From the IMG/VR virus record IMGVR_UViG_3300035520_000451: a DNA stretch of 64,000 nt; one strand, written 5' to 3'. How positions within the stretch are numbered: position 1 is the stretch's first letter; each line of letters opens with the position of its first letter. The position numbers were made by a program, and so were the translations under genes. Positions 1 to 64,000 of this stretch are shown one piece after another. The notes below the pieces were generated by a model, which had not been told where the DNA came from, searched no databases, and worked only from the letters and a program-made list of their open reading frames with translations. This stretch comes from a virus (taxonomy: Duplodnaviria > Heunggongvirae > Uroviricota > Caudoviricetes).

Positions 1-196
1 ATCTATACTGCGACCAACCTTCAATAAATTTTCTAAATTCTTCAGGAGTATTTGGCTTCTTTCGAGCTTCTTTATAACACTTTACTAAATATGGAATAAC
101 ATCATAAGGAATAAATTTACGAGCATTAAAGTCGTATAAAATAACATTAAAAGTTTTCATAATCAATTTTCTTTAAAGGACAATTATTACACTACA

Positions 197-1030
197 TTAT
201 TCTAACCTTTCAATATATCCTAATTTAACAAAATCTTCGTAGATTGGAGTTATTATTTCTAGCATCTGAGGATGAGGTTTTCCTGTTAAAGCTATTTTAG
301 TTCTCAATTTAAATAAATGTTGCCAATCATCTTCAAATCCTGTCATCCATACTTGAGCTTTTATTCCTTGAGGTATAAAAGTGGCAGCTTCTTGAGGCTT
401 CCAACCTTTATCAATCCATTTAAAATAAATAGCTTCAAGAGTTTCAAAATCTTTATATATTTCAGGAATTTCTTCTTCTATTGCCCAACAAGGTTCTATA
501 TATTTAATAGATTTGTTAAATTTATTAGTACTATAATTGCAGTATCTAGTACTTTCTATAGCAAAACTAAATGCTCTATGTCTAGTTAATTCTTTATATA
601 CCTGTAAAGAAGTATTCATACATACTGTGTATCTTTTACAATGTAATTCACTTGGGCATACTGCATAATCCAATACATCTTCCCACCAATTTTCATATAA
701 TACTCTTAAATTAGTGGTTATATAACAGTTTTTAGAATCCATAAATACTCTAGTATAAGGATTATTTATTAAAGAATTCCAAGTAGGATGTTCAACTATA
801 AAAATAGGTACTTCTAAATATATAGTTCCATGTTCTAACATTGCACCATGATTAGCTTCTGGGTTTTCATTTCTAAGAAGAACTCTACGGCACCACTCTT
901 CAGATGTTTCAGAATTGTCCCTACGCTCAGATTGATAACATGTTCTTGTAGCTGCCTCAATAATATCCCAAGAGTCTTTTACACTCTTGGGAATTTCCAT
1001 AATTTTATAGTCTTGATTAATTAATTTCAT
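197..1030 (-). CDS. thyX: FAD-dependent thymidylate synthase ThyX
   Basis: ThyX signature RHRxxSxxxESxRY present as LTRHRAFSFAIESTRY; length 277 aa typical. Confidence 0.8.
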   Translation of the reverse strand: MKLINQDYKIMEIPKSVKDSWDIIEAATRTCYQSERRDNSETSEEWCRRVLLRNENPEANHGAMLEHGTIYLEVPIFIVEHPTWNSLINNPYTRVFMDSKNCYITTNLRVLYENWWEDVLDYAVCPSELHCKRYTVCMNTSLQVYKELTRHRAFSFAIESTRYCNYSTNKFNKSIKYIEPCWAIEEEIPEIYKDFETLEAIYFKWIDKGWKPQEAATFIPQGIKAQVWMTGFEDDWQHLFKLRTKIALTGKPHPQMLEIITPIYEDFVKLGYIERLE

Positions 1031-1401
1031 ACATTATAGTCTTCTAATACACAACAAACATCATCAACAGTCCAATCTTTACAATCTTGTATTTTTGAGC
1101 GTTTTTCACGTTCAGTTAAATGATTATTTTCTAAATCCTTTGCTAATTCATGAGGTAGTTCTATTTGTTCCTGAACATATTCCTCTAAATTACAATTACT
1201 AAAGTCATAATATGTATGCACAGTATTATCGTCTGGATCCTCCTCTATACTAGTTTCATAATCATTTACCCATACTTTAACAGTTTTACTAATAGTTAAA
1301 GATACTGTAACCTCAAGTTCTATTTCAGGTTGCTCATGCCAATTATAAGGAGCATCTGGGTCATTCCACGCCCCTGCTGGATAATAATCAGATTCTTTCA
1401 T
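1027..1401 (-). CDS. hypothetical acidic protein
   Basis: ORF packed against thyX, 4-nt overlap, same strand. Confidence 0.4.
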   Translation of the reverse strand: MKESDYYPAGAWNDPDAPYNWHEQPEIELEVTVSLTISKTVKVWVNDYETSIEEDPDDNTVHTYYDFSNCNLEEYVQEQIELPHELAKDLENNHLTEREKRSKIQDCKDWTVDDVCCVLEDYNV

Positions 1402-1644
1402 ACTAAATTAAAAAGTTTCAAAATGTCCAAAATTAAACAAAATAACACCATAAATTCTAACCAATCGGCAGTTTTCTTTCTATAGTCGTCTATATTCACA
1501 TACCGAAAATATCGTAATGCAGCATAAACTACTGCCCAAAATATTATCATTACCAACCTTTAATTAAAAATATTATTACTACAATTAGTGGAAGTACCAC
1601 CATTCCAAATAAACATCCTAAAAGAAACAATACAGTATCCATTT

Positions 1645-1884
1645 TTATATAATAGCTCTTACTTCAAAAGAATATCCTTTATCATAAACTTCTGCGGTAT
1701 CAAACAAATACTCTGAATTTACAACTTCAAAATCAATATCTAATTTATACAAAGCCATTTCTAAATCATAAATAGTTTTACAATTTTCTGCAATCTTTTT
1801 AAGATCTTCAACTGAGCATTTTCCTATAATATTAATTTTGGTAGTATTCCAGATAGTTTCTTTTTGATCAACGCATATTTTCAT
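1645..1884 (-). CDS. hypothetical protein
   Basis: ORF in tight minus-strand gene array; small TM peptides also readable at 1408-1640. Confidence 0.4.
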   Translation of the reverse strand: MKICVDQKETIWNTTKINIIGKCSVEDLKKIAENCKTIYDLEMALYKLDIDFEVVNSEYLFDTAEVYDKGYSFEVRAII

Positions 1885-2141
1885 AAGTATTCTTTTAAAG
1901 AGTTCACAATGGTATCAATAATATTACAGTAATCATCATCCGATATATCATAATAATTCTCTATAATTTCAGCTAAATAAAAATCACCATTATTATCGAG
2001 TTCACTTATAATAGATTTTTTACTTATTTCTGTACCATTTTTGTTTAATTCTTTCGTTATTCTATCAACCAATTTAGCTAAATCAATACTTGCGGATGTA
2101 TAAACAAGGATAGAATAGTCAACTATAATTTCAGATTTCAT
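1881..2141 (-). CDS. hypothetical protein
   Basis: ORF, 4-nt overlap with downstream gene (translational coupling). Confidence 0.4.
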   Translation of the reverse strand: MKSEIIVDYSILVYTSASIDLAKLVDRITKELNKNGTEISKKSIISELDNNGDFYLAEIIENYYDISDDDYCNIIDTIVNSLKEYL

Positions 2142-2158
2142 AATAATTCAATTTTAAT

Positions 2159-2551
2159 TTATACCTCAAAATATTGTTCTTTCTGCCAATAACCATTTTT
2201 ATAGACATTACAGGCAAAGTAATCAAATCCAGGTTCTTCTGATAGACATCTAAAGTAAATATCCTTTATTCCATTAGGCATAATTTCTTTAAATACTTTA
2301 TCTGGAAAATCCCAAGGTGATTCAAATTCTGCTTCTATCCATCCATAAGGATTTTCTGTAGCTGAGATAAAGTCAACATCTATATTTTTAAATATTTCAG
2401 ACCATTTATTAAAGTCCTTTTGAGGGCACTCAAAGTACATTTTATTATAACATATATTAGCCATAGATGATAACTTTAAGACTGTCATAATACGCAGTAT
2501 CTTTCTGATACCTTTTTTCAGATATTTTTGCAACAGTAATCGTCCCGTCAT
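2159..2551 (-). CDS. hypothetical protein (start probably internal Met)
   Basis: ORF; the first ~30 codons overlap 2457..2675 in another frame, so the true start is likely at an internal Met. Confidence 0.4.
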   Translation of the reverse strand: MTGRLLLQKYLKKGIRKILRIMTVLKLSSMANICYNKMYFECPQKDFNKWSEIFKNIDVDFISATENPYGWIEAEFESPWDFPDKVFKEIMPNGIKDIYFRCLSEEPGFDYFACNVYKNGYWQKEQYFEV

Positions 2552-2675
2552 TTATATCATATTCGTTTACTAGTATATCCCAAAACTTTTCATCGTTTTT
2601 AATTTGATCTACAATATTATTTCCATAGGCTAGAATATGTAAATCATCATTAACTGTTATTAAAAATCTATTCAT
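2457..2675 (-). CDS. hypothetical protein
   Basis: ORF in operon-like array. Confidence 0.35.
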   Translation of the reverse strand: MNRFLITVNDDLHILAYGNNIVDQIKNDEKFWDILVNEYDINDGTITVAKISEKRYQKDTAYYDSLKVIIYG

Positions 2676-2899
2676 ACTACTTTATATTCTTGATTTTTAA
2701 CTTCCCATCCCTCTAAATCAGTTCCAGATATACTAATACCTCTAGATTGTAAAAATTTCATTAAAGTATTTATTACATTCTTAGGAGTTTGAATATCTTG
2801 TTTATATCTTTCTAAAAATTCTTCATCAGATTCTCCTTCGTTTTGCTCAAAATACAGAGTTCTAGACATAGTTAAATCTATTTGAATTCCTTTATACAT
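2672..2899 (-). CDS. hypothetical protein
   Basis: ORF. Confidence 0.4.
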   Translation of the reverse strand: MYKGIQIDLTMSRTLYFEQNEGESDEEFLERYKQDIQTPKNVINTLMKFLQSRGISISGTDLEGWEVKNQEYKVV

Positions 2900-2901
2900 A
2901 A

Positions 2902-3147
2902 TTAAAATTTAATTTCCATTTTACGTTGTGCTTCTATATCATCTCCGATACTTTGAGGTTTTACATCTTTAAGTAATTCTGGATCTATATTCCAATCTGG
3001 AATTTCTGTAGGTAATGGATAATCAGCATCCTGAATATCTATAATTAAATCAAGTGCTTCTAAAGCAGCCTCTTTGTATTCTTGATAAATAATAGTACTA
3101 ATTAAATCCCTAACCTTAGTGATTACTTCTTTTTTAGTAAATAACAT
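2902..3147 (-). CDS. hypothetical protein
   Basis: ORF. Confidence 0.4.
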   Translation of the reverse strand: MLFTKKEVITKVRDLISTIIYQEYKEAALEALDLIIDIQDADYPLPTEIPDWNIDPELLKDVKPQSIGDDIEAQRKMEIKF

Positions 3148-3149
3148 AA

Positions 3150-3332
3150 TTAAAATGAGTCTATATCAGTTATATCATAATCTTTGTCATCGTCCACAGA
3201 AGCTGTAGTGATAGCTCCTACTCCAGGTAGTAATTTGTCTGCCACAGTAATACCTTTATCAGGAAATTGTTTATGAAGCTTAATAATTGCATCCAATTGT
3301 GCTACCGTTAAATAAATTTTACTTTCCATCAA
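3150..3332 (-). CDS. hypothetical protein
   Basis: ORF. Confidence 0.35.
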   Translation of the reverse strand: MMESKIYLTVAQLDAIIKLHKQFPDKGITVADKLLPGVGAITTASVDDDKDYDITDIDSF

Positions 3333-3723
3333 TTAGTTCTGCTAATTTTTTACACATATAATTAAGCATAGATTCATCAGTAAGTTTATGGGTAGCACTG
3401 TCATTATCCACCACTTCTTGCAGCAAGTCTTCTATACCTTTAATTATTTCCTTTAACTTCGGTTCATCTACAAAAGATTCTTTGTAGTTAACCTTTTGGC
3501 TGAAATCATCAAGTATTCTTTTTATATCCGATATACCATCAATAGACCAGTGACCTCCTTCTGGCAAACTTATTCTTATAAAAGGAGATACTCCATTATT
3601 TTCAGTTTCTAATTGAATGGTTTGCCAATTATCATCATCTTCACAGCAATCTCCAGGTTGGGTATATTGAGCTATTACCTTTTCAACCTCTAAACCTTCA
3701 TATTTATTCTGAAAATCAATCAT
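3319..3723 (-). CDS. hypothetical acidic protein
   Basis: ORF. Confidence 0.4.
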   Translation of the reverse strand: MIDFQNKYEGLEVEKVIAQYTQPGDCCEDDDNWQTIQLETENNGVSPFIRISLPEGGHWSIDGISDIKRILDDFSQKVNYKESFVDEPKLKEIIKGIEDLLQEVVDNDSATHKLTDESMLNYMCKKLAELIDGK

Positions 3724-3958
3724 AATTTAAATTATTTTATGTTCTTGTAACCATGTAACTCTTGCAAAGTAAGCCTTATTACCATACTCGCTTTGTAATA
3801 TTGAACTATCCACAAAGAAACAATTCTCTAAGAAACCTTCTTTAGTCATTAATATTCCTTTTGGGTCATTAACAGGAACAAATAAATCACAATTATTTAA
3901 GTTCATTTTTATGTTTTGTTAAATTGTTGTAGTAGGTAAATAATATTCATTTAAAACC

Positions 3959-4612
3959 TTAAGATTTGCGCCAAGCCTCTAAGAAATCAAATTTAGATAT
4001 TCTTTCCATATGTCCCAGATAATCCCGTGCACTACACACATAATCTGGGGTGATTAATTCAAATTCTGGAGTAATAATTCTACATATTCGTTCATATTCT
4101 TTACCAGCATAATCAAACTTTTGAATATAAAGTCTATACTTTTCAACCTTTGGTAAATAGGGTAAAGTTATTGGAAAGTTTTTATTTAACCAATCCCTAA
4201 ATACTGAATTTATAGGTTCTTCTATTTCAGGATATGATATATTTACACAAATAGCTCTTTTAAAATCTTCGTATTCTATAGTACCATCCTCATACTCATA
4301 TTTAGTTACGGGATAATCTCTAATGCAGGGAGTTTCAAACTTTATACCATCTCTAGGAGATATAAATTTATCATCCTCACAAAAATCCGATTCTGTAATA
4401 GGGCTTAATGGTAAATGCAGTAATAGCCGCCGCAATATATTAACCATTCTAACTTTTGTAAAACTAGAAGGGCCGATTATAAAGCTATCGGTTATTTCTT
4501 CATATGCGTTTAAAACCATTTTATAAATATCTTCTGCATGTGCATCAGTTGATTTATTATATGTAATAGCTTTAATTACCTCTAATTCTGCCCATTGCTT
4601 ATTAGTAGCCAT
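3959..4612 (-). CDS. hypothetical protein
   Basis: 217-aa ORF. Confidence 0.45.
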   Translation of the reverse strand: MATNKQWAELEVIKAITYNKSTDAHAEDIYKMVLNAYEEITDSFIIGPSSFTKVRMVNILRRLLLHLPLSPITESDFCEDDKFISPRDGIKFETPCIRDYPVTKYEYEDGTIEYEDFKRAICVNISYPEIEEPINSVFRDWLNKNFPITLPYLPKVEKYRLYIQKFDYAGKEYERICRIITPEFELITPDYVCSARDYLGHMERISKFDFLEAWRKS

Positions 4613-5153
4613 TTTCAGTCTCTATATTTTTTACATTATTAAATATAATATCTTCTCTAGTCCAATATTTAGGAATTTTTTGAAGTCTTTCTACATTATA
4701 CCATAAATAGAGCATCTGACCCTCTCCAATTTCATTCCAAGCGGTTTCAACTTGCACCGAGTTAGATTCAGAATCTACTTTAGTAACTTTACCTATGTAA
4801 TCAAACGTATCACTACTATGTATAGGTTTTACAACTACTGTATCGCCAATTTTAATTTTAGTGCGATCTAGAATTTCATTTTCTAAGTATAATTCAAAAT
4901 CCTTATACCATTCCTGTAGGATAGCCTCATAAGGAGAATCCTTATATCCAAGTCTTTCTATAAAAGATAAAACACTGAATTTAAATCCAGAACGCTCTTC
5001 AAGGTAGAATACAGTAGGATGACTAATAAGTATGGATAAAATATTTCTACTAAAAAATAAACCATTCTTTATATAGGAGAAAAGTGAATTTCCCCAGCGT
5101 TTAAAATCTATTTCATAAGTATGATTATCAATTGTATATTTCATGTTAAGCAC
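4602..5153 (-). CDS. hypothetical protein
   Basis: 183-aa ORF; a ~50-aa TM peptide ORF is readable just upstream (about 5148-5297). Confidence 0.45.
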   Translation of the reverse strand: MLNMKYTIDNHTYEIDFKRWGNSLFSYIKNGLFFSRNILSILISHPTVFYLEERSGFKFSVLSFIERLGYKDSPYEAILQEWYKDFELYLENEILDRTKIKIGDTVVVKPIHSSDTFDYIGKVTKVDSESNSVQVETAWNEIGEGQMLYLWYNVERLQKIPKYWTREDIIFNNVKNIETENGY

Positions 5154-5388
5154 ATTAAAATTATTAAAATATATAAAACTAATATTGTAATGAAAGTTCC
5201 TATAGACTGAAGATATTCTCCTTTATATATACTATAAAGAAGATCTCCCGTTATAAGTAAAGCTACGATTATATACCCGGATAACAATCCTACCATATAT
5301 TACTGAAAATTATTATCAACCAAAATATTATACTACTTATAAATATAATAATAAAAAAGATAATTAAAAGATTTGCTAACATAAATTT

Positions 5389-6333
5389 TTAATGAATCCA
5401 GTGATCACTTATAGTTTTATCAGCTCCTAAAAATACATTCGGACAAAAAGGTTTTCCTCCTGCAATCATACATTTGACTAATATATCTCCAATATATTCT
5501 GCCATATCTTCTGGGCACTCTAGATTAAATTCATCATGTGCTACTACACATATTTTGACTACATTAAGTAAATTATTATCTTTTATCCAATTAAATAGTT
5601 TAATTGCAGATAATTTGAAAGCGCAGGCCCCACGATTTTGTATTCTGTAGTTTATGGATTGCTTTTCACAGTCTGATTTCCGACTAAGATAATGACTAAC
5701 ATTTCTAACAGTGTCACAATGTGGAGATTCTATTTTCATTTCTTGATAATATTGCCAATATTCAGGATCTTTACATTTCTCATGCATTTGTATAATCCAA
5801 TCTGCATCATAAATATGGGCTCTATGCTTTAGTATAGAGTTCATTAAGATATATCCTTTTTCCATTACATTTTGCCTACAATACTCTTGATATTGAGCTA
5901 CTCCTGGAAAACCCCTCATAAAATCAGAATATATCTTTTCTGCAGCTCGCAACGGAATACCTTTATTATTAGCTATAGTTTTAGCATCCCCGCCATAATT
6001 AACTGAAAACTCAATTCCTTTTGCATCCTGTCTTTGATCGTGATATAGTTCATTTATATCTTCTATTTTAGTGTCTCTGGGAATTATATTAGGATAAGAC
6101 ATATAGGCAACCAAACTATGAACATCTCCACATCCAGATTCAAATAATTCTACCATAGCTTTATCTTTAGAAACAGATGCAATAATTCTACTTTCTTGAC
6201 TTTGGTAATCACAAGAAATCCATTTATTACCTTTTTCTGAAGTAAAACATGCTCTAGTTATTTTATCATGTGGTAAATTCTGTTGGTTTAATTTATACTG
6301 ACCACCACCACTAGATACTCGCAACATTTCCAT
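5389..6333 (-). CDS. family-A DNA polymerase, C-terminal part (polymerase motifs A, B, C)
   Basis: Motif A DYQSQESRIIA (DYSQIELR-like), motif B RQDAKGIEFSVNYGG (RxxxKxxxFGxxYG), motif C VVAHDEF (HDE); start MEMLRVSS aligns to Pol I RLSSTDPNLQNIP. Confidence 0.8.
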   Translation of the reverse strand: MEMLRVSSGGGQYKLNQQNLPHDKITRACFTSEKGNKWISCDYQSQESRIIASVSKDKAMVELFESGCGDVHSLVAYMSYPNIIPRDTKIEDINELYHDQRQDAKGIEFSVNYGGDAKTIANNKGIPLRAAEKIYSDFMRGFPGVAQYQEYCRQNVMEKGYILMNSILKHRAHIYDADWIIQMHEKCKDPEYWQYYQEMKIESPHCDTVRNVSHYLSRKSDCEKQSINYRIQNRGACAFKLSAIKLFNWIKDNNLLNVVKICVVAHDEFNLECPEDMAEYIGDILVKCMIAGGKPFCPNVFLGADKTISDHWIH

Positions 6334-6368
6334 GCCGGACTATACCTCAACCTTATAACAATTACTTA

Positions 6369-7187
6369 TTACTTAGGTTCTCCGTTTCTAGTCTCTGCAC
6401 CTTCCTCAATATTAAGGCTTGGCTCAGTCTTCTGGTTTTCCCTCCCATTAACTGAATTTACGGAGTTACACTTAGCAAATTTCTCTACTAAGGGGCCGAA
6501 TTTTTCTTTCTTTCTAGACAGAAAGAAAGAGGAGTCTTTATATAAATTACAATATATTTTATATATATGTTCACCTTTAGTTACATATATATTATACCAA
6601 TGTCCACTATCTGTATTATATTCTTGTATATTTGGAGAGATATTCTCTTTTTCTAAAAACTTCTTAACTTGATTAATAAAATTAATACTTCCAGAAGTAA
6701 TAGTAAATTTAAAACAGCACTCATATCTTTTATCTTTAGTAATACTACCATCTCCATCAAAAATTCCTAATAATATATTCCAATTTATATATGGAAGCAT
6801 TAGTATGTTAGATTTTCTTGGCACTATACCATATTCAGATAAAAAGTTAACTATTTCTTTATTTTTATACTTAATATTATAATAGACATTGCCATTAACT
6901 TTAGATTTTCTTGAATTAATATTACATCGAAAACCTAAAAATTTATTATAATTTTCTATTAATTCTAAATCTTTAACTTCTAAAGCTGTACAAGTATCAA
7001 CAATACAACCATCCGAGGCTAGTATTCCAATAAAATAGTCAAATTCTGGACTGCCTATTTTATCTGTCCATGCTTGTAACGGAACAATAGCTTTCGATTT
7101 ATAAGTTCGATTAAGGGCAGTTTTTCTTAAAACAATCCCCTTATCTTTTAATTTATTTCTAATTTGATACTTAGAACAATTAAACAT
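6369..7187 (-). CDS. LAGLIDADG homing endonuclease (two-motif)
   Basis: Two LAGLIDADG-like motifs: FIGILASDGCI and LGIFDGDGSI; inserted between the two DNA polymerase parts. Confidence 0.8.
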   Translation of the reverse strand: MFNCSKYQIRNKLKDKGIVLRKTALNRTYKSKAIVPLQAWTDKIGSPEFDYFIGILASDGCIVDTCTALEVKDLELIENYNKFLGFRCNINSRKSKVNGNVYYNIKYKNKEIVNFLSEYGIVPRKSNILMLPYINWNILLGIFDGDGSITKDKRYECCFKFTITSGSINFINQVKKFLEKENISPNIQEYNTDSGHWYNIYVTKGEHIYKIYCNLYKDSSFFLSRKKEKFGPLVEKFAKCNSVNSVNGRENQKTEPSLNIEEGAETRNGEPK

Positions 7188-7377
7188 AACTGCTAATTCT
7201 CCAGTATCTTTACCTGAGTTATACTCAGATACTAAATTTTCTATTTCCTACTCAGTCCATTTTTTAATCATAATACATATATTTAATTTAAATTTATTAT
7301 ATGCAAATATAATAATTATTTAGGACAGATTAAAATAGTTAATACCTTAGAAATAAAATTAATAGAAAAATTGTAAT

Positions 7378-8682
7378 TTATGGAAATTTTTCACCTGTAT
7401 CTGTTCCAATAGAATGTAGATCAACATGAATTCTTCCAGTTACTGGATTAATAGCGTCTAACCAGTTTTGACCATAAGTAGATACAACTTTTGAGGCGGC
7501 TTGATACTTTAAAAATATAGCAAGAATAGGAAATTTATCAACTTGAGAACTAATTAACGTAGCATTAATGGACTTCTTTTCTTTTTTAGTCTTTTTATCA
7601 AAAGTTGTAACTTGTATCCCAAGAAGTTCAAATAATTTTATAACTTGAGTAGAACTACTCCAATTTATAGTGCATTGTGGCCCTATGTCATTACATTCTT
7701 CAAATAAGGATAATTGTAAATTTATAGATACAAATTTTCCTTTTATTTTATATCTGTAACACTCCATAGAATCATCTTTTTCGGGAAATCGAATAAATCC
7801 TAATGCTACTAATTTTTCTTTTTCTTTTTTATTTTTAGCATATCTATATAAATATTCTTTAGCATCTAAATCTATAACAAATTTATTTAATTGTGACTCA
7901 GCTTCTCTTAAAGAAGCTTGATCATTTTTCATTTTTTCTTTCCATTTAGAAATATCCAAATGAACTCCACAGAATTTTACATATGCTAAAAATTTAATAA
8001 ATTCACATTCAAATTCTGCAGCCTTTAAAAGATCTTGAGTAGATAATTCTTCTAGTTGCTTTTCTTTTATAGGCTCTAGCCACATTACATCCCCAGCAGC
8101 ATATACTACAACATCTTCTGTTAAACCTTCATTTATAATTTTTCCTCGAACAGTTTTGTCAATATCTACTCCAAGTCTTCTTTTTGCAGTAGCTCGTAAA
8201 GAATAAGATAATTCCCAATGTTCTTTAGTTTTTTCGTCGGGAGCAATATATTCATAACAAGAAGGTTTAATTCCATATGTCTGTACTATTTCGGTAGCTA
8301 ATACTCTAGGATACCCTAAATATATTAATTGTTCTACTACCATAGTATCATAAACATGATTGGGCCAAATATTTTGTTTATATAAAAAGGTTAAATCAAA
8401 CATTATATTATGCCCCAAGAACACTCTATCAGACTCTAGATATTCTTTTAAAATAGACTTTTCAGAAGGACTTATAGTTCTCCAATCAAATACAACTTGA
8501 TTTTCAGTACACCCTAATTGCAAAGTAAGTAATTCCTTCGTAAAACAATCTAATCCTTTAGTTTCTGTATCTAATTGTACCTCTTTTAAAGGATATAAAA
8601 TATCCATAGCCTCCTTAAAGTCTACTTCTCTATATCTTTCTGGAGAATATAGTTTTTTATCTTTACTTACTAAATAAATCAT
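7378..8682 (-). CDS. family-A DNA polymerase, N-terminal part (3'-5' exonuclease domain and thumb)
   Basis: Exo I motif LDTETKGLD; C-terminus NPVTGRIHVDLHSIGTDTG aligns to Pol I NPKTGRLHTSYHQAVTATG immediately before the motif-A region. Confidence 0.8.
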   Translation of the reverse strand: MIYLVSKDKKLYSPERYREVDFKEAMDILYPLKEVQLDTETKGLDCFTKELLTLQLGCTENQVVFDWRTISPSEKSILKEYLESDRVFLGHNIMFDLTFLYKQNIWPNHVYDTMVVEQLIYLGYPRVLATEIVQTYGIKPSCYEYIAPDEKTKEHWELSYSLRATAKRRLGVDIDKTVRGKIINEGLTEDVVVYAAGDVMWLEPIKEKQLEELSTQDLLKAAEFECEFIKFLAYVKFCGVHLDISKWKEKMKNDQASLREAESQLNKFVIDLDAKEYLYRYAKNKKEKEKLVALGFIRFPEKDDSMECYRYKIKGKFVSINLQLSLFEECNDIGPQCTINWSSSTQVIKLFELLGIQVTTFDKKTKKEKKSINATLISSQVDKFPILAIFLKYQAASKVVSTYGQNWLDAINPVTGRIHVDLHSIGTDTGEKFP

Positions 8683-8758
8683 TTTAATTGAAATACTTCT
8701 AAAGGTGCAGTTTCGATTTCTCTTCCTCGGGATTCTCGGAATGCTAATATAGTTTTAA

Positions 8759-9616
8759 TCATAATAATTCTTTTAATAAATCACTATATCTATCTCTAAT
8801 TTTTTTAATAGCTTCATGTTGAATTTGACGAACTCTTTCACATCCTATACCAAATCTACTAGCTATTTCTTCATGTTGCATAGCTTGCATACCTAAACCA
8901 TAAGACATTCTAAGAACATCTCGCTCTCTATAAGATAATTTAGATAAAACTACTTCCAATTCTTTAGATATTCCGTCTTTTATTAAAGAGGAATCTGTAG
9001 ATTCTGCATTTTCATTAGGAATAATATCTACTAGACTTCCTGCGTCTTCATCCATACTAAAAGGAGTATCTAATGATACAGACCTATTAAAAGATGCTGT
9101 TGCCAAATTAATATCATAAACAGGAATATCTAGCAAGTCCTCTAATTCTTCTGGAGAGGGTTTTCTAATATGCTCTTGTTCAAATTTAGCAGTTACTTTA
9201 TTTATTTTATTAACATTAGCAATTTGATTCATCGGAACACGTATTGTTCTACATTGATCCGATATAGCGTGCATAATAGATTGTCTTATCCACCAAACCG
9301 CATAAGAAATAAATCTAAATCCTCTAGTTTCATCATAACTTTGGGCTGCTTTTATTAAACCAATATTAGCCTCTTGTATTAAATCTACTAAAGGTAGTCC
9401 TTTATTTTGATATTGTTTGGCAACTGAAATTGCAAATCTTAAATTGGCATTTACTAATTCCTGTAAAGCCTCCTTATCTCCTTGCTTTATACGTTTGGCA
9501 AGACTTACTTCTTTATCTGCATTTATCATAGACTGCTTAGATACATCCTTGAAATATAATCCCAAGGATGCATCTTGTCTATCAGTTATTAATTGTGAAA
9601 TTTTAAAGCTCTTCAT
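8759..9616 (-). CDS. sigma-70 family RNA polymerase sigma factor
   Basis: Region 2 (LRFAISVAKQY, IQEANIGLIKAAQSYD, FISYAVWWIRQSI) and region 4 HTH (ERDVLRMSYGL...EIASRFGIGCERVRQIQHEAIKKI) recognisable. Confidence 0.8.
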   Translation of the reverse strand: MKSFKISQLITDRQDASLGLYFKDVSKQSMINADKEVSLAKRIKQGDKEALQELVNANLRFAISVAKQYQNKGLPLVDLIQEANIGLIKAAQSYDETRGFRFISYAVWWIRQSIMHAISDQCRTIRVPMNQIANVNKINKVTAKFEQEHIRKPSPEELEDLLDIPVYDINLATASFNRSVSLDTPFSMDEDAGSLVDIIPNENAESTDSSLIKDGISKELEVVLSKLSYRERDVLRMSYGLGMQAMQHEEIASRFGIGCERVRQIQHEAIKKIRDRYSDLLKELL

Positions 9617-9800
9617 TTTACCAGAAATTTAAATAAGTGAGTCTGGGTTTAATACGAAAGAACATTTTTCAATGAATATTGTGCCATAATAAAATCTAAA
9701 TTATTCATTATTGATTTTATCGAATTTACTTGTTTTCTTTTTAAATGTTTCTTAACTTGTCGATGCTTTTGTAATGTTACAAAATTCTTTTTCTTCATGT

Positions 9801-10319
9801 TTATCCAATATTAACTCTTATAAAAGTTAAGTTATCCAGATCGTAAGCACTTAAATGATCAAACCAAGTCATATAATCGCAATCCTCTAATTCTTGAGGA
9901 GTTAATTTGGTAACAATAATATCAACTCCGTAATCGTCATCTTCTAAATCTTCATACATTTCATATTCTTCATGAGAGTCTTCTAAAAATTCGTCTGGGT
10001 AAAGATTTAATTTATCAGTAAGTTCTTCTTCGGTCATTTCCGAATCCGAAAATCCGGCATAATGCAGACTAAATCGATCATCTCCATTCAATTTAGTAGT
10101 AATAAGAAATTTATTATCTTTCTCCAGATCCCATTCATAAGAAGATATGGCATCAATTTTAAAAGATTTTACTTTATATTCTAAATGTTTTTTATTATTA
10201 GGAATACACATAATATCTCCATCTGCTGTACGATAATATATTCTTTTAATATTATTTAAAGTCAGAGATACTCTATGACCCCATAAAAGATGGGTATAAG
10301 CTTGTGCAAAATCAAACAT
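9801..10319 (-). CDS. hypothetical protein
   Basis: 172-aa ORF with acidic C-terminal half. Confidence 0.4.
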   Translation of the reverse strand: MFDFAQAYTHLLWGHRVSLTLNNIKRIYYRTADGDIMCIPNNKKHLEYKVKSFKIDAISSYEWDLEKDNKFLITTKLNGDDRFSLHYAGFSDSEMTEEELTDKLNLYPDEFLEDSHEEYEMYEDLEDDDYGVDIIVTKLTPQELEDCDYMTWFDHLSAYDLDNLTFIRVNIG

Positions 10320-10614
10320 TTTCTTTGGTATTTAAAAATTCTAAAAATAATCCAGCATAAGATTGAGCTTCGCTTTCATCGTAGGAACCTCTTATATGAA
10401 ATTGAAAGCAATGCAGAAGTTCGTGAACGAATGTATGCTCTATTTGATATTGTTTAAGTTCTATCGCCTTAGTACCTTCAAGTACTTTAGTAGCAATTGT
10501 AATTTCCTCTAGAACTGAATTATAGCACCCAAATTCACCTGGGTCATCACAAAACTCTACTATATTTACAGTAACAGTGTGCCCATGTATAATAAATTTA
10601 CTAGGAATTATCAT
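10312..10614 (-). CDS. small HExxH-motif protein (putative metallopeptidase-like)
   Basis: HELLH motif in a 100-aa ORF. Confidence 0.35.
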   Translation of the reverse strand: MIIPSKFIIHGHTVTVNIVEFCDDPGEFGCYNSVLEEITIATKVLEGTKAIELKQYQIEHTFVHELLHCFQFHIRGSYDESEAQSYAGLFLEFLNTKENV

Positions 10615-10868
10615 TTAATACCTAAAATTAAATTCCATATATCAATTTCTTCATCGTAATCTAAAGAAATGACATATGAATTATCAAACTTTTTAATAAT
10701 AGTCTCTAACTGTTTAATATACAGTGTCCAAGTTCCTTTTCCGTGCAATCCTCCCATAATATTTAAAGTAATAATATTATTATTTTCAAGAGCACTTGCC
10801 AGAACTACTTTTTCTAAATTTAAATTGTCAATTAACTTTTCATATTTCTTTATTAAAATCTCATTCAT
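10611..10868 (-). CDS. hypothetical protein
   Basis: ORF. Confidence 0.4.
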   Translation of the reverse strand: MNEILIKKYEKLIDNLNLEKVVLASALENNNIITLNIMGGLHGKGTWTLYIKQLETIIKKFDNSYVISLDYDEEIDIWNLILGIK

Positions 10869-10884
10869 AGTCTCTAATGGCTAT

Positions 10885-11274
10885 TTAACAATTATTAATC
10901 TGTTCCATAAAGGTTTTATATTTTTTAGTACTTTTTACTTTTTCTAATTTTTCGGTGAGTAATTTTTCTGAAAAATCTGTTTCGTATATCCAAATGTAAC
11001 CATATAATTGAGCATCTCTACCTGAGGCAGCACTACTTACTGTAATTTTACCAAGTGCTTTTCCGGCTTCAGCACAACTAATATATTTAGATATAAAATT
11101 TCCGAGAAAATCGTATTGCAATACGGATTTATCATTTGATTTACATTTTGCCCTAGATTTATATTTTTGTAGGTACCCTTCATAATATAAATCTTTCTTA
11201 ACCCATATGTAACCTTTATAAGTATCTATTTTATTATTACAACATCTAGATATATTATTACTTTTATAATCCAT
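10885..11274 (-). CDS. hypothetical protein, possibly a detached DNA-binding module of the adjacent GIY-YIG endonuclease
   Basis: Its ATG directly abuts the stop codon of 11275..12003; SAASGRDAQLYGYIW motif resembles the N-terminus of 33605..34144. Confidence 0.35.
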   Translation of the reverse strand: MDYKSNNISRCCNNKIDTYKGYIWVKKDLYYEGYLQKYKSRAKCKSNDKSVLQYDFLGNFISKYISCAEAGKALGKITVSSAASGRDAQLYGYIWIYETDFSEKLLTEKLEKVKSTKKYKTFMEQINNC

Positions 11275-12003
11275 CTAACGCTCTATTTCTTTCATACTGT
11301 CCCATTCTTTAATTAAATTAAAATCAAGATCAAATTGTAAAATTGCGCAACCTCCATAATTATTTTTGCCATATTTCCAATGTTTTTCTCCAGAATGAGT
11401 TTCTGATAAAGTTTTTAGAGTTTTTTCTGAATGCTTATAGCCAACAATTCCATCACCTCCATTAGTTAAATTATAACCAAATTTATGATCAGAAGTTTTA
11501 TATTTATTAATATAATATATTTCTTTTTCGTTAACAATATCATTCAATAATTTTTTGTTCTCCGGCGTATTATCTAGAACGTCTGTTTGAAACAATATTA
11601 CTTTATCAAATTTATCCCAGCCATACTTTCTTATAGCTTTGTAAAAATAATTATTACCTTTTTCTGCTTTATTTCTATGCTCACTGAAACGTTCCTCATA
11701 ATTAGATTTTACTGTTTCTCCTATATATAATTTATTATTAATAGTATTTATAAAACAGTAAACTGTTCCTATAATTTTTTCTTTTAATACAATTATGGGA
11801 GATTCAATAATTAACATATCTGGTAAAGAATTTGTAACAATATTATTTAAATCACTTTTACTATTTCTCCCTTTTAAAAATCTAGCACAGGTAGGACATC
11901 CATATTTTCCATCTAAAAATGTTCTTGGGGTAGTTCTAAACTCACCATGATCTTTACAAACAATCGTAACATAATTTTTTTCCTGATTTGAAAAAGGCTC
12001 CAC
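11275..12003 (-). CDS. GIY-YIG homing endonuclease with N-terminal zinc finger and NUMOD3-like repeat
   Basis: GTVYCFIN...KLYIGET (GIY-YIG), RFSEHR, C-x2-C...CPTC zinc finger, HSEKTLKTLSETHSG NUMOD3-like. Confidence 0.7.
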   Translation of the reverse strand: MEPFSNQEKNYVTIVCKDHGEFRTTPRTFLDGKYGCPTCARFLKGRNSKSDLNNIVTNSLPDMLIIESPIIVLKEKIIGTVYCFINTINNKLYIGETVKSNYEERFSEHRNKAEKGNNYFYKAIRKYGWDKFDKVILFQTDVLDNTPENKKLLNDIVNEKEIYYINKYKTSDHKFGYNLTNGGDGIVGYKHSEKTLKTLSETHSGEKHWKYGKNNYGGCAILQFDLDFNLIKEWDSMKEIER

Positions 12004-12168
12004 TTTTGAATAATCAAATTGTGGAAACTTTTCATTAGCCTTCTACAAAAATTTAACTAATTTTTCTTCTTTATTCATAATATTTTATTTAATACATTAT
12101 TACTCTTCATGTGTAAAGATATTGAATTTTTAATTATCCATCAAATAAAATTTTTATAAATAATAATA

Positions 12169-13371
12169 TTAGTTTAAATCCCAACGAAATGCTATAAATT
12201 TAGGTTGCTGAGGAATACCGTATGGGGATATTTCAAAATATTTACAATCTCCTAATTGATTTTTATATTTTTCTTCAAAATTATCTACATATTCTTGTTT
12301 AATTTCTCTAGATCCCATTGGAGAAGCTTTAAAAGTTTTACCATCTTTCATTTCACAAATAAATACCATATCTTCAGAACCTCTAAGACCAAGTTCATAT
12401 CCTATAACTTTATAAGTATCATCAAAATAGCATTTTATTTTGATCCAATCATTTCCTCTGGCTCCTGGTTTATAAGTAGAAGAAGCTAATCGTATAACTA
12501 AGCCCTCCCATCCTTCTGCTACATAGGAATCATGTAATTTTTTCATATTATCATATCCTGTAATTTCTACTTGTGGTAAAAATTGGATATGCAGTATGTC
12601 CTCAGAATAATGCCTATATGGGTCAAATTCAGACAGCTGGAGCTCTTTTGACCACTCTTGCATAAGTTTGTACCTTTCAGTAAAAGGCTTCTCCAGATCG
12701 ACTATATCGTACCAATAAAACTCTAAATCTTTACCATCATTTACAGTAGATTGGCTTCTACATATACCACTAATTTTATTAAGAGTGTATCCCATTTTAA
12801 AGATTTCTCCATCTAAAATAGCTTCTGGATGATTTTTAAAGAATTCTTCTACCAAAGGATGCTGAATAATATGAATAATAGCTATATTATAATTTACAGC
12901 ACCTCTGGAAGCTGTTTGAATTTTACCATCTTTATAATAAATTAAACATCTAACTCCATTTACTTTTCGCGACCCATAATAGTCTTTATCAAAAGTTTTG
13001 GCAGACACTTTATCTGCTTGCTTGGCTAGCATAGGCTTAATTATACCATCTCCTCTAGTTTTAACATCTCCATATATTTCATTTAATTCTTCATCAGTAT
13101 ACTCGTTAGGATGTTTTTCTACTTCTTTATATCCTTTATCCAAGAATTTCTTTACTTCAGAATTAAATTGTAAAGTATATTGTTCTTTCCAATTTCTTTT
13201 CTGTTTAGTTTGAGAAACTACAATGGCTGGGGAAAGAGTATTCTTTCCCCGAACCTGACCATAGCTTCTTTGGATAACATATCCAGTATCTTCCCATTCC
13301 TCACTACATTCTACTACCGCATATCTGAATTTACCAGTAGAAGATTTTCCTAAAAGATATTTCTTAAGCAT
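12169..13371 (-). CDS. ATP-dependent polynucleotide ligase (DNA ligase-like nucleotidyltransferase)
   Basis: Motif I KVNGVR (KxDG/KxNG), motif III AILDGEIF, motif IV EGLVIR, motif V DWIKIK. Confidence 0.65.
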   Translation of the reverse strand: MLKKYLLGKSSTGKFRYAVVECSEEWEDTGYVIQRSYGQVRGKNTLSPAIVVSQTKQKRNWKEQYTLQFNSEVKKFLDKGYKEVEKHPNEYTDEELNEIYGDVKTRGDGIIKPMLAKQADKVSAKTFDKDYYGSRKVNGVRCLIYYKDGKIQTASRGAVNYNIAIIHIIQHPLVEEFFKNHPEAILDGEIFKMGYTLNKISGICRSQSTVNDGKDLEFYWYDIVDLEKPFTERYKLMQEWSKELQLSEFDPYRHYSEDILHIQFLPQVEITGYDNMKKLHDSYVAEGWEGLVIRLASSTYKPGARGNDWIKIKCYFDDTYKVIGYELGLRGSEDMVFICEMKDGKTFKASPMGSREIKQEYVDNFEEKYKNQLGDCKYFEISPYGIPQQPKFIAFRWDLN

Positions 13372-13677
13372 TTATTTACGACAGTCTTCTATTAATTCCC
13401 ATATATCATCTATAGTTTCTGTAGGTAATTCTTCTCCATCACACCACATTTTTAGATCTGGATTTTCTTTCTTTTCATAAAGCCACCAATATAAAGTATC
13501 TAAACCTTCATCATTAAATATTACTTTTAAGGCTTTATCAAATATTTTTAAAGCGGCATCTACTGCTTTATTCTCATATATACAGATATTAAGAGTATCA
13601 GAAATTTTATCCAATTCATTTACTAGTTCTGTATGTGTTTCTAGTAAACTTTTTAATTCTTCTTTAGTTATCACCAA
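13372..13677 (-). CDS. hypothetical protein
   Basis: ORF. Confidence 0.4.
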   Translation of the reverse strand: MVITKEELKSLLETHTELVNELDKISDTLNICIYENKAVDAALKIFDKALKVIFNDEGLDTLYWWLYEKKENPDLKMWCDGEELPTETIDDIWELIEDCRK

Positions 13678-13922
13678 TCGTAACTTTTAATATTTTTATT
13701 TACTTTATGATACTTAAAATTATGGTTAGCAATTATACATTCTAATAAATAATTTTCAACATCTTCATCTCTAAGATAAAAACTAATAGTATCAAGTATA
13801 TAATCTTTATCTTTAGAATTAAAATGTTGACCAGTAGAATGTATAAATTGGTAAAAGAAATCTTCTGCTGTCATATTACTTAGTTCCAGTATGTCCAAAA
13901 CCTCCTTTACGAGAAGTTTCAT
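13671..13922 (-). CDS. hypothetical protein
   Basis: ORF. Confidence 0.4.
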   Translation of the reverse strand: MKLLVKEVLDILELSNMTAEDFFYQFIHSTGQHFNSKDKDYILDTISFYLRDEDVENYLLECIIANHNFKYHKVNKNIKSYDW

Positions 13923-14385
13923 CTAGAGAATCTACTTGATTCCAATTAATTTGTTCTACTTTATTTAGTACAAATTGTGCTATTCTTTCACCGTCTTCAA
14001 TCCAAGCAGTTTCAGTACCTAGATTTATTAATATAACACCTATTTCGCTACGATAATCGCTGTCCACAGTCCCCACGCAGTTAGCACACGTGAGTCCTTC
14101 TTTTAAAGATAGCCCAGAACGAGGTCTTACTTGTATTTCATAACCTTCGGGAATAGCAGTAAATAAACCAGTTGGAATTAATGCTCTAGAACCAGGTTCT
14201 AGTCTTAACATAGTCATTTTATGCGCATCTCCTTTAAAAATTATCTCTCCCTCCCCATAAAGCTTAATAGGATTTTGAGGAGTTATTCTACTAAAATCAG
14301 CACGTACATCCATACCAGCTGATTGAGAAGTTTCATACTTAGGAAGATTATTATTTGAAATATTAATTACATTTACTGTTGTCAT
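13876..14385 (-). CDS. dut: dUTP diphosphatase (dUTPase)
   Basis: dUTPase motifs AGMDVRA, IPTGL, RPRSGLSLK, GVILINLG. Confidence 0.8.
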   Translation of the reverse strand: MTTVNVINISNNNLPKYETSQSAGMDVRADFSRITPQNPIKLYGEGEIIFKGDAHKMTMLRLEPGSRALIPTGLFTAIPEGYEIQVRPRSGLSLKEGLTCANCVGTVDSDYRSEIGVILINLGTETAWIEDGERIAQFVLNKVEQINWNQVDSLDETSRKGGFGHTGTK

Positions 14386-14387
14386 AA

Positions 14388-14798
14388 TTATAAAATACTT
14401 TTAGGAATAAATTTATTATTATCAATAACTAAATACTGTTTGTTTTCGAGACAATCACACGCATAAATTAATTGTCCATTATCTGCTACCATGCTTGTAA
14501 TTTCTTCTACAGGACTATGACCAATTACTTGATCATATCCATCTATATTACATGATATTAACTTAGTGGGTCGAATCCAAGTAATAGATTGTGTTACTGA
14601 TTCTCCACAGAAATCATAGCGATTATCAGGAATAAATCCAAATATTTCTGAAGGGGGTAATTTATTAACATCCTCTAGCTTAACTTTAGCACTTTGTTCT
14701 AACCAAACCTTAGAAACTCCAGCATGTGAAAAGATTATATTATTTTCAATATGTATCCATTGAGTATCTTCTAGAAATCTATCCTTCATAGCAGTCAT
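14388..14798 (-). CDS. calcineurin-like metallophosphoesterase, C-terminal part (interrupted gene)
   Basis: FSHAG and VIGHSPVE (GHxx) motifs; continues the N-terminal part at 15889..16113 across an HE-containing insertion. Confidence 0.55.
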   Translation of the reverse strand: MTAMKDRFLEDTQWIHIENNIIFSHAGVSKVWLEQSAKVKLEDVNKLPPSEIFGFIPDNRYDFCGESVTQSITWIRPTKLISCNIDGYDQVIGHSPVEEITSMVADNGQLIYACDCLENKQYLVIDNNKFIPKSIL

Positions 14799-14916
14799 AT
14801 GTTTAGCTACATATGAATCATATCCAGAACATTCACCCCAACTATATCCAAGTTCTTGATTATCCTTTTTGTTTAGATTAATTCGTTAAATTAATCCCAA
14901 TTTTAACGCTGCAACT

Positions 14917-15825
14917 TCATTTTGTTGCAGAACTGACTATATCTTCATCCTTCTCTTTTACAGAGTTAGGAGCCTCGCATTTCGAATCACTTGATTCTAC
15001 TCCCATTTCAGGGATAGTCGATGAACCTTCAACAGATATATTATCTGAAGCTTGGCTGCTGATTATCATCTCAGACGTTCCAGCAATTAACGAGGTGTCC
15101 TCTAAGGATTTCTCCTTAGACGCACAAAATATTTGTTCAAATTTTAATTTTTTTTCATTACACCAAATAGGTGATTTAGAATACATATATTCATACAAAT
15201 TTCGCATTTGTTTTCTACCAGAATATTCCATTGTGCAAACTTTATCACACGTAGGAGTGTTAGGATTCTTCGCTTTACTAAAATTTAATTTAGTTTTTTT
15301 AGAAACAATACCCTGTTGAATTAAAAAATCCTGTAAAGAACTTATAAATTCAGAATTGCCAGTAAAAGTAAATTTTACATTATGAACTATTCTATTTCTA
15401 TATTCTCCAGGCTTCTTTTCATTTTTTACAGTCATTACTTTACGTTTACCGTTCCAAACACAACCATCCCCGTCAAAATATCCTAAAATAAAAGAAGACA
15501 TTAATTCAATAGGAATAAAAGTTGGAAAAGTAAGAGTTAAAGATTTATTGCGGATTGCTCCTAGTTTTATCAAATCGGAACATAATTTTACACTATTAAA
15601 AGTAAGTCTATAAATATTGGGACTGTAACTCTTTATAGGATATTCGGAATTTAATGCTTTATTAATTTTTTCTAATATATCAATTCTTTCACCTAATTGA
15701 TCTAATTCTAGACAATCTTCTCGATTATACCCATCTGCATATATAAAGCCTAATATATATGCTTGTTCATGAGTTTTTAACTCATTAAAATAATTTTCAT
15801 TAAAATAGTATTTTCTAGTACTCAT
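14917..15825 (-). CDS. LAGLIDADG homing endonuclease
   Basis: ILGFIYADGY and ILGYFDGDGCV motifs. Confidence 0.8.
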   Translation of the reverse strand: MSTRKYYFNENYFNELKTHEQAYILGFIYADGYNREDCLELDQLGERIDILEKINKALNSEYPIKSYSPNIYRLTFNSVKLCSDLIKLGAIRNKSLTLTFPTFIPIELMSSFILGYFDGDGCVWNGKRKVMTVKNEKKPGEYRNRIVHNVKFTFTGNSEFISSLQDFLIQQGIVSKKTKLNFSKAKNPNTPTCDKVCTMEYSGRKQMRNLYEYMYSKSPIWCNEKKLKFEQIFCASKEKSLEDTSLIAGTSEMIISSQASDNISVEGSSTIPEMGVESSDSKCEAPNSVKEKDEDIVSSATK

Positions 15826-15888
15826 ATATATTTGAATTTTATTATTACAAATATAATATGATTACCTCAGATTGCCAATTAAAAATTT

Positions 15889-16113
15889 TTAAAATTTGTT
15901 AATTTTATGGTTTCCTCGTAGAAGTATTACTTTGTCAGGATTATTTTCTTTATATGTTAGGATCTCTTTTAAATTTTCTATTTGTGTTTCTGATGAAATA
16001 CCATAATGGGTAGTTACATAATCTCCAAGAAATATTACCTTATCTGGATGCTCTATTTCTAGAATTTTCTTCCATATAGTTCTGCCGTGTATGTCTCCTA
16101 AAACTACTATCAT
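15889..16113 (-). CDS. calcineurin-like metallophosphoesterase, N-terminal part (lambda-PPase-like motifs I-III)
   Basis: VVLGDIHGR (GDxHG), FLGDYV (GDxxD), LLRGNHK (GNH[DE]); ORF stops 4 codons after GNH. Confidence 0.6.
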   Translation of the reverse strand: MIVVLGDIHGRTIWKKILEIEHPDKVIFLGDYVTTHYGISSETQIENLKEILTYKENNPDKVILLRGNHKINKF

Positions 16114-16367
16114 TGATTTAAATAATTAATTAAAGATTTAATTACATCTTCCCCAGTTTCTGAATAAAACGCCTTAATGGGTTTATCATTCTCAAATATT
16201 GCTACAAATGGAGTTAATCTAGCTCCAAAACTACCTTTTAATTTCCAAGCTTCCTTCTTGCCATATCTAGTTTGATCATCTATAAAATGAAAGAAAGGAG
16301 ATACTTTAAAAGTACCGTCTATTCTCTTTATTGTAGATTCATCATTATAAACAATAAATATATCCAT
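16110..16367 (-). CDS. hypothetical small protein (paralog of 22111..22398)
   Basis: KLKGSFGARLTPFVAIFENDKPIKAFYSE versus KLKSEYGARLNPFILVMKDGNLNKLFYKE; no CxxC. Confidence 0.45.
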   Translation of the reverse strand: MDIFIVYNDESTIKRIDGTFKVSPFFHFIDDQTRYGKKEAWKLKGSFGARLTPFVAIFENDKPIKAFYSETGEDVIKSLINYLNQ

Positions 16368-16370
16368 ATA

Positions 16371-16883
16371 TTAATATTTCTTTAATACTAAATGATATTG
16401 TGCTAAAGATTCTTTAACATCTATAATTCTTTGATTGCTTGAACCTCTAAAAGGTAATGATACATCTCTATCTTCTAAATAAAATTCCCCATCTATTAAA
16501 ATATCTATATTACACAATACTGTATGCCAATTAAAGTTTTTAAGAATCTGTTCTATTGTATATCCTGTGTAAATCCAAATATCTTTAGTTGGAAATTTTT
16601 CTCTTATCTCAAGTATAAGATTTTCTAACTCTTGTGCATATTTAGAATTATCGAGTTTTATAGGTTCTCCACCAGAAAATGTTATACCTTTAATATAAGG
16701 TAATTCAAGAATTTTAAATAATTGCTTCTTAGTTTCTTCTGTAAAAGGTTTTCCATTATTTTCAATCCACGATTCTGGATTATGACACCCTATACAATGA
16801 TGCGGACACCCAGCAACCCAAAGAGTTACTCGACATCCGCATCCGTTATTAATATCAGGATAAGTTATTTTAAGATAGTTCAT
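16371..16883 (-). CDS. nrdG: anaerobic ribonucleotide reductase activating protein (radical SAM)
   Basis: GCGCRVTLWVAGCPHHCIGCHNPESW radical-SAM cysteine cluster, 170 aa. Confidence 0.85.
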   Translation of the reverse strand: MNYLKITYPDINNGCGCRVTLWVAGCPHHCIGCHNPESWIENNGKPFTEETKKQLFKILELPYIKGITFSGGEPIKLDNSKYAQELENLILEIREKFPTKDIWIYTGYTIEQILKNFNWHTVLCNIDILIDGEFYLEDRDVSLPFRGSSNQRIIDVKESLAQYHLVLKKY

Positions 16884-17051
16884 TCTCTTCTACATAATTT
16901 CGCATACCTTTTAGCACCGTTTCAGAACAAAATGAATGCCCCACCATTAAACCATGCAATCCTTGCAATATTTCTCCAACAGAACAATCATTACAATTTG
17001 TTTCCCAAGAAAAAATTGTATTTTCTACCTGTAAAGTAAGTTTAGTCATTT

Positions 17052-18065
17052 TTATAATTCTTTTATATGTTTAACTCGTTGTTCGACCTCCTGTTGCTTA
17101 CCAACGTTAAATGACGTCTTGTAGTCTCCGGTAAGGTAGCCTGTTACACGACGTAATCGTTTGATATTTTTACTACCGCACATAGGACAAGTATCATTCA
17201 ATTCATCAATATAACCACAGTCTTGACAAGAATCATTTGGTACATTAATGGCAAAGTATGGAATATCATGATCCATTGCATAATTAACAATCTCTTCAAT
17301 AGCTTCTGGATTATGCTTAGTAGAAGCAGGTAATTCAACATAAGTTATACAACCTGCACTACTGAAACCAGTAAGCTGTGATTCAATTTCAATTTTCTCA
17401 AATGGAGTGCATTCATGCCATACAGGTACGTGCATACTATTAGTAAAGAACTCACGTTCTGTAATTCCTGGAACTTCGCCAAATTGCTTCTTAAATTTCT
17501 GCATTGCTGTATAACACAGATTTTCAGCAGGAGTATAGTAAACACCAAAATTAAGTTTATAAGCTTCTTTGAATTCACTACATCTCTTCTTAAAGAGAGC
17601 TTCTAATTCTTTAGCTTTATCCATAATTTCTGAATCAGTGTGGTCTTTACCGAAAATAATTCTCAAAGCTTCTGATAATCCTAATTGACCAATAGCTAAA
17701 GTACCATGTTTTAATGCTGAACGGATACCTTCTTCAGGTTTATATCCATACATTACATTATTTTGATACATAAACTTAGCGGATGCAGCATCTTGACTAC
17801 ATATCCAATCAAATCGTTCAATTAGCATATCTTTTGCTTCATGAATCTTAGTATCCAACAATTCAATAAATTTATTCCATACTAAATCCTTGATATTTAC
17901 ATCTGCATTATCCATATTAGATATAGCTTGCAGTTTAGAATTCATTGCAAGTGTAGGAAGTATGATTGTAACAGGACAGATATTACCTCTACCATCTTTA
18001 AGTTGACCAAAACCATTAATATCCCAGCCATTCGCAGTTCTACACATTTTACCCAATGTCACCAT
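17052..18065 (-). CDS. nrdD: anaerobic ribonucleotide reductase NrdD, exon 2 (glycyl-radical domain)
   Basis: C-terminal Zn ribbon CQDCGYIDELNDTCPMCG and glycyl radical motif RVTGYL; MCRTANG aligns to E. coli NrdD MGCRSFLG. Confidence 0.85.
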   Translation of the reverse strand: MVTLGKMCRTANGWDINGFGQLKDGRGNICPVTIILPTLAMNSKLQAISNMDNADVNIKDLVWNKFIELLDTKIHEAKDMLIERFDWICSQDAASAKFMYQNNVMYGYKPEEGIRSALKHGTLAIGQLGLSEALRIIFGKDHTDSEIMDKAKELEALFKKRCSEFKEAYKLNFGVYYTPAENLCYTAMQKFKKQFGEVPGITEREFFTNSMHVPVWHECTPFEKIEIESQLTGFSSAGCITYVELPASTKHNPEAIEEIVNYAMDHDIPYFAINVPNDSCQDCGYIDELNDTCPMCGSKNIKRLRRVTGYLTGDYKTSFNVGKQQEVEQRVKHIKEL

Positions 18066-18331
18066 CGGAACTGACTATATGTTCATTCCTTGTTTCACAA
18101 CAAAGAGTTGTCTCTTGTTTGGAATCGGTGCTTATCTCCGATCCTACAGGGCTACACTCATCACCCTTAGTCGATACACATTCTGTACTAATATAACTAT
18201 AAGTACATTAGCACGGTCTCATCTTATTATTTACACTGCAATTATATAATAAGACCTAACCGTTAGCTTCTACGCTTAAATAGAAACACCCCTTAAGCAG
18301 GGTTAAAGAGATTTTAAATGGGCTGCAGTTT
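18066..18331 (-). other. ORF-less group-I-like intron interrupting nrdD (approximate bounds)
   Basis: 266-nt GC-richer, stem-rich segment with no ORF between two halves of one NrdD reading frame. Confidence 0.55.
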
Positions 18332-19549
18332 TCACTTACCCATTGTACTGAAATAAGTGCGAGGATCGTTTATATCATACCCTTCATTACCAGACCAATC
18401 TACATTGGCATAATTAGGGTATAACCTAAGACTCGTAACCTTAGTAGCTTCTTGGAATATATCATAATTCGGATCTCCAGGTTTTCGATTAACACCTTTC
18501 ATTAATTGAACGATACAGCACGGAAAAATCGGAGTGCTATGATGGCTACCAATACCATTCTTACTTACTTCAAGTAAAGCTAGACTAATAAGACGTCCTT
18601 CAGGTTGTGTACAAGTACCATAATTAATAGAAGTAAAAGGTAATTGATTACCACTTCTACTTTGTAGAGTATTTAAATTATGATACATACCTTCAACAGC
18701 TTGATGAATTTCTCGTTTAGTCATATCCAAAGCATATTCATAAGAATTAGGATGTTCTTTATACAAACTATCTTCTATAGACAAATCTGTTTGATCGTAT
18801 TTTTCATTACGAATGTGATCAATATACTTCAATCCAGTTCTATAATGCTTATTAAAAGATAGTCTTACATAGGGAACCATAGTCCAATCTAAATGAGTTG
18901 CAGATACACCACCAAATTGTTGTAAACTTTGTACTTGGAATATTACAGCTAATAATTGAAATGCTGTATTAATACTCTTAGCAGGTCTAACATCAGTTTG
19001 CTTTAGCTTAAACCCGTTAGCAAGTAAGTCATCTACTGGTATGCTCAAACAGTTGTGCATCCCTACAGCGTAAGAATCCAAATCATGAATGTATATTTCA
19101 TTATTTTCATGATTATGCTTAGCCATTTCAGACATACAATAATTAAGAGCATAATCTTTAGTTACAACTCTACCTGCTTCGCCAATACGTCCACCAAATG
19201 AATGCTCATCAATATTAGCATTTTGATTTTTTACATTAGAAGCTTCAAGTTTAGATTTAATACCTTTAATGAGTTTATCTTTTTCAGCACGGATCATCTT
19301 ACGTTCTTCTCTATAAAGAATATAAGCTTTAGCTACATCTGAATATCCATAATCCATTAAAAGTTCTTCAACTTGATCTTGTATATCTTCAATACTGATA
19401 TTATCCCAAATCTGGACTTCATCTACAATTTCCTCAATAGTTTTAGGGATACTTTCGTACCCACATTCTTTAAATGCTGCTGAAACTGCATTTACAATTT
19501 TACTTCTATTAAACTCAGCGGGCTCACCGTTTCTTTTTGTTACTTTCAT
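18332..19549 (-). CDS. nrdD: anaerobic ribonucleotide reductase NrdD, exon 1 (ATP-cone plus barrel)
   Basis: N-terminal ATP cone (VTKRNGEPAEFNRSKI); C-terminus ends FSTMGK, continuing into exon 2. Confidence 0.85.
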   Translation of the reverse strand: MKVTKRNGEPAEFNRSKIVNAVSAAFKECGYESIPKTIEEIVDEVQIWDNISIEDIQDQVEELLMDYGYSDVAKAYILYREERKMIRAEKDKLIKGIKSKLEASNVKNQNANIDEHSFGGRIGEAGRVVTKDYALNYCMSEMAKHNHENNEIYIHDLDSYAVGMHNCLSIPVDDLLANGFKLKQTDVRPAKSINTAFQLLAVIFQVQSLQQFGGVSATHLDWTMVPYVRLSFNKHYRTGLKYIDHIRNEKYDQTDLSIEDSLYKEHPNSYEYALDMTKREIHQAVEGMYHNLNTLQSRSGNQLPFTSINYGTCTQPEGRLISLALLEVSKNGIGSHHSTPIFPCCIVQLMKGVNRKPGDPNYDIFQEATKVTSLRLYPNYANVDWSGNEGYDINDPRTYFSTMGK

Positions 19550-19609
19550 TATTATTTATTTTAGGGTTAATTGATAAATATACACAATTATTCCCATATA
19601 ACAAAATGT

Positions 19610-20404
19610 TTATAGAGTAAGAATATTCTTCAACAGCAAGGTCTTTTCACATTTATTTAATATGTCTTTAGATCCCTCTCCTTTAGTTCCATCATTAGTT
19701 ATAAGCTCGGTAAAAGCATTATAAACATTAAACATATTTGTGGTTTCTCCAGGTTTTACATAATATGGAGAATCTTTTTTCTCATAAAGTAATTTGTAAG
19801 CATCTATTGCAGTACTAGCTGCTAATTTTACTTTACCAAATCCGGTATCATAAGAACAACTAAGAGATTTTCTAACCCACAATCCCAGATTTTCATTTAT
19901 GGATTCTTCATTATATTCTACTTCAGTATTAGTTAATTGATTTAACCAATCTGTTATATCAGAAGTATATTCCAATAAACTATTTAGTACATTATAATTA
20001 ATAGTCTTCTCAGGTTCAATTTCTTGAACATTTAAAAATATTGGATCAAATACGCATAAATTTAAGCAAGCCATATTTAAAGCACCTCGATATATTTTAA
20101 ATACTGGTTTTCTAGTATCTAATCCATATACCATCCCAATTACTTCTTGATGATTGTGAAAAGAATATTCCTCTGGAAGAACAGCTTGAACCCATACTCT
20201 ATTAAATACAGTATCTTCAAGATTCATGTCGTCATCTTTTGTAAGACTTATTTGACTTGGAAGTTTAGCCTGTACTCTAAAATCACTAGTTAATTTAGAC
20301 ATTCTTTCTAAAAATGGAGTTACAAATGCTTCAGTACTCAAATATTCCTTATCCTTAATGATAGTGGCTTTACCTTTTAATAGTTCGTTTACAGTTAAAA
20401 TCAT
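19610..20404 (-). CDS. hypothetical protein
   Basis: 264-aa ORF. Confidence 0.45.
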   Translation of the reverse strand: MILTVNELLKGKATIIKDKEYLSTEAFVTPFLERMSKLTSDFRVQAKLPSQISLTKDDDMNLEDTVFNRVWVQAVLPEEYSFHNHQEVIGMVYGLDTRKPVFKIYRGALNMACLNLCVFDPIFLNVQEIEPEKTINYNVLNSLLEYTSDITDWLNQLTNTEVEYNEESINENLGLWVRKSLSCSYDTGFGKVKLAASTAIDAYKLLYEKKDSPYYVKPGETTNMFNVYNAFTELITNDGTKGEGSKDILNKCEKTLLLKNILTL

Positions 20405-20410
20405 TATTTT

Positions 20411-20445
20411 ATAAAATTAAAAAGAGGGAGTTATTAGCTCCCTCT
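20411..20445 (-). terminator. rho-independent terminator (minus strand)
   Basis: AGAGGGAG/CTCCCTCT 8-bp stem with 7-nt loop followed by a U-run on the minus strand; sits after an unlisted 56-aa ORF (about 20460-20630). Confidence 0.6.
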
Positions 20446-20648
20446 AAAATTAATTACGCATTTTTAAGATACTCGTCCAATTCTTTTCTGGTTATTCCTT
20501 CAAGAGCCATACATTGTGCTTTGGAAAGGTACTCTGTCCCTTTATAAGTAACAGCTTTAGCATTCTTGTTGGGTTTATAATTTTTAAACCAATACTTCTC
20601 GTTAGATTTTGTTTCTTTCATAATTACTAAAATTTATTTATTATTGAA

Positions 20649-20864
20649 TTAAATATCTTCACAATACCAATCATAATTATAAAAAACTGTTGTATCGTCT
20701 TCTGCTTCTCTTTCAAAAATATCTATAATTGGTTTATCTGCAGAATTACTAAGATAATTTTTATTTACTTGTTCTATTTCTTTCTCAGCGAGTTCTTTAT
20801 CTGTAGTAACAAGAAGAGGAGTCCAATCCCCTTGAAATATAATTTGAACTGTGTATAATGTCAT
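20649..20864 (-). CDS. hypothetical protein
   Basis: ORF. Confidence 0.4.
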   Translation of the reverse strand: MTLYTVQIIFQGDWTPLLVTTDKELAEKEIEQVNKNYLSNSADKPIIDIFEREAEDDTTVFYNYDWYCEDI

Positions 20865-20887
20865 AATTTATTATTTTTAAAAATATT

Positions 20888-21136
20888 TTAGTAAAGCCAA
20901 GCATAAATTCCACACATAAAGGGAATACATAATAATACTAGTATTCCTACTTTAACTAATATAACATAAGATTGCGCTATTTTAGGATTATCTTTTAGAA
21001 ATTTAAGCAAATATTCTGCATCCTCGTCTTTACTTTTAAATTCCATAAAATCCTCTAATGTCATATTAGCAGTATTTAGCATACAATAAAGAGTATATAT
21101 TACTAAACAGATTCCGCATATTTTTATTAAAATCAT
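20888..21136 (-). CDS. hypothetical membrane protein
   Basis: Two hydrophobic segments. Confidence 0.4.
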   Translation of the reverse strand: MILIKICGICLVIYTLYCMLNTANMTLEDFMEFKSKDEDAEYLLKFLKDNPKIAQSYVILVKVGILVLLCIPFMCGIYAWLY

Positions 21137-21405
21137 TTATTTCTATAATAATTAATTATATCATAAACTAACGATTCCGCATCTGAAGCAACATAAACAG
21201 TTGTATATTTATCACTTACATCACAAGCTAAACCAACTAATGGAGCGTAGTTTTCTTCGTAATCATCAACACGCTCTTCAAAGAAGTCTTCATCTATAAA
21301 ATACGGTTCTTGAGTACATTCAAGCACTTCACCAATATTTTTAGTTTGTGTATACTGTGCATCATACACAACTTCTACACCATTTAAACTCTTAAAATTA
21401 ATCAT
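21133..21405 (-). CDS. hypothetical protein
   Basis: ORF. Confidence 0.4.
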   Translation of the reverse strand: MINFKSLNGVEVVYDAQYTQTKNIGEVLECTQEPYFIDEDFFEERVDDYEENYAPLVGLACDVSDKYTTVYVASDAESLVYDIINYYRNK

Positions 21406-21683
21406 AGAAAACCAACATTTAAATTAGAAATTTCTGTAGTTTTAGATGCTTCATGATTATTTCTGTAATAATCAATCACATCTCTTAATGGATTGTAATA
21501 ATCACTAATATACAGTAATGAATAATGTTGTGCATCACCTGCCCAGAAAATACCACTTTGCCATTCCTCACCTTTTTCCTGTTCAAAAATATCTACGTTA
21601 CCGTATATATGATTTCTAATCCACTTTTTATTCACAGCAAACATGGTTATAGCTCCTTTAATATTTCTGAAGTTATTTTCCAT
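21402..21683 (-). CDS. hypothetical protein
   Basis: ORF. Confidence 0.4.
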   Translation of the reverse strand: MENNFRNIKGAITMFAVNKKWIRNHIYGNVDIFEQEKGEEWQSGIFWAGDAQHYSLLYISDYYNPLRDVIDYYRNNHEASKTTEISNLNVGFL

Positions 21684-21731
21684 TTAGGTTTTACTTTTTG
21701 CAACTCTTTACAGAATTGCTCTTCAAGTTCT

Positions 21732-22124
21732 TCATAAGTCATTTTGCACTTCGATTGAGGCTTTAGCCCATTCATCTAAGTCAATATGCAAACAATTATC
21801 CAATTTAAAGTAATATTTAGAATTCTGAGTAGTAAAATACTCAGAATTCCAATTAATAGACTCTATATTAGAAGTTCTATACCATTCACTTCCGGCATCT
21901 ATGTAAAGAGATACACCTTCAGCAAAGATAGCACACCAACCTTCAAATCTAAAACCATCATCTTTCCATATAACTATATAACCACAAGAGCTATGCTGAA
22001 TATTATAGATTTGTTCTGTAGACAAACCCTTCTCAGCTAATTCTATGGAATTACAATGCCATAAATTATTAAGAGGTATTAAATTAGATATTGCTATTAA
22101 ATCCGTAAATTTAAGTTCTCGCAT
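21732..22124 (-). CDS. hypothetical protein
   Basis: ORF. Confidence 0.4.
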   Translation of the reverse strand: MRELKFTDLIAISNLIPLNNLWHCNSIELAEKGLSTEQIYNIQHSSCGYIVIWKDDGFRFEGWCAIFAEGVSLYIDAGSEWYRTSNIESINWNSEYFTTQNSKYYFKLDNCLHIDLDEWAKASIEVQNDL

Positions 22125-22398
22125 CCTTTAAGTAATTAATTAAATCTTCTATAGGGTCTTCGCAAGCTTCTTTGTAAAAGAGTTTATTTAAATTCCCATC
22201 TTTCATAACTAGAATAAATGGATTTAATCTAGCACCATATTCACTTTTTAATTTATAAGCACGGTTTTTATCCGAGTGATATTCCGTATTTAAAATAGTG
22301 AAATAAATAGACTCCTTTTCTTTATTTACAGGTATGATAGCATCTGTAAACTTTTTAGATTCTTTAGAATTATTGACTACTATAGTTATGTTTAACAT
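22111..22398 (-). CDS. hypothetical small protein (paralog of 16110..16367)
   Basis: Shared GARL-PF motif block with 16110..16367. Confidence 0.45.
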   Translation of the reverse strand: MLNITIVVNNSKESKKFTDAIIPVNKEKESIYFTILNTEYHSDKNRAYKLKSEYGARLNPFILVMKDGNLNKLFYKEACEDPIEDLINYLKDART

Positions 22399-22399
22399 T

Positions 22400-22825
22400 T
22401 TAATCCAAAGGTGTTAAATAGAAATGTTTATAATCTATATTTAAATGATAAGCACCATCAAGAACATGATCCAGTTCAAAGTCACTAAAATAGCTAGCCC
22501 AATCAACCTTAATATAAGGTCTTAAACTAGCAGGTTCTATAGCCTCTTCATACTCTTCTTTAAGTTGCTGAATACAGTTAAATACTACTTCATCAGCATC
22601 TTTACTATCAAGAACTTGAAAGCTTCTAGTTAAGTGCCCGTCATTTATAGTTACCATATTAGGAAGAATTTCCTCTGTAACTTTTAAAGCGTCAAGATTT
22701 TCAGTATCTGCTTCTATAAATAACAAAGCAGCTACTACTTTATTGGGCTTCTCAAATTCTTGCTTTTTAGCAAAATCTTTATAAATTTTAGCTACGGTCT
22801 CATCAACAAAATAGTCTGTAATCAT
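22400..22825 (-). CDS. hypothetical protein, paralog family member 1
   Basis: Similar to 23795..24271 and 24216..24644 (ALLFIEADTENLDA block). Confidence 0.45.
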   Translation of the reverse strand: MITDYFVDETVAKIYKDFAKKQEFEKPNKVVAALLFIEADTENLDALKVTEEILPNMVTINDGHLTRSFQVLDSKDADEVVFNCIQQLKEEYEEAIEPASLRPYIKVDWASYFSDFELDHVLDGAYHLNIDYKHFYLTPLD

Positions 22826-23079
22826 TTTTCAAAATATTTAAATTTGTTCATTTGATCATTAATATTTTCTAATTCTTTTTCATAGAAATTTAAACGTCTT
22901 TTTAAATATCTAGTCCAGTCTTTTTTATCATATTCGGCAAGATATAACATAGAATGTTTATATTCTTCCTTAATATCTGGATCCCAAAAATCAGGATGGT
23001 CTAGTAACCATTCTAATTCTTTAATTAAAAGTTGGCATTGACCATCTTTAATTAAAAGTTTTTTTAATCTATCGTCCAT
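22822..23079 (-). CDS. hypothetical protein
   Basis: ORF. Confidence 0.4.
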   Translation of the reverse strand: MDDRLKKLLIKDGQCQLLIKELEWLLDHPDFWDPDIKEEYKHSMLYLAEYDKKDWTRYLKRRLNFYEKELENINDQMNKFKYFEK

Positions 23080-23689
23080 TTTCTATCCATTCATAATTAT
23101 CATATTGTCCATATACAGCGTCAAAGATTTCCTTAGCGAAATACCTACCTATATGCTTTGCTATCTCTAGTGATTCACACCTTAGTAACCCTAAATTAGC
23201 ATCTATAGCACCAAATCTGCCATAAAAACTACCTAAACCTACCGAACTTACAATATAATCACCCCCAACTAAATAGTAAGAAGTGCCCTCAAGCTTAACC
23301 TTGCCACAGATCTCCAAGTCACTATTTTTTATTACATCCTGGATATCGTCGTAGTCCTTACATAACCTAACCCAAGGGTAATAAATTTTATCATCAATCA
23401 ATGAAGGTTTATAGCCTTTATTTAATGCTTGTCTAATGATGTCAAGCTTGTAGAGAGCTGAAAGATGCTTTCTGAAACAATACTTAGATATTGCACCACC
23501 TAACAAAAATGAACTATCAACATTCAAGGTATTGCAAGCATCTTCAAAGGTTTTGATATTTTTCCAGTCTTTTGTTATAAGCTCTTGTTTATTAAAGGCT
23601 CGTAATGCTACCTCCTTGAGTGTTGCATTACCACTATTATACCACTCTTTAGCCTTCTCAAGAGTTAGTGAAATATATCTTGTTTCCAT
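23069..23689 (-). CDS. hypothetical protein
   Basis: 206-aa ORF. Confidence 0.4.
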   Translation of the reverse strand: METRYISLTLEKAKEWYNSGNATLKEVALRAFNKQELITKDWKNIKTFEDACNTLNVDSSFLLGGAISKYCFRKHLSALYKLDIIRQALNKGYKPSLIDDKIYYPWVRLCKDYDDIQDVIKNSDLEICGKVKLEGTSYYLVGGDYIVSSVGLGSFYGRFGAIDANLGLLRCESLEIAKHIGRYFAKEIFDAVYGQYDNYEWIENGR

Positions 23690-23794
23690 TTTTTAATTTA
23701 ATATTTTATTCGTGGGCCTCTTTTTAAACCCATTTCTAAAAAGATTTCTTTTAACCATTTTAATAAAATAGAATTAGTTATATTATCAATTTTC

Positions 23795-24271
23795 TTATCC
23801 ATTACGGGGAAGTATATAATAATTCTGGCAATCAACAATTACTCTATAAAACCCATCTAAAACATCTTCTAATTGTCCAAAATCCGCATCCTTCCAAAAA
23901 TCTCCCCAATTTACAGTTATATAATTAGAAAGAAAATCTGGAGTGATTTGTACTGTACAAGTATTTTCAAATTCACTTTGATAATTATAAACAGCACTTT
24001 TAGCTTCTTGCTCATCTAGTACTCGATAACTGCGAATAAAGAAATGATCCTTAACAGTAATTAAATTTGTTAATAAAGATTCTGAAATATCATAAGCATT
24101 AAGATCCTCAATATCAGCACTAATAAATAAAAGTACTGCAATAATTTTTTCAGACATTAGAAAATTATGTTTTGAAACCCATTCTTTAATGACTTTTTCA
24201 TTACTTCCAATACAATCAACGATCATTATCAATATTTTTAATATACAAAGTTTCGTAGAAATCCTCATCAA
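23795..24271 (-). CDS. hypothetical protein, paralog family member 2
   Basis: VLLFISADIEDLNAYDISESLLTNLITVKD aligns with 22400..22825. Confidence 0.45.
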   Translation of the reverse strand: MMRISTKLCILKILIMIVDCIGSNEKVIKEWVSKHNFLMSEKIIAVLLFISADIEDLNAYDISESLLTNLITVKDHFFIRSYRVLDEQEAKSAVYNYQSEFENTCTVQITPDFLSNYITVNWGDFWKDADFGQLEDVLDGFYRVIVDCQNYYILPRNG

Positions 24272-24644
24272 CTGCTACATAAACAGCACAGAATTCATAA
24301 ATATCTGGATAATGAGTATCCCAATAATCATCCCAATCAATATAAGAATGCATTTCTACAGGAATTCGCACCAGCCAATTCTTTTCAGTTTCTCTTTGAT
24401 ACGAAGTTATCATATTATCAAGCTCATCATTATCAAATACTTTATAAATATGATTATCATATTTAATTTCCGCTAAACTTTTAGTTGATTTTAGAATTTT
24501 AAAATTATCATTTTTAGTATAATCAAAATCATAAGCTAAAATTAACGCAGCTACAAATTTATTATAACCGTGTTCATCGCACCAATTAAGAACTTCTTTA
24601 TTATGCTTCTTTTCTGCTTCTAAATCAATAAGTTCACCAATCAT
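24216..24644 (-). CDS. hypothetical protein, paralog family member 3
   Basis: VAALILAYDFDYTKNDNFKILK block similar to family; overlaps the previous ORF start. Confidence 0.4.
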   Translation of the reverse strand: MIGELIDLEAEKKHNKEVLNWCDEHGYNKFVAALILAYDFDYTKNDNFKILKSTKSLAEIKYDNHIYKVFDNDELDNMITSYQRETEKNWLVRIPVEMHSYIDWDDYWDTHYPDIYEFCAVYVAVDEDFYETLYIKNIDNDR

Positions 24645-24952
24645 AAGCTAAGTATTATATTAGTTAAATATTCTCTAGTTCCTTGGACACAAGCTTCTTC
24701 TAATTCATTAATCAAGAGTTTTATACGTAAACCATCTTCTTTAAGAATAATCATATTCATAGATTGAAGGTGCTCCGGTTCAATAATTAAAATAAAATCA
24801 TCTATCGGCATCCTTTCTAAAGTTATTTTTACATGAATAGGATAATTAAATTCAACGCATTTAGAATTCGAGGCTACATTTCTAACTCTTGTCCAATATT
24901 TAGTAGGATTCTTAGTAAGCTTTTTAATAATAGTTTCTACTGTCTGTATCAT
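24641..24952 (-). CDS. hypothetical protein
   Basis: ORF. Confidence 0.4.
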   Translation of the reverse strand: MIQTVETIIKKLTKNPTKYWTRVRNVASNSKCVEFNYPIHVKITLERMPIDDFILIIEPEHLQSMNMIILKEDGLRIKLLINELEEACVQGTREYLTNIILSL

Positions 24953-24963
24953 ATCTTTTAAGA

Positions 24964-25152
24964 TTATGGTAAGAGTTTCACAAAATAACGTCCTCTATAG
25001 CTTTCAGAAATATCATCTGTGTCAAAATCATACACATCGGATAAATCGGGTAGATTATTGTCTGCCAAATAATCATCCCAATTTATATAAGCAAAGAATT
25101 TATCGGGAATTTCTTTTGCTGCTTGCTCTCTTATTTGCTCTATGCCTTCCAT
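24964..25152 (-). CDS. hypothetical protein
   Basis: ORF. Confidence 0.35.
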   Translation of the reverse strand: MEGIEQIREQAAKEIPDKFFAYINWDDYLADNNLPDLSDVYDFDTDDISESYRGRYFVKLLP

Positions 25153-25357
25153 CCATATTGTTTCCCAAACAACTTCATCAACGACTATGTAGGTCTTTAA
25201 ATTAATAATGACTTTCCAGCGATGAAAATTTATTTTTTTTTCTACATGTATATCAGCTTGCTTGTAGTTTTCGATATTATAATACTTTATAATATCAGCT
25301 ACAAATTCAGGATATCCCTAGATTTGCAAAATTTAATAAGTTTTTTATCATTCATAA

Positions 25358-26722
25358 CTACTGATAAATTAGAACATTCTTTTTAGTTCTAGATAAAGCT
25401 ACATATTGGAGTTGCCTTCTTACCGCTTCATCTCTACAACTGTTTATATTACGAATATCGACAAATACACTGTCATAAGTACTACCTTGAGCTTTATGTG
25501 TGCTTATAGCATAGCTATAGTCAAAAGATTTCTTTCTAATCAATCGGCCGTCAACGTATAAATCTATTGGAGTAGTAAAACTTTCGACCATTTCAAAATA
25601 TCTTCTCCAATATTTATTTGCCTGAGCTTTATTCCCGGCTTGTTTACTTGAAATTGCACTTTGCCTAAATTCCTCGATTTTGTATGCTAACATATCTAAA
25701 TAATCTTTAGAAATATCTTTTGACAACATAGCAATATTTCCACTACTTTTAGTTAGAGAATCATAAAGTTCTAATCTAATAGCTGGCAATATTCCAAAGT
25801 TAGGAATGCCTAAGTCTATTTTCTCTGGCTCATTTATAATAACATAATCCATAGAATTATAGAACTTAAAATTATTAAACTCTAGATTTTCACAACCTAT
25901 AAGAAATTCATTTTTATGATACTGACAATCTTCTCCAAATAATGCCTTATGAAAGCCTGCATTATACGCCTGCACTCTTTCATTAGTATAACATAAAATT
26001 TTAGTTTTTAGCACATCTGACTCCTTTAAAGCTTTCTCAATCTCAATTTTTGCTTCTTTTAAAAATTCAGACATATTAGACGTTACAAGAAGACTTCCAT
26101 CTTCACCTATAGAATTATCGAAACGTAGTATGGAATGCTTTCTGAGAGTCTGTAATACATCGAGAAGTCCACTCTTGTCCGATTGTCTATATATTTTTTG
26201 TAATTCAATACTAGGTTTAGTATGAATAATTTTAGTTAAAGAATCTTGTTTTACAGGTTGAAGTTGACAAAAATCTCCCGTAAAGATAATCTGAGATTTA
26301 AATTCTTGCGCTTTAGTTAATAAAACTTCATATAAATCATCATTTATCATTGAAGATTCATCACAAATTATAACACCCTTGTAAGGCATACTTCCATTAG
26401 TATTGCCGCATTTAAACATAAGATTGCGAAAATCCAACATAAAAATGTCAAGATTAGGAGAAAGCGCGAGTAATTTATGTAGTGTAATTGCTTCTCTATT
26501 TGTGTATCTAGAGATAACCAACGCTGCCTTATGCGTTGGCGCACATAATGTATATTCAATATCTTGTTGTTCACACCACTTAATAATATAATTTACTAAT
26601 ATACTTTTACCTGTACCAGCACTACCATAATATAAACAAGCTATATCTTTATGATCATTAACAAAGTCTTTAACCATATTAAAAGCTTTTTCTTGATCTT
26701 CTCCTAGTATTATATTTTTCAT
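25358..26722 (-). CDS. SF1 DNA helicase, Dda/RecD-like
   Basis: Walker A YYGSAGTGKS, motif II IICDESSM, FTGDFCQLQPV, motif VI-like ISTHKAQGSTYDSVFV. Confidence 0.75.
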   Translation of the reverse strand: MKNIILGEDQEKAFNMVKDFVNDHKDIACLYYGSAGTGKSILVNYIIKWCEQQDIEYTLCAPTHKAALVISRYTNREAITLHKLLALSPNLDIFMLDFRNLMFKCGNTNGSMPYKGVIICDESSMINDDLYEVLLTKAQEFKSQIIFTGDFCQLQPVKQDSLTKIIHTKPSIELQKIYRQSDKSGLLDVLQTLRKHSILRFDNSIGEDGSLLVTSNMSEFLKEAKIEIEKALKESDVLKTKILCYTNERVQAYNAGFHKALFGEDCQYHKNEFLIGCENLEFNNFKFYNSMDYVIINEPEKIDLGIPNFGILPAIRLELYDSLTKSSGNIAMLSKDISKDYLDMLAYKIEEFRQSAISSKQAGNKAQANKYWRRYFEMVESFTTPIDLYVDGRLIRKKSFDYSYAISTHKAQGSTYDSVFVDIRNINSCRDEAVRRQLQYVALSRTKKNVLIYQ

Positions 26723-26846
26723 TTATATTGTACAAATTGGTACTTTCATTATTAATGCCATAATAGGAAGAGACAGTATCATGCCTATGATTATTCCCAA
26801 TAACATTATTTGTAAAGTATTTCTAAATATTTTTAATATCTGCATT

Positions 26847-27287
26847 TTAATAATTATAATAAACAAACCATTTTAAAGGAGTACTTATATTTAACAACCT
26901 AGTTAAGTAAGATTTATCAATAATATCTGAAGGCTGTTCCATATGTTTAACATTACTTAAATAAGAAAATAAATTATTTAGTTGTACTATATAACTATTA
27001 AGCTCATAATCATATCTTATAATATTATATTCCGAAATATCAGAATTAGTAAATTCAAAAGAATCTATATCATATAATTGAGCCATTATAATAGGCAAAT
27101 ATTCACACCCAACTAATCCTATTAACCATTTACGTAAATCATAAGTGTAGGGTAATTGTCTAAATTCAAAATGTTTTTCAATTAAATCCAGTTCTGCAGA
27201 AGATAAGTTATTAACAAATCTTTGAATATTTCTATAATCTGGATAATATGAATTTAATAAGTCTTCAAAAGCTTCAATATGAGTCAT
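26847..27287 (-). CDS. hypothetical protein
   Basis: ORF. Confidence 0.4.
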   Translation of the reverse strand: MTHIEAFEDLLNSYYPDYRNIQRFVNNLSSAELDLIEKHFEFRQLPYTYDLRKWLIGLVGCEYLPIIMAQLYDIDSFEFTNSDISEYNIIRYDYELNSYIVQLNNLFSYLSNVKHMEQPSDIIDKSYLTRLLNISTPLKWFVYYNY

Positions 27288-27472
27288 TCTACAATAAATT
27301 TAAAATCATTAGTTTGATTAAGATGATCTGCTAATAGATATTTAGTATAATAATAAGAACAAATCGGACCTTTTACTAGTTTCTCCAAATCTTCTTTATA
27401 ATATTCAAGAAGCTCATTTATATAAGATATAAGGGAGTCAAGTGATACTTTATAAGTGTTAGCTTTATACAA
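27284..27472 (-). CDS. hypothetical protein
   Basis: ORF. Confidence 0.35.
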   Translation of the reverse strand: MYKANTYKVSLDSLISYINELLEYYKEDLEKLVKGPICSYYYTKYLLADHLNQTNDFKFIVE

Positions 27473-27763
27473 ATCTTCTACAAAATCTCGACCAGGATAT
27501 TCATAAAAAACTCCTCTTTCTTCTAGAATATCCCATACAGGGCCACTATTATCCTTAAAGAAATATTCAAAAGCAAAATATAATACATCACCACTTACTT
27601 CTCTAATTATAAAATTTGTGAAATCTTCGAAATTATCAGGAATTTCTCCCCCAACATTTATTTGAAATATAATCTAATTGTAAATCAGATAAACTATCAA
27701 CATAATTGAGTACCTTATCATAATCCTCGCAATATCTACTAATTAATTCTTCTTTATCCATTT

Positions 27764-28000
27764 TTAAATATTTTCAAAAGTTCCACTAATTAAATTATCA
27801 TTAATTATCAAATCATAAGAAAGTCCATAAGAATTTCTAGAGAAATTATAATTTGAATAATCAGATGCTCCAAATAAACTTAACACATTACGATAAGTAA
27901 ATTTCTTGCAAGAATTCATATTATTAGAATGCAAATCACCTTTAACAATATGAATATTATCACCTGTAATCCCTCTAGAATCTAGCCATTCATATAACAA
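27764..28000 (-). CDS. metallophosphoesterase, 3' exon (interrupted gene)
   Basis: KGDLHS (GDxH-type motif) continuing the phosphoesterase that stops at 29353. Confidence 0.5.
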   Translation of the reverse strand: MLYEWLDSRGITGDNIHIVKGDLHSNNMNSCKKFTYRNVLSLFGASDYSNYNFSRNSYGLSYDLIINDNLISGTFENI

Positions 28001-29352
28001 TACCTTAGACTTTTCATCTAAGTTGAGAGGAAGTCCCTTTTTACAGAACTGGTCGTCTTTCAGTTATGTTATCGCCAAGTTTTTTATCTTGACTTCTATA
28101 GTTTCCTATTCACTATAGCTCAGCGTACCTTTTCATCCACTTATTTCAGTTGGGATGGAAACCACTCTTGGGACTATTTTATTCTTTTACAAGTTTCAAG
28201 TCCTACGCGTTACGGTGTTACAGACTTTTTAATTTCTGTAATTACCTCGGGATTAACATCTCAGTATTCCCCGATTTTGGTTTCTAATTATCTATATGAT
28301 TCCTCATATAGACGGCAATATTCTAAAAATTTTTCATATTTTCTCGATAAATATATTGTAGAATTTTTATAAAGTTTGCACATACTTTCATAGGCGTCCT
28401 TTCCAGTTAAATTAAAATATTTAATAATACTTTGTTGTTCTGGGTGATTAATATGTAAAGTAGGTGTTTTAGAACAAATAAATTTAATAATAGAATTTAA
28501 TATTTCATCTGTTCCTAAGACAGAAACTTCTGGGCGAGTATGCTCTTTATCATTCCAAGTTAAACAGCCGTCCCCATCCCAATATCCTCTAATAAAATGA
28601 TATATCAATTCTTTAGATTTAAATAATTCAATTCTAGGAAATTTCAAAGTTAATGATTTCTTAGGAGTACAGCCATTAACATTTAAAATATTCCATAAAT
28701 GTTTAGAATATACACTTAATCTACACCTAATTTCATCTTTATATAAAGATTGCTTATATTCTAAAAATTTAGCAAACTTTTCAAGATGTTCCAAGTCTTT
28801 GATAGATAAAGATAATTCAATTTGATATTGAGTTTTAACTTCTTTTCTTAAAGGTGAAGAACTAATAGTTCCATCAGCAAATAAAAATCCTAGCCAATAC
28901 GCTTTTTCTTCAGTATCAATTGAATCAAATATATATTCATTAAAATTCGCTTTTCCTAAAATTTTTATATCAGGATAATAAGTAGAAATATAGTCAGATA
29001 GTTCATTAGCACTAATTTTAAATTCTGACGCTAATTCTTTAATATTTGTATTAGGAAAACCTCCCAATTCAACATATTTATCAGCTGCATATTTATATTT
29101 AGCACAGGAAACTATATTCTTTCCTTTTTCTATTTTATAAAATCCTAATTCCTTAAATCTATTTATAATTATTTGTTCTGTATCTTTATAATTTCTAGTT
29201 ACTTCTGAAAGAGTTTTTTCACCTCTTAAAAGTAAGTTAATAAGATCATCAAGATTTAAATTTTTATAAAATTTCATATTTCTATATATTAATTACTATT
29301 TCCATATAAATATACGAAATATGTTTTATAAAACAAAATTAATTTTTAGATT
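28001..29352 (-). mobile_element. group-I-like intron carrying a LAGLIDADG homing endonuclease gene
   Basis: GC-richer, stem-rich 290-nt non-coding core (28001-28287) plus HE ORF, located between two halves of one phosphoesterase frame. Confidence 0.55.
28288..29277 (-). CDS. LAGLIDADG homing endonuclease
   Basis: YWLGFLFADGTI and IRGYWDGDGCL motifs. Confidence 0.8.
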   Translation of the reverse strand: MKFYKNLNLDDLINLLLRGEKTLSEVTRNYKDTEQIIINRFKELGFYKIEKGKNIVSCAKYKYAADKYVELGGFPNTNIKELASEFKISANELSDYISTYYPDIKILGKANFNEYIFDSIDTEEKAYWLGFLFADGTISSSPLRKEVKTQYQIELSLSIKDLEHLEKFAKFLEYKQSLYKDEIRCRLSVYSKHLWNILNVNGCTPKKSLTLKFPRIELFKSKELIYHFIRGYWDGDGCLTWNDKEHTRPEVSVLGTDEILNSIIKFICSKTPTLHINHPEQQSIIKYFNLTGKDAYESMCKLYKNSTIYLSRKYEKFLEYCRLYEESYR

Positions 29353-30657
29353 TTAATTACCATGGGCACAGACAAAGGTATGACCACTTTGTTTAAATAC
29401 TCCGTAGAATTCTTCCCACATAGTAGTTTTAGCATCTGGAAATTTAGCATTTATACTTGCCATTAATGCCTTATTGCACATATACTCAAAATTTCCTCCA
29501 TGATTTCCGCATGGAACTGAATATATATTTATATTAGAACCTATTTTGGAAACATACAAAGATTCCACAAACCACATAATAAGTTTAATAAAACTATTAG
29601 CTTGCTCACGAGGATCCATATTTTCTGGCATATCGTGATCTAATCTGGCAGTTTTGCCAAAGAATCCAGGACAATCAACATTATCTCCTAAAAGTACTAC
29701 ATTTATGGTATCAAATAATGATTCAAAACATTCTAATTTATGCAAGATAGTAACTAGACGACGTTTAGCTTCATTATACCCATAATTTATATTTTCTTGA
29801 TACAATGCTCCACTATTTATTTTAGCACCTAGATGAATATCAGATAAATATAAATTTAAGTTCAATCCCGTAGAGGGAGAACTCTCTGTAAAATGTAAAG
29901 GCTCTAAATCTTTAGGAATTGAAATTGAAAATTCTGTATATTTTTCTATTTTCTTTTTCAGTTCTATATTTTCTTGAGCATACTTTTTAAGAAGTTTCTC
30001 CGTATTTCTAATATTGTCTTCTTCAGCTTTTCTAAGGAAACTGTTTTCCTTTTCACGAAGCTGTATTTCTCTTAGCTCCTCCTCGGATTTTTCTTCAAAC
30101 ATATGGGGAGCGAAAGGAGAGGAAGCTTTAGTAATATTAAATGCACGAAGAATTCTCTTAAAGTCTATTAGAGATAATTCTACAAAATATCTAGAAATAA
30201 CTCTTTGAGTTAAAGAATCTCCATAATATGAATACAATCTATAAATAGTATCCATTTCTTCTCTGGACAATCTTCCACACAATGGAGTTTTGTTTTTTCT
30301 AAATATTTGATACCTATAATTCTGAATATGTCCATTCTCATCTCTATCACAAGATGTCTCAGCTACTGCATCTGTTTCAATTTCACAATTAGTAATTGTC
30401 TGTGTTTGTTTAGTCACCTGACTATAAAGTGTCAAAATATCTGAAACTATTTTAGATTCTTCTTCATGTAATTCTCTAATTTTAGATATTGTTTGCACTA
30501 TTGATTTATAAGACATATCAGAATGTGCATCACAATATTGTTTTAGAGTTTTACCACTTTTCTTTACACTCTTTAAAATACCCAGATATTTCTTTAATGT
30601 TGTTTGTTTCATATATATACAAAAATAGGGTGATACCCGAAGATACCACCCTGTCAA
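29353..30657 (-). CDS. metallophosphoesterase (Mre11/SbcD-like fold) with N-terminal extension, 5' exon
   Basis: YLSDIHLG (DxH), LLGDNVD (GDxxD), CGNHGGN (GNH), VCAHGN; probable real start at MKQTTLKKYLG. Confidence 0.55.
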   Translation of the reverse strand: MTGWYLRVSPYFCIYMKQTTLKKYLGILKSVKKSGKTLKQYCDAHSDMSYKSIVQTISKIRELHEEESKIVSDILTLYSQVTKQTQTITNCEIETDAVAETSCDRDENGHIQNYRYQIFRKNKTPLCGRLSREEMDTIYRLYSYYGDSLTQRVISRYFVELSLIDFKRILRAFNITKASSPFAPHMFEEKSEEELREIQLREKENSFLRKAEEDNIRNTEKLLKKYAQENIELKKKIEKYTEFSISIPKDLEPLHFTESSPSTGLNLNLYLSDIHLGAKINSGALYQENINYGYNEAKRRLVTILHKLECFESLFDTINVVLLGDNVDCPGFFGKTARLDHDMPENMDPREQANSFIKLIMWFVESLYVSKIGSNINIYSVPCGNHGGNFEYMCNKALMASINAKFPDAKTTMWEEFYGVFKQSGHTFVCAHGN

Positions 30658-30699
30658 GCAATTATCAATTTTAAATTAAATCACTAATTTTATTTTAAA

Positions 30700-31257
30700 T
30701 TAGTCTCTTTCAATACCAAATACAATGTATGTGCCCATTTGTGAACTCTTTGAAGGAGTATAATCTACTGTAAATGCAGTAGGTTCACCGTCAACAACCT
30801 GCTTAGTATAAGTACAAACCAAATTACCCTTATACGGATTCTCTGCATTTGTATAAAGAGCTTTAGCAAGTTCCTTAGCCTTAGCCTTGGTTTCATTAGT
30901 TTCAGCGAGAACAGCACCAGTAGCTGCATCCTTAATTTGATAAACAGTCTTATAATGACGAGTACCCTTCTCATTCTTTACATCATTAATACGATAAGGA
31001 CGCTCACGAGTGTCAGCTACAGCTGACTCTACTACAATATAAAAACCAACATTAGCACAATTCTTAGACTTATTTGCAAGATAATCAAGCATAAACTGCT
31101 TCTTATCAGACTCAGTAATACCGTTTACTTGCTTCTTACGCCATAGCTTATATGCCGGAGTTGCATTACCCATAATATCAAAAGGTGCCTTTGCCAATGC
31201 CTCTTCCTTTGTTGCACCATTTACTTCAAGCTTCTTAAAATTCAAAATTTTGTCCAT
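30700..31257 (-). CDS. hypothetical protein (GC-richer codon usage, likely abundant)
   Basis: 185-aa ORF with markedly higher GC than its neighbours. Confidence 0.5.
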   Translation of the reverse strand: MDKILNFKKLEVNGATKEEALAKAPFDIMGNATPAYKLWRKKQVNGITESDKKQFMLDYLANKSKNCANVGFYIVVESAVADTRERPYRINDVKNEKGTRHYKTVYQIKDAATGAVLAETNETKAKAKELAKALYTNAENPYKGNLVCTYTKQVVDGEPTAFTVDYTPSKSSQMGTYIVFGIERD

Positions 31258-31526
31258 AATTCAATAAATATTTTTAAACATTAGTTCGTATTATCATCTC
31301 CATTCTAACTATATACAAATTTACTACTTTTTATCGAATTATCAAAAGAATAAATTGTAAAATAATCTAAAATTTCTCATTTTTATCTCTACCCCTCTAA
31401 GCAATCGGAGTACTTGCAAATATAATATTATTATCAAATACTCAAAAATAAAATCAATATTTTAATTGTTAAAAGGTGTTAATAGATTGTATCTATACGA
31501 ACTGTAAAGCCTATGTAACATAGACT

Positions 31527-31868
31527 TTAAAATGGAAGATAAGAATCCAATAACTCTTTTATTTTAGCTGGAATTTTCTTATCCTCTATTCCAAAAGTTG
31601 GAAATGAAGTGCATCCATATGCGAAATCAGAACATATTACTGCCAAACCTTTTAAAAAATCTTCTGGAACAGATCCTTTATTTATACTATATAAAGTTTT
31701 CCAATGTGTCCAATCAGGTTTCTTTTCTTTTAATTTTTCAGTAATATAACAAACTAGACTTATTAATGCAAATTTACTATTAATATCTTTTCCTAAATAT
31801 TTAAGAGAAAAATATGTATTATAAAGTCTTTGCATTGTTTCATACGGAGGTGTGGTTATTATATCCAT
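31527..31868 (-). CDS. hypothetical protein
   Basis: ORF. Confidence 0.4.
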   Translation of the reverse strand: MDIITTPPYETMQRLYNTYFSLKYLGKDINSKFALISLVCYITEKLKEKKPDWTHWKTLYSINKGSVPEDFLKGLAVICSDFAYGCTSFPTFGIEDKKIPAKIKELLDSYLPF

Positions 31869-32878
31869 ATTCCAAAATCATGATGTGTTTCGGACACTGT
31901 TTGTGCTACTAATTTTAGTAATTTTACAAATTCCGACCATCCTTCTTTATACATTTGCTTGGTCATAGGAACTACTTTAGTATAATTTTTAGGAAGAGTA
32001 GAAACTACTAAATAATTTCCTTTTATAGTAGGATTATCTAGATTATAGAATTTTTTAGCACATAAACTTAAAAGCCAACTATACATAGCAATTTCTCTAT
32101 TATAATGGAATTTAGATATATTATTTCCCATTTCAGAAACTACTTTACCAATTGTCTTTACGTCATTCACAGTAATGATATTAGATTCACAATCAATTGA
32201 ATAGTGATCTAATTTAGACTTTAATCTCAATTTAAATTTAGGGCAATTTTCTATTTCAATTTCAACATCTAATAGAATTGCTTGTTCTGTTTCAGATACT
32301 GGAGTCGTTAACAATCCTGTAGGATGAAGTAATTGTTGTATTCGCATATTCTTAGCCAATGCATCTACACAATCCTTTACAATACTTCTACTTCTAGGAT
32401 CAAAAAATAATAATTCCTTAGTACCTTTATATTGAGATTCACATTGTTGTCGATCTTTCCAATATTGTTCACATTTATCTTTTACTTTTTGTATTCCAGA
32501 CTCAGATAGTTGTCCTCCATAATAATCTATAATAGTAGCTTGTTCTAGTATATCTTGATCTGTAAGATTTCCATCTTTAAAAATCGGATATAATCTATCT
32601 GCTAATGCTCCCATTTTAGCTGTAGGTTTATCTGCATCCCAGCATACTTCAAAGAGATTTTCTTGTAATGTAAGTTCATGCACCCCACTACCTAAATCGA
32701 ATGCTGCACTATACATAGGTTTAAATCCTTCAAAGAACTTTTCAACAGAACCATCTTGTTCTGGATTTATTAATCCTAATCTAGAATTACTAATATAATT
32801 ACTATACTTTTCAGAAAAGTATTCTGCATCACTAATTTTCTCTAGTCTTAAAGTATCTAATAATGGAGTTATTTTCAT
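31859..32878 (-). CDS. hypothetical protein (possible recombination-associated nuclease)
   Basis: 339-aa ORF in the SSB/primase neighbourhood; weak D...E.K pattern only. Confidence 0.3.
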   Translation of the reverse strand: MKITPLLDTLRLEKISDAEYFSEKYSNYISNSRLGLINPEQDGSVEKFFEGFKPMYSAAFDLGSGVHELTLQENLFEVCWDADKPTAKMGALADRLYPIFKDGNLTDQDILEQATIIDYYGGQLSESGIQKVKDKCEQYWKDRQQCESQYKGTKELLFFDPRSRSIVKDCVDALAKNMRIQQLLHPTGLLTTPVSETEQAILLDVEIEIENCPKFKLRLKSKLDHYSIDCESNIITVNDVKTIGKVVSEMGNNISKFHYNREIAMYSWLLSLCAKKFYNLDNPTIKGNYLVVSTLPKNYTKVVPMTKQMYKEGWSEFVKLLKLVAQTVSETHHDFGIWI

Positions 32879-33396
32879 AGAAGTTCTTTAAAATAGGGAA
32901 ATAAAGTTTGTTTAAATAACCAATATGAATCTTCTATTTCATCAGCATCCAATGAATAAATTCTACCTATAGGCCCCCAATTTTGATTAGTAGGACTATC
33001 TAGCAATAAACATGGAATTCCTTTTGAATTTAAGTCTTTAAATACAGAAAGGCTATCATCTATATGCAGATGACAGCCCCCCATTTTAATTTTAGCATAT
33101 TTACTTAAACCATATCCATAAACCTGATAGATTGGTGCTTTAGGAAATTGTTTGTTATCCAAATACTCTCTAGTCCAACTCTTATGTATAATTCGAGCAG
33201 TAGTATATTGTCTTGGAATCCAATTTAATGTATTTAGTACTGGAAGATTCATCCAGAACTCTTTATCTTTAATTAGTATTGTTGTAACGTTTTTTGTTAT
33301 TGCGGAGTCTTTAGATGCTTTTCCGAACCTAGAGAAATAGGCACCATAAAAGTCACATAGACAGCCATCAAGATCCATAGATACTTTTAAATTCAT
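32875..33396 (-). CDS. HAD-superfamily 5'(3')-deoxyribonucleotidase-like hydrolase
   Basis: N-terminal SMDLDGCLCDF (DxDG) resembles the NT5C-family MDGVLADF motif. Confidence 0.5.
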   Translation of the reverse strand: MNLKVSMDLDGCLCDFYGAYFSRFGKASKDSAITKNVTTILIKDKEFWMNLPVLNTLNWIPRQYTTARIIHKSWTREYLDNKQFPKAPIYQVYGYGLSKYAKIKMGGCHLHIDDSLSVFKDLNSKGIPCLLLDSPTNQNWGPIGRIYSLDADEIEDSYWLFKQTLFPYFKELL

Positions 33397-33608
33397 AGTT
33401 CTTCTATATCTTTTATATCTCCTATAAGGATATTATATTTAGAATCTGCAACTTGTACAAATTCTCTATAATTATTACATTCTTCTATATCATACCTGTC
33501 TGTTAAATTTTCTATAATTTTATCTTGACAAGCAGATGTAGAGCGTGCCATTATAGTAAGAATCCATACTTCTTCAAGATCACAAATAGGAATTATATAT
33601 TTATTCAT
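33393..33608 (-). CDS. hypothetical protein
   Basis: ORF. Confidence 0.35.
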   Translation of the reverse strand: MNKYIIPICDLEEVWILTIMARSTSACQDKIIENLTDRYDIEECNNYREFVQVADSKYNILIGDIKDIEEL

Positions 33609-34144
33609 TTGTTTTTATGATAAGTCTCTAATAATTTGTAAAATAAATCAACGTCCATTACAGCTAGTGTGCCTTTACTTATAGAACCAGCTTCAGCACT
33701 TTTCTTCCATATCATTACTAATTCTCTAGGATCAGTACAGCTAGAACGAATATTAAAATAATTAGGAAAATTAGCATAGTGTTTAGCTTGAATTGCTACT
33801 TCTAATTCATTGTTAGTATCTGCAATATCCACTTTATTATTATCTAAAGCCTTACTTTCGCCTGCTGATCTACAAACTCCAGAATATCCTATAGATTTTA
33901 ATCGTTCTACGATCTCATATTCTAAATCTTTTCCTTTAGATTTAGATTTTTTAGCTCTATAATGCGCTGCAGTTTTTGGATCTAACCATTCAAATACAGT
34001 TTTATCCTTTCCTCCAGTTCCAGGTTTATTACACCGTATTTTAATAGATGCTATACTAATACCTGTTTCTAAACTAGCTTCTTCAATAGAAGAATATTCT
34101 TTACTAGTCCCACTTTTAAAAGTTGCTTTACACGATGTATTCAA
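33605..34144 (-). CDS. putative PD-(D/E)XK nuclease, Hjc-like Holliday junction resolvase with N-terminal HTH-like module
   Basis: GYSGVCRSAGES ... VDIAD ... ELEVAIQAKH resembles Hjc GxxxxRxxGS...DxxA...ExK. Confidence 0.4.
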   Translation of the reverse strand: MNTSCKATFKSGTSKEYSSIEEASLETGISIASIKIRCNKPGTGGKDKTVFEWLDPKTAAHYRAKKSKSKGKDLEYEIVERLKSIGYSGVCRSAGESKALDNNKVDIADTNNELEVAIQAKHYANFPNYFNIRSSCTDPRELVMIWKKSAEAGSISKGTLAVMDVDLFYKLLETYHKNK

Positions 34145-35151
34145 TTCTTTCTATGATTTCTTAGCCATAATACAAAACTCTTTATTAAATTTAATGTTTT
34201 ACTTCTTCCATTTTCTTTATAATAATCACTAATATCTTTTGCTCCACTTTTTCTGGGCAACCAAGTATAAATTAATTCTGGATGCTTCTTTTTTATTTTA
34301 GACATAAATGAAATTCCGGTATAATCATTATCAAATAATACTACAATATATTTAAATCTTTGTTTTAGATTTTCCAATACTGTATCTGATATAAATTGGG
34401 TTTCAGAATTAGGAGCAATAGCTGTAATGCCCATAGAATATAAGCACATACAGTCTTTCATGGATTTTGTGATTACTAATAATTTTCCTTCTTTAGGAAG
34501 TTGGTCAAATCCTTGTATTTTCTTACTGGGCCAATTTGTTATAAATCTAAAAGAAGTTCTTTTTGGAAAATAACATCTCCAAAGTTCCATACCTTGATAT
34601 TTCTTACCATAATATCCAAATATAGGACAATGTTGTTGGGATTTAGCAAAAACTTGATCATTAAGAAATATATATTTACAAGAATAAACATCAAATCTTT
34701 TTAAAATATCCAAAGTTATACCATACTTCTTCCACCATTTTAATTCTAATTCAGTGAAATCTTGTACTTCAACTTGGATTTTAGACATCTCTTTATCTTT
34801 AATTGTTACTGGATTTTCATTAATCTTTCCAGGATTCCGAGTAATAGAACTATTCTTTACAATTCCTAAATCATTTGCTATTATACGTAAAGCCTCATAG
34901 TAGGAACAACCAAACATACTTTGAACTATGCCAAATATATTTAAATGTTGTCCAGTTGCAAAATCTTTAAAAATTAATTCTCCTGATTTGTTTCTATAAA
35001 AACTACAAGTTGGTTGTTTATCTCTTCTTAAGGGAGATCTAAACAATCCATGCTTTACAGGGACTCGTAAATAATATTCCATTATTTGTTCCTCGGAAAA
35101 CCTAGAAAGTATTAATTCCTTGGTTACCTTAGTTTCAAACTGGAAATTCAT
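34141..35151 (-). CDS. DNA primase (TOPRIM domain)
   Basis: TOPRIM signatures LVITKSMKDCMCLYS (Exx) and VVLFDNDYTG (DxD). Confidence 0.6.
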   Translation of the reverse strand: MNFQFETKVTKELILSRFSEEQIMEYYLRVPVKHGLFRSPLRRDKQPTCSFYRNKSGELIFKDFATGQHLNIFGIVQSMFGCSYYEALRIIANDLGIVKNSSITRNPGKINENPVTIKDKEMSKIQVEVQDFTELELKWWKKYGITLDILKRFDVYSCKYIFLNDQVFAKSQQHCPIFGYYGKKYQGMELWRCYFPKRTSFRFITNWPSKKIQGFDQLPKEGKLLVITKSMKDCMCLYSMGITAIAPNSETQFISDTVLENLKQRFKYIVVLFDNDYTGISFMSKIKKKHPELIYTWLPRKSGAKDISDYYKENGRSKTLNLIKSFVLWLRNHRKN

Positions 35152-35225
35152 AAACTATATTATATTTTAATGCAAATTTATATAATTTCTAGCAAAAACC
35201 AAAGTTTCCAAAATTCAACTAATCA

Positions 35226-35921
35226 TTAGAGAAGGGATGAGAAATCAATGTCTTCGGAACCAGCATTATCAATCTCTAGATTTTCGGCAGGCTTAGAAGG
35301 CATTGCAGTTGGTTTTGCATTTTCATATTCTGCTTTCTTAGATTCCTCATATGCAGAAAAGAACAATTTATCCCCAATAAAATTATCACAAGTAAATTTA
35401 TTTCCTTGCTTATCAATAGCTACAAACTTAGGAAGAACTGCTTGAACTTGATTATCTTTGGTTTTACCTACAAGTTTAAGTTTAGTCTCCTTACCTTTAA
35501 CTTTATCAAGGATTGCAATAAAAGCTTTTGCAACATCATCAAAACTCTTAAAACGTACACTTGCTGCTTGCAATTTCTTCCAACCTTCTGGATTAAGAAC
35601 TTCACTTACTTGTGCAATAAAAGTCATAGTACGATCAAATGAAGATGCTCCCGGATACTCATGACCATCCTTACTAGTGTACATAGGACGTTGGTCATCT
35701 CCTTCTTTAGGGAAGAAAATAGACTCTTCATAATATCCATCTTCACCGTCAAATCTTACTTTAAGAATATTATAGGTTGCATTAGGGTCTTTCTTGCCCT
35801 GAATAACGTCAATACGAGCACCTGTAAACTTTACATTATAAATATTCCAAGGTTTAAGACGTTGTTGAACATTAGAAACTGCCTGAGTGTTTGCGAGTGA
35901 ACCAAAATTAAATTCTGCCAT
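35226..35921 (-). CDS. putative single-stranded DNA-binding protein (acidic C-terminal tail)
   Basis: Acidic tail ending GSEDIDFSSLL; high-expression-like GC-richer codon usage; replication-module context. Confidence 0.35.
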   Translation of the reverse strand: MAEFNFGSLANTQAVSNVQQRLKPWNIYNVKFTGARIDVIQGKKDPNATYNILKVRFDGEDGYYEESIFFPKEGDDQRPMYTSKDGHEYPGASSFDRTMTFIAQVSEVLNPEGWKKLQAASVRFKSFDDVAKAFIAILDKVKGKETKLKLVGKTKDNQVQAVLPKFVAIDKQGNKFTCDNFIGDKLFFSAYEESKKAEYENAKPTAMPSKPAENLEIDNAGSEDIDFSSLL

Positions 35922-35938
35922 AATTATATTACTTTTTA

Positions 35939-36499
35939 TTATAAATTAAATGAAAAATCGGATGAGTTTATGTCTTCTTCTAAATCTAAACTAGATAAAT
36001 CAACAGGAAGTTCTTCATCGAGATCCTCTATTGAAATATTTTCATCTCCTTTAGATATTTCTTCAGGTTGAGAATCTCCATGTAAAACAAATAGATTCTC
36101 TTTACTTTCATGCGTGGTAATAGTAAAAATAGAACCATACTTAGAAAGTTCATCATTTTTACTGCCCCTACATGCTACAGTGTTACTTTTAGTAAGGCGA
36201 TTGCCTCCTTTTGTTCCAAAGGCTTCATCAGTTCCTATAATAGGAACCATGTTAGAACCTCTTTTTTCATACTTAATATCAACTTTATCATCTGGAGAAA
36301 GCCCCATTAAATCAATAGCTGCACTATTAAGTTTGTACTTGTTATCCTCCAAGATTAATTGTGGATTTTCATCCTCATTATTCTTTTTGGTTTTTGGTTT
36401 GTCTATTGTACGACTGATACATTTTGTAGTCATCTCTCCAGTATCACTATTTATTGATACTTGATACTTAAGAGTCAATGTGAATTCTTCAACTATCAT
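35939..36499 (-). CDS. hypothetical acidic protein
   Basis: 186-aa ORF with acidic DF-containing C-terminus. Confidence 0.4.
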   Translation of the reverse strand: MIVEEFTLTLKYQVSINSDTGEMTTKCISRTIDKPKTKKNNEDENPQLILEDNKYKLNSAAIDLMGLSPDDKVDIKYEKRGSNMVPIIGTDEAFGTKGGNRLTKSNTVACRGSKNDELSKYGSIFTITTHESKENLFVLHGDSQPEEISKGDENISIEDLDEELPVDLSSLDLEEDINSSDFSFNL

Positions 36500-36918
36500 T
36501 ATTCTCCTTCGTTATATGCGTCTATAATCTTAATAATCTCTGCAACATCATTATCTATTAGTTGTTCTTCAAACATTCCTAGAGGAGTTTTAGCGACATG
36601 CTCACCATCTGTATTAGTAAGAAATTTATATTCCATTTTATTATCTCCTGGTATAGCCATCGCGTAGAAAACATAAGTAAACAAACCTTCTGGAGTAATC
36701 TTTTCATTAACCATTTTGCCAATTGTTTTCAAACTCCAGTGTGGGTTCATAGCATCTCCGACATTCTCACTGTGTCCTGTGAAGATAAGTTTAATATCAT
36801 CTCTAATAATATCTGCAACTCTTAAAAGATCAGTAAAGTCTCCACCAATATCAGAAAACTTAGTAAATCCAGTTTCAGACCTACGATCCATGTATTCGAA
36901 AGACATGGTATATTGCAA
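36499..36918 (-). CDS. hypothetical protein
   Basis: ORF. Confidence 0.4.
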   Translation of the reverse strand: MQYTMSFEYMDRRSETGFTKFSDIGGDFTDLLRVADIIRDDIKLIFTGHSENVGDAMNPHWSLKTIGKMVNEKITPEGLFTYVFYAMAIPGDNKMEYKFLTNTDGEHVAKTPLGMFEEQLIDNDVAEIIKIIDAYNEGE

Positions 36919-36966
36919 ATCCGTGCAACCTTATATTTTTCAATATAAGACCGACTATATCTTAAT

Positions 36967-37893
36967 TTAGATTGTATCAACAATATAATTATTACATGAA
37001 AACGATCCGTTATATTTCTTTAACCACTGATTAACAGCAGATTTAGATATACATAAATACTCAGCAACTTCTTTTTGTTCTATTAATTGAATTACTTCCT
37101 CTCCATTTTTAGTAATCTTATATTTAAATGGAGATACATACTCGGAAATATTTATTTTATCAGTTAATGCCCAAAAGAACCTTTTATATTCAGTTTTATT
37201 TTTTATGGCTTTATCCAACGCGTGGTGGCTATTTTTATTAAGGAATTGAATTACACACTTTTTACTTTCAAATTCTCTTAATAAATTTCCATATAAATCA
37301 AACTGATATATTTTAATTCCAATAGATTCTTTTTTATAAGAATCTATTTTTTCTTCTTCTGTTTTATATTTCCATATAAAACCACAAGCTGATTTAGAAT
37401 TACCATTTAATACACTATCTATATTAGTTATTGATCCGTTTAATTCAGCTGCTGCTTCAGTAATAGAATCAAAATCTTTATATTTAGTGCCATCTAAATT
37501 AAATGCTGTTATCGGTTTTTTATGGGCATTTCCTGCTCTTGTAAGAGAATCAATACTTCTTTTTTCTTTAGTTATTACACCTTTTCCTCCTTTGTCAATA
37601 TTCATTAATTTATGTCCAAGGTTTTTATAATAACTAATCCAGTATTGCTCTCTAGCTTCCCAAGCTTCTTCTGAGCATTCGTCTATTTTCTCTATAATAA
37701 CTGAGCCCCCATTTTTATATACAGAGTATATCCATTTATGAACAGGTAATCCTCTTTTTTCTGGATGGTTAGCACAGTATTTATGTTGAGAAAATCTTCT
37801 ATCTAATTTTTGAGTAGTTACTCCTACATAACGAATTTCGTCTGGCGATATGTCCGATTTAAGAACATAAAATGAATAATTATTTTGTTGCAT
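36967..37893 (-). CDS. free-standing GIY-YIG homing endonuclease (Seg-like)
   Basis: FYVLKS...IRYVGVT (GIY-YIG), RFSQH, EQYWISYY; C-terminal NUMOD/IENR-like repeats (ITAFNLDGTKYKDFDSITEAA, CGFIWKY). Confidence 0.75.
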   Translation of the reverse strand: MQQNNYSFYVLKSDISPDEIRYVGVTTQKLDRRFSQHKYCANHPEKRGLPVHKWIYSVYKNGGSVIIEKIDECSEEAWEAREQYWISYYKNLGHKLMNIDKGGKGVITKEKRSIDSLTRAGNAHKKPITAFNLDGTKYKDFDSITEAAAELNGSITNIDSVLNGNSKSACGFIWKYKTEEEKIDSYKKESIGIKIYQFDLYGNLLREFESKKCVIQFLNKNSHHALDKAIKNKTEYKRFFWALTDKINISEYVSPFKYKITKNGEEVIQLIEQKEVAEYLCISKSAVNQWLKKYNGSFSCNNYIVDTI

Positions 37894-38166
37894 ATTTTGA
37901 AATAAATTTATTATTAATAATTTACTTCAAATATACTCTAAATTTCCCGCTTTTCAAAATTAAAAAGCAAATATTTGTTTTTCAATTTTTACTCCATAAA
38001 GGATAGTCTGTGAACCTTATTCTATTTCGCCATATAGAATCTTGGCTGCTGATTGTCCAATCTTTATAATTTTTAAACATTCACGTTCATTATTACTAAT
38101 CATCGTTGTAGTTTATAAAGCTCTAAGGATGTCCCAGCAATTAACGGGATTTAAAGTCGACAATTT

Positions 38167-38439
38167 TTACTTATCGACTACGATATTCTTTATCTCCGGT
38201 CTCTTAGAGTTAACATATTTAACAATAGTAATTATATTAGAAGATTTAGAAGTTTGATACCAATTACCCTCTGGACTAGTTTTAGGATCCCATTTCTTAA
38301 AGTGCTTTTTCCAACCTCTCCAAGGAAGAGGTTTAGAAGTAGTAGAAATAATAAATGTTTCTTCCGCATTTAAATTTCTTAAACTAGAACTTTTACCTTG
38401 TCCACTTTCACCTAAAATTAATATTGTCTGCGCTGCCAT
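38167..38439 (-). CDS. small P-loop protein
   Basis: GESGQGKSS Walker A; ATG overlaps the stop codon of the helicase exon 2. Confidence 0.4.
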   Translation of the reverse strand: MAAQTILILGESGQGKSSSLRNLNAEETFIISTTSKPLPWRGWKKHFKKWDPKTSPEGNWYQTSKSSNIITIVKYVNSKRPEIKNIVVDK

Positions 38440-38753
38440 TATAATACAAAATTGTGTTTTGATTGTTTTTCTTCTGTATCTTCTTTACTATTAGCTAAAA
38501 GCCATTCGGAACTTTTATACTTTGCATAATCATAAATTTCATCTGGTTTTGGAAGTTCTGAAAATATTGAAACTGCACCATAAAAGGCACATCCTACTTC
38601 TACATCAGATTCTCCATATCTATTCTTTAAAACTGTTATACTTCTAAAATTAGCACCTAACTGTTTTATGTCATATCCTCTATAACTAGCTAATTTTTCT
38701 CTATGAGGATTAAAAATAGATATAATTATTTCCGAATCCTGGGCTGCATAATG
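38438..38753 (-). CDS. DnaB-like replicative helicase, exon 2 (not in ORF track; no Met start)
   Basis: Open frame HYAAQDSEIIISIFNP...VLKNRYGESD continues the DnaB H3/H4 region; ends at TAA overlapping the next ATG. Confidence 0.55.
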
Positions 38754-38999
38754 TTATCGTATAAGTTCTTTATCTTATACTTCTATATATTACTATATAG
38801 TTCAGACTATCTCTTTAACTTACAAATGTAAGCAGTGCCCCGCTTTCGTGGAAGATTTTATAGCTACAGCTCTACCTGTTTAGCATCACTTCTAGTCGTT
38901 AGGCGTTTTCCTTTATTTCTAAAGGATTTAGCACGGGATTGTCCTATTTAGGAGTTTCCCCGTTTAACGGAGTTTTAGGTGCGTCTAGCCCTAATTTGG
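38754..38999 (-). other. ORF-less group-I-like intron in the dnaB-like helicase gene (approximate bounds)
   Basis: About 245-nt GC-richer, hairpin-rich non-coding segment (e.g. GGTGCGTCTAGCCCTAATTTGGCGCACC) between two in-frame halves of one helicase. Confidence 0.55.
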
Positions 39000-39770
39000 C
39001 GCACCAGTATCTTTGGTATCATCAATTCTTAAGTTATTTAATCCTTCTTTTCTTCTATCCATAGAAGTAGAATTTCGATTTGCTTGCATAATTACAAGCG
39101 GACTAATTTTACATATATTTCTTAATGTTACCAAATAGGAGGATATTAAATCCATTTCTTCTTTTAGAGTACGTCCATTAGACCTTCTTACTAAACTTAA
39201 ATGGTCTATAACTACTAAATGAGTAAGTTCTTCATTACTAGGATGATATATTTTTCTACCATCTGTTTCTTCAAACTTGCCATCTTTTTCTAGTTGAGCC
39301 ATTAAGATTGTATATAAACTACTAGCATTTAATGCTTTATCATAAATAACTAAAATCTTTTCAACCTTCTGTAACCAAGGTAAACATTCTTGAGTTATTT
39401 TATAATAATCATCAGATAATTTATAATTACGTTTTCTAGAAAGAAGTTCTCCAGTAGACAACTCTATTCCATAAGTTTCAAAGATATACATACTTAATAT
39501 CTTAGCATAGATCATTTCGGCGCTCATCTCTAATGAAAAATAACTAACTTTAAAATTACCATCATCAAGATGTTCCATTAATGGTCTATATACATAAGAA
39601 TATAAAGCAAGTGAACTCTTACCACTACCAGTAGGACTAAATACTAAAGTATAAATTCCTCTAGATACTCCATCTATTATCTCTTCTAATTTTGGGAGAC
39701 CCATTGAGTATCCCCACTGCTTACCTAATCTACCTACTTCAATCTGATGAAGTAATGATTCTGCAATCAT
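38991..39770 (-). CDS. DnaB-like replicative helicase, exon 1 (RecA-like core: H1, H1a, H2)
   Basis: GLPKLEEIIDGVSRGIYTLVFSPTGSGKSS (DnaB loader-facing motif plus Walker A), Walker B VVIDHLSLV, ending DTKDTGA. Confidence 0.65.
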   Translation of the reverse strand: MIAESLLHQIEVGRLGKQWGYSMGLPKLEEIIDGVSRGIYTLVFSPTGSGKSSLALYSYVYRPLMEHLDDGNFKVSYFSLEMSAEMIYAKILSMYIFETYGIELSTGELLSRKRNYKLSDDYYKITQECLPWLQKVEKILVIYDKALNASSLYTILMAQLEKDGKFEETDGRKIYHPSNEELTHLVVIDHLSLVRRSNGRTLKEEMDLISSYLVTLRNICKISPLVIMQANRNSTSMDRRKEGLNNLRIDDTKDTGAPN

Positions 39771-40387
39771 AAAATTCTAACTGCATCATAATTAATATTT
39801 GCCACATCTTTACCATTTCTGAGAGCCTCTAAATCGTGCCACCCTTCATTAACTATAAATGAAGCTAAAGAACAATTTAAGATATTATTGTCTTTTGCCC
39901 ATTTAACTAATTCTATAATTTTCTCATGCTTTTCTGGATTAAATCCAATTGCTCTACCATATTTAAGATAAGCTTGTTCTAATGAATCAAACTTCTTAGC
40001 AACAGTACGTAGGGGTACTACACAACCGTTAATAGTAGCGAACTGAGGATAATTATCAAATAATTCTTTACCTATTTCAAAAGAACATTTATAAAAATGC
40101 TTTACAAAATTCTTATTAATAGGAATAGCAAAAGGATCAAATTTAGTTCCTTCAGATGGTACTTTATATGTTTTTAAAATTACACCCTTCTCTTGTAAAC
40201 TAATAAGAATATCTCGCAATGCAAGCCCAATATGTTTTATAGTTGTTATTAAATTATAAAACAATTCTTCTTCTTCATTATCTTGCAATAATAGAAGAAC
40301 TTTAACTATTAGGAATTCATTAGGAGTTAAATTATATTTGTCCAAGAGATTTATTTCCTCTTCTAAACTTAGAGTTAAATGTTTCAA
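39767..40387 (-). CDS. hypothetical protein (possibly helicase N-terminal domain or loader, separate ORF)
   Basis: 206-aa ORF, 4-nt overlap with the helicase start. Confidence 0.35.
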   Translation of the reverse strand: MKHLTLSLEEEINLLDKYNLTPNEFLIVKVLLLLQDNEEEELFYNLITTIKHIGLALRDILISLQEKGVILKTYKVPSEGTKFDPFAIPINKNFVKHFYKCSFEIGKELFDNYPQFATINGCVVPLRTVAKKFDSLEQAYLKYGRAIGFNPEKHEKIIELVKWAKDNNILNCSLASFIVNEGWHDLEALRNGKDVANINYDAVRIL

Positions 40388-40477
40388 ATTTCTAGTTTAA
40401 AGATATTTACTTAAAAAGTTGCAATCTCTAAACTGTAAAATGTTTATTCTCCTTTCGGAGCGGAATCACTACATACG

Positions 40478-41755
40478 TTAATATCTAAATGTAAAATCTT
40501 TTATTTTCTTTACATATGGTTCTGGTTCTTTACCATCTAATACATTATCAAGACCTTTTTCGTCTATAGTAACATATTCTGTAGTCTGGTGAGAATTAGA
40601 AAACCATTTTGTTTCTACTGTTTGGTCAATTACCAAATTAAATATCTCTGCTATCTTATCGCCTTCCTTTCTAACGACCCTACCTCTTCTTTGAACAGAT
40701 TTAGTTTCAGAGGAATCTCGTCCAAGAACAATAGCAACTGACAAACCTTTTATATCTGCACCTTCGTTGAGTTTGGCGCACGAATTTATTACACCAAAGG
40801 GCATTTCATTGAATTCTTCCAATGTTATACGACCTTTTTTCTTGCTATCTTTACCTGTGTAGACCATTCCGAGACCTATAGCCTCAGCCATTGCTACATT
40901 ATTTGAAAAAGTAATTATTTTTGCAGTTGGTCGTGCATTAATAATCTTTCTAGCAAGTTCCAGCTTCTTAGGATGATTATTTATGAAAGCTTTTCGTTTT
41001 TGAATAGTTCTCATAAAAGCAGTAGCGTGATAAGTAATGTTCTTGAATACTTGTTTACGTTGCTCTTCTGTGCCAGTTGGACACATCATATCTCTAAGTT
41101 TAGCTCTATTAATAAATCCTTTCGGGCCAATACAAGACATAGCTAGATTAAAATCAAATCCAAAAAACTCATAATGTTCTGTAAACTCTCTGTTGTATTG
41201 TTTATATACATCAATATCGTCTACATCTATTAATACTTGATATTCCTTGAATTCTGAAATCCAACCATTAGCTAAAGCTTCCTCAGTAGTAATTTTATCA
41301 ATAACAGGACAATACTTTTCCATTATTGCATGTTTATCATCTAAACGTTCAAATGTTGCTGTAAGTCCTAAAATATATCGATATCTTACTTTATGGAAGA
41401 TTTCTTTAAAGGTATCCGAGTTATAGCGATGGCATTCATCTAATACCAATATGTCAGCTTGCCAATTTCGTTTAACAACAGTGTTTATAATTTGAACCTC
41501 AGAATTATAACCCAATCCCCAGGTATCTAATTGAGGAATCCACTGTGATTTTAAATTATCTGTAGGAACAACTACTAAAATTCTTAATTCTGGGTACTTA
41601 TCTAAGACAGAACTCAAACATTTAAGAGCAGTTCTTGTTTTACCTACCCCAGTTGGAAATTCTAAGGTTCCTCTACATTTATTTTTAATCCATTTTACTC
41701 TTCCTTGTTCTTGTCGCTCGTCCCTACTTATATTAGTAAAAAGAGACTCCTGCAT
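40478..41755 (-). CDS. SF2 DEAH-type helicase (UvsW-like or type III res-like)
   Basis: Motif I FPTGVGKT, II VLDECHRY, III LTATF, VI QRRGRVVR. Confidence 0.7.
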   Translation of the reverse strand: MQESLFTNISRDERQEQGRVKWIKNKCRGTLEFPTGVGKTRTALKCLSSVLDKYPELRILVVVPTDNLKSQWIPQLDTWGLGYNSEVQIINTVVKRNWQADILVLDECHRYNSDTFKEIFHKVRYRYILGLTATFERLDDKHAIMEKYCPVIDKITTEEALANGWISEFKEYQVLIDVDDIDVYKQYNREFTEHYEFFGFDFNLAMSCIGPKGFINRAKLRDMMCPTGTEEQRKQVFKNITYHATAFMRTIQKRKAFINNHPKKLELARKIINARPTAKIITFSNNVAMAEAIGLGMVYTGKDSKKKGRITLEEFNEMPFGVINSCAKLNEGADIKGLSVAIVLGRDSSETKSVQRRGRVVRKEGDKIAEIFNLVIDQTVETKWFSNSHQTTEYVTIDEKGLDNVLDGKEPEPYVKKIKDFTFRY

Positions 41756-41831
41756 AATTGTCTATAACATATATTAAAGCTGCATAATTTTCTATAGGTA
41801 TATTATGACAGTATAAGATAAGTGTAAACAT

Positions 41832-42698
41832 TTACTCTAGAACAACACCCTTTACTTTTGCTACTTTTTCAAGTTCGTCTATTTTCTTTTCCCATTGAGA
41901 AACATGGAAAGTAACTTCATTTTCAAGTCTAAACAATACTTTATTTCTAAGCACTGTAAGTTGCTCTGTAGTAAGTTCAGAATATTTCTTAGTACGAAGA
42001 TTAACCATAGCTCTCAATTCGCTGAAGTTTAGTCCTCCAGGTTTTACTGTAAGCTTAACGGAATCCTTAATATTAAGACGTTCCTTAATTAAAGCTAGTT
42101 TACTCTTAGCATTACCTTCACTATCCTTTTCATTGAATTCTTTCATTTCTTCTGGGGTAAGATATACACCCATATTTAAAATGAAGCTAAATGTAATGTG
42201 TTTATTATTAAATAATCCTAGTTGGTCCAAACAAGCATTCATTACAGAATCAATAGAGATATTCTCAAATTCTCTAGGAAGCTTTCCAGTAAAAATACTA
42301 ATAGGAGAAGATGCAAAATCATGCTCTGCAAAATAGTCTGCATTCTTCTTCTTAAAGTCCAAAATATTCTGTAAATACATAAACTTAGGATAGCCTTTAC
42401 CATCTGCACTTATACTACCCAATTCCATCTTACGCATGAATAATTCAATATTGCATTTATCACGTTGCTCTTTAATAATATCCAATAATACATAACGCCC
42501 TGGATTATTTTTATCAGTACTATACAACATTGAGTTACAATGTGCGTAGAATGTTTTCAACTGTTCTGGAGTTGCATCCATTAACTTAATCTCTGGTTGT
42601 GTACCATCAGACTTGCGAGCAAATTTCCACACAAAAGACTTTACATCATTATTCTTTGCGTTAATAGCTTCGGTTAGTTTTTCTTTCATCACTGTCAT
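41832..42698 (-). CDS. hypothetical protein
   Basis: 288-aa ORF. Confidence 0.4.
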   Translation of the reverse strand: MTVMKEKLTEAINAKNNDVKSFVWKFARKSDGTQPEIKLMDATPEQLKTFYAHCNSMLYSTDKNNPGRYVLLDIIKEQRDKCNIELFMRKMELGSISADGKGYPKFMYLQNILDFKKKNADYFAEHDFASSPISIFTGKLPREFENISIDSVMNACLDQLGLFNNKHITFSFILNMGVYLTPEEMKEFNEKDSEGNAKSKLALIKERLNIKDSVKLTVKPGGLNFSELRAMVNLRTKKYSELTTEQLTVLRNKVLFRLENEVTFHVSQWEKKIDELEKVAKVKGVVLE

Positions 42699-42736
42699 AA
42701 TTCAAATTTTCATAATATTTATACTTCTCTGTTATC

Positions 42737-43042
42737 TTACATAACATATTCCACATCTAATTTCTTTGGTTTTTCAATAAACTTTTCAAATCTAATAGCA
42801 TCATATTTATAAGGTATATTTTTAGAACCATCAAACCAAGTATCTTTTCCAGCTATTACTTCTATAAAGAATAGAAATCCAACTTCTCCAAGTTTCAAAG
42901 GTCTGTGATTCCAATTAGGGTACCTAACACACATGATGTATTTGCTTTCTTTGGCTACATCTTCTTCTAAATTCTCAAATACATAAGTTATGTATCCTCC
43001 ATTGTCAGTATACGTTGCTAATAATTGTGCTAAAACCGTCAT
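42737..43042 (-). CDS. hypothetical protein
   Basis: ORF. Confidence 0.4.
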   Translation of the reverse strand: MTVLAQLLATYTDNGGYITYVFENLEEDVAKESKYIMCVRYPNWNHRPLKLGEVGFLFFIEVIAGKDTWFDGSKNIPYKYDAIRFEKFIEKPKKLDVEYVM

Positions 43043-43205
43043 AATTCAATTAAAGGTTCAGAATAATATATACAACCATATTTAGCAAAATCACTAGAAC
43101 ACTTATCTATCCCAGTAAAACATGGATACTTTCTACAAGTAGCACATGTTCTATCAGGATATTTAAGTTTTACTCCGAATTTGTCTTTCTTAACTTTTAA
43201 TGGAT

Positions 43206-43610
43206 TCACTTTAAAAGTAATAATAATAGTAACCCAGCACTAACAGTAATTCCTCCAATCTTCCATCCTGTAACAGTTTTCTTTTGTTTCAGAATTTTCT
43301 TATTTAAATCTTCTACTTGTTTAGCATAACTTTCATTAATATCTTTATAAGAATTAATTTGAAGTAGTCTTAAAGAATCAGTTTTTTCTAGAAATTTAGA
43401 TTTATAAATATAATTCTGCACTTGTATATTTAATAAATCATTTTCTTTTAATAACTTATCATGCTCTACAAATATTAAATTTGCATATTTAAGCTGTTCA
43501 GAGGTTATTGATACTGTCGAGTCTCGACTTGTTAGCTTGAATGTAGTCGAGGAAAAACACATAGTCTTCGCTAGTACTATTATTGATAATAGTGTTACGA
43601 TCTTTTTCAT
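43206..43610 (-). CDS. hypothetical secreted/membrane coiled-coil protein
   Basis: N-terminal signal-like segment and C-terminal poly-Leu TM; its first 113 nt overlap 43498..43818 in another frame. Confidence 0.35.
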   Translation of the reverse strand: MKKIVTLLSIIVLAKTMCFSSTTFKLTSRDSTVSITSEQLKYANLIFVEHDKLLKENDLLNIQVQNYIYKSKFLEKTDSLRLLQINSYKDINESYAKQVEDLNKKILKQKKTVTGWKIGGITVSAGLLLLLLLK

Positions 43611-43818
43611 ATTGGATATGAGTTTTTTCTATTGTTATTGTTATTGTATCAATTCGCTCATCTATACTGTCTCTCTTAGTTGCTAATTTACTAATTTCAG
43701 TTTCTAAAGAATCTATAACTTTTGTATTGTCAATAAAAGTATTGTCCCTCTTGTGAAGGACAATACAAATTATAATTACTATACCAACAAATATTATTAC
43801 AATTTCTCTGCGGGACAC
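43498..43818 (-). CDS. hypothetical N-terminal TM, coiled-coil protein
   Basis: TM IVIIFVGIVIIICIVL followed by coiled-coil-like sequence. Confidence 0.35.
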   Translation of the reverse strand: MSRREIVIIFVGIVIIICIVLHKRDNTFIDNTKVIDSLETEISKLATKRDSIDERIDTITITIEKTHIQYEKDRNTIINNSTSEDYVFFLDYIQANKSRLDSINNL

Positions 43819-44414
43819 TTATTTCCACCTTTTATTTGATTTTCTTTCCATGTTAAGTACTTCTTAACATTATCAAAAATCTTTGGATTCACTTGTAAGG
43901 CTGCAAGCACTTCTTTTTCAAGCTTGTTAAAATTATCTTTTAACTCTAGCATTTCTTCACGTAGTTCAAGTCTTCTTTTCCTTTCCGTATATCCTGGAAT
44001 TAATAGTTCGGGATTCTTTTTAAGGTATTCAGCTTCCTGAATTAATAGTGCCTTAACTACTCGATTATTAATGACTCCAGCACTACTAGCATAAAGAATA
44101 GGAGTATTAATACGAGCACGAGCAACTGCTTTTAGCTTGCCAGTCTGAAAATCGAAGTCATCCTCTGGATTACATACCGAAAAGCCAACACGAAGTACTT
44201 TTACAATTGTACTTAAACAATCATTACAGCCATAATCTTCAATGTATTCATTTACTTCATAAGTTAATTCCTCACCTTGATCAGTGTATTTAGGAAGAAC
44301 CTGGCTAATTGCAGCCACAACAAAACGATGTTCTTTACCTGAAAAATCAACAAAGGAACTTTCAATAGCGTCAATATATTCTTTCATATTATTTAAAATT
44401 ATTTTACTCCCCAA
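43797..44414 (-). CDS. hypothetical protein
   Basis: 205-aa ORF. Confidence 0.4.
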   Translation of the reverse strand: MGSKIILNNMKEYIDAIESSFVDFSGKEHRFVVAAISQVLPKYTDQGEELTYEVNEYIEDYGCNDCLSTIVKVLRVGFSVCNPEDDFDFQTGKLKAVARARINTPILYASSAGVINNRVVKALLIQEAEYLKKNPELLIPGYTERKRRLELREEMLELKDNFNKLEKEVLAALQVNPKIFDNVKKYLTWKENQIKGGNKCPAEKL

Positions 44415-44833
44415 TAAGGAAATTCATTACTATTATAAGTTTTACCATTCCAGCTATATTTCATTACAACATTTTTAAAAGAATCTTTACTTCTAACTGT
44501 GTATGAAGAAATAATATTTGGAATATCATGTTGCCAACATTTAGTTGAGTATGTAGATTTACTAAATTTATTATTCTTAAACAAATAAATTATTAGCTTA
44601 CCCCATACTGGAATATGCTTTTGTGGAATATTATGAAAATGCCCATTAATATGCTTAAATTGGCGTCTTAGCTTTTTTAAGAGTTTAGTCTCTTGAGATG
44701 TTTTTGTCCAGACACTTTTATCTCTAGGCTCTCTATCCTTAGGTCTAATTCCCAATTCTACCATAAGTGCATCATTGTGCACATCAACCCAGCGATCGTC
44801 TTCGCGCTTGTTTGTCTTTTTGTTATTGTTCAT
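44399..44833 (-). CDS. hypothetical basic protein (possible HNH-like)
   Basis: HINGHFHNIPQKH histidine-rich segment; weak. Confidence 0.3.
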   Translation of the reverse strand: MNNNKKTNKREDDRWVDVHNDALMVELGIRPKDREPRDKSVWTKTSQETKLLKKLRRQFKHINGHFHNIPQKHIPVWGKLIIYLFKNNKFSKSTYSTKCWQHDIPNIISSYTVRSKDSFKNVVMKYSWNGKTYNSNEFPYWGVK

Positions 44834-45290
44834 ATTCTTTAAAAAAATGTTTTAGTATATTATCAACAGTTTTATTATGTTTTACATCATAAATTTGATT
44901 CCAAGAACCAGTTTTATAAATCCAACATATATTTTTAGAGTTTATTCCTTTAATGTCGTATTTAAAAAGACAATAATCACTATTAGCATTTATCATTCCA
45001 ATCCCATCTACCTGCAAGCAATAATGTATACAAGTATTTCTCCCTGTAATAGAATCTGGAGAACAAGTATTGGAACGAAAATTAGTAATTTCTTCAGTAA
45101 TACTTTGTTGATTCTTAGTGGAATCATTAAAGACAACTAAATCATACTTTATACCTATTTTATCAAAATGTTTAGCTAGCACATAAGCTAAAAAACAGCA
45201 GCCTCCACAATTTATATCATAACTAGAATTCAGACAATCGCAGAACAAATTTAAGGAGTCTACTAATTTTCGAAGGTTCATCCCACGCAT
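44823..45290 (-). CDS. hypothetical Cys-rich protein
   Basis: CDCLNSSYDINCGGCC cluster. Confidence 0.35.
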   Translation of the reverse strand: MRGMNLRKLVDSLNLFCDCLNSSYDINCGGCCFLAYVLAKHFDKIGIKYDLVVFNDSTKNQQSITEEITNFRSNTCSPDSITGRNTCIHYCLQVDGIGMINANSDYCLFKYDIKGINSKNICWIYKTGSWNQIYDVKHNKTVDNILKHFFKEYEQ

Positions 45291-45550
45291 AATTTTGTTA
45301 TTTCTGCTAGAATAATTCGATACTCTTTTAGATAGGTTTTCAAATCTATAATATCAGGGCATTTATTAGTAATCCTAAAATTAGCAATTTTACGAATGGC
45401 AGAGTCTAATCTAATTCCGTAAGCAGCATTTTTAAATTCCTGCTTTTCATTGCTTTTACCTTTATTTACAATATAAAGAAGTTCTAGATTAAATTTGTCA
45501 CTACATTCGTTAACTGGTATTAATTTAAAATCCTTTTCTTCAATAATCAT
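45278..45550 (-). CDS. hypothetical protein
   Basis: ORF. Confidence 0.35.
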   Translation of the reverse strand: MIIEEKDFKLIPVNECSDKFNLELLYIVNKGKSNEKQEFKNAAYGIRLDSAIRKIANFRITNKCPDIIDLKTYLKEYRIILAEITKLCVG

Positions 45551-45701
45551 CGACTTCCTGTTATAATACGTTGTTTAACACTACCTGGACGCTTAGTCGC
45601 AGATTTAACTTTCTCGGGCAACTTATCCCACCAGGATTGCGCCAACTTCAAGTTTTCTACTTTTTTACGATACTTCATATATTTTAAAATTTAAAATGTT
45701 A

Positions 45702-46115
45702 TTAAATCTCTTGACTTGCTTTTACTGCTAATTTATCTACTAATTCATTATATTTATCACCTGCATGTCCTTTTACATGAATAAAAGAAATATTAAAGCA
45801 AAGTTTAGAAACTCTTTCATATTGTAAATCAAATTCTTTCCATAGTGTCAAGTTCTTTTTACGTTTCCATCCTTTAATTGCACATCCTATACAGTATTGA
45901 GAATCGGAATAAATAGTTAAAGAATCAATTGGTTTATGAATCATTCTAAATGCTAGTATAATGGCTCCTAATTCCATTTTATTATTACTAGTATTTCTAT
46001 ACATATGAGAATATTCTAATATTTTTTTATCACCCCTAAGAATGACAATGCCTATTCCCCCTTGATTTCTAGAAGAGGAATAGGCACCATCCGTATAAAT
46101 ATTATAGTTAAGCAT
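45702..46115 (-). CDS. rnh: ribonuclease H
   Basis: IYTDGA (DG), E in MELGAIILA, IYSDSQYCIGC, GHAGDKYNELVDKLA: DEDD(H) RNase H arrangement. Confidence 0.75.
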   Translation of the reverse strand: MLNYNIYTDGAYSSSRNQGGIGIVILRGDKKILEYSHMYRNTSNNKMELGAIILAFRMIHKPIDSLTIYSDSQYCIGCAIKGWKRKKNLTLWKEFDLQYERVSKLCFNISFIHVKGHAGDKYNELVDKLAVKASQEI

Positions 46116-46353
46116 CTTCTAAATATTTAGCTATATTATAAAATTTAGAAGAATCTTCTTTCTTTAGTATAATTTCATCAAAGTGCCCATTAGAACGATA
46201 ATTAAATATATATAATATAGCTATCCAAATTCTTTTTAAAATATTCTTTTCAGGTTTTAAATAAATTTGCATAAATACCATATTGTCTATATAACTAAAT
46301 AATATTTGATGTTCCACATTTTCACATTGACAAATTACTATTTCATATTGCAT
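46108..46353 (-). CDS. hypothetical protein
   Basis: ORF. Confidence 0.35.
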   Translation of the reverse strand: MQYEIVICQCENVEHQILFSYIDNMVFMQIYLKPEKNILKRIWIAILYIFNYRSNGHFDEIILKKEDSSKFYNIAKYLEDA

Positions 46354-46772
46354 TAATTATATTTCTTAATAAACACTTTATAAAATCTACTTCTTTTTGC
46401 TGCTTTTTTAGTTTTAAAATAATTTCCAGATTTCCATCTAAGAGTATCTAATAAATCATTTGAATCAGTTTCTCCTGTAATTATACCAGTAGATTCTACA
46501 TAATAATAAAATTCTAGATCCTCTGCAGCTCTCCATCTAGGAAGTTTAAATTTATCCCAAGATTGTATTTCTTTAGAAGGAAATAACATACATAAGGTCT
46601 CATCTAATCCTACAATAGTCCCCTCTTTAGTAAAAGAGTATTCTTTTCCAGATAATGTTTGAACTATTATAGTTGAGGAATTTTGTATGCTTTTAAATAA
46701 AACATCCCCGAATAATGGGGAATACAATAATAAATCACTTTTTGCATCTTTTAAAATTTTTGTCAAATCCAT
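46353..46772 (-). CDS. hypothetical protein
   Basis: ORF. Confidence 0.4.
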   Translation of the reverse strand: MDLTKILKDAKSDLLLYSPLFGDVLFKSIQNSSTIIVQTLSGKEYSFTKEGTIVGLDETLCMLFPSKEIQSWDKFKLPRWRAAEDLEFYYYVESTGIITGETDSNDLLDTLRWKSGNYFKTKKAAKRSRFYKVFIKKYN

Positions 46773-46786
46773 CTTATTTTAAATTA

Positions 46787-47383
46787 TTATAAAAAATCTA
46801 CAAATACATAAGAATTCTCCTTAAAATTATGGTTTCCATAAAATTTATTCCATAACCAAGGGATAGGTAAATAAGTATGCCAAGAAGAACCATCTAAATT
46901 TTTATATCCTTGTTCATATTTAGGACAATATTCTCCTTGCCATATCGAATGCCATTCTGGTTTCTTTACATTAATAGAAGTTAGATTAAATGTTCCAAAA
47001 ACATATCCATCATAACTACTGATATAACTATCTACGAAATTTTTTATATCTTCTATAAACACAGATTCCGTAATAAATTCAGGAAGTTTACCTTCATAAG
47101 TCACCATTAAATTTACATTATCAGAACCACCTAAAGCGTATAAAATACTATTTAAAGCATCTGAAAAAGTACATTTAGACTTCCATAATCCGTGACATAC
47201 CCTAAATCTACCAATATCCATATACCCATCATATTTAATTCTTATATCAAAATAGGTACATCCAGATAATACTTGGTCTCTCAATGTTTTAGATTGAGTT
47301 CTGGCAAATGGAATTAATAAGCTATATAGAATATTCTTAGAAGATTCTCCAGTACCTGAATTGTGAGTTGCTATTAAATTCAT
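46787..47383 (-). CDS. putative PI-PLC X-domain-like phosphodiesterase
   Basis: LIATHNSGTGE resembles the bacterial PI-PLC IPGTHDSGT active-site motif. Confidence 0.35.
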   Translation of the reverse strand: MNLIATHNSGTGESSKNILYSLLIPFARTQSKTLRDQVLSGCTYFDIRIKYDGYMDIGRFRVCHGLWKSKCTFSDALNSILYALGGSDNVNLMVTYEGKLPEFITESVFIEDIKNFVDSYISSYDGYVFGTFNLTSINVKKPEWHSIWQGEYCPKYEQGYKNLDGSSWHTYLPIPWLWNKFYGNHNFKENSYVFVDFL

Positions 47384-47408
47384 TTTTTATTTAATTTAAA
47401 TTATATTG

Positions 47409-47494
47409 TAGCGAAAGCGGGACTCGAACCCGCAAGATCATAATGATCGGGGGATTTTAAGTCCCCTATGTTTACCAACTTTCATCATTTCGCC
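47409..47494 (-). tRNA. tRNA-Leu (anticodon TAA), type II with long variable arm
   Basis: Hand-folded: acceptor GGCGAAA/TTTCGCT (1-72 G-U), D loop with GG, anticodon stem GGGGA/TCCCC, loop CTTAAAA, variable hairpin GATCATTATGATC, T arm GCGGGTTCGAGTCCCGC. Confidence 0.7.
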
Positions 47495-47538
47495 CCTTTC
47501 GTATTGCAATACTACGAAAAATTTATTTATTCCCCAAG

Positions 47539-47940
47539 TTAAAAAGTGTTAAAGATATATACTAATCTCTTTAAGTTTGGCTCAAAAATTTGATAAAAAT
47601 CTTCTCTAATTCTAGCAGTAGGAAATTTCAACCACGCATAATTAAACAAAGGATCGTATCTATCAATTTTGCATACTTCACAAGCATGATTTTTAGTAAT
47701 AGCACATGTTAAAATATCAAATTTATCATACTTTGACCAAATTTCTTTCCATGCTTGATAGATACCTAGAATTTCTTTAAAAAGTCTAATACTTTTTTCG
47801 TCGGTTGCAGAAATTGAAACTTTACTAATATCTCTTGGAAATTCCTGTTTTAAATCAGTGATAATATATTGGGGATTTCCATTTACTTCGTTATATTCTA
47901 ATTGAAGATTTTCTCCTTTAATCGTATATTCTTTATTCAT
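47539..47940 (-). CDS. hypothetical protein
   Basis: 133-aa ORF. Confidence 0.4.
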   Translation of the reverse strand: MNKEYTIKGENLQLEYNEVNGNPQYIITDLKQEFPRDISKVSISATDEKSIRLFKEILGIYQAWKEIWSKYDKFDILTCAITKNHACEVCKIDRYDPLFNYAWLKFPTARIREDFYQIFEPNLKRLVYIFNTF

Positions 47941-47985
47941 ATTTTAAACAAAAATGGAGGAACTATAAAAGTCCCTCCAGTATAA

Positions 47986-49914
47986 TTATTTAGTACTTCC
48001 AAACACTTTCTTAACAGTATCTGCAATAGGCAAATTACCAAGAATATCCATTGCAGGACTGAGATTCTTAGCCATATTAGACATAAAGTTACCAGCAGTA
48101 TTTTCACCACCATAAACAGTAACTTGACCAAGCTGAATATGCTCATATATCTTAGCTTGTGCTGTAGCAATATCTGCTAATTGATCTACTGTTTTATAAT
48201 TTACAACAAGTTCAGGAGTCAATCCAGCTTCAATCATTTGCTTAACAGCAAGCGCAGGAGCCATCTCAATAGCTTGTACCTTATCTGCCTCAGCCATTAA
48301 AGAAGCTCTTTTACCCTCTGCTTCTGCTAAAAGTTTCTTTTTAGTACCCTCTGCTTCTGCTTCTAACTTAGTTTGAGTAGCATTTGCTTCAGCATAAGCT
48401 TTAGTTCGAATAGCTTCTGCTTCTGCCTGTGCTTCTAGAATAGCTTTTTGTTTAATCGCTTCAGCTTCAATACGAATTTTCTCCTTCTCAGTTTCAGCTG
48501 GAACAATAACTTCAGCATTCAATTTAGCTTGTTCTGCTAAAGCTTTAGCTTCGTTTACTTCTATTTGTTTCTCTTGTTCAATTTTAGCAATTGACATTTG
48601 AGCCTCTACTTTAGAAGTACCAGCAACTTTTATTGCTTCTGCTTCTGCTTTGGCTGCTTCTCCTTTAGCTTGTGCTACTTCAATAGTTGCGCGTTGCTCT
48701 GCTACTCCAGCTTTCTTATTAGCTTCTGCTGCTTTCTGTCTCTTAGTAGATTCATACTCTGCAACTTTAGCTTGCTGGTCATTAATTGCTTTTTGAGTTT
48801 CAGCTTCTTTTTCTTGCTGTGCTTTAGCAATTCTAATTTGTTTCTGAGCTTCTGCTTCTGCTTTTGCAGATTCTGCTTCTGAATTAGACTTGGCTACTGA
48901 CGCAATAGCTTCTGCTTTTCTAGCTGCTTTAGCTGATTCAGCTTCAGATTCTGCTTTAGCAACATTAGCTTCTTTAATCGCATCTGCTTCTGCTTGTGCA
49001 GTTATTGCTTTAGTTTTAGCATTAGCTACATTAGCAGCCTGTTCAGCTTGTTGTTCTGCGACTCCAGTAGTCTTAATCTTTTCAGCTTCTGCCAATTTAA
49101 TTTGCTTATCCTGATTAATTTCAGCTACTCTTACTTCCTGCTCTTGCTGAGTCTGAGCTACTTGAGTAGCACGCTCTTTTTCAGCACTAGCAACAGCAAT
49201 TTCCCTTTCCTTGTTAGTTTCGGCAATTTGAATTTGACCCTTCTTTTCTTCTTCTGCAATATCTGCTTCTGCTTGAGCTTGAGCTTTAGTGGCTGCTTTC
49301 TTACCTAAATTCTTAATATAATTTGCATCATCAGAAATATCTGCATTATTAATATTAATAATAGTGAAACCTACTTTATTAATTTCAGTTTCAATGTTCT
49401 CTTTTGCTTTACCTAAGAATTTACCGCGATCAGCATTAATTTCTTCAATGGTCATAGTAGCCATAAGACTACGCATTTCACCAATAAGAATATCCTTAAT
49501 TTGATTAGCAATTTCTTCTAATTCAGCATTTAAGAAACGACTAGCAGCATTTTGCATAAGCTCCTGAGTAGTACCAATACCAGTAGTTAATGTTACAGGA
49601 ATAGTTACTTTAATCATTTGGCTAGATACTCCAACTACAGAAGTTTGAATCTGTATAGGAGTTAAAGACATTTTTTGCCAATCTTGAATAATCGGAAATA
49701 CAAATGTACCTCCGCCATGAATAATTTTAGAAGGCAAAACAACTGTTTCGCTCTTGCCAGTTTCTGGATTAATCTGGGTTTTCTTTCCAGCTTTACCAAA
49801 TACTACAAGAATTTCATCACTTGCGCATCTACGATAACGCGACATTAGACCAATTACGGTCAACACTACAAGAACTACAAGAATTCCTGCAACAATAAAA
49901 CTAGTTTGTAACAT
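47986..49914 (-). CDS. SPFH/band-7 flotillin-like membrane protein with long Ala/Glu/Lys-rich coiled coil
   Basis: N-terminal TM, SPFH-like core, then about 300 aa of AKAEAEA-type repeats (flotillin YqiK/FloT-like architecture). Confidence 0.65.
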   Translation of the reverse strand: MLQTSFIVAGILVVLVVLTVIGLMSRYRRCASDEILVVFGKAGKKTQINPETGKSETVVLPSKIIHGGGTFVFPIIQDWQKMSLTPIQIQTSVVGVSSQMIKVTIPVTLTTGIGTTQELMQNAASRFLNAELEEIANQIKDILIGEMRSLMATMTIEEINADRGKFLGKAKENIETEINKVGFTIININNADISDDANYIKNLGKKAATKAQAQAEADIAEEEKKGQIQIAETNKEREIAVASAEKERATQVAQTQQEQEVRVAEINQDKQIKLAEAEKIKTTGVAEQQAEQAANVANAKTKAITAQAEADAIKEANVAKAESEAESAKAARKAEAIASVAKSNSEAESAKAEAEAQKQIRIAKAQQEKEAETQKAINDQQAKVAEYESTKRQKAAEANKKAGVAEQRATIEVAQAKGEAAKAEAEAIKVAGTSKVEAQMSIAKIEQEKQIEVNEAKALAEQAKLNAEVIVPAETEKEKIRIEAEAIKQKAILEAQAEAEAIRTKAYAEANATQTKLEAEAEGTKKKLLAEAEGKRASLMAEADKVQAIEMAPALAVKQMIEAGLTPELVVNYKTVDQLADIATAQAKIYEHIQLGQVTVYGGENTAGNFMSNMAKNLSPAMDILGNLPIADTVKKVFGSTK

Positions 49915-49925
49915 TTAAAAGTTTT

Positions 49926-50447
49926 TTAGATAAAATAAATACCATCCCTATAATTAAGAATAGTTCTGATGTCTCCGGCACTAACGGGATCTCGTGATAT
50001 ACAATTTATTTCACAAGAGCCATTTACGATACAAATACATTTATAAGGATCTGCCATTGTTAAATAAACGGTTACCTTAGTACCTATCAAGTCTTTTCCC
50101 GATTTAGAAACAGGTTCATAGTTTAATTTTAAAATAAATCTATAAATGTAATATAAAATAACTACAAATATTAAACCTATTGCAATAGCTATAATATTAT
50201 TAAGTAATGTAGTAGAATTTGTTAAAATAATCCACCCAGAATAACCCATTAAGAAATGAATTAGTCCTTTAAATGAACACAAATCACTTACATTAAAATC
50301 TATATTACCATCAAGATCAATATCAAGATCAATATCTCCTAGAGCTAAGGCAGCAATAAATTGTATTATAAAAGTACAATAGGAAAATATTCCTATTATG
50401 TAATATATGTCCATATTATTTTGTGTTAAAACAATATCCAAAACCAA
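49926..50447 (-). CDS. NfeD-like membrane protein (SPFH partner)
   Basis: N-terminal TM helices plus C-terminal beta-rich soluble domain (GTKVTVYL...), encoded immediately upstream of the flotillin-like gene as in nfeD-floT operons. Confidence 0.5.
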   Translation of the reverse strand: MVLDIVLTQNNMDIYYIIGIFSYCTFIIQFIAALALGDIDLDIDLDGNIDFNVSDLCSFKGLIHFLMGYSGWIILTNSTTLLNNIIAIAIGLIFVVILYYIYRFILKLNYEPVSKSGKDLIGTKVTVYLTMADPYKCICIVNGSCEINCISRDPVSAGDIRTILNYRDGIYFI

Positions 50448-50727
50448 GTCTAGTTGTTATATTGGAACTATACTCTTTTATCTTCTTCCGCAGTCTAGAA
50501 ATTGTAGTATCTACTGTTCTTAAAGATGTGGGGCTTTTCCAAATTTCTTTAATCAAAGTTCCCCTAGAATGTACATAATTTGGATGTTCTAATAAAAAAG
50601 TTAATAATTCATATTCCTTTTTAGAGAGGGGAATTTCTTCTTCATCAATTAAACATAACTTTCTATCAGAATCTATTGTTAATGTTTTGTATTGCATGGT
50701 AATTATAAATAATATTTCTAATTCCAC
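50416..50727 (-). CDS. stand-alone OmpR/PhoB-type winged-helix DNA-binding protein
   Basis: LSKKEYELLTFLLEHPNYVHSRGTLIKEIW...LRTVDTTISRLRKKI...TRLGFGYCF matches the trans_reg_C domain pattern; no receiver domain. Confidence 0.6.
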   Translation of the reverse strand: MELEILFIITMQYKTLTIDSDRKLCLIDEEEIPLSKKEYELLTFLLEHPNYVHSRGTLIKEIWKSPTSLRTVDTTISRLRKKIKEYSSNITTRLGFGYCFNTK

Positions 50728-51011
50728 ATCTGTTCTCGTATATAATCTTTTACTTTATGATGCGAACCTTCTTTTAAAAGTTCTTTAATTACATCTTGGC
50801 CTACCATAATATTAAAATAGCATTGAATTTCAGTTGCTAAATCATAATATGTTAAATCATTATACTTCCTAAGTGGACATCTAACAAGATGTAAATTTCT
50901 TAATACTCTTTCATAAATAGTATCGACACTATCCACTGTAAACTCAAATTCTTCATATTTATATAAACTTTTATCTTTTAAATCTAAAATCCTTAAGGTC
51001 GGATAAACCAC
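50718..51011 (-). CDS. hypothetical protein
   Basis: ORF. Confidence 0.4.
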   Translation of the reverse strand: MVYPTLRILDLKDKSLYKYEEFEFTVDSVDTIYERVLRNLHLVRCPLRKYNDLTYYDLATEIQCYFNIMVGQDVIKELLKEGSHHKVKDYIREQMWN

Positions 51012-51069
51012 ACATTAAGCTGATTTTTTAAGGTGGGACGCTCTAATTTGTTTTTCAAACCCACTGTAT

Positions 51070-52665
51070 TTATATTGTTAACCTATTAAGAAGTTCTTGA
51101 TCCATAGCAGATTCAAACAATTCTAATGCGTTTTTAGGAGTACTTTTCTTCTTAGTTCCTAATATAAATGATATAATAGAAGGATCATATCCAGACAAAT
51201 GATAAAAATTGGGAGCATCTGCAAAATCTTCAAACTTAGGTTTAGAAGATGTCCAAGTTGGAATATCCCATAGTATAATTTTAAAATTATCTATATATTC
51301 TTTATCAAATCCAGCTCTTCTAAGTCTATCAATTGCCTTATTAAAATTAGAAACAGTACCACAACTATCAAATTGCCCGTCTGAAATGCAAAGAATACCT
51401 TCTGGAAAAGATGTACAACCAAGCATTTTCATGTTAATAAACAAATCAATAACACTTTGAAAATTAGTATTTCCAATGCTATAGTGCGTGTCATTTAAAT
51501 ATTTATCAACGGGAGTTAAACCTTTCCATTTGTGTAAAACACAAGTATCATTAAATTCGGCATAAGTATCTTTAAATTTACCTGTTAAAGCAGTTGAAAA
51601 ATATAATGCAAGAGCTTTAGCAATGGTAAATGCAGTTACTTTACAACCAGGAACCATACTCATCATAGAACCTGAAGTATCTCTAACAACTAATAATTTA
51701 GAAGGAGATTCTTGCAATAAATTCTTGAATTGTGCATTAATAGTGTACTTTACATATTCTGGAACTTGGGTAACATTTTCACAAGGTTTAAAGAGTTCAA
51801 ATACATATCCAGTATATTTAGCTATAGGTTGATTTTTAATCCATTCTAAGTATTTGTTAGAAAGATTTTGATTTTCTAAAAATTTAGAATTAACTAAAAG
51901 GGATAAAGCACGCCCAGAAACGGAATTAAAATCTATTTTATCAAATAATCGTTTAGATATTAATTGCTGCCATTTATGAGCAGAACCTTTACTTTTAAGT
52001 TTTCTATATTCTTTAAAAGATTCTTTAGAATTAAATAAACTTTTAGCTATCCATCTGCCTATTATAGTATCTGCTTGTGATTTTATTGTAGTTGCTTTAG
52101 AATTAGTCTTTATAGTAGGAAGATATTTTCTAACAAGATTAGTACAATTTTTATTACTTAATCCAGCTTGAATAACTCCTAGCATAAAATTCCAATCTAA
52201 AACACGATTATTCCAACCATGATATTGTAAATCTAAATTTAGCATTGTGAAAATATCTTTCCAAGAACCCGCTAATATAAATATAGAAATATTAGATTTA
52301 AAAGTATTAGGATGATTAATTGCAATCCAGATTATTCTTAGAATGCCCTCATTTTTCAATCCTTGTCCTTTTTGTACTTCTAATATTTCATCATCATTTT
52401 TAGTAGCTCTTGTAATCATTCGGATATAAACTGCTAATTTAAGACACTTTAAAGGATCTACATTCCATAAAAGTTCCATGTCATTAGCTACTTCAGAATA
52501 TGCTCTAGGATCTCTAAAAGAACCAATACTAGCAAAATTATCTATAAAAGCATTTCCAGAAGTTGAATATTTTACAGCTCCGTTTTCTGAAACTGTTTCA
52601 TATTGATTTTTTACATCAATAGACTCATCAAAGAGATTTGTTAATTTTTTGTCAAACATAATCAT
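51070..52665 (-). CDS. vWA-domain protein (MIDAS DxSGS), possible Ro60/TROVE-like architecture
   Basis: VVRDTSGSMMS (MIDAS) and ILCISDGQFD vWA motifs in the C-terminal third; about 330-aa N-terminal domain of unknown type; total 531 aa. Confidence 0.4.
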   Translation of the reverse strand: MIMFDKKLTNLFDESIDVKNQYETVSENGAVKYSTSGNAFIDNFASIGSFRDPRAYSEVANDMELLWNVDPLKCLKLAVYIRMITRATKNDDEILEVQKGQGLKNEGILRIIWIAINHPNTFKSNISIFILAGSWKDIFTMLNLDLQYHGWNNRVLDWNFMLGVIQAGLSNKNCTNLVRKYLPTIKTNSKATTIKSQADTIIGRWIAKSLFNSKESFKEYRKLKSKGSAHKWQQLISKRLFDKIDFNSVSGRALSLLVNSKFLENQNLSNKYLEWIKNQPIAKYTGYVFELFKPCENVTQVPEYVKYTINAQFKNLLQESPSKLLVVRDTSGSMMSMVPGCKVTAFTIAKALALYFSTALTGKFKDTYAEFNDTCVLHKWKGLTPVDKYLNDTHYSIGNTNFQSVIDLFINMKMLGCTSFPEGILCISDGQFDSCGTVSNFNKAIDRLRRAGFDKEYIDNFKIILWDIPTWTSSKPKFEDFADAPNFYHLSGYDPSIISFILGTKKKSTPKNALELFESAMDQELLNRLTI

Positions 52666-52814
52666 TTAATTTTTACAGCTCAAAAAAGTATTAATGACGA
52701 TTGTCACTAATACTGTAAGGAATAAAACCAGATGGCATCATAGCATAAGGTGCATTCTCGAAATACCACTTAACGAATTTTTTGAGTCTTTTCATAATCT
52801 TTAATTTTAAAATG

Positions 52815-53324
52815 TTAATTATAGATGCCATTACGCATCAATTTATATTCTCTGTTTCTTCTTAACTTATGTCCTTTTGTTGGACATCTTAAGGATTTCA
52901 CTGCTGCTAATGTAAATTCAAAATCTTGGATATTAAAAGTGCCATTAGAAACTCTACAATTTGATAATCTACGATAGAATTCTGAACTTGCTACCCCATA
53001 TTCACCGCAATTATAAATTAAACTTCCTAAACCGTCAATAAAACCTTGAGTATATTTAACTTTAGGAAGTTCTTTTAAGAGCCTACTAATAGCATTATTA
53101 ACTTCTGTAATATCTTGAACAAATAATTGCTCTGCTTTAGCTTTAGTTATTCTTTTATATGATTCACCTTTTTTATTAAGATGTCCATATCCAATTTGAT
53201 TTCTTGCATCAACAGTAAGAATTAATCCTTCATGCTCTTTGATAAATTCATGTCCTTTAACAGACACTTGTTGAGCATACCCATTTAATGTAAAAAATAC
53301 TAAAATCTGTAAAATCTTCTTCAT
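52815..53324 (-). CDS. GH24 (T4-type) lysozyme with N-terminal signal or SAR segment
   Basis: EHEGLILTVDARNQIGYGHL resembles T4 lysozyme [22 protein letters not shown]; N-terminal hydrophobic MKKILQILVFFTLNGYA. Confidence 0.65.
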   Translation of the reverse strand: MKKILQILVFFTLNGYAQQVSVKGHEFIKEHEGLILTVDARNQIGYGHLNKKGESYKRITKAKAEQLFVQDITEVNNAISRLLKELPKVKYTQGFIDGLGSLIYNCGEYGVASSEFYRRLSNCRVSNGTFNIQDFEFTLAAVKSLRCPTKGHKLRRNREYKLMRNGIYN

Positions 53325-53341
53325 AATCTAAAATATTATTG

Positions 53342-53410
53342 TTTCCTTATTGGGATTCGAACCCAAAACTCAATACTATATTGCGCTTTATCCAGTTAAG
53401 CTATAAGGAA
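53342..53410 (-). tRNA. tRNA-like gene with aberrant anticodon arm (possible pseudo-tRNA)
   Basis: Acceptor TTCCTTA/TAAGGAA, D arm GCTT-AACTGGATA-AAGC, T arm TTGGGTTCGAATCCCAA all canonical, but the 18-nt anticodon region GCAATATAGTATTGAGTT cannot form a 5-7-5 arm; 69 nt total. Confidence 0.4.
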
Positions 53411-53633
53411 TTAAGAGATCTTATTCTACATATCGGAAACCTCACCAATACAATAAAACCTCTTTTACCAATAGACATTGGTCAGTTCACTTTTAGGTTG
53501 TGCTAAACCCTAGTTTTCTTGTTGAAAATTCGAAAAGTCACTAGTTTACAGATTACTAGAAACTGAGGTTTTAAAAAGATAGCTTATTACAGCTATTAAG
53601 GCAATGCCTAAAATATTTAAGCATAACGTAAAA

Positions 53634-53825
53634 TCAATCAAAATTTCCACTTATTATTGATATTATACATTTTCCTAATATGTGATTTATAGTAGCTGCC
53701 ATTTTCATAGCATCTCCTATTTTTTCATACTGGTTAGCTCTTGTATAATCATAAGTAAAAATAATTTCTTTTCCACTTTCTATAATCACAAAAGCTTTCT
53801 GATTTGTAGTTCCTAGAATATACAT
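53634..53825 (-). CDS. hypothetical protein
   Basis: 63-aa ORF. Confidence 0.3.
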   Translation of the reverse strand: MYILGTTNQKAFVIIESGKEIIFTYDYTRANQYEKIGDAMKMAATINHILGKCIISIISGNFD

Positions 53826-54180
53826 AAAGGATTGAGTTTAATAGATATGGGAACACTTAACACTAACATATTAATAAACGTAATGTTCGTTGATGGCTAA
53901 ACATTAACATAGGCATCAAAAGGACTAACCATTTGAGTGTTTCATTACGACCTCACCTTACAAACCTTAATATTTACAAGTCAGATTTAGAAGGTGGTTA
54001 GGAACAGGACTAAATGACTTGGGCGTACTCTACCCTTTTTATTTGCCGTTTTAAAAAGCGCATTTTCAGAAATAGGCAATCTAGCATTTTCTGAAAAACT
54101 TTACTTAATACCTAAAAGTAGTGAGTAACGTTACCCATCATGGGTAACTAAAGGATTAAACTAGAATACTATCCTTTTTG

Positions 54181-54223
54181 CACTCTAAGCGAGAATCGAA
54201 CTCGCTAAATTGCCATTTAGAGT
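54181..54223 (-). ncRNA. tRNA-like minihelix 1 (acceptor stem plus T-arm, no D or anticodon arm)
   Basis: Minus-strand RNA ACTCTAA-ATGGCAATTTA-GCGAG-TTCGATT-CTCGC-TTAGAGT-G: perfect 7-bp acceptor, canonical T arm. Confidence 0.5.
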
Positions 54224-54357
54224 TGAACAGTTGAATCAACTGCTACAGAATCAACAACAACGGAATCTGTTGAATCAGTACTAGATTCTGTAGAAGAACC
54301 ATTACAGCAAGCACTCATAAGAAGCGCAACACCAAAAACTAACAATAACTTTTTCAT
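54217..54357 (-). CDS. small putative lipoprotein (46 aa, not in ORF track)
   Basis: MKKLLLVFGVALLMSAC CNGSS...: signal peptide with lipobox-like MSAC; its stop codon lies inside minihelix 1. Confidence 0.35.
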   Translation of the reverse strand: MKKLLLVFGVALLMSACCNGSSTESSTDSTDSVVVDSVAVDSTVQL

Positions 54358-54395
54358 AATTTAAAAAATTAAAATTAATATTTTTAATCTAATGT

Positions 54396-54466
54396 TGGGA
54401 TATTTGGATTCAAACCAAATCTGAAACATCCAAAATGTCTAGTGCTAATCGTTACACCATATCCCA
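54396..54466 (-). tRNA. tRNA-Gln (anticodon TTG)
   Basis: Hand-folded: acceptor TGGGATA/TATCCCA, D arm with GG loop, anticodon stem AGACA/TGTTT, loop TTTTGGA, T arm TTTGG-TTTGAAT-CCAAA. Confidence 0.7.
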
Positions 54467-54901
54467 ATTTAATATTTTTATAATAAGAGAATTTTTAGGT
54501 TTTGAATCTATCTCCTAACACCATTTTAATAACTATTCCATACTTTTTAAAATTAAAACTATTGGATCTTCACAGAGGCAATAGTAAAAAACTTAAACAC
54601 ATGAAGAGTATATTTAGGTGGCACTGCCCCACACTCACTAATTGTAATATTCCAAATTAATGCGAGTTTCTAATTACTCCTAAATACCTTTAACAGTAAA
54701 ATACAAGTTTCCTCGGAACTATTTAAAGTTTGTTTCAAACATTAAGTGTATTTTTACTGTATAGCTAAATTTGAAATTTTAATCGGGTTAACAAAATTAG
54801 CAAACAAACCCATCGCCTTTAACAGTAAGCGACCTAACTTCCATACTCTCTGGCGGATGGCGATCCCTCCAATTTTTAATAGCTGGAGAAACTATGAGGA
54901 G

Positions 54902-54946
54902 TGGGAAGAGTAAGATTCGAACTTACAAAATAACCAATATCTTCCC
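54902..54946 (-). ncRNA. tRNA-like minihelix 2
   Basis: GGGAAGA-TATTGGTTATTTT-GTAAG-TTCGAAT-CTTAC-TCTTCCC-A: perfect 7-bp acceptor directly joined to a canonical T arm. Confidence 0.5.
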
Positions 54947-55220
54947 AAACATAATTACATATTTTCACAAACCTGTAACTACGAAAATAACAAAAGTATA
55001 TATAACACTTGAAGTATAATCTTTTAAAAGAGGAAAGTAATAATACTCTCCTCTTAAATCTCTGCCTTTCTGTCTAGTACTTCGTACTATCCTAATACCT
55101 ATCATATTGCGCAATGCACCTTTAGTATTAGTAAAGGAATCCCCACGATTTAAAGCTTATTACGTAGTTTACCTTCCCTACAAGGCTGGTATGGTGCTAC
55201 TCGGCGACAAAGATTTTTTG

Positions 55221-55271
55221 TAGCAAGGTAGGAATCGAACCTACTTTTAAAATACCACCACAAATGCTAAC
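55221..55271 (-). ncRNA. T-arm-containing tRNA-like element (weaker minihelix candidate)
   Basis: GTAGG-TTCGATT-CCTAC T arm; flanks TAGCA...CTTGCTA give only a 5-bp acceptor-like pairing; linker contains TGGTGG. Confidence 0.3.
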
Positions 55272-55459
55272 ATTGCCATAATTAACATGTAAGCACTTAA
55301 TACAATTTCTTGCTTTTTCATAAATATAAAATTATTTGATGCCCTTATACCCTCGTGTAGGCTAACACCTCTAAGCAGTTACGTCTTAGAACAAGACTTT
55401 AACATCTAAAAGATGTTCTTGTAGTTACGATTTCTTCATTCGAAGAACCATCATAAGTC

Positions 55460-55503
55460 CTATTTAAAAATACGGGAATAGACTAAAAATATAATCTATT
55501 CCC
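55460..55503 (-). terminator. rho-independent terminator (minus strand)
   Basis: GGGAATAGA/TCTATTCCC 9-bp stem followed by UAUUUUUAAAUA on the minus strand. Confidence 0.55.
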
Positions 55504-55550
55504 TAATTCTATATTCTCACGAACCTAAAACTTATCTTCAAAATACAGTG

Positions 55551-55592
55551 TGGAACTAGAAGGAATCGAACCTTCATATACCATTTAGTTCC
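55551..55592 (-). ncRNA. tRNA-like minihelix 3
   Basis: GGAACTA-AATGGTATAT-GAAGG-TTCGATT-CCTTC-TAGTTCC-A: perfect 7-bp acceptor, perfect 5-bp T stem, canonical T loop; 42 nt. Confidence 0.55.
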
Positions 55593-55721
55593 TTAAAACT
55601 TCACGATATTCACATAGGGTGAAGAACTTTTAATTAAATAATTCACAAATAATGAAATAATAGAATCAGCGATATTCACATAGGGCTGACTTCAATATAA
55701 CATCATAAACAAAAACATAGT

Positions 55722-55793
55722 AGCGGAAGCTAGGATTCGAACCTGCGATCTCTTGGTTATGAGCCAAGCGAGATACCACTTCTCCATTCCGCG
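55722..55793 (-). tRNA. tRNA-Met-like (anticodon CAT) with imperfect T stem and acceptor
   Basis: D arm GAGA-AGTGGTA-TCTC, anticodon stem CTTGG/CCAAG with loop CTCATAA (CAT), T loop TTCGAAT; T stem only 3 bp and the acceptor register is ambiguous when folded by hand. Confidence 0.5.
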
Positions 55794-55862
55794 ATAAAAG
55801 TTCTAACGATATTCACATAGAGTTAGAACAGTGTTAACAATGTTTCGCCAATTTAAAAAATT

Positions 55863-55904
55863 AGGGGAGAGTGTGAGAATCGAACTCACTTTAACCTTTC
55901 TCCC
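55863..55904 (-). ncRNA. tRNA-like minihelix 4
   Basis: GGGAGA(A)-AGGTTAAA-(A)GTGAG-TTCGATT-CTCAC(T)-CTCTCCC: 6-7-bp acceptor plus canonical T arm. Confidence 0.45.
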
Positions 55905-55969
55905 TATTACTCTATATATCACATACCGAGTAATATAAAATGGATCTTTGACAAAAAACAAACAAATTA

Positions 55970-56037
55970 GAGGGGTTGTCGAGAGTCGAACTCGACTAGT
56001 AGTAGAACCGAAGAAATTAATAATACCGATAACCCCT
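55970..56037 (-). tRNA. tRNA-like gene (68 nt; arms other than acceptor and T not resolvable by eye)
   Basis: Acceptor AGGGGTT/AACCCCT and T arm TCGAG-TTCGACT-CTCGA are clear; the central 33 nt do not give obvious D and anticodon arms. Confidence 0.4.
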
Positions 56038-56040
56038 TTG

Positions 56041-56113
56041 TACAGCGTTAGAGATTTGAACTCTAGTTTCCAGAATGAAAATCTGACGTCCTAACCAACT
56101 AGACGAATGCTGC
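56041..56113 (-). tRNA. tRNA-Glu (anticodon TTC)
   Basis: Hand-folded: acceptor GCAGCAT/ACGCTGT (one mismatch), D arm GTCT-AGTTGGTTA-GGAC, anticodon stem TCAGA/TCTGG, loop TTTTCAT, T arm TAGAG-TTCAAAT-CTCTA. Confidence 0.7.
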
Positions 56114-56149
56114 AACTTACAGAATACTTTATATAGATATTTAATTTTA

Positions 56150-56178
56150 ATATTAATTGCTGTAAGTATTCTTGTAAA
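56150..56178 (-). promoter_or_regulatory. sigma-70-type promoter reading into the tRNA/minihelix cluster
   Basis: Minus strand TTTACA-17 nt-TAATAT about 35 nt upstream of tRNA-Glu. Confidence 0.5.
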
Positions 56179-56369
56179 CAGGTGGCAAAATAATCCTTAA
56201 TTTCAAGTTAAGTTTTTATAATTTGCTGTGTGCCACCTTATATTTTATTTCTCTGAGTAAGTAATGCAAAGATACCACTATTTGAGCACAATTCCAAATT
56301 TTTGATGTTAAAAATTGTAAACAAGTGGTATCTTCGCAAACCAACTAAAAACTAAAAAATGAACTCCAT

Positions 56370-56825
56370 TTATAATTTTTTGTAGAAAATCGCAACCTCA
56401 GGCTTATATATTATATAGCCTAGCTCTTTCAGAAGTTTGACTGCATTTTCTTCAGTAAGTTCATGTACAGGTTCTAGTTGAACATGAGCTTCTACAGGTT
56501 TCTCAACTTCTTTTGAGGAATGCTTTTCTCTGTAAGTCTTGCTATAATCACAGACTATCTTACGATAGTCTTTGTGAATTTTAGCCAGCACACTAATATG
56601 TATTGGCTTATCGTTCTTGAATATGTAACAGCCTCTGCTCAGCTGTTGTACAATACCGCTACGTTTCACTGCCATCCAAAAAACATCATTGTCCGGCAGA
56701 CCAATTCCTTTGAGTCCACTTATAAACAGACTTCTACTAAAAGGTCTGTTTAAACACATTAGATTTCTTTTCAGGTTGTTCAAATCAGCGATATGCTCTT
56801 CAGGTTTGAAATCTTTACTTCTCAT
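56370..56825 (-). CDS. hypothetical protein
   Basis: 151-aa ORF. Confidence 0.45.
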   Translation of the reverse strand: MRSKDFKPEEHIADLNNLKRNLMCLNRPFSRSLFISGLKGIGLPDNDVFWMAVKRSGIVQQLSRGCYIFKNDKPIHISVLAKIHKDYRKIVCDYSKTYREKHSSKEVEKPVEAHVQLEPVHELTEENAVKLLKELGYIIYKPEVAIFYKKL

Positions 56826-57036
56826 TTTCTACTGACTTTAAAGTGTTATACATATCTTCTACTAACTCACCAAGAACTCTAGTATCAGTAATCTGACGTC
56901 CGTAGTACTTAGAGAAAATCTCTGGAATTCTCGGCTCTATGTCGATAATTCCATAATTTTTATTTGCTTGGATAGTAATCTTTCCTAAGCCTATAACTTC
57001 AAACTCTTCAAAAATTGAATGCTTACCTAATTGCAT
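56815..57036 (-). CDS. hypothetical protein
   Basis: 73-aa ORF. Confidence 0.4.
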   Translation of the reverse strand: MQLGKHSIFEEFEVIGLGKITIQANKNYGIIDIEPRIPEIFSKYYGRQITDTRVLGELVEDMYNTLKSVENEK

Positions 57037-57188
57037 AGATTTTACTCCGTTAGCTAGAGATTCATTTTAATGCCAACATTATATTCAAGATCTTGCTTGC
57101 CATAGTAGATTTTTAACCGAGAGCTACTATACTTCACTCTACTCAAACCTACAAAAAGGATTATACACATTCTGTTAAAAGCCTTCAT

Positions 57189-57250
57189 ACCTCGTCAAGG
57201 TAGTGTATATTATGAAGGATTTTGAGACCTAAGTCTCGGGAATTTCAACC
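57189..57250 (-). promoter_or_regulatory. repeat element copy A (conserved flanks, variable hairpin)
   Basis: Plus-strand ACCTCGTCAAGGTA...GAAGGATTTT-hairpin(GAGACCTAAGTCTC)-GGGAATTTCAACC; upstream of 56815..57036 on the minus strand. Confidence 0.5.
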
Positions 57251-57260
57251 CTCTGAGGAT

Positions 57261-57500
57261 TTAATCCTCTGGACGACAATATGCTTCTCCTTCGATTTCC
57301 TCGAAGTCTGACATAATATCGTCTATTTGAACCGTAGTCCAAGCACCTTTAAAAGGTATATCATCAATATCAATACTACCACGATTATACTCAGGTAGTT
57401 CAATATCGACTTTATACTTTCTTGTGTGACGAAATGGTTCCCAATGCCCCATTACACCTAATTCGGTATAACCATCGAGCTTAATTGTCTTCTGTATCAT
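57261..57500 (-). CDS. hypothetical protein
   Basis: 79-aa ORF. Confidence 0.4.
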   Translation of the reverse strand: MIQKTIKLDGYTELGVMGHWEPFRHTRKYKVDIELPEYNRGSIDIDDIPFKGAWTTVQIDDIMSDFEEIEGEAYCRPED

Positions 57501-57808
57501 GCCTCTTTAACTATATAAATTCCTTCGTCTATGAATATATGATAAATCGCTTTAACAATTTGAAGATTGTCTGCAATATCATCTTCAAACCAATGATAAG
57601 CTCCTAAATCCCTAACAAATACATGTTGGTACAACTGACCAACAACACCTGCCCAATTAAAGGGCATGTTATATTGTGATAGATTTTCAGCAGCAAGCAT
57701 AATACAATCTACCATGTAACCTGCATTATCATATCCATGCTCTTCGAGAATGTTAATTAGTTCTGGAGCAGTAAAAGAATGTTTCTTATTTTTGAATCTT
57801 ATTTTCAT
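57497..57808 (-). CDS. hypothetical protein, WAGVVGQLY family paralog 1
   Basis: Shares NWAGVVGQLY and LQIVKAIYHIFIDE blocks with 57975..58277 and 59692..60195. Confidence 0.5.
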   Translation of the reverse strand: MKIRFKNKKHSFTAPELINILEEHGYDNAGYMVDCIMLAAENLSQYNMPFNWAGVVGQLYQHVFVRDLGAYHWFEDDIADNLQIVKAIYHIFIDEGIYIVKEA

Positions 57809-57974
57809 TGCTTTCTTCTTTTAAAACCCCCCAATAGACAAATTGTCTAAAGGAGGGAAACACATGAAACTTACTCACTGTAATAAACTGCAAGAGCTTC
57901 CTCTTGAGTTAATGTAGGATGGGCTTCTCTATCTAAAGAGTAAACCTCTGCTGGTACTTTAATATCTTCTTTCT

Positions 57975-58277
57975 TCATGGCTCTTCTTCTAATTTGAATC
58001 CCAATCTCTCGAGATCCATGATTGCAAATACTACTTGAAGGAGAATTGCAGCATTACCTGCATATTCGTTTGGAGTTGCGGTTTCTTTATAGATGGTTTT
58101 ATACAATTGACCAACTACTCCTGCCCAAGAAAGTGGTTCAATATCCATACAAAATCTTTCGGACGCACCAATAATGATGTGCACAATTCTGTCAGATCCA
58201 ATGTATCCTAAATCTTTTAAGACATCAGATACTTTTGATTCGAAGATGATTTCTTTGTCTTTTGTAAATTGTATCAT
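57975..58277 (-). CDS. hypothetical protein, WAGVVGQLY family paralog 2
   Basis: SWAGVVGQLY and AILLQVVFAIMDLE blocks. Confidence 0.5.
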   Translation of the reverse strand: MIQFTKDKEIIFESKVSDVLKDLGYIGSDRIVHIIIGASERFCMDIEPLSWAGVVGQLYKTIYKETATPNEYAGNAAILLQVVFAIMDLERLGFKLEEEP

Positions 58278-58338
58278 TTTTATTGTTTTTAAGTTGATAT
58301 TCTTGTTATTTTATGAGTGTTAGTTAATAAGCCTTCTA

Positions 58339-58408
58339 ACCACGTCAAGGTACTCATATAAGAAGGATTTTAGGGATATTGTGCGCACGATCCCAGGGAA
58401 TTTCAACC
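58339..58408 (-). promoter_or_regulatory. repeat element copy B
   Basis: ACCACGTCAAGGTA...GAAGGATTTT-hairpin(GGGATATTGTGCGCACGATCCC)-AGGGAATTTCAACC; about 60 nt upstream of 57975..58277. Confidence 0.5.
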
Positions 58409-58867
58409 CAGTTTATTTTTAGGTGGAGCTAAAGGGTAAACCAACCTACAGGTTTTGCACAGTAATACAACTTTCCCACTTTGTATACTGCGCTTTGATA
58501 GTGAATGAGAGCCTGCATCATCACAAATAGTTACCAGCTTAATCCTAAAGAGGAGCTAGTATAAAATCCCAGTATAACTTAATTAAGTTACGGCGGGAAT
58601 AAATGATCACAACTTCTAAGAAGTATAACTTAATTAAATAAGTTACTGTGATCCTAACATAATATTTACACCAGAACTCGCGTTAAATAACAGAGTTTGA
58701 ATCTGATGTATTTGAAATTAATAGCTGAGAAGAACTTAATATAGGACTCTTCTCGTATCCTTATTTCCCACCCATAAATGCACGGATAATTATAATAATT
58801 CCCGTGATAAAATAGATGAAAAAAATTATTGTAAAAATAACCGTCAATACAGATTCTATAAATTCCA

Positions 58868-59182
58868 TTATAAACCAGTTTGAGACTTTATTTGATCTTG
58901 TGTCGCTTTAGGCAGATAATACTTATACTCTTTACCAGTCTTTTTACTAATTCTCTTTACATATAAAGAACCAGTTTTAGACTTATAAATTGGATATTTA
59001 TTACCTTCTTTATCTTGCCAAAAATATGCTGTTTTAGTATCAGCAGTAGTAGTTTGAGTAGTAGTAAATGTATTACCAGTACGCACTACTTCTGCATTAA
59101 TATTACAAACCCCCAACAACATTAACACTAAACTAAAAATAATCTTCTTCATAATCTTCTTTATTAAAACTTCCTCAAGCAT
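58868..59182 (-). CDS. small secreted protein
   Basis: Internal start MKKIIFSLVLMLLGVCNINA is a signal peptide; Thr-rich mature part. Confidence 0.45.
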   Translation of the reverse strand: MLEEVLIKKIMKKIIFSLVLMLLGVCNINAEVVRTGNTFTTTQTTTADTKTAYFWQDKEGNKYPIYKSKTGSLYVKRISKKTGKEYKYYLPKATQDQIKSQTGL

Positions 59183-59211
59183 ACGCTCGAGGAGGAAAAC
59201 AATTATAACCC

Positions 59212-59508
59212 TTACGATGCCACGAAAATATAATAGCCATGTTCACGCATCCAAAAAATGAACGCAATGAGATCATCTGTGGCTATTAAATCCACAAAAT
59301 CTTCAAAGCTGTGACTATTAGTGTAACTTTTAAGAATCTCCTGCAAACAATCTGCCCACCGATCAGTGGAATATTTTTGCAGGGAATTCCCAACATAGAG
59401 ACAAAGGCGGAAGATAGTACTCTCATCATAATTTAATTTATCAGAAAGTTCTCTTACCTCTTCCATCTCTAGACATACGTTATTCTTGTTAACGATATAC
59501 CATTTCAT
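59212..59508 (-). CDS. hypothetical protein
   Basis: ORF. Confidence 0.4.
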   Translation of the reverse strand: MKWYIVNKNNVCLEMEEVRELSDKLNYDESTIFRLCLYVGNSLQKYSTDRWADCLQEILKSYTNSHSFEDFVDLIATDDLIAFIFWMREHGYYIFVAS

Positions 59509-59509
59509 A

Positions 59510-59695
59510 TCACCATAATATATATACTATCATGCCTCCAAGGAATAAAAATGCCCAAGAGAACAGGACTAGATTAGTAAAAAAATGATTAAATTTCTCC
59601 AAATCTTCACCAAACAATTTTGTTCCGTAAAGAGACACTAACAACTGGAATGCAAAGATTCCAGCTGCCAGTGTCAAATACCATACAAGTATCAT
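59510..59695 (-). CDS. small two-TM membrane protein
   Basis: Two hydrophobic helices in 61 aa. Confidence 0.4.
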   Translation of the reverse strand: MILVWYLTLAAGIFAFQLLVSLYGTKLFGEDLEKFNHFFTNLVLFSWAFLFLGGMIVYILW

Positions 59696-60195
59696 TTGTT
59701 TCGAAGTAATTCGTCCATTAATATTGATACCAATTCGTCTTTAAAACGTACTGGTTCATCGTATACAGCGATAGCCTTTACTGCCTGAATCAGAATAGCT
59801 GAATCACGGAGAAAATCGTCATAGCGATCCTCGCGAAGGTAGTCAATTCCTCTCTGCATTGCTTCATACGCAGGGAGAGAAAAATGCTTTACAGCATTAT
59901 TACTCTCCAACTTGTAGGCAATAACCAATCCGTCATTGGACAGAATATTGCCTATGTTGTCCTGCAGCTTTTTAGCGCAGTTCATTGCTCGCTTGTTCAG
60001 TGCCTCCATAAGCACTCCTGCATGAGCACGTACTACTGCATCTGAATATGCAGCGTAGTCGAAGTAAGTGTACTGGCTATCCTTTTCTGGAATAATCATC
60101 TCTATGGAAACTGAGTTGTTATTCTCAGTTCTCTTTATATTAGGAAGAGTATTCAGGTTTGGTTTGGTTCTTAGTCCAGCCATAGTATTTCCCAT
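59692..60195 (-). CDS. hypothetical protein, divergent member of the WAGVVGQLY family (GC-richer)
   Basis: C-terminal DSAILIQAVKAIAVYDE aligns with paralog C-terminal blocks; about 42% GC against about 30% background. Confidence 0.45.
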   Translation of the reverse strand: MGNTMAGLRTKPNLNTLPNIKRTENNNSVSIEMIIPEKDSQYTYFDYAAYSDAVVRAHAGVLMEALNKRAMNCAKKLQDNIGNILSNDGLVIAYKLESNNAVKHFSLPAYEAMQRGIDYLREDRYDDFLRDSAILIQAVKAIAVYDEPVRFKDELVSILMDELLRNK

Positions 60196-60537
60196 GCCAT
60201 TGGGTTATCTTTAATGAGGCAAATGTGCAAGATAAATGCTCACACGCATACACCCATATTGGATGCCGTCACAACTCCTATTACCAATTCAGGAGTAAGC
60301 CTACATATTATTCAGCTTTTACGAAAAGTTCTCTGTCTATTCCAGAGTGCCACTTAAGAAATTCTTCTTAAGATACTCTTAATCTGCATAATAAATAGCT
60401 AAAGCTTCTTCATTACTTAGTTTAGAGTGATCTACTCTATCTTCAAAGTAGACTTTACTGATTTTGATATTACTTTTATCCATAATCATAAATTTTTTTT
60501 TCATTATACAAAGGTGCTTTCAGTTTAAAGCCTCTCT

Positions 60538-60597
60538 ACCACGTCAAGGTAGCACCAATCAGAAAGGATTTCGGGCTTATGCCCAGGAATTTCAACC
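60538..60597 (-). promoter_or_regulatory. repeat element copy C
   Basis: ACCACGTCAAGGTA...GAAAGGATTT-hairpin(CGGGCTTATGCCC)-AGGAATTTCAACC; upstream of a 37-aa ORF plus 59692..60195. Confidence 0.5.
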
Positions 60598-60809
60598 TAA
60601 TTCTTTTCACAAATCATAATCATCCCATGCCCTGCACCAATTATTTTAAATATGCAGGTATCTAAATCCAGAAACTTAATATCCTTAATGTTTACACAGT
60701 TACTAAGTTTTTCTACGTGATCTTTTACAAAATCATGTGCTTCTGCATAGGAATCGAAAGCATTTTCAAAATATGCCATCGGATTTACTGTTTTTACAAT
60801 ATATTTCAT
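60597..60809 (-). CDS. hypothetical protein
   Basis: 70-aa ORF. Confidence 0.4.
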   Translation of the reverse strand: MKYIVKTVNPMAYFENAFDSYAEAHDFVKDHVEKLSNCVNIKDIKFLDLDTCIFKIIGAGHGMIMICEKN

Positions 60810-60979
60810 ATTTTTAGTTATTTAGTTTTCAGAAATTAATTTTTTTTACTTATTTAAAAATTACTTTTTAGAACAAAGATAGTTTTTGTAAAATAGTATA
60901 AACTAGATTACAAAATGAAAAATGAAGGAATATGGAAAATAGAGAAAAACGGGCACAGAAAAGTGTACCCGTTCTCTTA

Positions 60980-61282
60980 TCATCTAAAGGAACCTCTCCA
61001 ATCTTCTTTGTGAGATGCTAACCATTCATCAAATGCATATTTAGGTTTCTTTGCGGGCAACACTCTAATAATTTCCCACTCATTACCCTTTTTCATAAGA
61101 GTAAAGAATCCTAATAATACACATCTTCCGTACCAATTTGGGTATATTTTGTATTTTTTGGTTTTGGTAAATATATCCAGATGGTCAAGTCGACCAAATA
61201 CTGTGTGATAAATCATACAAAAAATATACAAAATAAAAAAGGGGAAAGACACTCCTAATGGAGTGTCCACCCTTTTACTCAA
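60980..61282 (-). CDS. hypothetical protein
   Basis: 100-aa ORF. Confidence 0.4.
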   Translation of the reverse strand: MSKRVDTPLGVSFPFFILYIFCMIYHTVFGRLDHLDIFTKTKKYKIYPNWYGRCVLLGFFTLMKKGNEWEIIRVLPAKKPKYAFDEWLASHKEDWRGSFR

Positions 61283-61814
61283 TTACCTTAAATAGGTACC
61301 AGTAGGTTTTCCCATATGAGGCAACACGTTCCGCGCGTGCCACAATTTGCAGCGTGTAGGTCTTGCCTGCATGGTCTTTCTCCCATCCCTTCTTAAGGAG
61401 CATCAACTCCTTTGCAGCATCCGCTACAGTACGCTCATTTAAGTAGAAATAATCTTCCTTGTTGAACGCTTCCGGAACGACGTCATCCAACCACTCAGCC
61501 CCCTCAGTGAAAACTTTCTGGGGCTTAGCAGTCCCGATGAGTCGGGAGATGGAAACGGTGCCTCGGCTGCCGGAGGTTAGGACGTTCATGAAGAACGCTT
61601 TATCTCCGTCGTCAGTGTCGAACGAAGATACGTCCGAAGCCATACCCTTGATATGTAGGATATCTCCTACTGCCAGCTCCTCGTTATTCAAGGAACGGTT
61701 GTCCATAGTTACGACCATACCAACAGCAGCCTCTTCGGTGATACCGACAGCCATGAGCTCGTCAATTTTCTTAGACTGAGCAGGAGTCAAAGACTCAACA
61801 TCATTCTTTTTCAT
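61275..61814 (-). CDS. hypothetical protein with strongly atypical (about 50% GC) composition
   Basis: 179-aa ORF; local GC far above genome background; last minus-strand gene before the strand switch. Confidence 0.5.
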   Translation of the reverse strand: MKKNDVESLTPAQSKKIDELMAVGITEEAAVGMVVTMDNRSLNNEELAVGDILHIKGMASDVSSFDTDDGDKAFFMNVLTSGSRGTVSISRLIGTAKPQKVFTEGAEWLDDVVPEAFNKEDYFYLNERTVADAAKELMLLKKGWEKDHAGKTYTLQIVARAERVASYGKTYWYLFKVIE

Positions 61815-62596
61815 AATCTCTATAATTTAGTAATTAATAAATAAGTTTATTTGTTATTCGAAGCTGGTGGGGGGACTAGGTGCTCAGTATACTCTCTCCC
61901 TCATAATTTCCAAAAATTTTATTTATTGCATAATTTTTATAAATTTTTTCCTTCCCAATTTCAGTCTTAATTTTAATTCTCGGGAATTGGAGAATAGGGG
62001 GGGGGATTAAATTTAAGTACCTAATTATTTTGTGCATATAGATAAAATGGTTATATTTAAATATGCCAACACAAAATAATTATTCGGATTAGGGCATTCA
62101 CTTAATTGACTAGGATACTTTAGAATAGGACTAGTTGTGGGATGCAGATTAGGTAAAGTATTATTAGAATTTATAGAACTTCTACAACAATAATTACTTT
62201 GGATATGGGTTAGTTGGAAATCAAACTCATTTTAATCCTAGAACGTAGTAGAATTAGATTTAGTCCAGTTTTGATTATACTAAAGAGAATGCGAAGTAGC
62301 ATATATTAGTACCATTACTTACATTAGGTGGTGAATAGTTATTGCGATGGGGATTTACACCTGTAGAAATTGGAAGTGGTGCAGAAGCAATAGTAAGCAG
62401 TGCTCCATTATCTTCTACAGTTACTAAAGTAACTACAATTCCTAGAGCAGAAATGCACATTAGAAATATGATTCCAGGAGCTGTAAAGTCTACTTTCGTA
62501 AAAAGAGTTAATAATCTTAATACTTATACTTAGAATAAAGTAAGAATTTTATCTAAGGATTAGTTATAGAAAGCTCTTCAATCTCTAGAAAAGATT

Positions 62597-62800
62597 ATGA
62601 ATAAGAAAGGTTGGACAAAAGTAACTCATCCTAATTTAGATGGAATAGGATTTACAAATGGACGTTTTGTAGTAAGTGATTTAGGTGAAGGAAATGTTGG
62701 AAGAGATATTTTCGGACGAACTAGATTAACCGACTTCACTGTAGAGACAGTTCCAGAATTTAAAGCAGCTATGGAACGTAAAGGAGGTATTTTAAAATAA
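62597..62800 (+). CDS. hypothetical protein
   Basis: 67-aa plus-strand ORF after the strand switch. Confidence 0.35.
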   Translation: MNKKGWTKVTHPNLDGIGFTNGRFVVSDLGEGNVGRDIFGRTRLTDFTVETVPEFKAAMERKGGILK

Positions 62801-62867
62801 TTTAACATAATTCAGTAGCATACTTAAATTTAAAGTATTATATTTGCTTATAAAATGAAATGAAAAT

Positions 62868-63155
62868 ATGGAAGAGTTATTTAAATTATTAGAAGAATTA
62901 TACGGTAATGATCCCGTAGCTGAATTCAAAAAGAATTTGGATGAATTAGATGATGACATCTTCTTAAAAGTAGCAGAAGAGTTATCAGAAAAGAAAGTAG
63001 ATTTACACTTGTTAGACAAAGTTTTAGAAAAAGAAAAGAGAACTGAATCGGAAGATTTGTATCTTGAATATATGATGACTCTTATTAATACAATAGTAAG
63101 AAAGCATCTTAAAAATAGAATTAGCGAGTTAACCAGAATGTTAGATAAATTTTAA
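62868..63155 (+). CDS. hypothetical protein
   Basis: 95-aa ORF with AGGAG-like SD. Confidence 0.45.
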   Translation: MEELFKLLEELYGNDPVAEFKKNLDELDDDIFLKVAEELSEKKVDLHLLDKVLEKEKRTESEDLYLEYMMTLINTIVRKHLKNRISELTRMLDKF

Positions 63156-63173
63156 TAGCTTCGGCTATTAAAC

Positions 63174-63467
63174 TCTCCGATGGTGTAATGGCAGCACAGG
63201 ACACTCTTGAATTAAATAGGAGCTTTATATAGAAATATATAAATGAAAACTTCCCTAATAAACAGAAACCTCGATATTGGAAACTTTATCTTTGGCGATG
63301 GCTTACTAAATTCAGCTTGTCTGATAAATGGCGTAGAGACTATATAGGAAGCACCTTTAAAATGGTGAAGAAATAGTCCAGACTACAATACCTTTAAAAT
63401 GGTAGCTTGTGTAAAAGCAAGTGTGGTACGAAATGTTTTAGTCTAGGTTCGAGTCCTAGTCGGAGGA
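63174..63467 (+). tRNA. candidate intron-containing (split) tRNA; anticodon region CTCTT(G)A, putative Lys-CTT, ambiguous
   Basis: 5' half TCTCCGA-TG-GTGT-AATGGCA-GCAC-A-GGACA-CTCTTGA at 63174-63212; 3' half TGTTT-TAGT-CTAGG-TTCGAGT-CCTAG-TCGGAGG-A at 63434-63467; acceptor strands complementary (one G-U); about 220 nt intervening. Confidence 0.4.
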
Positions 63468-63469
63468 CT

Positions 63470-63787
63470 ATGGGAACAATATTTAAATATAATAATCAAT
63501 TGTATCAATGCAACTCTTTAGAAAAGAAATTAAAGAGGATGAAGATTACCCAAGACGATATAGAGGTAATAATGGATTGTGAAGATGCTGAGAAATGGTT
63601 TAATACACTAGTAAATACTCAAGAAAAAGAATCTGAGGAAGATAATATTTACAAATACTACTTTGTCAATGATAAAGGTGAATCTATTACTTCTATTTAC
63701 AATGAAGTACCAGAAGGTTATAAACCAACAACTTATAAACAATTATTAGAATTATGGAACAAACATGTGAAAGAGTTATTGACTTAG
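63470..63787 (+). CDS. hypothetical protein (start likely at MGTIFKY, not the listed upstream Met)
   Basis: GGAGGA precedes the ATG at 63470; the listed start at 63407 would overlap the tRNA 3' half. Confidence 0.4.
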   Translation: MGTIFKYNNQLYQCNSLEKKLKRMKITQDDIEVIMDCEDAEKWFNTLVNTQEKESEEDNIYKYYFVNDKGESITSIYNEVPEGYKPTTYKQLLELWNKHVKELLT

Positions 63788-64000
63788 TAAAAGAGATATG
63801 GAATAATATTGAGAAGGCTGGGATGCAGGATGCCCAGTTTGCAATTAATTTCCTTGACGAACTTAATAAATTGAGCGTTATTCATTAAATGGGATCTTAT
63901 ACTGACTATGGAGAACTACTTGCCGAGTACAGAAGAGTATAGACAAGACATGTTAAAGAAATTAGAGATGAAATAAAAAGACTTCGCTAGGATTTAGGAG

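What the first reader, a model, noticed from the sequence alone, without database searches (positions are those of the whole stretch)
47986..50727. Phage-encoded flotillin (SPFH) and NfeD operon with an adjacent stand-alone OmpR-type wHTH protein
Gene order on the minus strand is wHTH (50416-50727), NfeD-like membrane protein (49926-50447), then a 642-aa SPFH/flotillin-like protein with an about 300-aa Ala/Glu/Lys coiled coil (47986-49914). This copies the bacterial nfeD-floT (yuaF-yuaG/yqiK) operon. SPFH/NfeD pairs organise membrane microdomains and protease complexes. This is an uncommon cargo for a phage and sits inside the replication and tRNA region. Possible roles include remodelling host membrane, superinfection exclusion, or anti-defence.
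Basis: partly seen in the sequence, partly recalled or inferred. Interest (0 to 1): 0.6.

Follow-up and report, generated by a model that had tools for sequence, protein, structure and literature searches.

The report
Phage-borne flotillin–NfeD membrane scaffold operon
A large crAss-like gut phage carries a two-gene flotillin/NfeD membrane-scaffold operon homologous to one in its Bacteroidales hosts, conserved across a whole clade of abundant gut phages but never discussed in the literature searched, so what these phages do to the host membrane is an open, testable question.

Summary
On the minus strand lie a stand-alone OmpR/PhoB-type winged-helix protein (50416-50697), a three-TM membrane protein (49926-50414) and a 642-aa flotillin (47986-49914).

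- **Flotillin:** shown by sequence (Pfam Band_7 E=4.6e-21; best solved relatives are flotillin-1/2).
- **Origin:** both genes have homologues in the same order in Prevotellaceae/Bacteroidia chromosomes, so the pair was most likely taken from hosts, probably at least twice.
- **Phage-specific change:** this clade's flotillin wall helix is about 100 aa longer through an internal duplication. Both genes are under purifying selection.
- **wHTH:** a separate phage regulator, adjacent only in this lineage.

Databases already label relatives "flotillin" and "NfeD-like", but no paper found discusses the pair. I rate it a new member of a known kind. Its role in infection is unknown; I favour a phage-built membrane microdomain cage. 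Interest is moderate.

The parts
47986..49914 (-). Flotillin (SPFH) gene, 642 aa. Layout: N-terminal TM helix (about 4-28) followed by the basic, Cys-containing SRYRRC; SPFH domain (33-224); very long helical wall (197-465, including a phage-lineage duplication at about 265-385); invariant IVPAE break (466-472); second helix (473-562); C-terminal region (563-642).
   Evidence: Pfam Band_7 76.1 bits against a cut-off of 23.6; Flot PF15975 16.2 bits, below its cut-off of 27. NCBIfam FloT model E=2e-40 but 139 bits against a cut-off of 700. Best PDB sequences are flotillin-2/-1 (9l3g, 9bq2) at E about 1e-23. Foldseek top hits are flotillin complex chains, on a low-confidence model. Hydropathy and composition. 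Duplication. dN/dS 0.09-0.14.
49926..50414 (-). Short NfeD-like partner gene, 162 aa. Layout: TM1 (3-25), acidic GDxDxDxDxDG loop, conserved SFKGxxHF helix (48-65), TM3 (70-97), C-terminal OB-fold beta domain (about 106-161).
50416..50697 (-). Stand-alone OmpR/PhoB-type winged-helix DNA-binding protein, 93 aa from ATG 50697 (103 aa if GTG 50727 is used). It has no receiver domain. It is a neighbour of the pair, not a conserved operon member.
   Evidence: Pfam Trans_reg_C 71 bits against 26.2. Best NCBIfam model is Bacteroidetes-type PhoB, positions 132-225 of 225 only, E=4.7e-29. PDB: OmpR/PhoB-family DNA-binding domains. All 75 homologues found are 57-127 aa, nearly all 93-104 aa, and stand-alone. 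Position relative to the pair varies.
47946..47979 (-). Intrinsic-terminator-like hairpin (10-bp stem, 5 G-C pairs, then TTTTTGTTT). It starts 7 nt after the flotillin stop and ends just before the ATG of the next ORF.
   Evidence: Consensus scan: 7 terminator-like sites found against 2.1 +/- 1.4 in shuffles. Sequence read directly. Function not shown.
52687..52714 (-). Terminator-like hairpin (12-bp stem plus T-run) just upstream of the DUF2828 gene. It is the putative upstream boundary of a five-gene unit: DUF2828/DUF7788, ORF97, wHTH, NfeD, flotillin.
   Evidence: Inference from a consensus match only.

Best explanation
This is a two-gene nfeD-floT module most likely taken from Bacteroidales hosts and carried in the replication-gene region of a large crAss-like phage. 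The genome is about 154 kb and looks Zeta-group-like.

Shown here:
- The 642-aa protein is a flotillin-type SPFH protein with an N-terminal membrane anchor.
- The 162-aa protein is a divergent short NfeD, with three TM helices and a C-terminal OB domain.
- The two genes are inseparable in every phage relative examined and are under purifying selection.
- Both genes have homologues in the same order in Prevotellaceae/Bacteroidia chromosomes.
- The flotillin of this phage clade has a wall helix lengthened by about 100-120 residues through internal duplication.

Inferred from solved SPFH complexes (flotillin 44-mer, HflK/C, QmcA-YbbJ with 26 heterodimers):
- After infection the flotillin inserts in the host inner membrane with its SPFH domain on the cytoplasmic face. 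Basic residues follow both its TM helix and the last TM helix of NfeD, which points to that orientation.
- It oligomerises through its 11-residue-periodic helix into a closed dome that fences off a membrane patch.
- The NfeD helices sit in that patch, and the NfeD OB domain binds the flotillin and promotes or stabilises assembly.

Most likely role, least certain: the phage builds its own, taller membrane microdomain cages to keep the host inner membrane and selected membrane proteins stable or sequestered during a long productive or carrier-state infection.

The adjacent wHTH is a separate, receiver-less and therefore probably constitutively DNA-binding phage transcription factor. Its linkage to the pair is specific to this lineage.
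For: - Identity of the flotillin.
- Identity of the NfeD.
- Synteny: 89 of 89 phage loci, mostly with gaps of 0-37 nt.
- Bacterial counterparts: same gene order in 11 of the 12 bacterial loci where the sequence extends that far, at 44-55% GC, flanked by GH2 beta-galactosidase, fucosidase and acetyl-xylan esterase genes.
- Purifying selection in phages: dN/dS 0.09-0.14 for flotillin and 0.12-0.34 for NfeD.
- Phage context: replication genes, tRNAs, a lysozyme, IMG/VR relatives of 90-190 kb, primase nearest to crAss-like phages.
- Zeta-like features: split DNAP and NrdD, large genome.
- Coil: hendecad periodicity and duplication, 59.7 bits against 36.1 +/- 3.7 for shuffles.
- Cage architecture of SPFH/NfeD complexes: PMC12624060 and PMC13086221.
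- Repeated acquisition: csAssE-Sib flotillin is 68% identical to a Prevotella flotillin but 43-54% identical to the other phage flotillins.
Against: - No expression, localisation or interaction data exist, so the cage and the NfeD-flotillin contact are inferred by homology only.
- The flotillin monomer model is poor (pLDDT 57).
- PF01957 does not recognise this NfeD, and the profile match to YuaF is only E=0.021.
- The C-terminal Flot domain is below threshold in the phage protein.
- The biological role is a guess among several options. Deletion of bacterial SPFH genes often gives weak phenotypes (PMC13086221).
- The direction of transfer, host to phage or phage to host, is not proven by an NJ tree with midpoint rooting.
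- Zeta-group membership was not tested with TerL or MCP.
Confidence: 0.6

Rival explanations
1. Protease or proteostasis control. The phage flotillin/NfeD cage encloses or titrates a host membrane protease such as FtsH, or acts as an ATP-independent holdase. That would stabilise phage or host membrane proteins, as HflK/C-FtsH controls lambda CII and as S. aureus FloA-NfeD stabilises unfolded proteins.
For: This is the SPFH paradigm: HflK/C forms a cage around FtsH, and FloA-NfeD has a chaperone-like role, as cited in PMC13086221. Foldseek also lists HflK/C and FtsH-HflKC entries among the structural relatives. The epsilon crAss-like relatives that carry the pair encode repressor and anti-repressor genes (PMC11054128), so a lysis/lysogeny-type decision could exist.
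Against: The protein is flotillin-type, not HflK/C-type, and its best sequence and fold matches are flotillin-1/2. The NfeD is the short form with no ClpP-like protease domain. No protease gene is linked to the pair in any of the phage or bacterial loci examined. This explanation is compatible with the best explanation as a downstream role.
Confidence: 0.15
2. Superinfection exclusion or counter-defence. The cage alters the inner membrane so that DNA injection by other phages, or membrane-depolarising abortive-infection effectors, fail.
For: It is a membrane-located accessory module in a phage, sits in the replication-gene region, and is conserved across a clade. Host membrane-remodelling proteins are known to affect phage outcomes, for example DynA (PMC8844932) and the SPFH protein YdjI linked to PspA (PMC8581546), both found.
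Against: No match to any PADLOC defence model. Exclusion genes are usually small, fast-evolving and lineage-specific. This pair is large, conserved at 70-90% identity within subclades, under purifying selection, and homologous to a chromosomal housekeeping-type operon.
Confidence: 0.12
3. A three-gene regulated operon. The wHTH is the dedicated regulator of nfeD-floT, and the three genes form one functional system.
For: There is a 1-nt gap between the wHTH stop and the NfeD start in this phage. The genes share a putative terminator-bounded unit. A wHTH homologue lies within 2.5 kb of the pair in a subclade, 14 of 89 phage loci.
Against: In that subclade the wHTH sits upstream in some genomes and downstream in others. 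It is absent within 5 kb in 75 of 89 phage loci. In the commonest human-gut lineage it lies among unrelated genes elsewhere in the genome. No bacterial nfeD-flotillin locus has it.
Confidence: 0.08
4. The coiled-coil protein is a virion structural or ejection protein, or the region is bacterial DNA misassembled into a phage contig.
For: Long Ala/Glu/Lys coils occur in tape-measure and ejection proteins. The 48-50 kb segment has higher GC (36.5%) than its flanks.
Against: The only PHROG hit is an SPFH family labelled 'lipoprotein' in the category 'other'; no structural family matched. The protein has an SPFH domain and a TM anchor. The same pair occurs in 80 independent IMG/VR contigs and in the complete genome of csAssE-Sib. 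The locus is identical in independent assemblies (L006-L009). The higher GC is explained by the Ala-rich coil.
Confidence: 0.03

Closest known systems
Bacterial yuaF-floT (nfeD2-floT) operon of Bacillus subtilis, and yqiJ-yqiK of E. coli
   Different: This one is encoded by a phage. The flotillin scores 139 bits against the 700-bit cut-off of the FloT equivalog model. The NfeD is too divergent for PF01957 and carries a family-specific acidic DxDxDG-like loop and an SFKGxxHF motif. The flotillin wall helix is about 100 aa longer.
Chromosomal NfeD-like/flotillin operon of Prevotellaceae and other Bacteroidia (for example Xylanibacter muris, Prevotella sp. 885, Leyella stercorea)
   Same: It is a direct homologue of both genes in the same order. 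NfeD identity is 27-40% and flotillin identity 37-49%. The bacterial NfeD has the same motifs and also gets no Pfam hit.
   Different: The bacterial flotillins are 522-547 aa. They lack the 13-aa SPFH insertion, the duplication of about 95-120 aa in the coil, and the 10-11-aa C-terminal insertions of the phage clade. The loci have 44-55% GC against 29-39% and sit among glycoside-hydrolase genes. Purifying selection is stronger, with dN/dS of 0.02-0.07.
E. coli QmcA(YbbK)-YbbJ SPFH-NfeD cage (PDB 8z5g) and the eukaryotic flotillin-1/2 44-mer (9bq2, 9l3g)
   Different: QmcA is stomatin-type, not flotillin-type. Eukaryotic flotillins have no TM helix and no NfeD partner. The phage wall helix is about 150 residues longer than in human flotillin-2, because query residues 290-438 have no counterpart. 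Assembly was not observed here.
SPFH-domain ORFs listed in other phages (T4-like 44RR, Aeh1, RB43; PHROG 200; Enterococcus and Listeria phage SPFH ORFs)
   Same: They are phage-encoded SPFH-domain proteins (PMC1524935).
   Different: Those match only the SPFH domain, at about 29-30% identity over residues 24-204. They are not flotillin-type with the long helix. No NfeD partner is reported for them in the paper read.
csAssE-Sib (epsilon crAss-like phage, OR575929) 'flotillin family protein' with an upstream 'transmembrane protein'
   Same: It has the same two-gene arrangement in a crAss-like phage. Identities to this window are 40% (flotillin) and 31% (NfeD-like).
   Different: Its flotillin (566 aa) groups with Prevotella chromosomal flotillins at 68% identity and lacks the insertions of this window's clade, so it was probably acquired separately. 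The paper lists it only in a supplementary table and does not discuss it.

Membership tests
SPFH / Band 7 superfamily (PF01145) | SPFH domain detected above the curated threshold | tested here: met
   76.1 bits against a gathering score of 23.6, residues 33-224 covering profile positions 6-176 of 176.
Flotillin subfamily (FloT/YqiK/Flot1-2 type) | Closest relatives by sequence and fold are flotillins rather than stomatin, prohibitin or HflK/C | tested here: met
   The best PDB sequences are flotillin-2/-1 at E about 1e-23, with a second matched stretch at 439-559. Foldseek ranks flotillin complex chains first and prohibitin, stomatin and HflK/C lower, on a low-confidence model.
Flotillin subfamily (FloT/YqiK/Flot1-2 type) | N-terminal membrane anchor followed by a long Ala/Glu-rich helical region after the SPFH domain | tested here: met
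   Hydropathy segment 1-28; residues 225-560 are 66% A/E/K/Q; predicted helices at 197-291, 312-465 and 473-562; hydrophobic periodicity about 11 residues.
Flotillin subfamily (FloT/YqiK/Flot1-2 type) | C-terminal Flot domain (PF15975) above threshold | tested here: inconclusive
   The phage protein scores 16.2 bits against a cut-off of 27 (E=0.011). Of the bacterial homologues, L100 scores 29.1 (passes) and L093 scores 26.5 (just below).
FloT equivalog (NCBIfam NF058507) | Whole-protein score at or above the curated cut-off | tested here: not met
   139 bits against a cut-off of 700. It is a flotillin-type protein but not an equivalog of Bacillus FloT.
Flotillin subfamily (FloT/YqiK/Flot1-2 type) | Assembly into a membrane-bound oligomeric ring or dome | not testable with these tools
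   Only a monomer model was possible (pLDDT 57). This needs cryo-EM/ET or a multimer prediction.
NfeD, short form (PF01957; YuaF/YbbJ type) | Match to the Pfam NfeD C-terminal domain model | tested here: not met
   No hit for the window protein even at E<=10, nor for the bacterial homologues. PF01957 is, however, the most frequent Pfam hit among family members: 4 of 97, best E=6e-5.
NfeD, short form (PF01957; YuaF/YbbJ type) | C-terminal OB-fold beta-barrel like solved NfeD partner-binding domains | tested here: met
NfeD, short form (PF01957; YuaF/YbbJ type) | Sequence-profile relationship to a characterised NfeD | tested here: inconclusive
   The 97-sequence profile gives YuaF (2k14) as the top PDB hit, but at E=0.021. 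The alignment spans the whole C-terminal domain, profile 102-170 against YuaF 8-77. The 15-sequence profile found nothing.
NfeD, short form (PF01957; YuaF/YbbJ type) | N-terminal multi-pass membrane region, and the gene directly upstream of and co-oriented with an SPFH gene | tested here: met
   Three predicted helices at 3-25, 48-65 and 70-97. The gene is adjacent to a flotillin gene in 89 of 89 phage loci and in 11 of the 12 bacterial loci where the sequence extends that far.
NfeD, short form (PF01957; YuaF/YbbJ type) | Physical binding to the partner SPFH protein | not testable with these tools
   Needs co-purification or a complex structure.
OmpR/PhoB-family response regulator | Winged-helix effector domain (Trans_reg_C, PF00486) | tested here: met
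   71 bits against a cut-off of 26.2, residues 30-100 of the 103-aa form. The PDB matches are OmpR/PhoB-family DNA-binding domains.
OmpR/PhoB-family response regulator | N-terminal phospho-accepting receiver domain | tested here: not met
   The protein is 93 aa and aligns only to positions 132-225 of the 225-position Bacteroidetes PhoB model. All 75 homologues found are 57-127 aa. It is an effector domain alone, not a response regulator.
crAss-like phages, Zeta group (Yutin et al. 2021) | Placement by TerL/MCP phylogeny | not tested
   The structural genes are outside the window.
crAss-like phages, Zeta group (Yutin et al. 2021) | Genome of 145-192 kb, dense introns and inteins, complex replication and dNTP-metabolism gene set | tested here: met
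   The contig carrying the identical NfeD gene is 153,638 bp. Relatives are 150-192 kb. DNAP and NrdD are split around endonuclease-like ORFs. The primase is nearest to crAss-like phages at 37-39%. The group description comes from PMC7886860. These features are consistent with the group but do not prove membership.

The most novel reading that the evidence does not exclude
Two deep-branching lineages of large crAss-like phages independently captured the Bacteroidales nfeD-floT operon. One lineage then re-engineered it by duplicating the wall helix and adding an SPFH insertion. The result would be a phage-specific, taller membrane cage that does not co-assemble with the host's own flotillin. 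That cage would act as a dedicated membrane compartment needed for these phages' persistent, non-lytic style of replication, for example by anchoring replication or assembly or by shielding the membrane from lysis or abortive-infection triggers. If so, this would be the first viral use of an SPFH cage as an infection organelle in bacteria.
Probability: 0.15. Interest if true: 0.8.

Novelty: new member of a known kind. Interest (0 to 1): 0.45.

Why it matters
Flotillin/NfeD operons are widespread in bacteria, yet their physiological role is still debated and knockout phenotypes are often weak. A phage that keeps such an operon under purifying selection across a whole clade of very abundant human-gut viruses, and that has remodelled the scaffold by lengthening the wall helix, gives a sharper way to ask what the cage is for. 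One can ask what fails in infection when the pair is removed, and which proteins are found inside the cage. The finding also adds a membrane-organising function to the accessory genes of crAss-like phages, whose persistence in Bacteroidales hosts is not understood. On the practical side, the NfeD partner belongs to a divergent subfamily, found in both phages and Bacteroidales, that Pfam PF01957 largely misses. Those genes are therefore mostly annotated 'hypothetical' or 'transmembrane protein'.

Tried and rejected
- **Direct Pfam/NCBIfam detection of NfeD** failed. A 15-sequence profile against PDB sequences gave only spurious TM matches.
- **PADLOC** gave no defence-system match for any of the five genes. 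There was one meaningless E=0.03 hit on ORF97.
It was rebuilt as A2.
- **AFDB Foldseek library** was unavailable.
- **Flotillin monomer model** is low confidence. I used only its secondary structure and treat the Foldseek ranking as corroboration.
- **Literature:** 'csAssE-Sib', 'crAss-like'+'flotillin', 'phage-encoded'+'SPFH' and 'flotillin'+'phage infection' found no paper describing a phage flotillin/NfeD operon. One broad multi-term search was uninformative.
- **wHTH as a conserved third operon member:** rejected on synteny.
- **Virion structural protein:** rejected.
- **Weak PI-PLC-X hint in ORF 46787-47383:** a PDB sequence search gave E about 0.4 and an IMG/VR pattern scan found nothing. 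The phage database gave only one hypothetical homologue, in crAss-like phage cr85_1. Unresolved.
- **Sigma-70 promoter scan** is not informative for a Bacteroidales host, and I did not use it.
Full report
**1. Observation**

The window has about 29% GC and almost all genes lie on the minus strand.

Two start codons should be moved. The wHTH most likely starts at ATG 50697 (93 aa) rather than GTG 50727. The membrane protein most likely starts at ATG 50414 (162 aa) rather than TTG 50447. Public gene calls have these lengths. Homologues align from these N-termini. The longer versions would overlap the upstream genes.

The spacing is tight:
- ORF97 stop, 20 nt, wHTH
- wHTH stop, 1 nt, NfeD-like gene
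- NfeD-like stop, 11 nt, flotillin

A good hairpin with a T-run starts 7 nt after the flotillin stop (47979-47946). A second one (52714-52687) lies upstream of the DUF2828 gene. A five-gene unit (DUF2828/DUF7788, ORF97, wHTH, NfeD-like, flotillin) is therefore plausibly one transcript. This rests on consensus matches only.

**2. The flotillin**

- Pfam Band_7 scores 76 bits against a cut-off of 23.6, covering the whole model. The C-terminal Flot model is below threshold.
- The NCBIfam FloT model matches at E=2e-40 but far below its equivalog cut-off.
- Among solved structures, the best sequence matches are flotillin-2 and flotillin-1 of the 44-subunit flotillin complex. Two stretches match: SPFH plus the start of the helix, and residues 439-559.
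- A hydrophobic segment (1-28) is followed by the basic SRYRRC, which places the SPFH domain on the cytoplasmic side.
- Residues 225-560 are 66% Ala/Glu/Lys/Gln.
- The AF2 monomer model is poor (pLDDT 57). It shows the expected layout: a TM helix, an alpha/beta SPFH domain, and very long helices broken at about 292-311 and at the invariant IVPAE motif. Foldseek ranks flotillin chains first.
- Hydrophobic residues in the helix repeat about every 11 residues.
- No virion structural family matches.

**3. The NfeD partner**

I therefore tested the assignment in other ways.

- **Profile.** A profile search of 1.84 billion representatives found 880 family members. In an alignment of 97 full-length members, PF01957 is the most frequent Pfam hit (4 of 97, best E=6e-5). 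The profile's best PDB sequence match is YuaF at E=0.021, aligned over the entire C-terminal domain.
- **Independent label.** The best BFVD structural match (37% identity, E=3.6e-15) is a gut-virome protein that UniProt already names 'NfeD-like C-terminal domain-containing protein'.
- **Synteny.** See section 4.

I conclude that it is a divergent short NfeD. The family has its own hallmarks: an acidic GDxDxDxDxDG loop between TM1 and TM2, and an SFKGxxHF motif.

**4. Distribution and origin**

The flotillin has thousands of relatives. The closest, at 58-77% identity, sit on contigs of 140-280 kb from human-gut metagenomes. One exact sequence occurs on 206 contigs.

A scan of IMG/VR with the NfeD-like alignment returned 80 viral contigs, mostly 90-192 kb. 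In every one of the 89 phage loci held, a flotillin gene follows the NfeD-like gene on the same strand, usually after 0-37 nt. This set includes the complete genome of the epsilon crAss-like phage csAssE-Sib and independent assemblies of this same phage.

Among 50,697 deposited phage records, only five match the flotillin, and only csAssE-Sib matches over its length. The crAss-like exemplar genomes of the other groups are in that database but do not match. The pair is therefore rare in phages generally and regular in one clade.

A scan of 185,579 species genomes found the same NfeD-like family in Prevotellaceae and other Bacteroidia, including isolates. A flotillin gene follows it wherever the sequence extends that far. 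Identities to the phage proteins are 27-40% for the NfeD-like protein and 37-49% for the flotillin. These loci have 44-55% GC. In Xylanibacter muris and Prevotella sp. 885 they are flanked by beta-galactosidase, fucosidase and acetyl-xylan esterase genes, so they are chromosomal, not prophage. One hit in a 'Gastranaerophilales' MAG is a 140-kb contig with 30.6% GC and 75% flotillin identity to the window. It is a misbinned phage contig.

In an NJ tree the long flotillins of this window's clade are monophyletic. The csAssE-Sib flotillin groups with Prevotella flotillins at 68% identity, against 43-54% to the other phage flotillins. This suggests at least two transfers between Bacteroidales and crAss-like phages. 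A midpoint-rooted NJ tree cannot fix the direction or exclude rate effects.

**5. What the phage version changed**

Compared with the bacterial and epsilon proteins (522-566 aa), flotillins of this clade are mostly 600-694 aa. They carry four additions:
- a 13-aa insertion early in the SPFH region
- about 95-120 extra residues in the wall helix
- an 11-aa insertion
- a 10-aa insertion near the C-terminus

The extra helix (265-385) matches the adjoining segment (386-512) at 40% identity over 133 residues. The score is 59.7 bits, against 36.1 +/- 3.7 (maximum 44.3) for composition-matched shuffles, so it arose by internal duplication. One natural variant, P0135 (550 aa), lacks it.

Both genes are under purifying selection in phage lineages: dN/dS is 0.09-0.14 for flotillin and 0.12-0.34 for NfeD. 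This is weaker than in bacteria, where the values are 0.02 and 0.07. dS is near saturation in some pairs.

**6. The wHTH**

It is a Trans_reg_C domain alone (71 bits). It aligns only to the C-terminal third of response-regulator models, and the best model is the Bacteroidetes-type PhoB. All 75 homologues retrieved are 57-127 aa, nearly all 93-104 aa, and lie on the same kind of large contigs.

It sits within 5 kb of the pair in only 14 of 89 phage loci:
- directly upstream in this lineage
- 2.4 kb upstream in one relative
- 0.16-1.1 kb downstream in nine relatives

In the commonest human-gut lineage it sits among unrelated genes. No bacterial locus has it. I treat it as a separate phage transcription factor. 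That receiver-less OmpR/PhoB effector domains bind DNA constitutively is established knowledge for PhoB, not something tested here.

**7. The phage**

The window encodes primase, DnaB-like and other helicases, ligase, a sigma factor, thymidylate synthase, a DNA polymerase and an NrdD each split around endonuclease-like ORFs, an RNase H, a lysozyme and four tRNAs. The primase is nearest to crAss-like phages.

Yutin et al. describe the Zeta group of crAss-like phages as having genomes of 145-192 kb, dense introns and inteins, and a complex replication and dNTP-metabolism gene set (PMC7886860). That fits this window, but I did not test membership with TerL or MCP.

**8. Mechanism**

Solved SPFH assemblies are membrane-attached rings that close into domes:
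- flotillin with 44 subunits
- QmcA-YbbJ with 26 heterodimers protruding into the cytoplasm
- HflK/C around FtsH

NfeD partners are proposed to promote oligomerisation (PMC12624060, PMC13086221).

By homology, the phage pair should build such a cage on the cytoplasmic face of the host inner membrane. The NfeD helices would sit in the enclosed patch. The lengthened wall helix would make the dome taller.

What the cage does for the phage is not shown. I favour stabilising or compartmentalising the inner membrane during prolonged infection. Protease or proteostasis control and exclusion or counter-defence are live alternatives.

**9. Novelty**

Public databases already label relatives 'flotillin' (JGI; the GenBank record of csAssE-Sib) and 'NfeD-like' (UniProt). 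SPFH ORFs have been listed in T4-like phages since 2006.

The csAssE-Sib paper lists the flotillin only in a supplementary table and calls its partner hypothetical. Yutin et al. do not mention it in the text or supplements. No paper in the searched library discusses a phage flotillin/NfeD operon.

It is a new member of a known kind. The added points are clade-wide conservation, homology of both genes to a Bacteroidales chromosomal operon, probable repeated capture, and a duplicated wall helix.

Noticed in passing
window 5389-8682; 17052-19549; 14917-15825; 28288-29277: The DNA polymerase is split into two ORFs (7378-8682 and 5389-6333) with an endonuclease-like ORF (phrog_4645, 6369-7187) between them. 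NrdD is likewise split (18332-19549 and 17052-18065). Two more phrog_4645 ORFs lie elsewhere. This looks like intron or homing-endonuclease invasion, as described for Zeta-group crAss-like phages.
   Followed up: partly
window 46787-47383 (-): This 198-aa ORF, two genes downstream of the flotillin, has a weak PI-PLC-X hit (Pfam E=0.011; PDB PI-PLC E about 0.4). It contains THNSG...FDIR...CHG, which from memory resembles the PI-PLC catalytic residues. The only homologue found is a hypothetical protein (41% identity) in crAss-like phage cr85_1. A lipid phosphodiesterase next to a flotillin would be suggestive, but this is unproven.
   Followed up: partly
window 51070-52665 (-): A 531-aa DUF2828 + DUF7788 protein (phrog_850, labelled 'RNA-binding protein', E=1.3e-40) heads the terminator-bounded unit that ends with the flotillin. 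It is not linked to the pair in other phages.
   Followed up: partly
window 49926-50414 (-), residues 26-57; also L092-L100: The NfeD-like family, in both phage and Bacteroidales members, has a conserved acidic loop GDxDxDxDxDG, which is like the DxDxDG calcium-binding motif, followed by SFKGxxHF with near-invariant Lys and His. This may be a cation-binding site beside the membrane. I do not know of it in canonical NfeD proteins.
   Followed up: no
window 47986-49914 (-), residue 30: An invariant Cys in SRYR[RK]C sits immediately after the flotillin TM helix in all phage and bacterial members aligned. This is the position where eukaryotic flotillins are S-acylated, a comparison made from memory.
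   Followed up: no
window 48001-50000: GC is 36.5% here against 27-30% in the flanks, with a strongly negative AT skew. This is explained at least partly by the Ala-rich (GCN) coil, though foreign origin may contribute.
   Followed up: partly
L045 and L084 (IMGVR_UViG_3300045988_069849, 270,378 bp): One 270-kb 'viral' contig carries two divergent copies of the NfeD-flotillin pair about 180 kb apart. It is probably a chimeric join of two related phage genomes rather than one genome.
   Followed up: no
L090 (CALUTN010000183.1, 140,120 bp): A contig binned into a 'Candidatus Gastranaerophilales' MAG has 30.6% GC and a flotillin 75% identical to this window's. It is a phage contig misassigned to a bacterial bin.
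   Followed up: partly
L088 (IMGVR_UViG_3300045988_141550, 25 kb): This 'viral' contig has a flotillin 87% identical to a Prevotella chromosomal one, but its NfeD-like protein is only 45% identical. It is either a bacterial fragment in IMG/VR or a very recent transfer.
   Followed up: no
window 52815-53324 (-): The lysozyme-family endolysin has a signal-peptide-like N-terminus (MKKILQILVFFTLNGYAQ). It sits in the replication and tRNA region, not beside the structural genes.
   Followed up: no
window 62001-64000: GC skew flips from about -0.1/-0.25 to +0.25 at the right end of the window. This suggests a switch of coding strand or a replication-related boundary.
   Followed up: no
P0331 (wHTH homologue): The commonest stand-alone wHTH homologue (418 contigs) is named in nr as a 'response regulator transcription factor [Bacteroides intestinalis]', although it sits on phage-like contigs of about 167 kb. 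This may be a host hint or phage DNA in an isolate assembly.
   Followed up: partly

Follow-up and report, generated by a model that had tools for sequence, protein, structure and literature searches.

RNase P, RNase Z, the CCA-adding enzyme, and some aminoacyl-tRNA synthetases need no more of a substrate than a 12-bp coaxial helix of acceptor and T stems, capped by a T loop. Plant mitochondrial t-elements are believed to guide cleavage by RNase P and RNase Z at mRNA ends, including inside reading frames, and C/A residues are found added to the small RNAs excised from them (Forner et al. 2007, PMC1920247). The tRNA cluster of phage T5 encodes tRNA-like stable RNAs designated RNA1, RNA2, and RNA3 (NC_005859 annotation), and the M. 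smegmatis Y RNA YrlA has a tRNA-like module that RNase P cleaves and to which CCA is added (Chen et al. 2014, PMC4201824). Here we describe small tRNA-like elements in a 64,000-nt window of a tailed phage (the whole stretch of DNA that was analysed). They form an array in a non-coding island of ~3 kb located 5' of a gene for a 531-aa Ro60-like protein, and all of them are on the minus strand, as is every gene of the window.

Anatomy of the minihelices

A pattern scan recovered three perfect elements of 42-45 nt (E1-E3), in which an acceptor stem with 7/7 Watson-Crick pairs is joined through a GG-containing linker of 10-13 nt to a T arm with a 5-bp stem and a TTCGAWT loop, the acceptor 3' strand abutting the T stem. 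E1 (54181..54223) is composed of ACUCUAA, the 11-nt linker AUGGCAAUUUA, GCGAG-UUCGAUU-CUCGC, UUAGAGU, and G73; E2 (54902..54946) of GGGAAGA, the 13-nt linker UAUUGGUUAUUUU, GUAAG-UUCGAAU-CUUAC, UCUUCCC, and A73, followed by C; and E3 (55551..55592) of GGAACUA, the 10-nt linker AAUGGUAUAU, GAAGG-UUCGAUU-CCUUC, UAGUUCC, and A73, followed by C. Their pairs are all Watson-Crick (36/36), and RNAfold returned exactly the acceptor and T-arm fold for each. The covariance models R1 and R2 scored E1 at 33.6 and 27.8 bits and E2 at 38.0 and 35.5 bits, respectively; E3 scored 36.5 bits with R1, and the Rfam tRNA model spans it end to end, skipping the D and anticodon arms, at 29.0 bits.

The initial annotation had listed a fourth perfect element, E4 (55864..55904), which proved to be imperfect: it folds as GGGAGAA, AGGUUAAA, GUGAG-UUCGAUU-CUCAC, A, CUCUCCC, and C, with 6 acceptor bp plus an A.C mismatch and one additional base separating the T stem and acceptor (R1 34.6 bits, R2 33.3 bits). 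A weak element had also been placed at 55221-55271; it is indeed weak, but its best placement is 55219..55261. This element, E5, folds as GUGGUGG, UAUUUUAAAA, GUAGG-UUCGAUU-CCUAC, a C bulge, UUGCUAC, and A, with four acceptor G.U pairs in addition to the 1-nt bulge. It was in the R1 seed (31.9 bits) and absent from the R2 seed (29.1 bits, with a match extending over 55219-55270).

The three perfect and two imperfect units all lie within 1.7 kb, well above the chance expectation of 0.19 matches per 64 kb on both strands (mean of 200 mononucleotide shuffles of the window). Together with the RNAfold results, this bears out the earlier view that the acceptor/T-arm-only units are genuine. The accompanying claim that every linker contains GG holds for all four good linkers (4/4; chance 0.17-0.28 per linker, joint probability ~0.002), but in E5 the GG is in the stem. 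At least 8 of 11 tRNAs and tRNA-like elements have a C directly 3' of the discriminator, against a spacer C frequency of 0.12. When compared with 252 tRNAs, the acceptor stems of E1-E5, which differ from one another, matched no identified tRNA set; the 5' acceptor strand of E4 is identical to that of tRNA-Asn in two relatives (L005 and L008).

Setting of the array

As the initial annotation expected, ARAGORN recovered tRNA-Gln (UUG, 54394..54466), tRNA-Met (CAU, 55722..55792), tRNA-Glu (UUC, 56040..56113), and tRNA-Leu (UAA, 47408-47494), in agreement with Rfam (51.5 bits for tRNA-Gln). The first three are canonical, with a bulged T stem in tRNA-Met, and the acceptor of the intact tRNA-Glu carries G.U and A.C. 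By ARAGORN, this phage has four intact tRNAs versus 12-25 in its relatives, where they adjoin the Ro60-like gene. There are also two tRNA-like genes of ~68 nt, both previously described as having no foldable anticodon arm. This was only partly right for T68a (53342..53410; Rfam tRNA 50.9 bits, no ARAGORN call), which has a perfect acceptor, D arm, and T arm, and whose 5-bp anticodon stem does fold; T68a nevertheless cannot decode, because this stem closes on 3 nt (UAG) and leaves no decoding loop. The description was accurate for T68b (55971..56037), which starts 3 nt past tRNA-Glu and has a 6/7 acceptor, the T arm UCGAG-UUCGACU-CUCGA, and a 34-nt unstructured middle starting UCGGUAUUAU; a strain variant changes its U6-A67 pair to U6.G67.

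Hairpins are interspersed among these genes. Hairpin C (55599..55624), 6 nt before E3, consists of CUUCAC, the loop CCUAUGUGAAUAUC, and GUGAAG, and is one of four or perhaps five hairpins that share a loop but differ in their stems, as read off the sequence. The others are at 55665-55690, 55800-55829 (6 nt before tRNA-Met), and 54559-54584, with a degenerate one at 55907-55933, 2 nt before E4; a motif search found three exact copies of the loop and one with two mismatches (repeat family D3). The terminator noted previously is a good hairpin of 12 bp followed by a T run (55474..55503), 48 nt 3' of E3. The sigma-70-like promoter call at 56178-56150 did not hold up: this 9/12 match is not above chance, because 22 sites of this kind were counted in the window, where 15.2 +/- 3.0 were expected, and it falls within a small structured Y-like RNA.

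That RNA is unit 2 of two Y-like units. Unit 2 (56121..56172) has a 9-bp terminal stem, AGAAUACUU...AAGUAUUCU, with ACAGCAAUU immediately 3' of the stem's 5' strand, and scored 31.6 bits with the Rfam model Dicty_Class_I_RNA, under the gathering score of 41.5; unit 1 (56180..56238) has an 8-bp terminal stem, AGGUGGCA...UGCCACCU, with ACAGCAAAU shortly 3' of its 5' strand. Small RNAs with such a stem and ACAGCAA form a family linked to Ro60-like genes in many phages. The Ro60-like gene of the window (51070..52665) is ~700 nt 3' of the array, and its product matched Pfam DUF2828 and DUF7788 and PHROG 850 ("RNA-binding protein"). In a Foldseek search with an AlphaFold2 model (pLDDT 74.3), the top nine PDB matches were Ro60 structures, phage phiLo Ro60 included, and on this modelled fold we classify the protein as Ro60-like. 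Another gene of the island is an ORF of 46 aa (54217..54357) that begins MKKLLLVFGVALLMSAC... and has a lipoprotein-type signal peptide, with the lipobox read by eye; it is present in the ORF lists, is called as a gene in four strain copies (L036-L038 and L040), and is flanked by tRNA-Gln and E1.

tRNA origin, conservation, and possible roles

The clearest view of the origin of the minihelices comes from two phages (L013 and L003) that are 98% identical over an adjacent 10.7 kb. A minihelix of L013 (11918-11959) aligns to a full-length tRNA-Gly(UCC) of L003; the two have in common the acceptor (GCGGAU/AUCCGC), T arm, and discriminator, and the minihelix lacks only the D stem and the anticodon arm. 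A full-length tRNA at the position of a minihelix in a relative was what the initial annotation had named as evidence against its reading, and this comparison indicates that minihelices do derive from tRNA genes by internal deletion. The perfect stems of any single copy may therefore also reflect recency, which weakens the earlier argument that perfect stems speak against simple decay. The L013 element adjoins an HNH gene that came with its own tRNA-Gly, and other relatives have tRNA genes split by insertions of ~700 nt, at least two of which have HNH motifs just 5' of the 3' part.

We found no close relative of the window phage: the best match has 61% protein identity and the strain copies are ~100% identical, so the window's own five elements have no ortholog. 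Among the relatives, one orthologous minihelix occurs in eight genomes (L054, L055, and L090, and L056, L058, L059, L060, and L083). It is 86% identical between two subclades, which differ in the context of the element and have only ~50-56% identity over its 150-nt flanks. None of its pairs is lost (100% kept): one has undergone a double change from A-U to U-A, and three further changes are compatible with wobble pairing; the statistic for this ortholog group was equalled in 50 of 500 shuffles and is weak taken alone. Because this minihelix has outlasted its flanks with every pair maintained, we consider that such elements are not simple decay products, and in this respect the earlier conclusion stands. 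The covariation among paralogs is circular, since those sequences were selected for forming the structure, and the retention of acceptor and T arm in all elements is partly ascertainment, because the scan sees only relics with a T arm. The linker consensus over independent elements is (A)AUGGUURUA, and in most members with a GG linker the GG follows the acceptor by 1-4 nt and precedes the T stem by 5-7 nt, the two L010 elements violating one or other range. From the sequences, this appears to be a constrained geometry that simple decay does not predict.

The elements are placed at gene boundaries. The stop codon of the 46-aa ORF is inside the 5' acceptor strand of E1, that of a 24-aa hydrophobic ORF (55321-55247) is inside the linker of E5, and the L013 element contains that of a 137-aa HNH ORF; in L010, a 96-aa ORF stops 7 nt before an element (409-455). 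The order tRNA, ORF, minihelix occurs in two independent cases (Gln, lipoprotein ORF, E1; Gly, HNH, L013 element). Other elements precede genes: 22 nt separate the end of the L054/L055/L090 element from the Ro60-like start codon, and T68a ends 17 nt before a lysozyme start codon. Stable hairpins are found 2-10 nt 5' of E3, E4, the L117 element, and the L056-group element, and no plausible ORF precedes E2, E3, or E4 in the ORF lists.

We infer that the minihelices are transcribed and cleaved, and that they are tRNA-derived elements selected as RNase P/RNase Z punctuation rather than decoders, a reading to which we assign a probability of roughly 55%. The ancestral tRNA genes would have lost both D-stem strands and the whole anticodon arm, keeping the acceptor stem, a D-loop-like GG linker, the T arm, the discriminator, and C74. 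By established biochemistry, RNase P, RNase Z, and the CCA-adding enzyme need only these retained parts to recognise an RNA, and cleavage is predicted from these known substrate requirements. Co-transcribed with adjacent tRNAs, small ORFs, and small RNAs, the minihelices would be cut at their 5' and 3' ends by host tRNA-processing enzymes, separating the flanking RNAs and setting their ends: after the RNase P cut, the RNA upstream would terminate in a hairpin or where an ORF ends, and the RNase Z cut would create the 5' end of a downstream mRNA. Of the three functions suggested initially (nuclease or toxin decoys, processing punctuation, and Y-RNA-like mimics), punctuation suits the anatomy best, with elements at ORF ends, shortly before ORF starts, and directly after stable hairpins. 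An RNase P cut at E1, E5, or the L013 element would strip the upstream ORF of its stop codon, which seems a high price to pay, except where cutting is slow or the element remains joined to the RNA as a 3' cap.

It is also conceivable, though unlikely, that the minihelices are neutral scars, i.e., recently inactivated and functionless tRNA genes, damaged for example by invading homing-endonuclease cassettes and not yet mutated away. The L013 deletion derivative beside its HNH gene, the split tRNA genes, and the low number of intact tRNAs are all consistent with this, as are the mismatches in E4, E5, and T68b, which decaying relics would have. However, scars would not be expected to persist in eight genomes of two subclades with no broken pair beside flanks too diverged to align, or to share a linker motif and spacing when two separate deletions are needed per element. 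Nor do the 36/36 Watson-Crick pairs of E1-E3 look like decay when even the intact tRNA-Glu acceptor carries G.U and A.C, and seven dead genes in 3 kb would be rare for compact phage genomes.

Still less probable, in our judgement, are trans-acting mimics of the tRNA top half, processed and CCA-tailed RNAs of ~43 nt that would act as decoys for acceptor-end defences or as partners or substrates of Ro60-like particles. The whole acceptor/T-arm domain is kept, including a GG able to dock on the T loop, and FaRel2-type toxins read the acceptor stem and accept minihelix substrates, according to a preprint (bioRxiv 10.1101/2024.07.05.602228). The linkage to a Ro60-like gene also fits this reading, as do the RNase P-cut, CCA-tailed tRNA-like module of bacterial Y RNAs (PMC4201824) and the permuted tRNA-like modules in relatives' Y-like RNAs near the Ro60-like gene, although the window's two units have none. 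The Y-RNA-like role suggested initially has the location right but picks the wrong elements: the real Y-like RNAs are at 56121-56238, and the minihelices have neither the terminal stem nor the ACAGCAA of the Ro60-like-associated RNAs. The mutually different acceptors of the minihelices match no identified tRNA set, and a cis role better explains placement at ORF borders; no defence or anti-defence gene was found nearby by Pfam among the ORFs between ~41.8 and 51 kb plus a small number of large genes. A cap role, in which the element stays on a short upstream mRNA after 3' trimming and its CCA-repairable, tRNA-like end blocks exonucleases, is very improbable. It would account for the three stop codons inside elements, which a 3'-end cut spares and a 5'-end cut destroys, and for the kept C74, but E2, E3, and E4 have no plausible ORF to protect, the conserved L054-type element precedes an ORF instead, and minihelices are established as good RNase P substrates.

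Comparison with known systems

Like RNA1-RNA3 of T5, the minihelices do not decode, have an acceptor stem and T arm, and are interspersed with tRNAs, small ORFs, and HNH genes. At 73-144 nt, the T5 RNAs are longer than the 42-45 nt seen here, and their middles are long and structured; the same scan applied to the T5 cluster revealed no minihelix with a short linker, and a Ro60-like gene is absent from the 50-kb T5 stretch examined. The resemblance to YrlA-type Y RNAs (PMC4201824; phage phiLo, PMC12135203) is that of tRNA mimics a few kb from a Ro60-type gene on the same strand. In YrlA, however, the order is a circular permutation (T arm, closed acceptor hairpin, D arm), and this module is carried by a Ro60-binding stem that bears a GNCGAA motif, while the minihelices have normal tRNA order and no D arm, terminal stem, or GNCGAA motif; in this phage family, the genuine Y-like RNAs are distinct units marked by ACAGCAA.

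Synthetic minihelices have the same 12-bp coaxial acceptor/T helix and T loop, but there the 5' acceptor strand is fused to the T stem, whereas the natural elements have a linker of 8-13 nt with a conserved GG. The tRNA-like domain of tmRNA likewise combines an acceptor stem, a T arm, and a reduced GG D-loop analogue with no D stem or anticodon arm; unlike tmRNA, the minihelices have no mRNA-like domain or pseudoknots, and G3.U70 is absent from the window elements and occurs only in L090, whose sisters have G3-C70. Plant mitochondrial t-elements share an acceptor stem plus a T arm with a GGTTCRANYCC-type motif, the location at mRNA 5' or 3' ends, and, in some cases, a position within a reading frame, which deprives the mRNA of its stop codon. 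The elements described here belong to a phage rather than an organelle, are much smaller at 42-45 nt, occur several in tandem with tRNAs, and are predicted to be cleaved; in place of the non-canonical cloverleaf of t-elements, they have a fixed GG linker.

Anatomy and placement of the minihelices

All genes in the window lie on the minus strand at a G+C of ~29%, and its content is phage-like, with a family A DNA polymerase, NrdD, a Dda-type helicase, a ligase, a lysozyme and a group I intron. The intron (38783-39040, minus strand, 70.3 bits in Rfam) is flanked by ORFs at 36967-37893 and 38991-39770, while the polymerase (7378-8682) and NrdD (18332-19549) ORFs each span part of their Pfam profiles; several genes of the window may be interrupted. 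ARAGORN and Rfam both reported four tRNA genes on the minus strand, namely tRNA-Leu (UAA) at 47408-47494, tRNA-Gln (UUG) at 54394-54466, tRNA-Met (CAU) at 55722-55792, and tRNA-Glu (UUC) at 56040-56113. None of the seven other tRNA-like elements was called by ARAGORN, as the initial annotation had predicted when it proposed that this region holds minihelices consisting of an acceptor stem, a short linker and a T arm. According to our ORF listing, only tiny ORFs are found between 53.3 and 56.3 kb.

We scanned for 5-bp stems with a TTCRA-type loop, followed immediately by a 7-nt strand complementary to one that lies 3-22 nt 5' of the T stem. Three perfect units were recovered, E1 (54181-54223), E2 (54902-54946), and E3 (55551-55592), in each of which 12 Watson-Crick pairs form and the linker measures 10-13 nt, and the acceptor/T-arm fold was reproduced by RNAfold for all three. 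Shuffled windows yield 0.19 such units per 64 kb. A fourth element that had been described as equally perfect, E4 (55864-55904), contains an A.C mismatch and a single bulged base, and the fold of E5 (55219-55261) requires four G.U pairs and one bulge. There are also two tRNA-like genes of about 68 nt, both initially thought to have no foldable anticodon arm. T68a (53342-53410) indeed has no decoding loop, but its anticodon stem is present and is closed by three bases (a 3-nt anticodon loop); in T68b (55971-56037), the acceptor and T arm enclose an unstructured 34-nt middle.

E1-E3 match without flaw the acceptor/T-arm architecture of a tRNA (7 bp of acceptor on 5 bp of T stem, UUCRANY loop), E4, E5, and T68b come close to it, and all aligned members have the G53-C61 pair. 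The elements do not fold as a canonical cloverleaf, which would need a D arm plus an anticodon arm with a 7-nt loop, and the minihelix linkers are only 8-13 nt long. GG occurs in the linkers of all four of the better units (joint chance ~0.002 from spacer composition), and a C follows the discriminator in at least 8 of 11 tRNAs and tRNA-like units, although C makes up 12% of spacer bases. Against the Rfam tRNA family (RF00005, gathering threshold 29 bits), T68a scored 50.9 bits and E3 scored 29.0 bits in permissive E-value mode only, while E1, E2, E4, and E5 were not reported as tRNAs. Several other identities were ruled out: the window elements are not split or intron-containing tRNAs, as both acceptor strands are adjacent; they are not phage attachment-site fragments, as the 5' acceptor strand is present; and there is no G3.U70 in the window to give a tmRNA-like alanine identity. 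Rfam matches to plastid UTR families fell on the opposite strand and merely mirror the T arm.

The minihelices are non-decoding units of acceptor and T arm and, with the exception of E2, which has no evident neighbour, they are found at RNA boundaries. A 46-aa ORF (54357-54217) whose product has a lipoprotein-type signal peptide terminates within the 5' strand of E1, a 24-aa hydrophobic ORF (55321-55247) has its stop codon in the linker of E5, and the stop codon of an HNH ORF falls inside a minihelix of the related phage locus L013. At another related locus (L010, 409-455), a 96-aa ORF ends 7 nt upstream of the element, and the order of tRNA, ORF, and minihelix has two independent occurrences. 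Other elements precede genes: 22 nt separate the end of a minihelix shared by L054, L055, and L090 from the start codon of a Ro60-like gene, and 17 nt separate the end of T68a from the start codon of the lysozyme gene. A stable hairpin stands 2-10 nt before E3, E4, the minihelix of L117, and that of a group of phages represented by L056. Two signals had initially been proposed to bracket part of the array, and they fared differently. The terminator is convincing at 55503-55474, whereas the sigma-70-like promoter (56150-56178) matches at 9 of 12 positions, is one of 22 sites where 15.2 +/- 3.0 are expected, and lies inside a Y-like RNA unit (56121-56172).

Four hairpins on the minus strand (55599-55624, 55665-55690, 55800-55829, and 54559-54584), and possibly a degenerate fifth (55907-55933), have a common 14-nt loop (YCUMUGUGAAKAUC) on different complementary stems, and three of them end 2-6 nt before the 5' end of a tRNA or minihelix. 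These hairpins were not found in the relatives; they might protect RNA 3' ends once RNase P has cut, or bind a protein. The window also has three copies of an AT-rich motif of ~30 nt (minus strand, about TAATTTTAATTTTTTAAATT-ATGAAAAAG) at 53311-53344, 54344-54377, and 54528-54561 in plus-strand coordinates. Two of these stand before the lysozyme and lipoprotein start codons, and the third is followed by ATG-GAA-TAG; the motif is possibly a promoter or translation-start region.

Conservation and origin from tRNA genes

A covariance model built from the window units and two L010 units identified further copies in related phages, and the search was widened to 80 more loci with a second covariance model. 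One minihelix is common to eight phages in two subclades. In L054, L055, and L090 it reads AGGUGUA / AUGGUURUAAR / UAGAG-UUCGAUU-CUCUA / UACAYYU / A, and in L056, L058, L059, L060, and L083 it reads UGGUGUG / AUGGUCRCAAA / the same T arm / UACACUA / A. Between these groups the 43-nt element is 86% identical, compared to 48-56% in the 150 nt on each side, and the genomic context is different; within the L056 group the element is 100% identical even where one flank drops to 53%. Every pair is kept, with pair 1-72 changing from A-U to U-A and three further pairs varying only between G-C or A-U and G.U. The shuffle statistic is weak, as it was reached by 50 of 500 shuffles (five distinct sequences), and the contrast between element and flank identity is the stronger argument. 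Covariation among paralogs was set aside as evidence because of selection bias.

The linker consensus (A)AUGGUURUA recurs across independent elements (E1-E4, those of L013, L045, and L117, and the L054 and L056 groups), with GG placed 1-4 nt 3' of the acceptor stem and 5-7 nt 5' of the T stem; its placement is less strict in two L010 elements. Of 14 distinct elements, 10 have the T loop UUCGAUU, counting those in the alignment together with E5 and the L056 type. To reach this layout, a tRNA gene needs two deletions that remove both strands of the D stem and keep the loop between them, and it is unlikely that the same layout arose by chance in many genes. The linker GG would sit where G18 and G19 would touch the T loop.

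We did not find close relatives of the window phage in IMG/VR, metagenome contigs, or the protein collection, where the best identity to the neighbouring 531-aa protein was 61%. The T arm and 3' acceptor strand of E3 and E2 had no exact match in IMG/VR, no sister genomes of L010 were found, and near and distant BLAST searches of the array and of 24 kb against GenBank phages matched only the tRNA-Met. Among copies of the same strain as the window, only two SNPs occur in the 3-kb array, both in L037: a C to T change at 56159 breaks the ACAGCAA motif of the Y-like unit at 56121-56172, and the one at 55979 changes U6-A67 of T68b to U6.G67.

The L013 minihelix (11918-11959) aligns with a full-length tRNA-Gly(UCC) of the related locus L003, and likewise of L017. 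The L013 and L003 sequences share the acceptor (GCGGAU/AUCCGC), the T arm (GAGAG-UUCGAGU-CUCUC), and the discriminator, while the L013 copy is without the D stem and anticodon arm and has AUGGUU left at the former D loop. The preceding 10.7 kb of the two loci are 98% identical, and the next 96%-identical block stops one base short of the first base of the tRNA-Gly. Upstream of the L013 relic are a different tRNA-Gly and a 137-aa HNH endonuclease ORF, whose stop codon overlaps the 5' strand of the relic. In L013 (11441-11959, compared to L003 11862-11937), the tRNA-Gly and HNH cassette stands exactly where the resident tRNA-Gly of L003 begins, and the resident has shrunk to a minihelix, as if a homing-endonuclease cassette had arrived with its own tRNA copy. 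For this copy, at least, a relative has a full-length tRNA at the position of the minihelix, an outcome that the initial annotation had named as evidence against its proposal.

Other tRNA genes of the relatives are split by insertions of ~700 nt, at least two of which have an HNH motif just 5' of the 3' part, and these are likely intron-containing tRNAs. In L003 (16275...17018), L014 (13657...14378), and L017 (~4113...4684), the acceptor and D arm lie ~550-720 nt upstream of the T arm and 3' acceptor strand, with an HNH endonuclease motif just before the 3' part, and in L003 the insertion is visibly in the anticodon arm. Neither L003 nor L017 had a group I or group II intron match at the Rfam gathering threshold in these split genes. 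Judged by these observations, the minihelices are tRNA derivatives, and it is plausible that mobile endonuclease cassettes are one cause of their formation. Among 252 tRNAs of the relatives there was no clear parent for E1-E3, and E4 alone resembles one of them, a tRNA-Asn, weakly.

Two other non-decoding tRNA-like genes were seen in relatives, at L045 12322-12390 and L005 ~10161-10225. One has a GUAA tetraloop in place of the anticodon loop, and the other keeps D and T arms, lacks the anticodon arm, and is immediately followed by a tRNA with a CUA anticodon. Such CUA-anticodon tRNAs, amber suppressors that tRNA finders label "Pyl", occur in L005 (10230-10303), L006 (12627-12698), L008 (12719-12793), L011 (3201-3280), L044 (1333-1405), and L053 (2519-2593). 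Because of their presence, some of these relatives may read TAG as a sense codon.

The Ro60-like gene and its Y-like RNAs

A 531-aa ORF (51070-52665) lies ~700 nt downstream of the array, which is 0.7-3.5 kb upstream of it on the same strand, within the ~4 kb expected for a YrlA RNA. The protein matched DUF2828 and DUF7788 in Pfam, with no TROVE match, and PHROG 850 ("RNA-binding protein"); a phmmer search of PDB sequences did not return Ro60. Using an AlphaFold2 model built from 32 homologues (pLDDT 74.3), however, we found that the top nine Foldseek matches in the PDB were all Ro60 proteins (frog, human, and Thermus phage phiLo), aligned over nearly the full length (~530-590 columns, E 1e-6 to 2e-4, TM-score 0.38-0.49). 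The predicted structure resembles the Ro60 fold, a HEAT-repeat ring with a von Willebrand A domain. As the TM-scores are modest, we call the protein Ro60-like rather than Ro60.

Its relatives share at most 61% identity and are encoded on phage contigs mostly >100 kb, where the gene lies beside or inside arrays of 12-25 tRNAs with tmRNA, Hatchet, and hammerhead ribozymes near. Cultured examples are Klebsiella phage KP13-26, with the gene in the middle of its tRNA array, and Leptolyngbya phage Lbo-JY46, which has the closest GenBank homologue (42% identity). The Hatchet and RAGATH-1 hammerhead ribozymes and the phage tmRNA lie ~1.5-9 kb from the gene (L003 1208-1284, 5320-5467, and 5961-6510; L013 701-777 and 4821-4968; L010 4978-5162; L012 12933-13363), and none of the three was found in the window.

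In nearly all relatives, ACAGCAAW is strongly enriched on the gene strand in the few kb around the Ro60-like gene, often in tandem units of 55-70 nt. These Y-like units have a terminal stem of 7-9 bp whose sequence varies by unit, (CUU)ACAGCAAAU 0-3 nt from the 5' strand, and a 3' end in ...CU(G), and the terminal stems covary in dozens of units. Some enclose a circularly permuted tRNA-like module of T arm, closed acceptor hairpin, and D arm such as UAGCUCAGCGGGUAGAGCA (L001 7962-8112 and 8215-8346), an architecture described for bacterial YrlA Y RNAs (PMC4201824), while a unit at L004 2935-3050 encloses a whole tRNA-Tyr. The inserts range from a short hairpin through a YrlA-like permuted module to a whole tRNA. 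Among the relatives examined, nearly all have this family next to their DUF2828 Ro60-like gene, including two of the three cultured phages checked, with sites at L007 12090-12491, L004 1854-3185, L005 9363-9989, L050 (Lbo-JY46) 6925-7290, and L053 (KP13-26) ~4555-5120.

The window has two plain units, at 56180-56238 (unit 1) and 56121-56172 (unit 2; AGAAUACUU-ACAGCAAUU...AAGUAUUCU-GU), and no permuted tRNA-like module. Just upstream of them is a long hairpin (56275-56335, minus strand; AAGAUACCACU ... AGUGGUAUCUU, 11 bp) with UGUUUACAA at the position of the units' ACAGCAA; its CCACYUGUUUACAA is repeated at the 3' end of unit 1. No Rfam family was matched by the Y-like RNAs at its gathering score. 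Their sole match, always under the gathering score of 41.5 bits, was Dictyostelium Class I RNA (RF01414), at 31.6 and 20.0 bits for the window units and 34.1, 26.1, and 20.5 bits for L007 units. That class is defined (PMC7919456) by a short terminal stem, a CCUUACAGCAA-type motif beside its 5' strand, a size of ~60 nt, and a 3' terminus in CUG, and the window units share all four. These RNAs are probably the Y-RNA equivalents of the DUF2828 Ro60-like family. The minihelices had also been suggested to be Y-RNA-like mimics, but they are not Y-like RNAs, as they have neither the terminal stem nor the motif. In contrast to YrlA, their ends form nothing but the acceptor stem and carry neither GNCGAA nor ACAGCAA, and their parts are in tRNA order without a D arm, whereas those of YrlA are permuted.

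The association of Ro60-like genes with ACAGCAA RNAs may deserve more attention than the minihelices themselves. It places a divergent Ro60-like family (DUF2828) within the tRNA clusters of numerous phages, cultured ones of Klebsiella and cyanobacteria among them, and is experimentally tractable.

Possible functions and comparison with known systems

RNase P, RNase Z, and the CCA-adding enzyme all accept substrates that consist of just the acceptor/T-arm helix, provided that the T loop is intact. On the best-supported reading, the minihelices are tRNA genes that have lost all but the part required by these enzymes. Cuts at the minihelices would separate and define the neighbouring RNAs in a dense, co-transcribed cluster, and the minihelices would be kept for that purpose; where the 5' cut falls after a hairpin, the upstream RNA would gain a protective 3' hairpin. 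A puzzle for this reading is that a 5' cut would remove the stop codons of three ORFs (the 46-aa, 24-aa, and HNH ORFs). In a variant of this scheme, the element would instead remain attached to the mRNA and cap its 3' end; this could hold for the ORF-linked subset, but as a general explanation we consider it improbable.

The L013 relic and the imperfect copies would also fit neutral scars left by tRNA loss. We regard this as unlikely, since scars fit neither the conserved ortholog group nor the fixed linker geometry. Somewhat less likely still, the minihelices of Ro60-like-gene phages could be a conserved class of trans-acting mimics of the top half of a tRNA, excised and CCA-tailed RNAs of ~43 nt that serve as decoys or as partners of the Ro60-like protein rather than as mere cut sites. 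As decoys they might engage host defence enzymes whose target for modification or cleavage is the tRNA acceptor end; as partners they might be tRNA-shaped cofactors or substrates of the phage Ro60-like particle. This would be the most interesting outcome, although no observation here is specifically in its favour.

If the minihelices are cut as proposed, these phages have turned reduced tRNA genes into minimal and portable processing sites that organise closely packed tRNAs, small RNAs, and tiny ORFs, and the purpose of non-decoding tRNA-like genes in phage tRNA clusters would be explained. The minihelices would also show how a tRNA gene can lose decoding and still be under selection. Their anatomy offers annotators a simple rule by which to find them, all of them being missed by tRNA finders.

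Phage tRNA clusters are already known to contain tRNA-like RNAs that do not decode, and tRNA-like processing signals are likewise a known kind. In the literature that we searched, there was no report of a 42-45-nt top-half form that recurs in phages, is conserved, and has a GG linker, of its birth from a tRNA gene, or of a link to Ro60-like loci. The tRNA cluster of phage T5 has annotated stable tRNA-like RNAs, without an assigned function, among tRNAs, small ORFs, and HNH genes, and the same scan found no short-linker minihelix there. The t-elements of plant mitochondria are also non-decoding acceptor and T-arm units at RNA borders. These are thought to work by such cuts, including at an mRNA that is left without a stop codon (PMC1920247). 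Processing at stripped tRNA-like sites is a principle so far documented mainly in organelles, and the minihelices would extend it to phages.

Follow-up and report, generated by a model that had tools for sequence, protein, structure and literature searches.

Candidate HDV-like self-cleaving RNA modules with an altered core among the gene cassettes of a gut-type phage

All genes of the region lie on the minus strand, as do the three copies of a conserved module (c1, c2, and c3; Table 1) described here. Read on that strand, the GGTTGAAATTCC and TACCTTGACGWGGT blocks occur at exactly three sites and nowhere else in the 64-kb stretch of DNA analyzed (the window), and loosening the block search to 2 to 3 mismatches returned only unrelated sites and no further copy in the window. 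The motif search thus confirmed the three positions given in an initial annotation, and the hairpin of differing sequence between the blocks was likewise present in every copy (GAGAC/GTCTC, GGGAT/ATCCC, and GGGC/GCCC). A candidate fourth copy at 47622-47633, matching one block with one mismatch, was dropped because its surroundings have no similarity. Megablast of 56000-61000 against GenBank phages gave no match. The element had been drawn too short and continues for ~27 nt farther along the transcript, as far as 57162, 58312, and 60513; in every copy, the added sequence contains the complement of what had been described as an 8- to 10-nt spacer (TATACAC/GTGTATA, TATGAG(T)/(A)CTCATA, and GGTGC(T)/(A)GCACC). 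The GGTTGAAATTCC block is itself a second small hairpin, H0, with the loop UUGAAAUU and a stem that covaries between GGG/CCC and AGG/CCU across copies and relatives. The copies and hairpins of the initial annotation stand, whereas its extent, −10 register, and paralog set are corrected.

Table 1. Coordinates of the three modules and their predicted RNA features
Feature	Position	Strand	Remarks
c1 full module	57162-57251	minus	
c1 H0 hairpin	57238-57251	minus	GGG-UUGAAAUU-CCC; the GGAATTTCAACC block of the initial annotation
c1 H1 variable hairpin	57224-57237	minus	GAGAC-UUAG-GUCUC; then AAAAU, 57219-57223
c1 HDV-like double pseudoknot	57162-57218	minus	predicted cleavage 57219/57218
c1 P1	57212-57218/57182-57188	minus	
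c1 P2	57203-57209/57162-57168	minus	
c1 P3	57199-57201/57189-57191	minus	
c1 L3	57192-57198	minus	UUGACGA
c1 candidate catalytic C	57174	minus	
c2 full module	58312-58409	minus	
c2 H0 hairpin	58396-58409	minus	GGGUUGAAAUUCCC
c2 H1 variable hairpin	58373-58394	minus	GGGAU...AUCCC; then UAAAAU
c2 HDV-like double pseudoknot	58312-58366	minus	predicted cleavage 58367/58366
c2 P1	58361-58366/58332-58337	minus	
c2 P2	58352-58358/58312-58318	minus	
c2 P3	58349-58351/58339-58341	minus	
c2 candidate catalytic C	58323	minus	
c3 full module	60513-60598	minus	
c3 H0 hairpin	60585-60598	minus	AGG-UUGAAAUU-CCU; overlaps TAG stop (60597-60599) of ORF 60597-60809
c3 H1 variable hairpin	60573-60584	minus	GGGC-AUAA-GCCC; then GAAAU
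c3 HDV-like double pseudoknot	60513-60567	minus	predicted cleavage 60568/60567
c3 P1	60561-60567/60531-60537	minus	one U·G pair
c3 P2	60551-60556/60513-60518	minus	
c3 P3	60548-60550/60538-60540	minus	
c3 candidate catalytic C	60523	minus	

Three small proteins had been grouped as WAGVVGQLY paralogs heading two transcription units. Those of 103 and 100 aa are indeed related (30% identity, E 5e-12) and share one unit, downstream of c2, whereas the 167-aa protein lacks significant similarity (hhalign probability 16% over 23 residues). The link of the modules to this family is incidental. A PHROGs search with ten neighboring small proteins returned one uninformative family only. Shine-Dalgarno-like motifs accompany only 4 of 35 long ORFs; such scarcity is usual among Bacteroidota hosts, in which promoters do not follow the TTGACA/TATAAT pattern.

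Downstream of the hairpins, each module folds, with near certainty, into a nested double pseudoknot of 55 to 57 nt (P1, P2, and P3) that lacks P4, whose L3 has 7 nt and whose J4/2 opens with a conserved C; the segment order in all three copies is P1 5′, P2 5′, P3 hairpin, P1 3′, linker, P2 3′. A general HDV-type descriptor run on both strands of the window found c1-c3 only. Among 51 IMG/VR sites chosen solely by a sequence pattern of 17 bases, P1 and P2 are complementary at the right places in 24, compared with 1.6% when the flanks were shuffled, and ~5 further sites carry a P4 hairpin. Sites L002-L007, L008, L014, L015, and L020-L022 were rejected as chance pattern matches in coding DNA, and a scan of bacterial genomes found the fold in only ~2 to 3 of 120 matches. 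In 32 distinct sequences, 99.8% of the helix cells are paired, a figure that is partly circular because the sequences had been selected for pairing; this circularity affects neither the covariation measures nor the shuffled-flank control. The covariation score was 0.854 versus 0.207 for shuffled sequences, with none of 500 shuffles reaching 0.854 and slid partners giving at most 0.14, and two-sided changes occur at all 5 P2 pairs and at 4 of the 6 P1 pairs among the 32 relatives. These compensatory changes bear out the selection on structure that the hairpins alone had first suggested. A deletion of 8 nt from P3/L3 of one copy in the sister phage L001 indicates that copies can decay.

The pairs also reveal which strand is the RNA. 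Wobble pairs (G·U or U·G) are found in P1 of c3, in P1 of the relative L012, and in the H1 hairpin of L001, and they identify the gene strand as the RNA strand, since the opposite strand would have A·C mismatches in their place. The L001 counterpart of c2 H1, GGGAUAU/AUAUUCC, contains a G·U pair possible on the minus (gene) strand only. Self-cleavage of the opposite strand, where the helix order is formally similar, was rejected, because only the gene strand accommodates the G·U pairs, carries the catalytic-C motif, and matches the theta ribozymes.

Theta ribozymes are minimal HDV-like ribozymes of gut Caudoviricetes, with drz-Mtgn-1 as prototype (Kienbeck et al. 2024, PMC10879173). The modules match the published theta strings (P1-J1/2-P2-ACC-T-CC-ACGT-GGT-P1′-GG-L4-CTAA-P2′; PMC10879173, Suppl. 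Data Files 2 and 4) segment by segment, having in common P3 ACC/GGU, an L3 of the form U..ACGU, a short L4 (e.g., UUUAA), and a J4/2 of CAGA, CUAA, or CUGA. More generally, theta ribozymes resemble the modules in being nested double pseudoknots of ~55 nt without P4, with a P1 of 6 to 7 bp and a P2 of 5 to 7 bp. They resemble the whole module class in P3 (ACC/GGU or GCC/GGC), L3 (U-NN-ACGU), the short L4, and J4/2 (C(U/C/A/G)(A/G)A), as well as in residing in phages, on the sense strand of non-coding gaps, some members lying at a tRNA 3′ end. Theta ribozyme and variant co-occur in the same phage genomes (L001, L032, and L064); L001 has a canonical theta ribozyme right after tRNA-Met plus a hammerhead ribozyme. 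The L032 element is preceded by the same hairpin that precedes the canonical theta ribozyme in L053, and the L054 element fills the gap from tRNA-Asn (3′ end at 10497; P1 start at 10495) to tRNA-Thr within an array of 20 tRNAs. The copies in the window, unlike theta ribozymes, come after a hairpin and an ORF rather than after a tRNA: no tRNA in the window adjoins c1-c3, and the HDV-type descriptor places no ribozyme after any of the four window tRNAs. A predicted cleavage site at most 5 nt from a tRNA 3′ end is thus not a property of c1-c3 but holds for the L054 relative.

The modules depart from theta ribozymes in the core. Position +1 is a C paired with G37, as opposed to G1·U/C37 in theta; L3 positions 21-22 are UG rather than CC, UC, GC, or AC; and positions 38-39 are CU rather than GG, GA, GC, or GU. 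This leaves G22-C38 plus U·U as the only P1.1 that could form, a flipped arrangement that the sequences make possible. The C1-G37 pair is present in 32 of 32 relatives, G at +1 (G1·U37 or G-C) is absent from the variant, and UG at 21-22 with CU at 38-39 is invariant within the class, including 9 to 10 members found without constraining 38-39. Because both flipped pairs change together in every one of these unconstrained members, the variant resembles a coordinated alternative core more than a decayed one. All published minimal HDV-like and theta sequences compared begin with G and have C22/G38 in P1.1 (PMC10879173, Suppl. Data Files 2 and 4), although the lack of the variant in these sets is not independent evidence, because their search motif apparently required G1 and C22/G38. 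In the window, an Rfam 15 gathering scan found no match at the modules, and Rfam HDV-like models left the variant unscored at E <= 10 (56900-60700) and at E <= 1 (L001 and L064 loci); canonical theta copies in the latter loci score 28 to 38 bits, below the gathering score of 44. The modules thus appear to be a variant of the known minimal HDV-like (theta) kind, with a flipped core that is new relative to the published sequences compared. Readings as a tRNA, a permuted tRNA, or a Y-RNA-like element had been prompted by GGUUGAAAUUCC, which resembles a T loop, by UUGACGU, which resembles an anticodon loop, and by the presence of a Ro60/TROVE-like gene at 51070-52665. Neither ARAGORN nor the Rfam tRNA model found anything at the copies or upstream of L017a, and the helix order is not that of a cloverleaf.

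We consider it reasonably likely that the modules are HDV-like self-cleaving RNAs between phage cassettes, predicted to cut the transcript. They sit between small gene cassettes of a gut-type phage and probably divide a long transcript. Transcribed within a leftward (minus-strand) polycistronic RNA, one or two small hairpins (H0 and H1) would emerge before the pseudoknot, which would fold co-transcriptionally and cut immediately 5′ to P1, after AAAAU. The upstream product would end in the H1 hairpin with a 2′,3′-cyclic phosphate, and the downstream cassette mRNA would start with a 5′-OH and the compact ribozyme, splitting the transcript into separately stable cassettes; at c2, the 3′ end so released would be that of a non-coding RNA of ~350 nt. 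We infer both the cleavage 5′ to P1, in spite of the flipped core (C1-G37 with G22-C38), and its effects on mRNA stability. U20 and G25 are invariant in the 32 sequences (L3 = U-UG-A-C-G-N), and their reverse wobble holds the catalytic Mg2+ in HDV-type ribozymes (PMC4836649). In c1-c3 and the relatives, just ahead of the P2 3′ strand comes a conserved C with NAA or NGA after it, a candidate for the general acid equivalent to C75. Two further observations are what a cleavage site would lead one to expect. The base at −1 of the predicted site is A in 16, U in 14, C in 2, and G in none of the 32 sequences, and in most members a stable hairpin ends 0 to 6 nt 5′ to that site.

The HDV-like fold could have been kept and cleavage lost, the module now serving, for instance, as a compact exonuclease-blocking knot (5′-proximal or intercistronic), a protein-binding site, or a translational spacer, or persisting mainly because it promotes recombination. 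Replacement of both G1·U37 and the P1.1 pair C22-G38, invariant in published sets, speaks for such a loss, as does the lack of any score from the Rfam HDV-like models. Perrotta and Been reportedly found in 1996 that the wobble pair at the HDV cleavage site matters for activity. Nevertheless, the residues important for HDV-type catalysis (U20, G25, and the J4/2 C with NAA/NGA) are strictly kept although the helices are very divergent, position −1 avoids G, the element stands at a tRNA 3′ end in L054 and, as judged against L053, where a canonical ribozyme would be in L032, and the two flipped pairs change jointly in every member found without constraint. We regard loss of cleavage as unlikely, though it is the alternative to be taken most seriously.

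The modules also bear on cassette exchange in the DNA. The match between L001 7757-7834 and the c3 module (60513-60598) is confined to the module, sequence and proteins to either side being unrelated, and this 86-nt homology island between unrelated flanks indicates that the modules also mark cassette-shuffling junctions. One module is common to L009, L010, L016, and L019 with differing flank combinations. In L001 the TGA stop of the upstream ORF falls inside the counterpart of c1 H0. The conserved modules, ~86 to 98 bp in length, are homology islands where cassettes were exchanged between related phages. These islands, and the module shared among differently flanked loci, would suit an element acting purely on DNA, such as a recombination or homing site or a small mobile cassette boundary like the PeSLs of T4-type phages, with no RNA function. 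Such a reading is very unlikely, however, because sequence-independent pairing and G·U pairs possible on one strand only point to selection on RNA, and no recombinase or endonuclease gene consistently adjoins the modules; shuffling more plausibly follows, as a side effect, from the repetition of conserved sequence.

The initial annotation had favored a promoter, with TTGACG as −35 and TATAAT or TAAAAT as a distant −10, perhaps read by the phage's own sigma-70-family protein (8759-9616); a host sigma factor would be another candidate reader. TTGACG is invariant and a hexamer follows 27 to 33 nt downstream in the three window copies (sigma-70 spacing is 16 to 18 bp), and c1 has one 9/12 consensus match (TTGACG, 18 nt, CAGAAT). 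However, TTGACG is loop L3 of the conserved RNA hairpin, where canonical relatives have UCCACGU in place of UUGACGU. The hexamers overlap the P2 3′ strand in c1 and c2 and lie beyond it in c3, so there is no positionally conserved −10 box, and relatives with wholly different helix sequences have no −10-like box at the corresponding place. Moreover, a promoter would leave compensatory changes in three helices unexplained, the L054 element is a tRNA-tRNA spacer, and a consensus scan found 35 promoters against 33 expected, showing no enrichment. A promoter is accordingly highly improbable, and the covarying fold instead supports the other suggestion made at the outset, that of a processing site or a structured leader at the 5′ end. 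Termination or attenuation between cassettes by an intrinsic terminator, suggested by the hairpin directly after upstream stop codons, is extremely unlikely, as H1 is followed by AAAAU rather than a U tract, a terminator scan calls none of the three copies, and the downstream conserved pseudoknot would be left unexplained. N4-type hairpin promoters, an integron attC-like core (GTTRRRY), and lambda nut or HK022 put-like antitermination sites were dropped once the pseudoknot and the theta match emerged.

If the self-cleaving variant is active, the G1·U37 wobble and the C22-G38 pair would not be obligatory when changed together. Both are built into the published HDV-like search motifs compared here, and a whole class would then have escaped motif-based censuses, the theta ribozyme survey of 2024 among them. 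For the "isolated," non-tRNA phage ribozymes, to which that survey assigned no function (PMC10879173), the modules would suggest a role in making RNA 3′ and 5′ ends between cassettes without terminating transcription. We give an even chance to the broader proposal that this unrecognized catalytic-core variant (C1-G37 plus G22-C38) is active, is widespread in phages of several G+C classes, serves mainly, together with an upstream hairpin, to cut polycistronic transcripts into cassettes whose ends are defined and protected, and doubles as a shuffling junction, tRNA trimming not being its main use. For phage genomics, the modules delimit exchangeable cassettes within an early region that is plastic, and engineering could make use of a naturally occurring insulator of ~90 nt that combines hairpin and ribozyme.

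The modules invite comparison with the PeSL (promoter-early stem-loop) cassettes of T4-type phages, reportedly described by Arbiol et al. in 2010 in Genome Biol Evol. PeSLs are short repeated non-coding stem-loop modules between small non-essential genes of a plastic part of the genome, and recombination between copies shuffles cassettes among related phages. Like them, the modules repeat at the borders of exchanged gene cassettes; a PeSL, however, combines a sigma-70 promoter with a terminator and acts at the DNA and transcription level, whereas an early promoter and functional terminator are unsupported here and a ribozyme-type RNA fold is present instead. RiboJ, a synthetic insulator engineered from a hammerhead-type satellite ribozyme and thus not a natural phage element, resembles the role proposed for the modules in that a ribozyme upstream of a coding sequence uncouples the upstream RNA context. 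The core itself can be compared with that of the CPEB3 ribozyme, a mammalian HDV-like ribozyme whose L3 reads UUCACGU, near the UUGACGU of the modules. It differs in having G1·U36, a C22-G38 pair oriented as usual, and a P4 helix, and in being intronic and eukaryotic. The CPEB3 ribozyme is active with a P1.1 reduced, as it would be in the variant, to one G-C pair plus one U·U pair (PMC4836649).

The repeat consists of two blocks, GGTTGAAATTCC and TACCTTGACGWGGT, which in the minus-strand reading of the 64 kb occur exactly three times each, where the initial annotation had placed them, and which enclose a hairpin that differs from copy to copy (c1, c2 and c3). Because the blocks occur at these places and nowhere else, with a different hairpin each time, the three-copy repeat is real; relaxed block searches of the window returned only unrelated extra sites. 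The window holding the region is 29% G+C, and its minus strand carries every gene up to ~62 kb. Additional pairings were found by aligning the copies with relatives, and the exact parts were then verified base by base. Bases just 5′ of what had been called a spacer pair with bases 3′ of TACC..GGTA (P1), and the bases of the spacer with a segment 12 to 14 nt further downstream (P2). P2 crosses P1, making the structure a pseudoknot, with the order P1 5′, P2 5′, P3 hairpin, P1 3′, linker, P2 3′; c1 reads CCTTCAT-AA-TATACAC-(T)ACC-T-TG-ACGA-GGT-ATGAAGG-CT-TTTAA-CAGAAT-GTGTATA. TATAAT (c1) and TAAAAT (c2) belong to the downstream strand of P2, and G·U pairs form on the gene strand only. A general descriptor of this architecture, applied to both strands of the 64 kb, recovered c1 to c3 alone.

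The fold is maintained in relatives of divergent sequence. A 22-base pattern yielded nine true relatives in a metagenome scan, in which the helix sequences were new and complementary every time. A looser 17-base pattern gave 51 sites in IMG/VR, with P1 and P2 both in place in 24, compared with 1.6% in a shuffled-flank control; about five more of the 51 carry an extra P4 hairpin. Across 32 distinct sequences cut down to the common helix cores, 99.8% of cells are paired, a figure that is partly circular because the sequences had been chosen for pairing, but the shuffled-flank control and the covariation measure (0.854 versus 0.207 shuffled and at most 0.14 slid) are free of this circularity. The alignment bears out compensatory change. 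The IMG/VR contig of a sister phage, L001, contains orthologs of c1 and c2 and a c3 ortholog that has lost P3 5′ and some of L3 through an 8-nt deletion (ACCTTGAC); this is a decayed copy, still at a cassette junction. Nearly all pattern matches in representative bacterial genomes were due to chance, and the element is in essence confined to phages.

The helix order is the same as that of HDV-like ribozymes. Gut-phage "theta" ribozymes, the minimal HDV-like kind, are published as the string P1-J1/2-P2-ACC-T-CC-ACGT-GGT-P1′-GG-L4-CTAA-P2′ (PMC10879173, Supplementary Data Files 2 and 4), and the element shares with them the P3 pairing ACC/GGU (GCC/GGC or CCC/GGG in G+C-rich relatives), an L3 of U..ACGN, a short L4, the helix lengths, and, before P2 3′, a CNAA or CNGA stretch whose C occupies the catalytic cytosine position. 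The candidate catalytic C is at 57174 in c1, 58323 in c2 and 60523 in c3. All 32 sequences retain U20 and G25, the residues that bind the catalytic Mg2+ in HDV and CPEB3 ribozymes (PMC4836649). We regard the fold and the family relationship as near certain.

The core, by comparison with published sequences, is flipped. All members have C at +1 paired with G37, UG at L3 positions 21-22, and CU at 38-39; the published minimal HDV-like and theta sequences examined have G at +1, C at 22, and G at 38 throughout (PMC10879173). About 10 members came from a pattern that left positions 1-2 and 36-40 unconstrained, and in all of these C1-G37 recurs, with CU after it. Inversion thus affects both the cleavage-site pair and the adjoining putative P1.1 pair, which change together. 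A precedent for such a P1.1 is the active CPEB3 ribozyme, whose P1.1 combines a single G-C pair with a U·U pair (PMC4836649). Rfam HDV-like models gave sub-threshold scores of 28 to 38 bits for canonical copies (those with the published core) in L001 and L064 and did not match the variant in the window, L001 or L064. We found no description of this core in the searchable literature, the coverage of which is incomplete, and an earlier description is possible.

Judged from sequence, the flipped core may plausibly be catalytic, and retention of the HDV-like fold without cleavage seems to us a less likely alternative. Several features suggest that the variant works like its canonical cousins. The base at -1 is not G in any of 32 sequences, as would be expected if P1 could otherwise be lengthened by a pair between a G at this position and C38. 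Another is placement: in L054, the variant occupies the tRNA-Asn/tRNA-Thr spacer of a 20-tRNA array, with P1 beginning 2 nt past the called 3′-end of tRNA-Asn, and in L032 it lies behind a hairpin whose L053 ortholog precedes a canonical theta ribozyme. Both kinds coexist in L001, L032 and L064. The canonical ribozyme of L001 directly follows a tRNA-Met that is 95% identical to that of the window, and the window's four tRNAs (Leu, Gln, Met, Glu) all lack a ribozyme behind them. In most members, whether variant or canonical non-tRNA, a stable hairpin ends 0 to 6 nt before the predicted cut, and it is to this that the "structurally conserved hairpin" of the initial annotation corresponds. L001 also encodes a RAGATH-1 hammerhead ribozyme, a type not found in the window.

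The promoter reading (TTGACG/TATAAT) fails: compensatory changes in helices are not expected of a promoter, the -10-like hexamers are out of register among the copies and absent from relatives, canonical relatives lack TTGACG, and a promoter scan showed no excess (35 found versus 33.2 expected). A terminator scan called none of c1 to c3. Because a Shine-Dalgarno-like motif precedes the start in only 4 of the 35 window ORFs of at least 150 aa, a Bacteroidota-type host is suggested; upstream of these ORFs the sequence is rich in A/T, a trait shared with Bacteroidota and their phages. The host predictions for phages with theta ribozymes, ~90% Bacteroidota, agree with this (PMC10879173).

Leftward transcription would pass the ORF at 60809-60597, c3, five small ORFs, a ~350-nt noncoding stretch, c2, ORFs of 100, 35, 103 and 79 aa, c1, ORFs of 73 and 151 aa, and tRNA genes; the start of this transcript probably lies between 60945 and 60810. 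Predicted cuts 5′ of each P1 would leave an upstream RNA ending in H1, the variable hairpin of the copy, and a downstream RNA beginning with the folded ribozyme. The downstream RNAs are predicted to begin, with a 5′-OH, at C 57218 (c1), 58366 (c2) and 60567 (c3). Judging from bacterial RNA decay in general, exonucleolytic and 5′-end-dependent degradation should be slower with a 3′ hairpin and a structured 5′-OH end. The cut at c2 would also set the 3′-end of the noncoding RNA, for which Rfam has no match. We favor, with moderate confidence, this full model of an HDV-like module cutting the transcript into cassettes.

Coordinates of features in the window and, where a locus is named, in related contigs
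Feature	Position	Strand	L001 counterpart	Remarks
c1	57162-57251	minus		P1 CCUUCA/UGAAGG; P2 UAUACAC/GUGUAUA
c2	58312-58409	minus		P1 CCUUCU/AGAAGG; P2 UAUGAG/CUCAUA
c3	60513-60598	minus	7757-7834	P1 CCUUUC/GAGAGG; P2 GGUGC/GCACC
Insertion ATTAAATCCTCAGAGG	57252-57267		6259-6275	16 nt relative to L001, just upstream of c1; duplicates CAGAGG; adds a small hairpin; shifts 79-aa ORF stop codon outside H0 (small hairpin) of c1
Noncoding stretch	58410-58760	minus	7406-7753	No ORF, directly upstream of c2; >92% conserved in L001; predicted highly structured; palindrome GTAACTTAATTAAGTTAT twice
35-aa ORF	~57839-57946	minus		Paralog of 41-aa ORF
41-aa ORF	60379-60504	minus		First gene after c3; ATG 9 nt past ribozyme
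Terminator-like site	60945-60976	minus		Strong, intrinsic type; 13-bp stem then T-rich tail; upstream of ORF preceding c3
tRNA-Met	55722-55792		1162-1301 (including the canonical theta ribozyme, 1226-1162)	
531-aa protein	51070-52665			DUF2828/DUF7788 domains; adjoins tRNA cluster
Group I intron	38783-39040			70 bits
NrdD	17052-19549			Anaerobic ribonucleotide reductase, in two ORFs
434-aa ORF	7378-8682			Exonuclease domain of a family A polymerase; of the polymerase domain, just the start
RAGATH-1 hammerhead	L001 9447-9521	minus		Early region; 71.6 bits, above gathering score
Amber-suppressor tRNAs (anticodon CTA)	L001 11910-11981; L010 173-245; L012 106-195; L052 6090-6161			All four loci also carry the variant
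GOLLD RNA, partial	L032 5886-6326			79.8 bits (gathering score 150), E 3e-19; just downstream of variant and canonical HDV-like ribozyme, amid tRNA genes

The proposed WAGVVGQLY family holds in part: the 103-aa protein is a paralog of the 100-aa protein (E 5e-12), but their genes share one unit, downstream of c2, and no relation of the 167-aa protein to them was detected. The products of the 41- and 35-aa ORFs, a second small paralogous pair, end in EEALA(I/V)YY(A/S)(D/E). Homologs of the 531-aa protein are annotated "RNA-binding protein" in some phages, and the family is Ro60/TROVE-like. The split NrdD and partial polymerase domain suggest interrupted genes. The amber-suppressor tRNAs hint at TAG recoding in the phage group of variant carriers; none was found in the window.

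Homology between the window and L001 covers 57041-58760 and, separately, the 86-nt c3 module, whose flanks are unrelated in DNA and protein. L009, L010, L016 and L019 have one module in common in differing flank combinations. Together, these comparisons indicate that the modules sit at cassette-exchange junctions, like the PeSL cassettes of T4-type phages.
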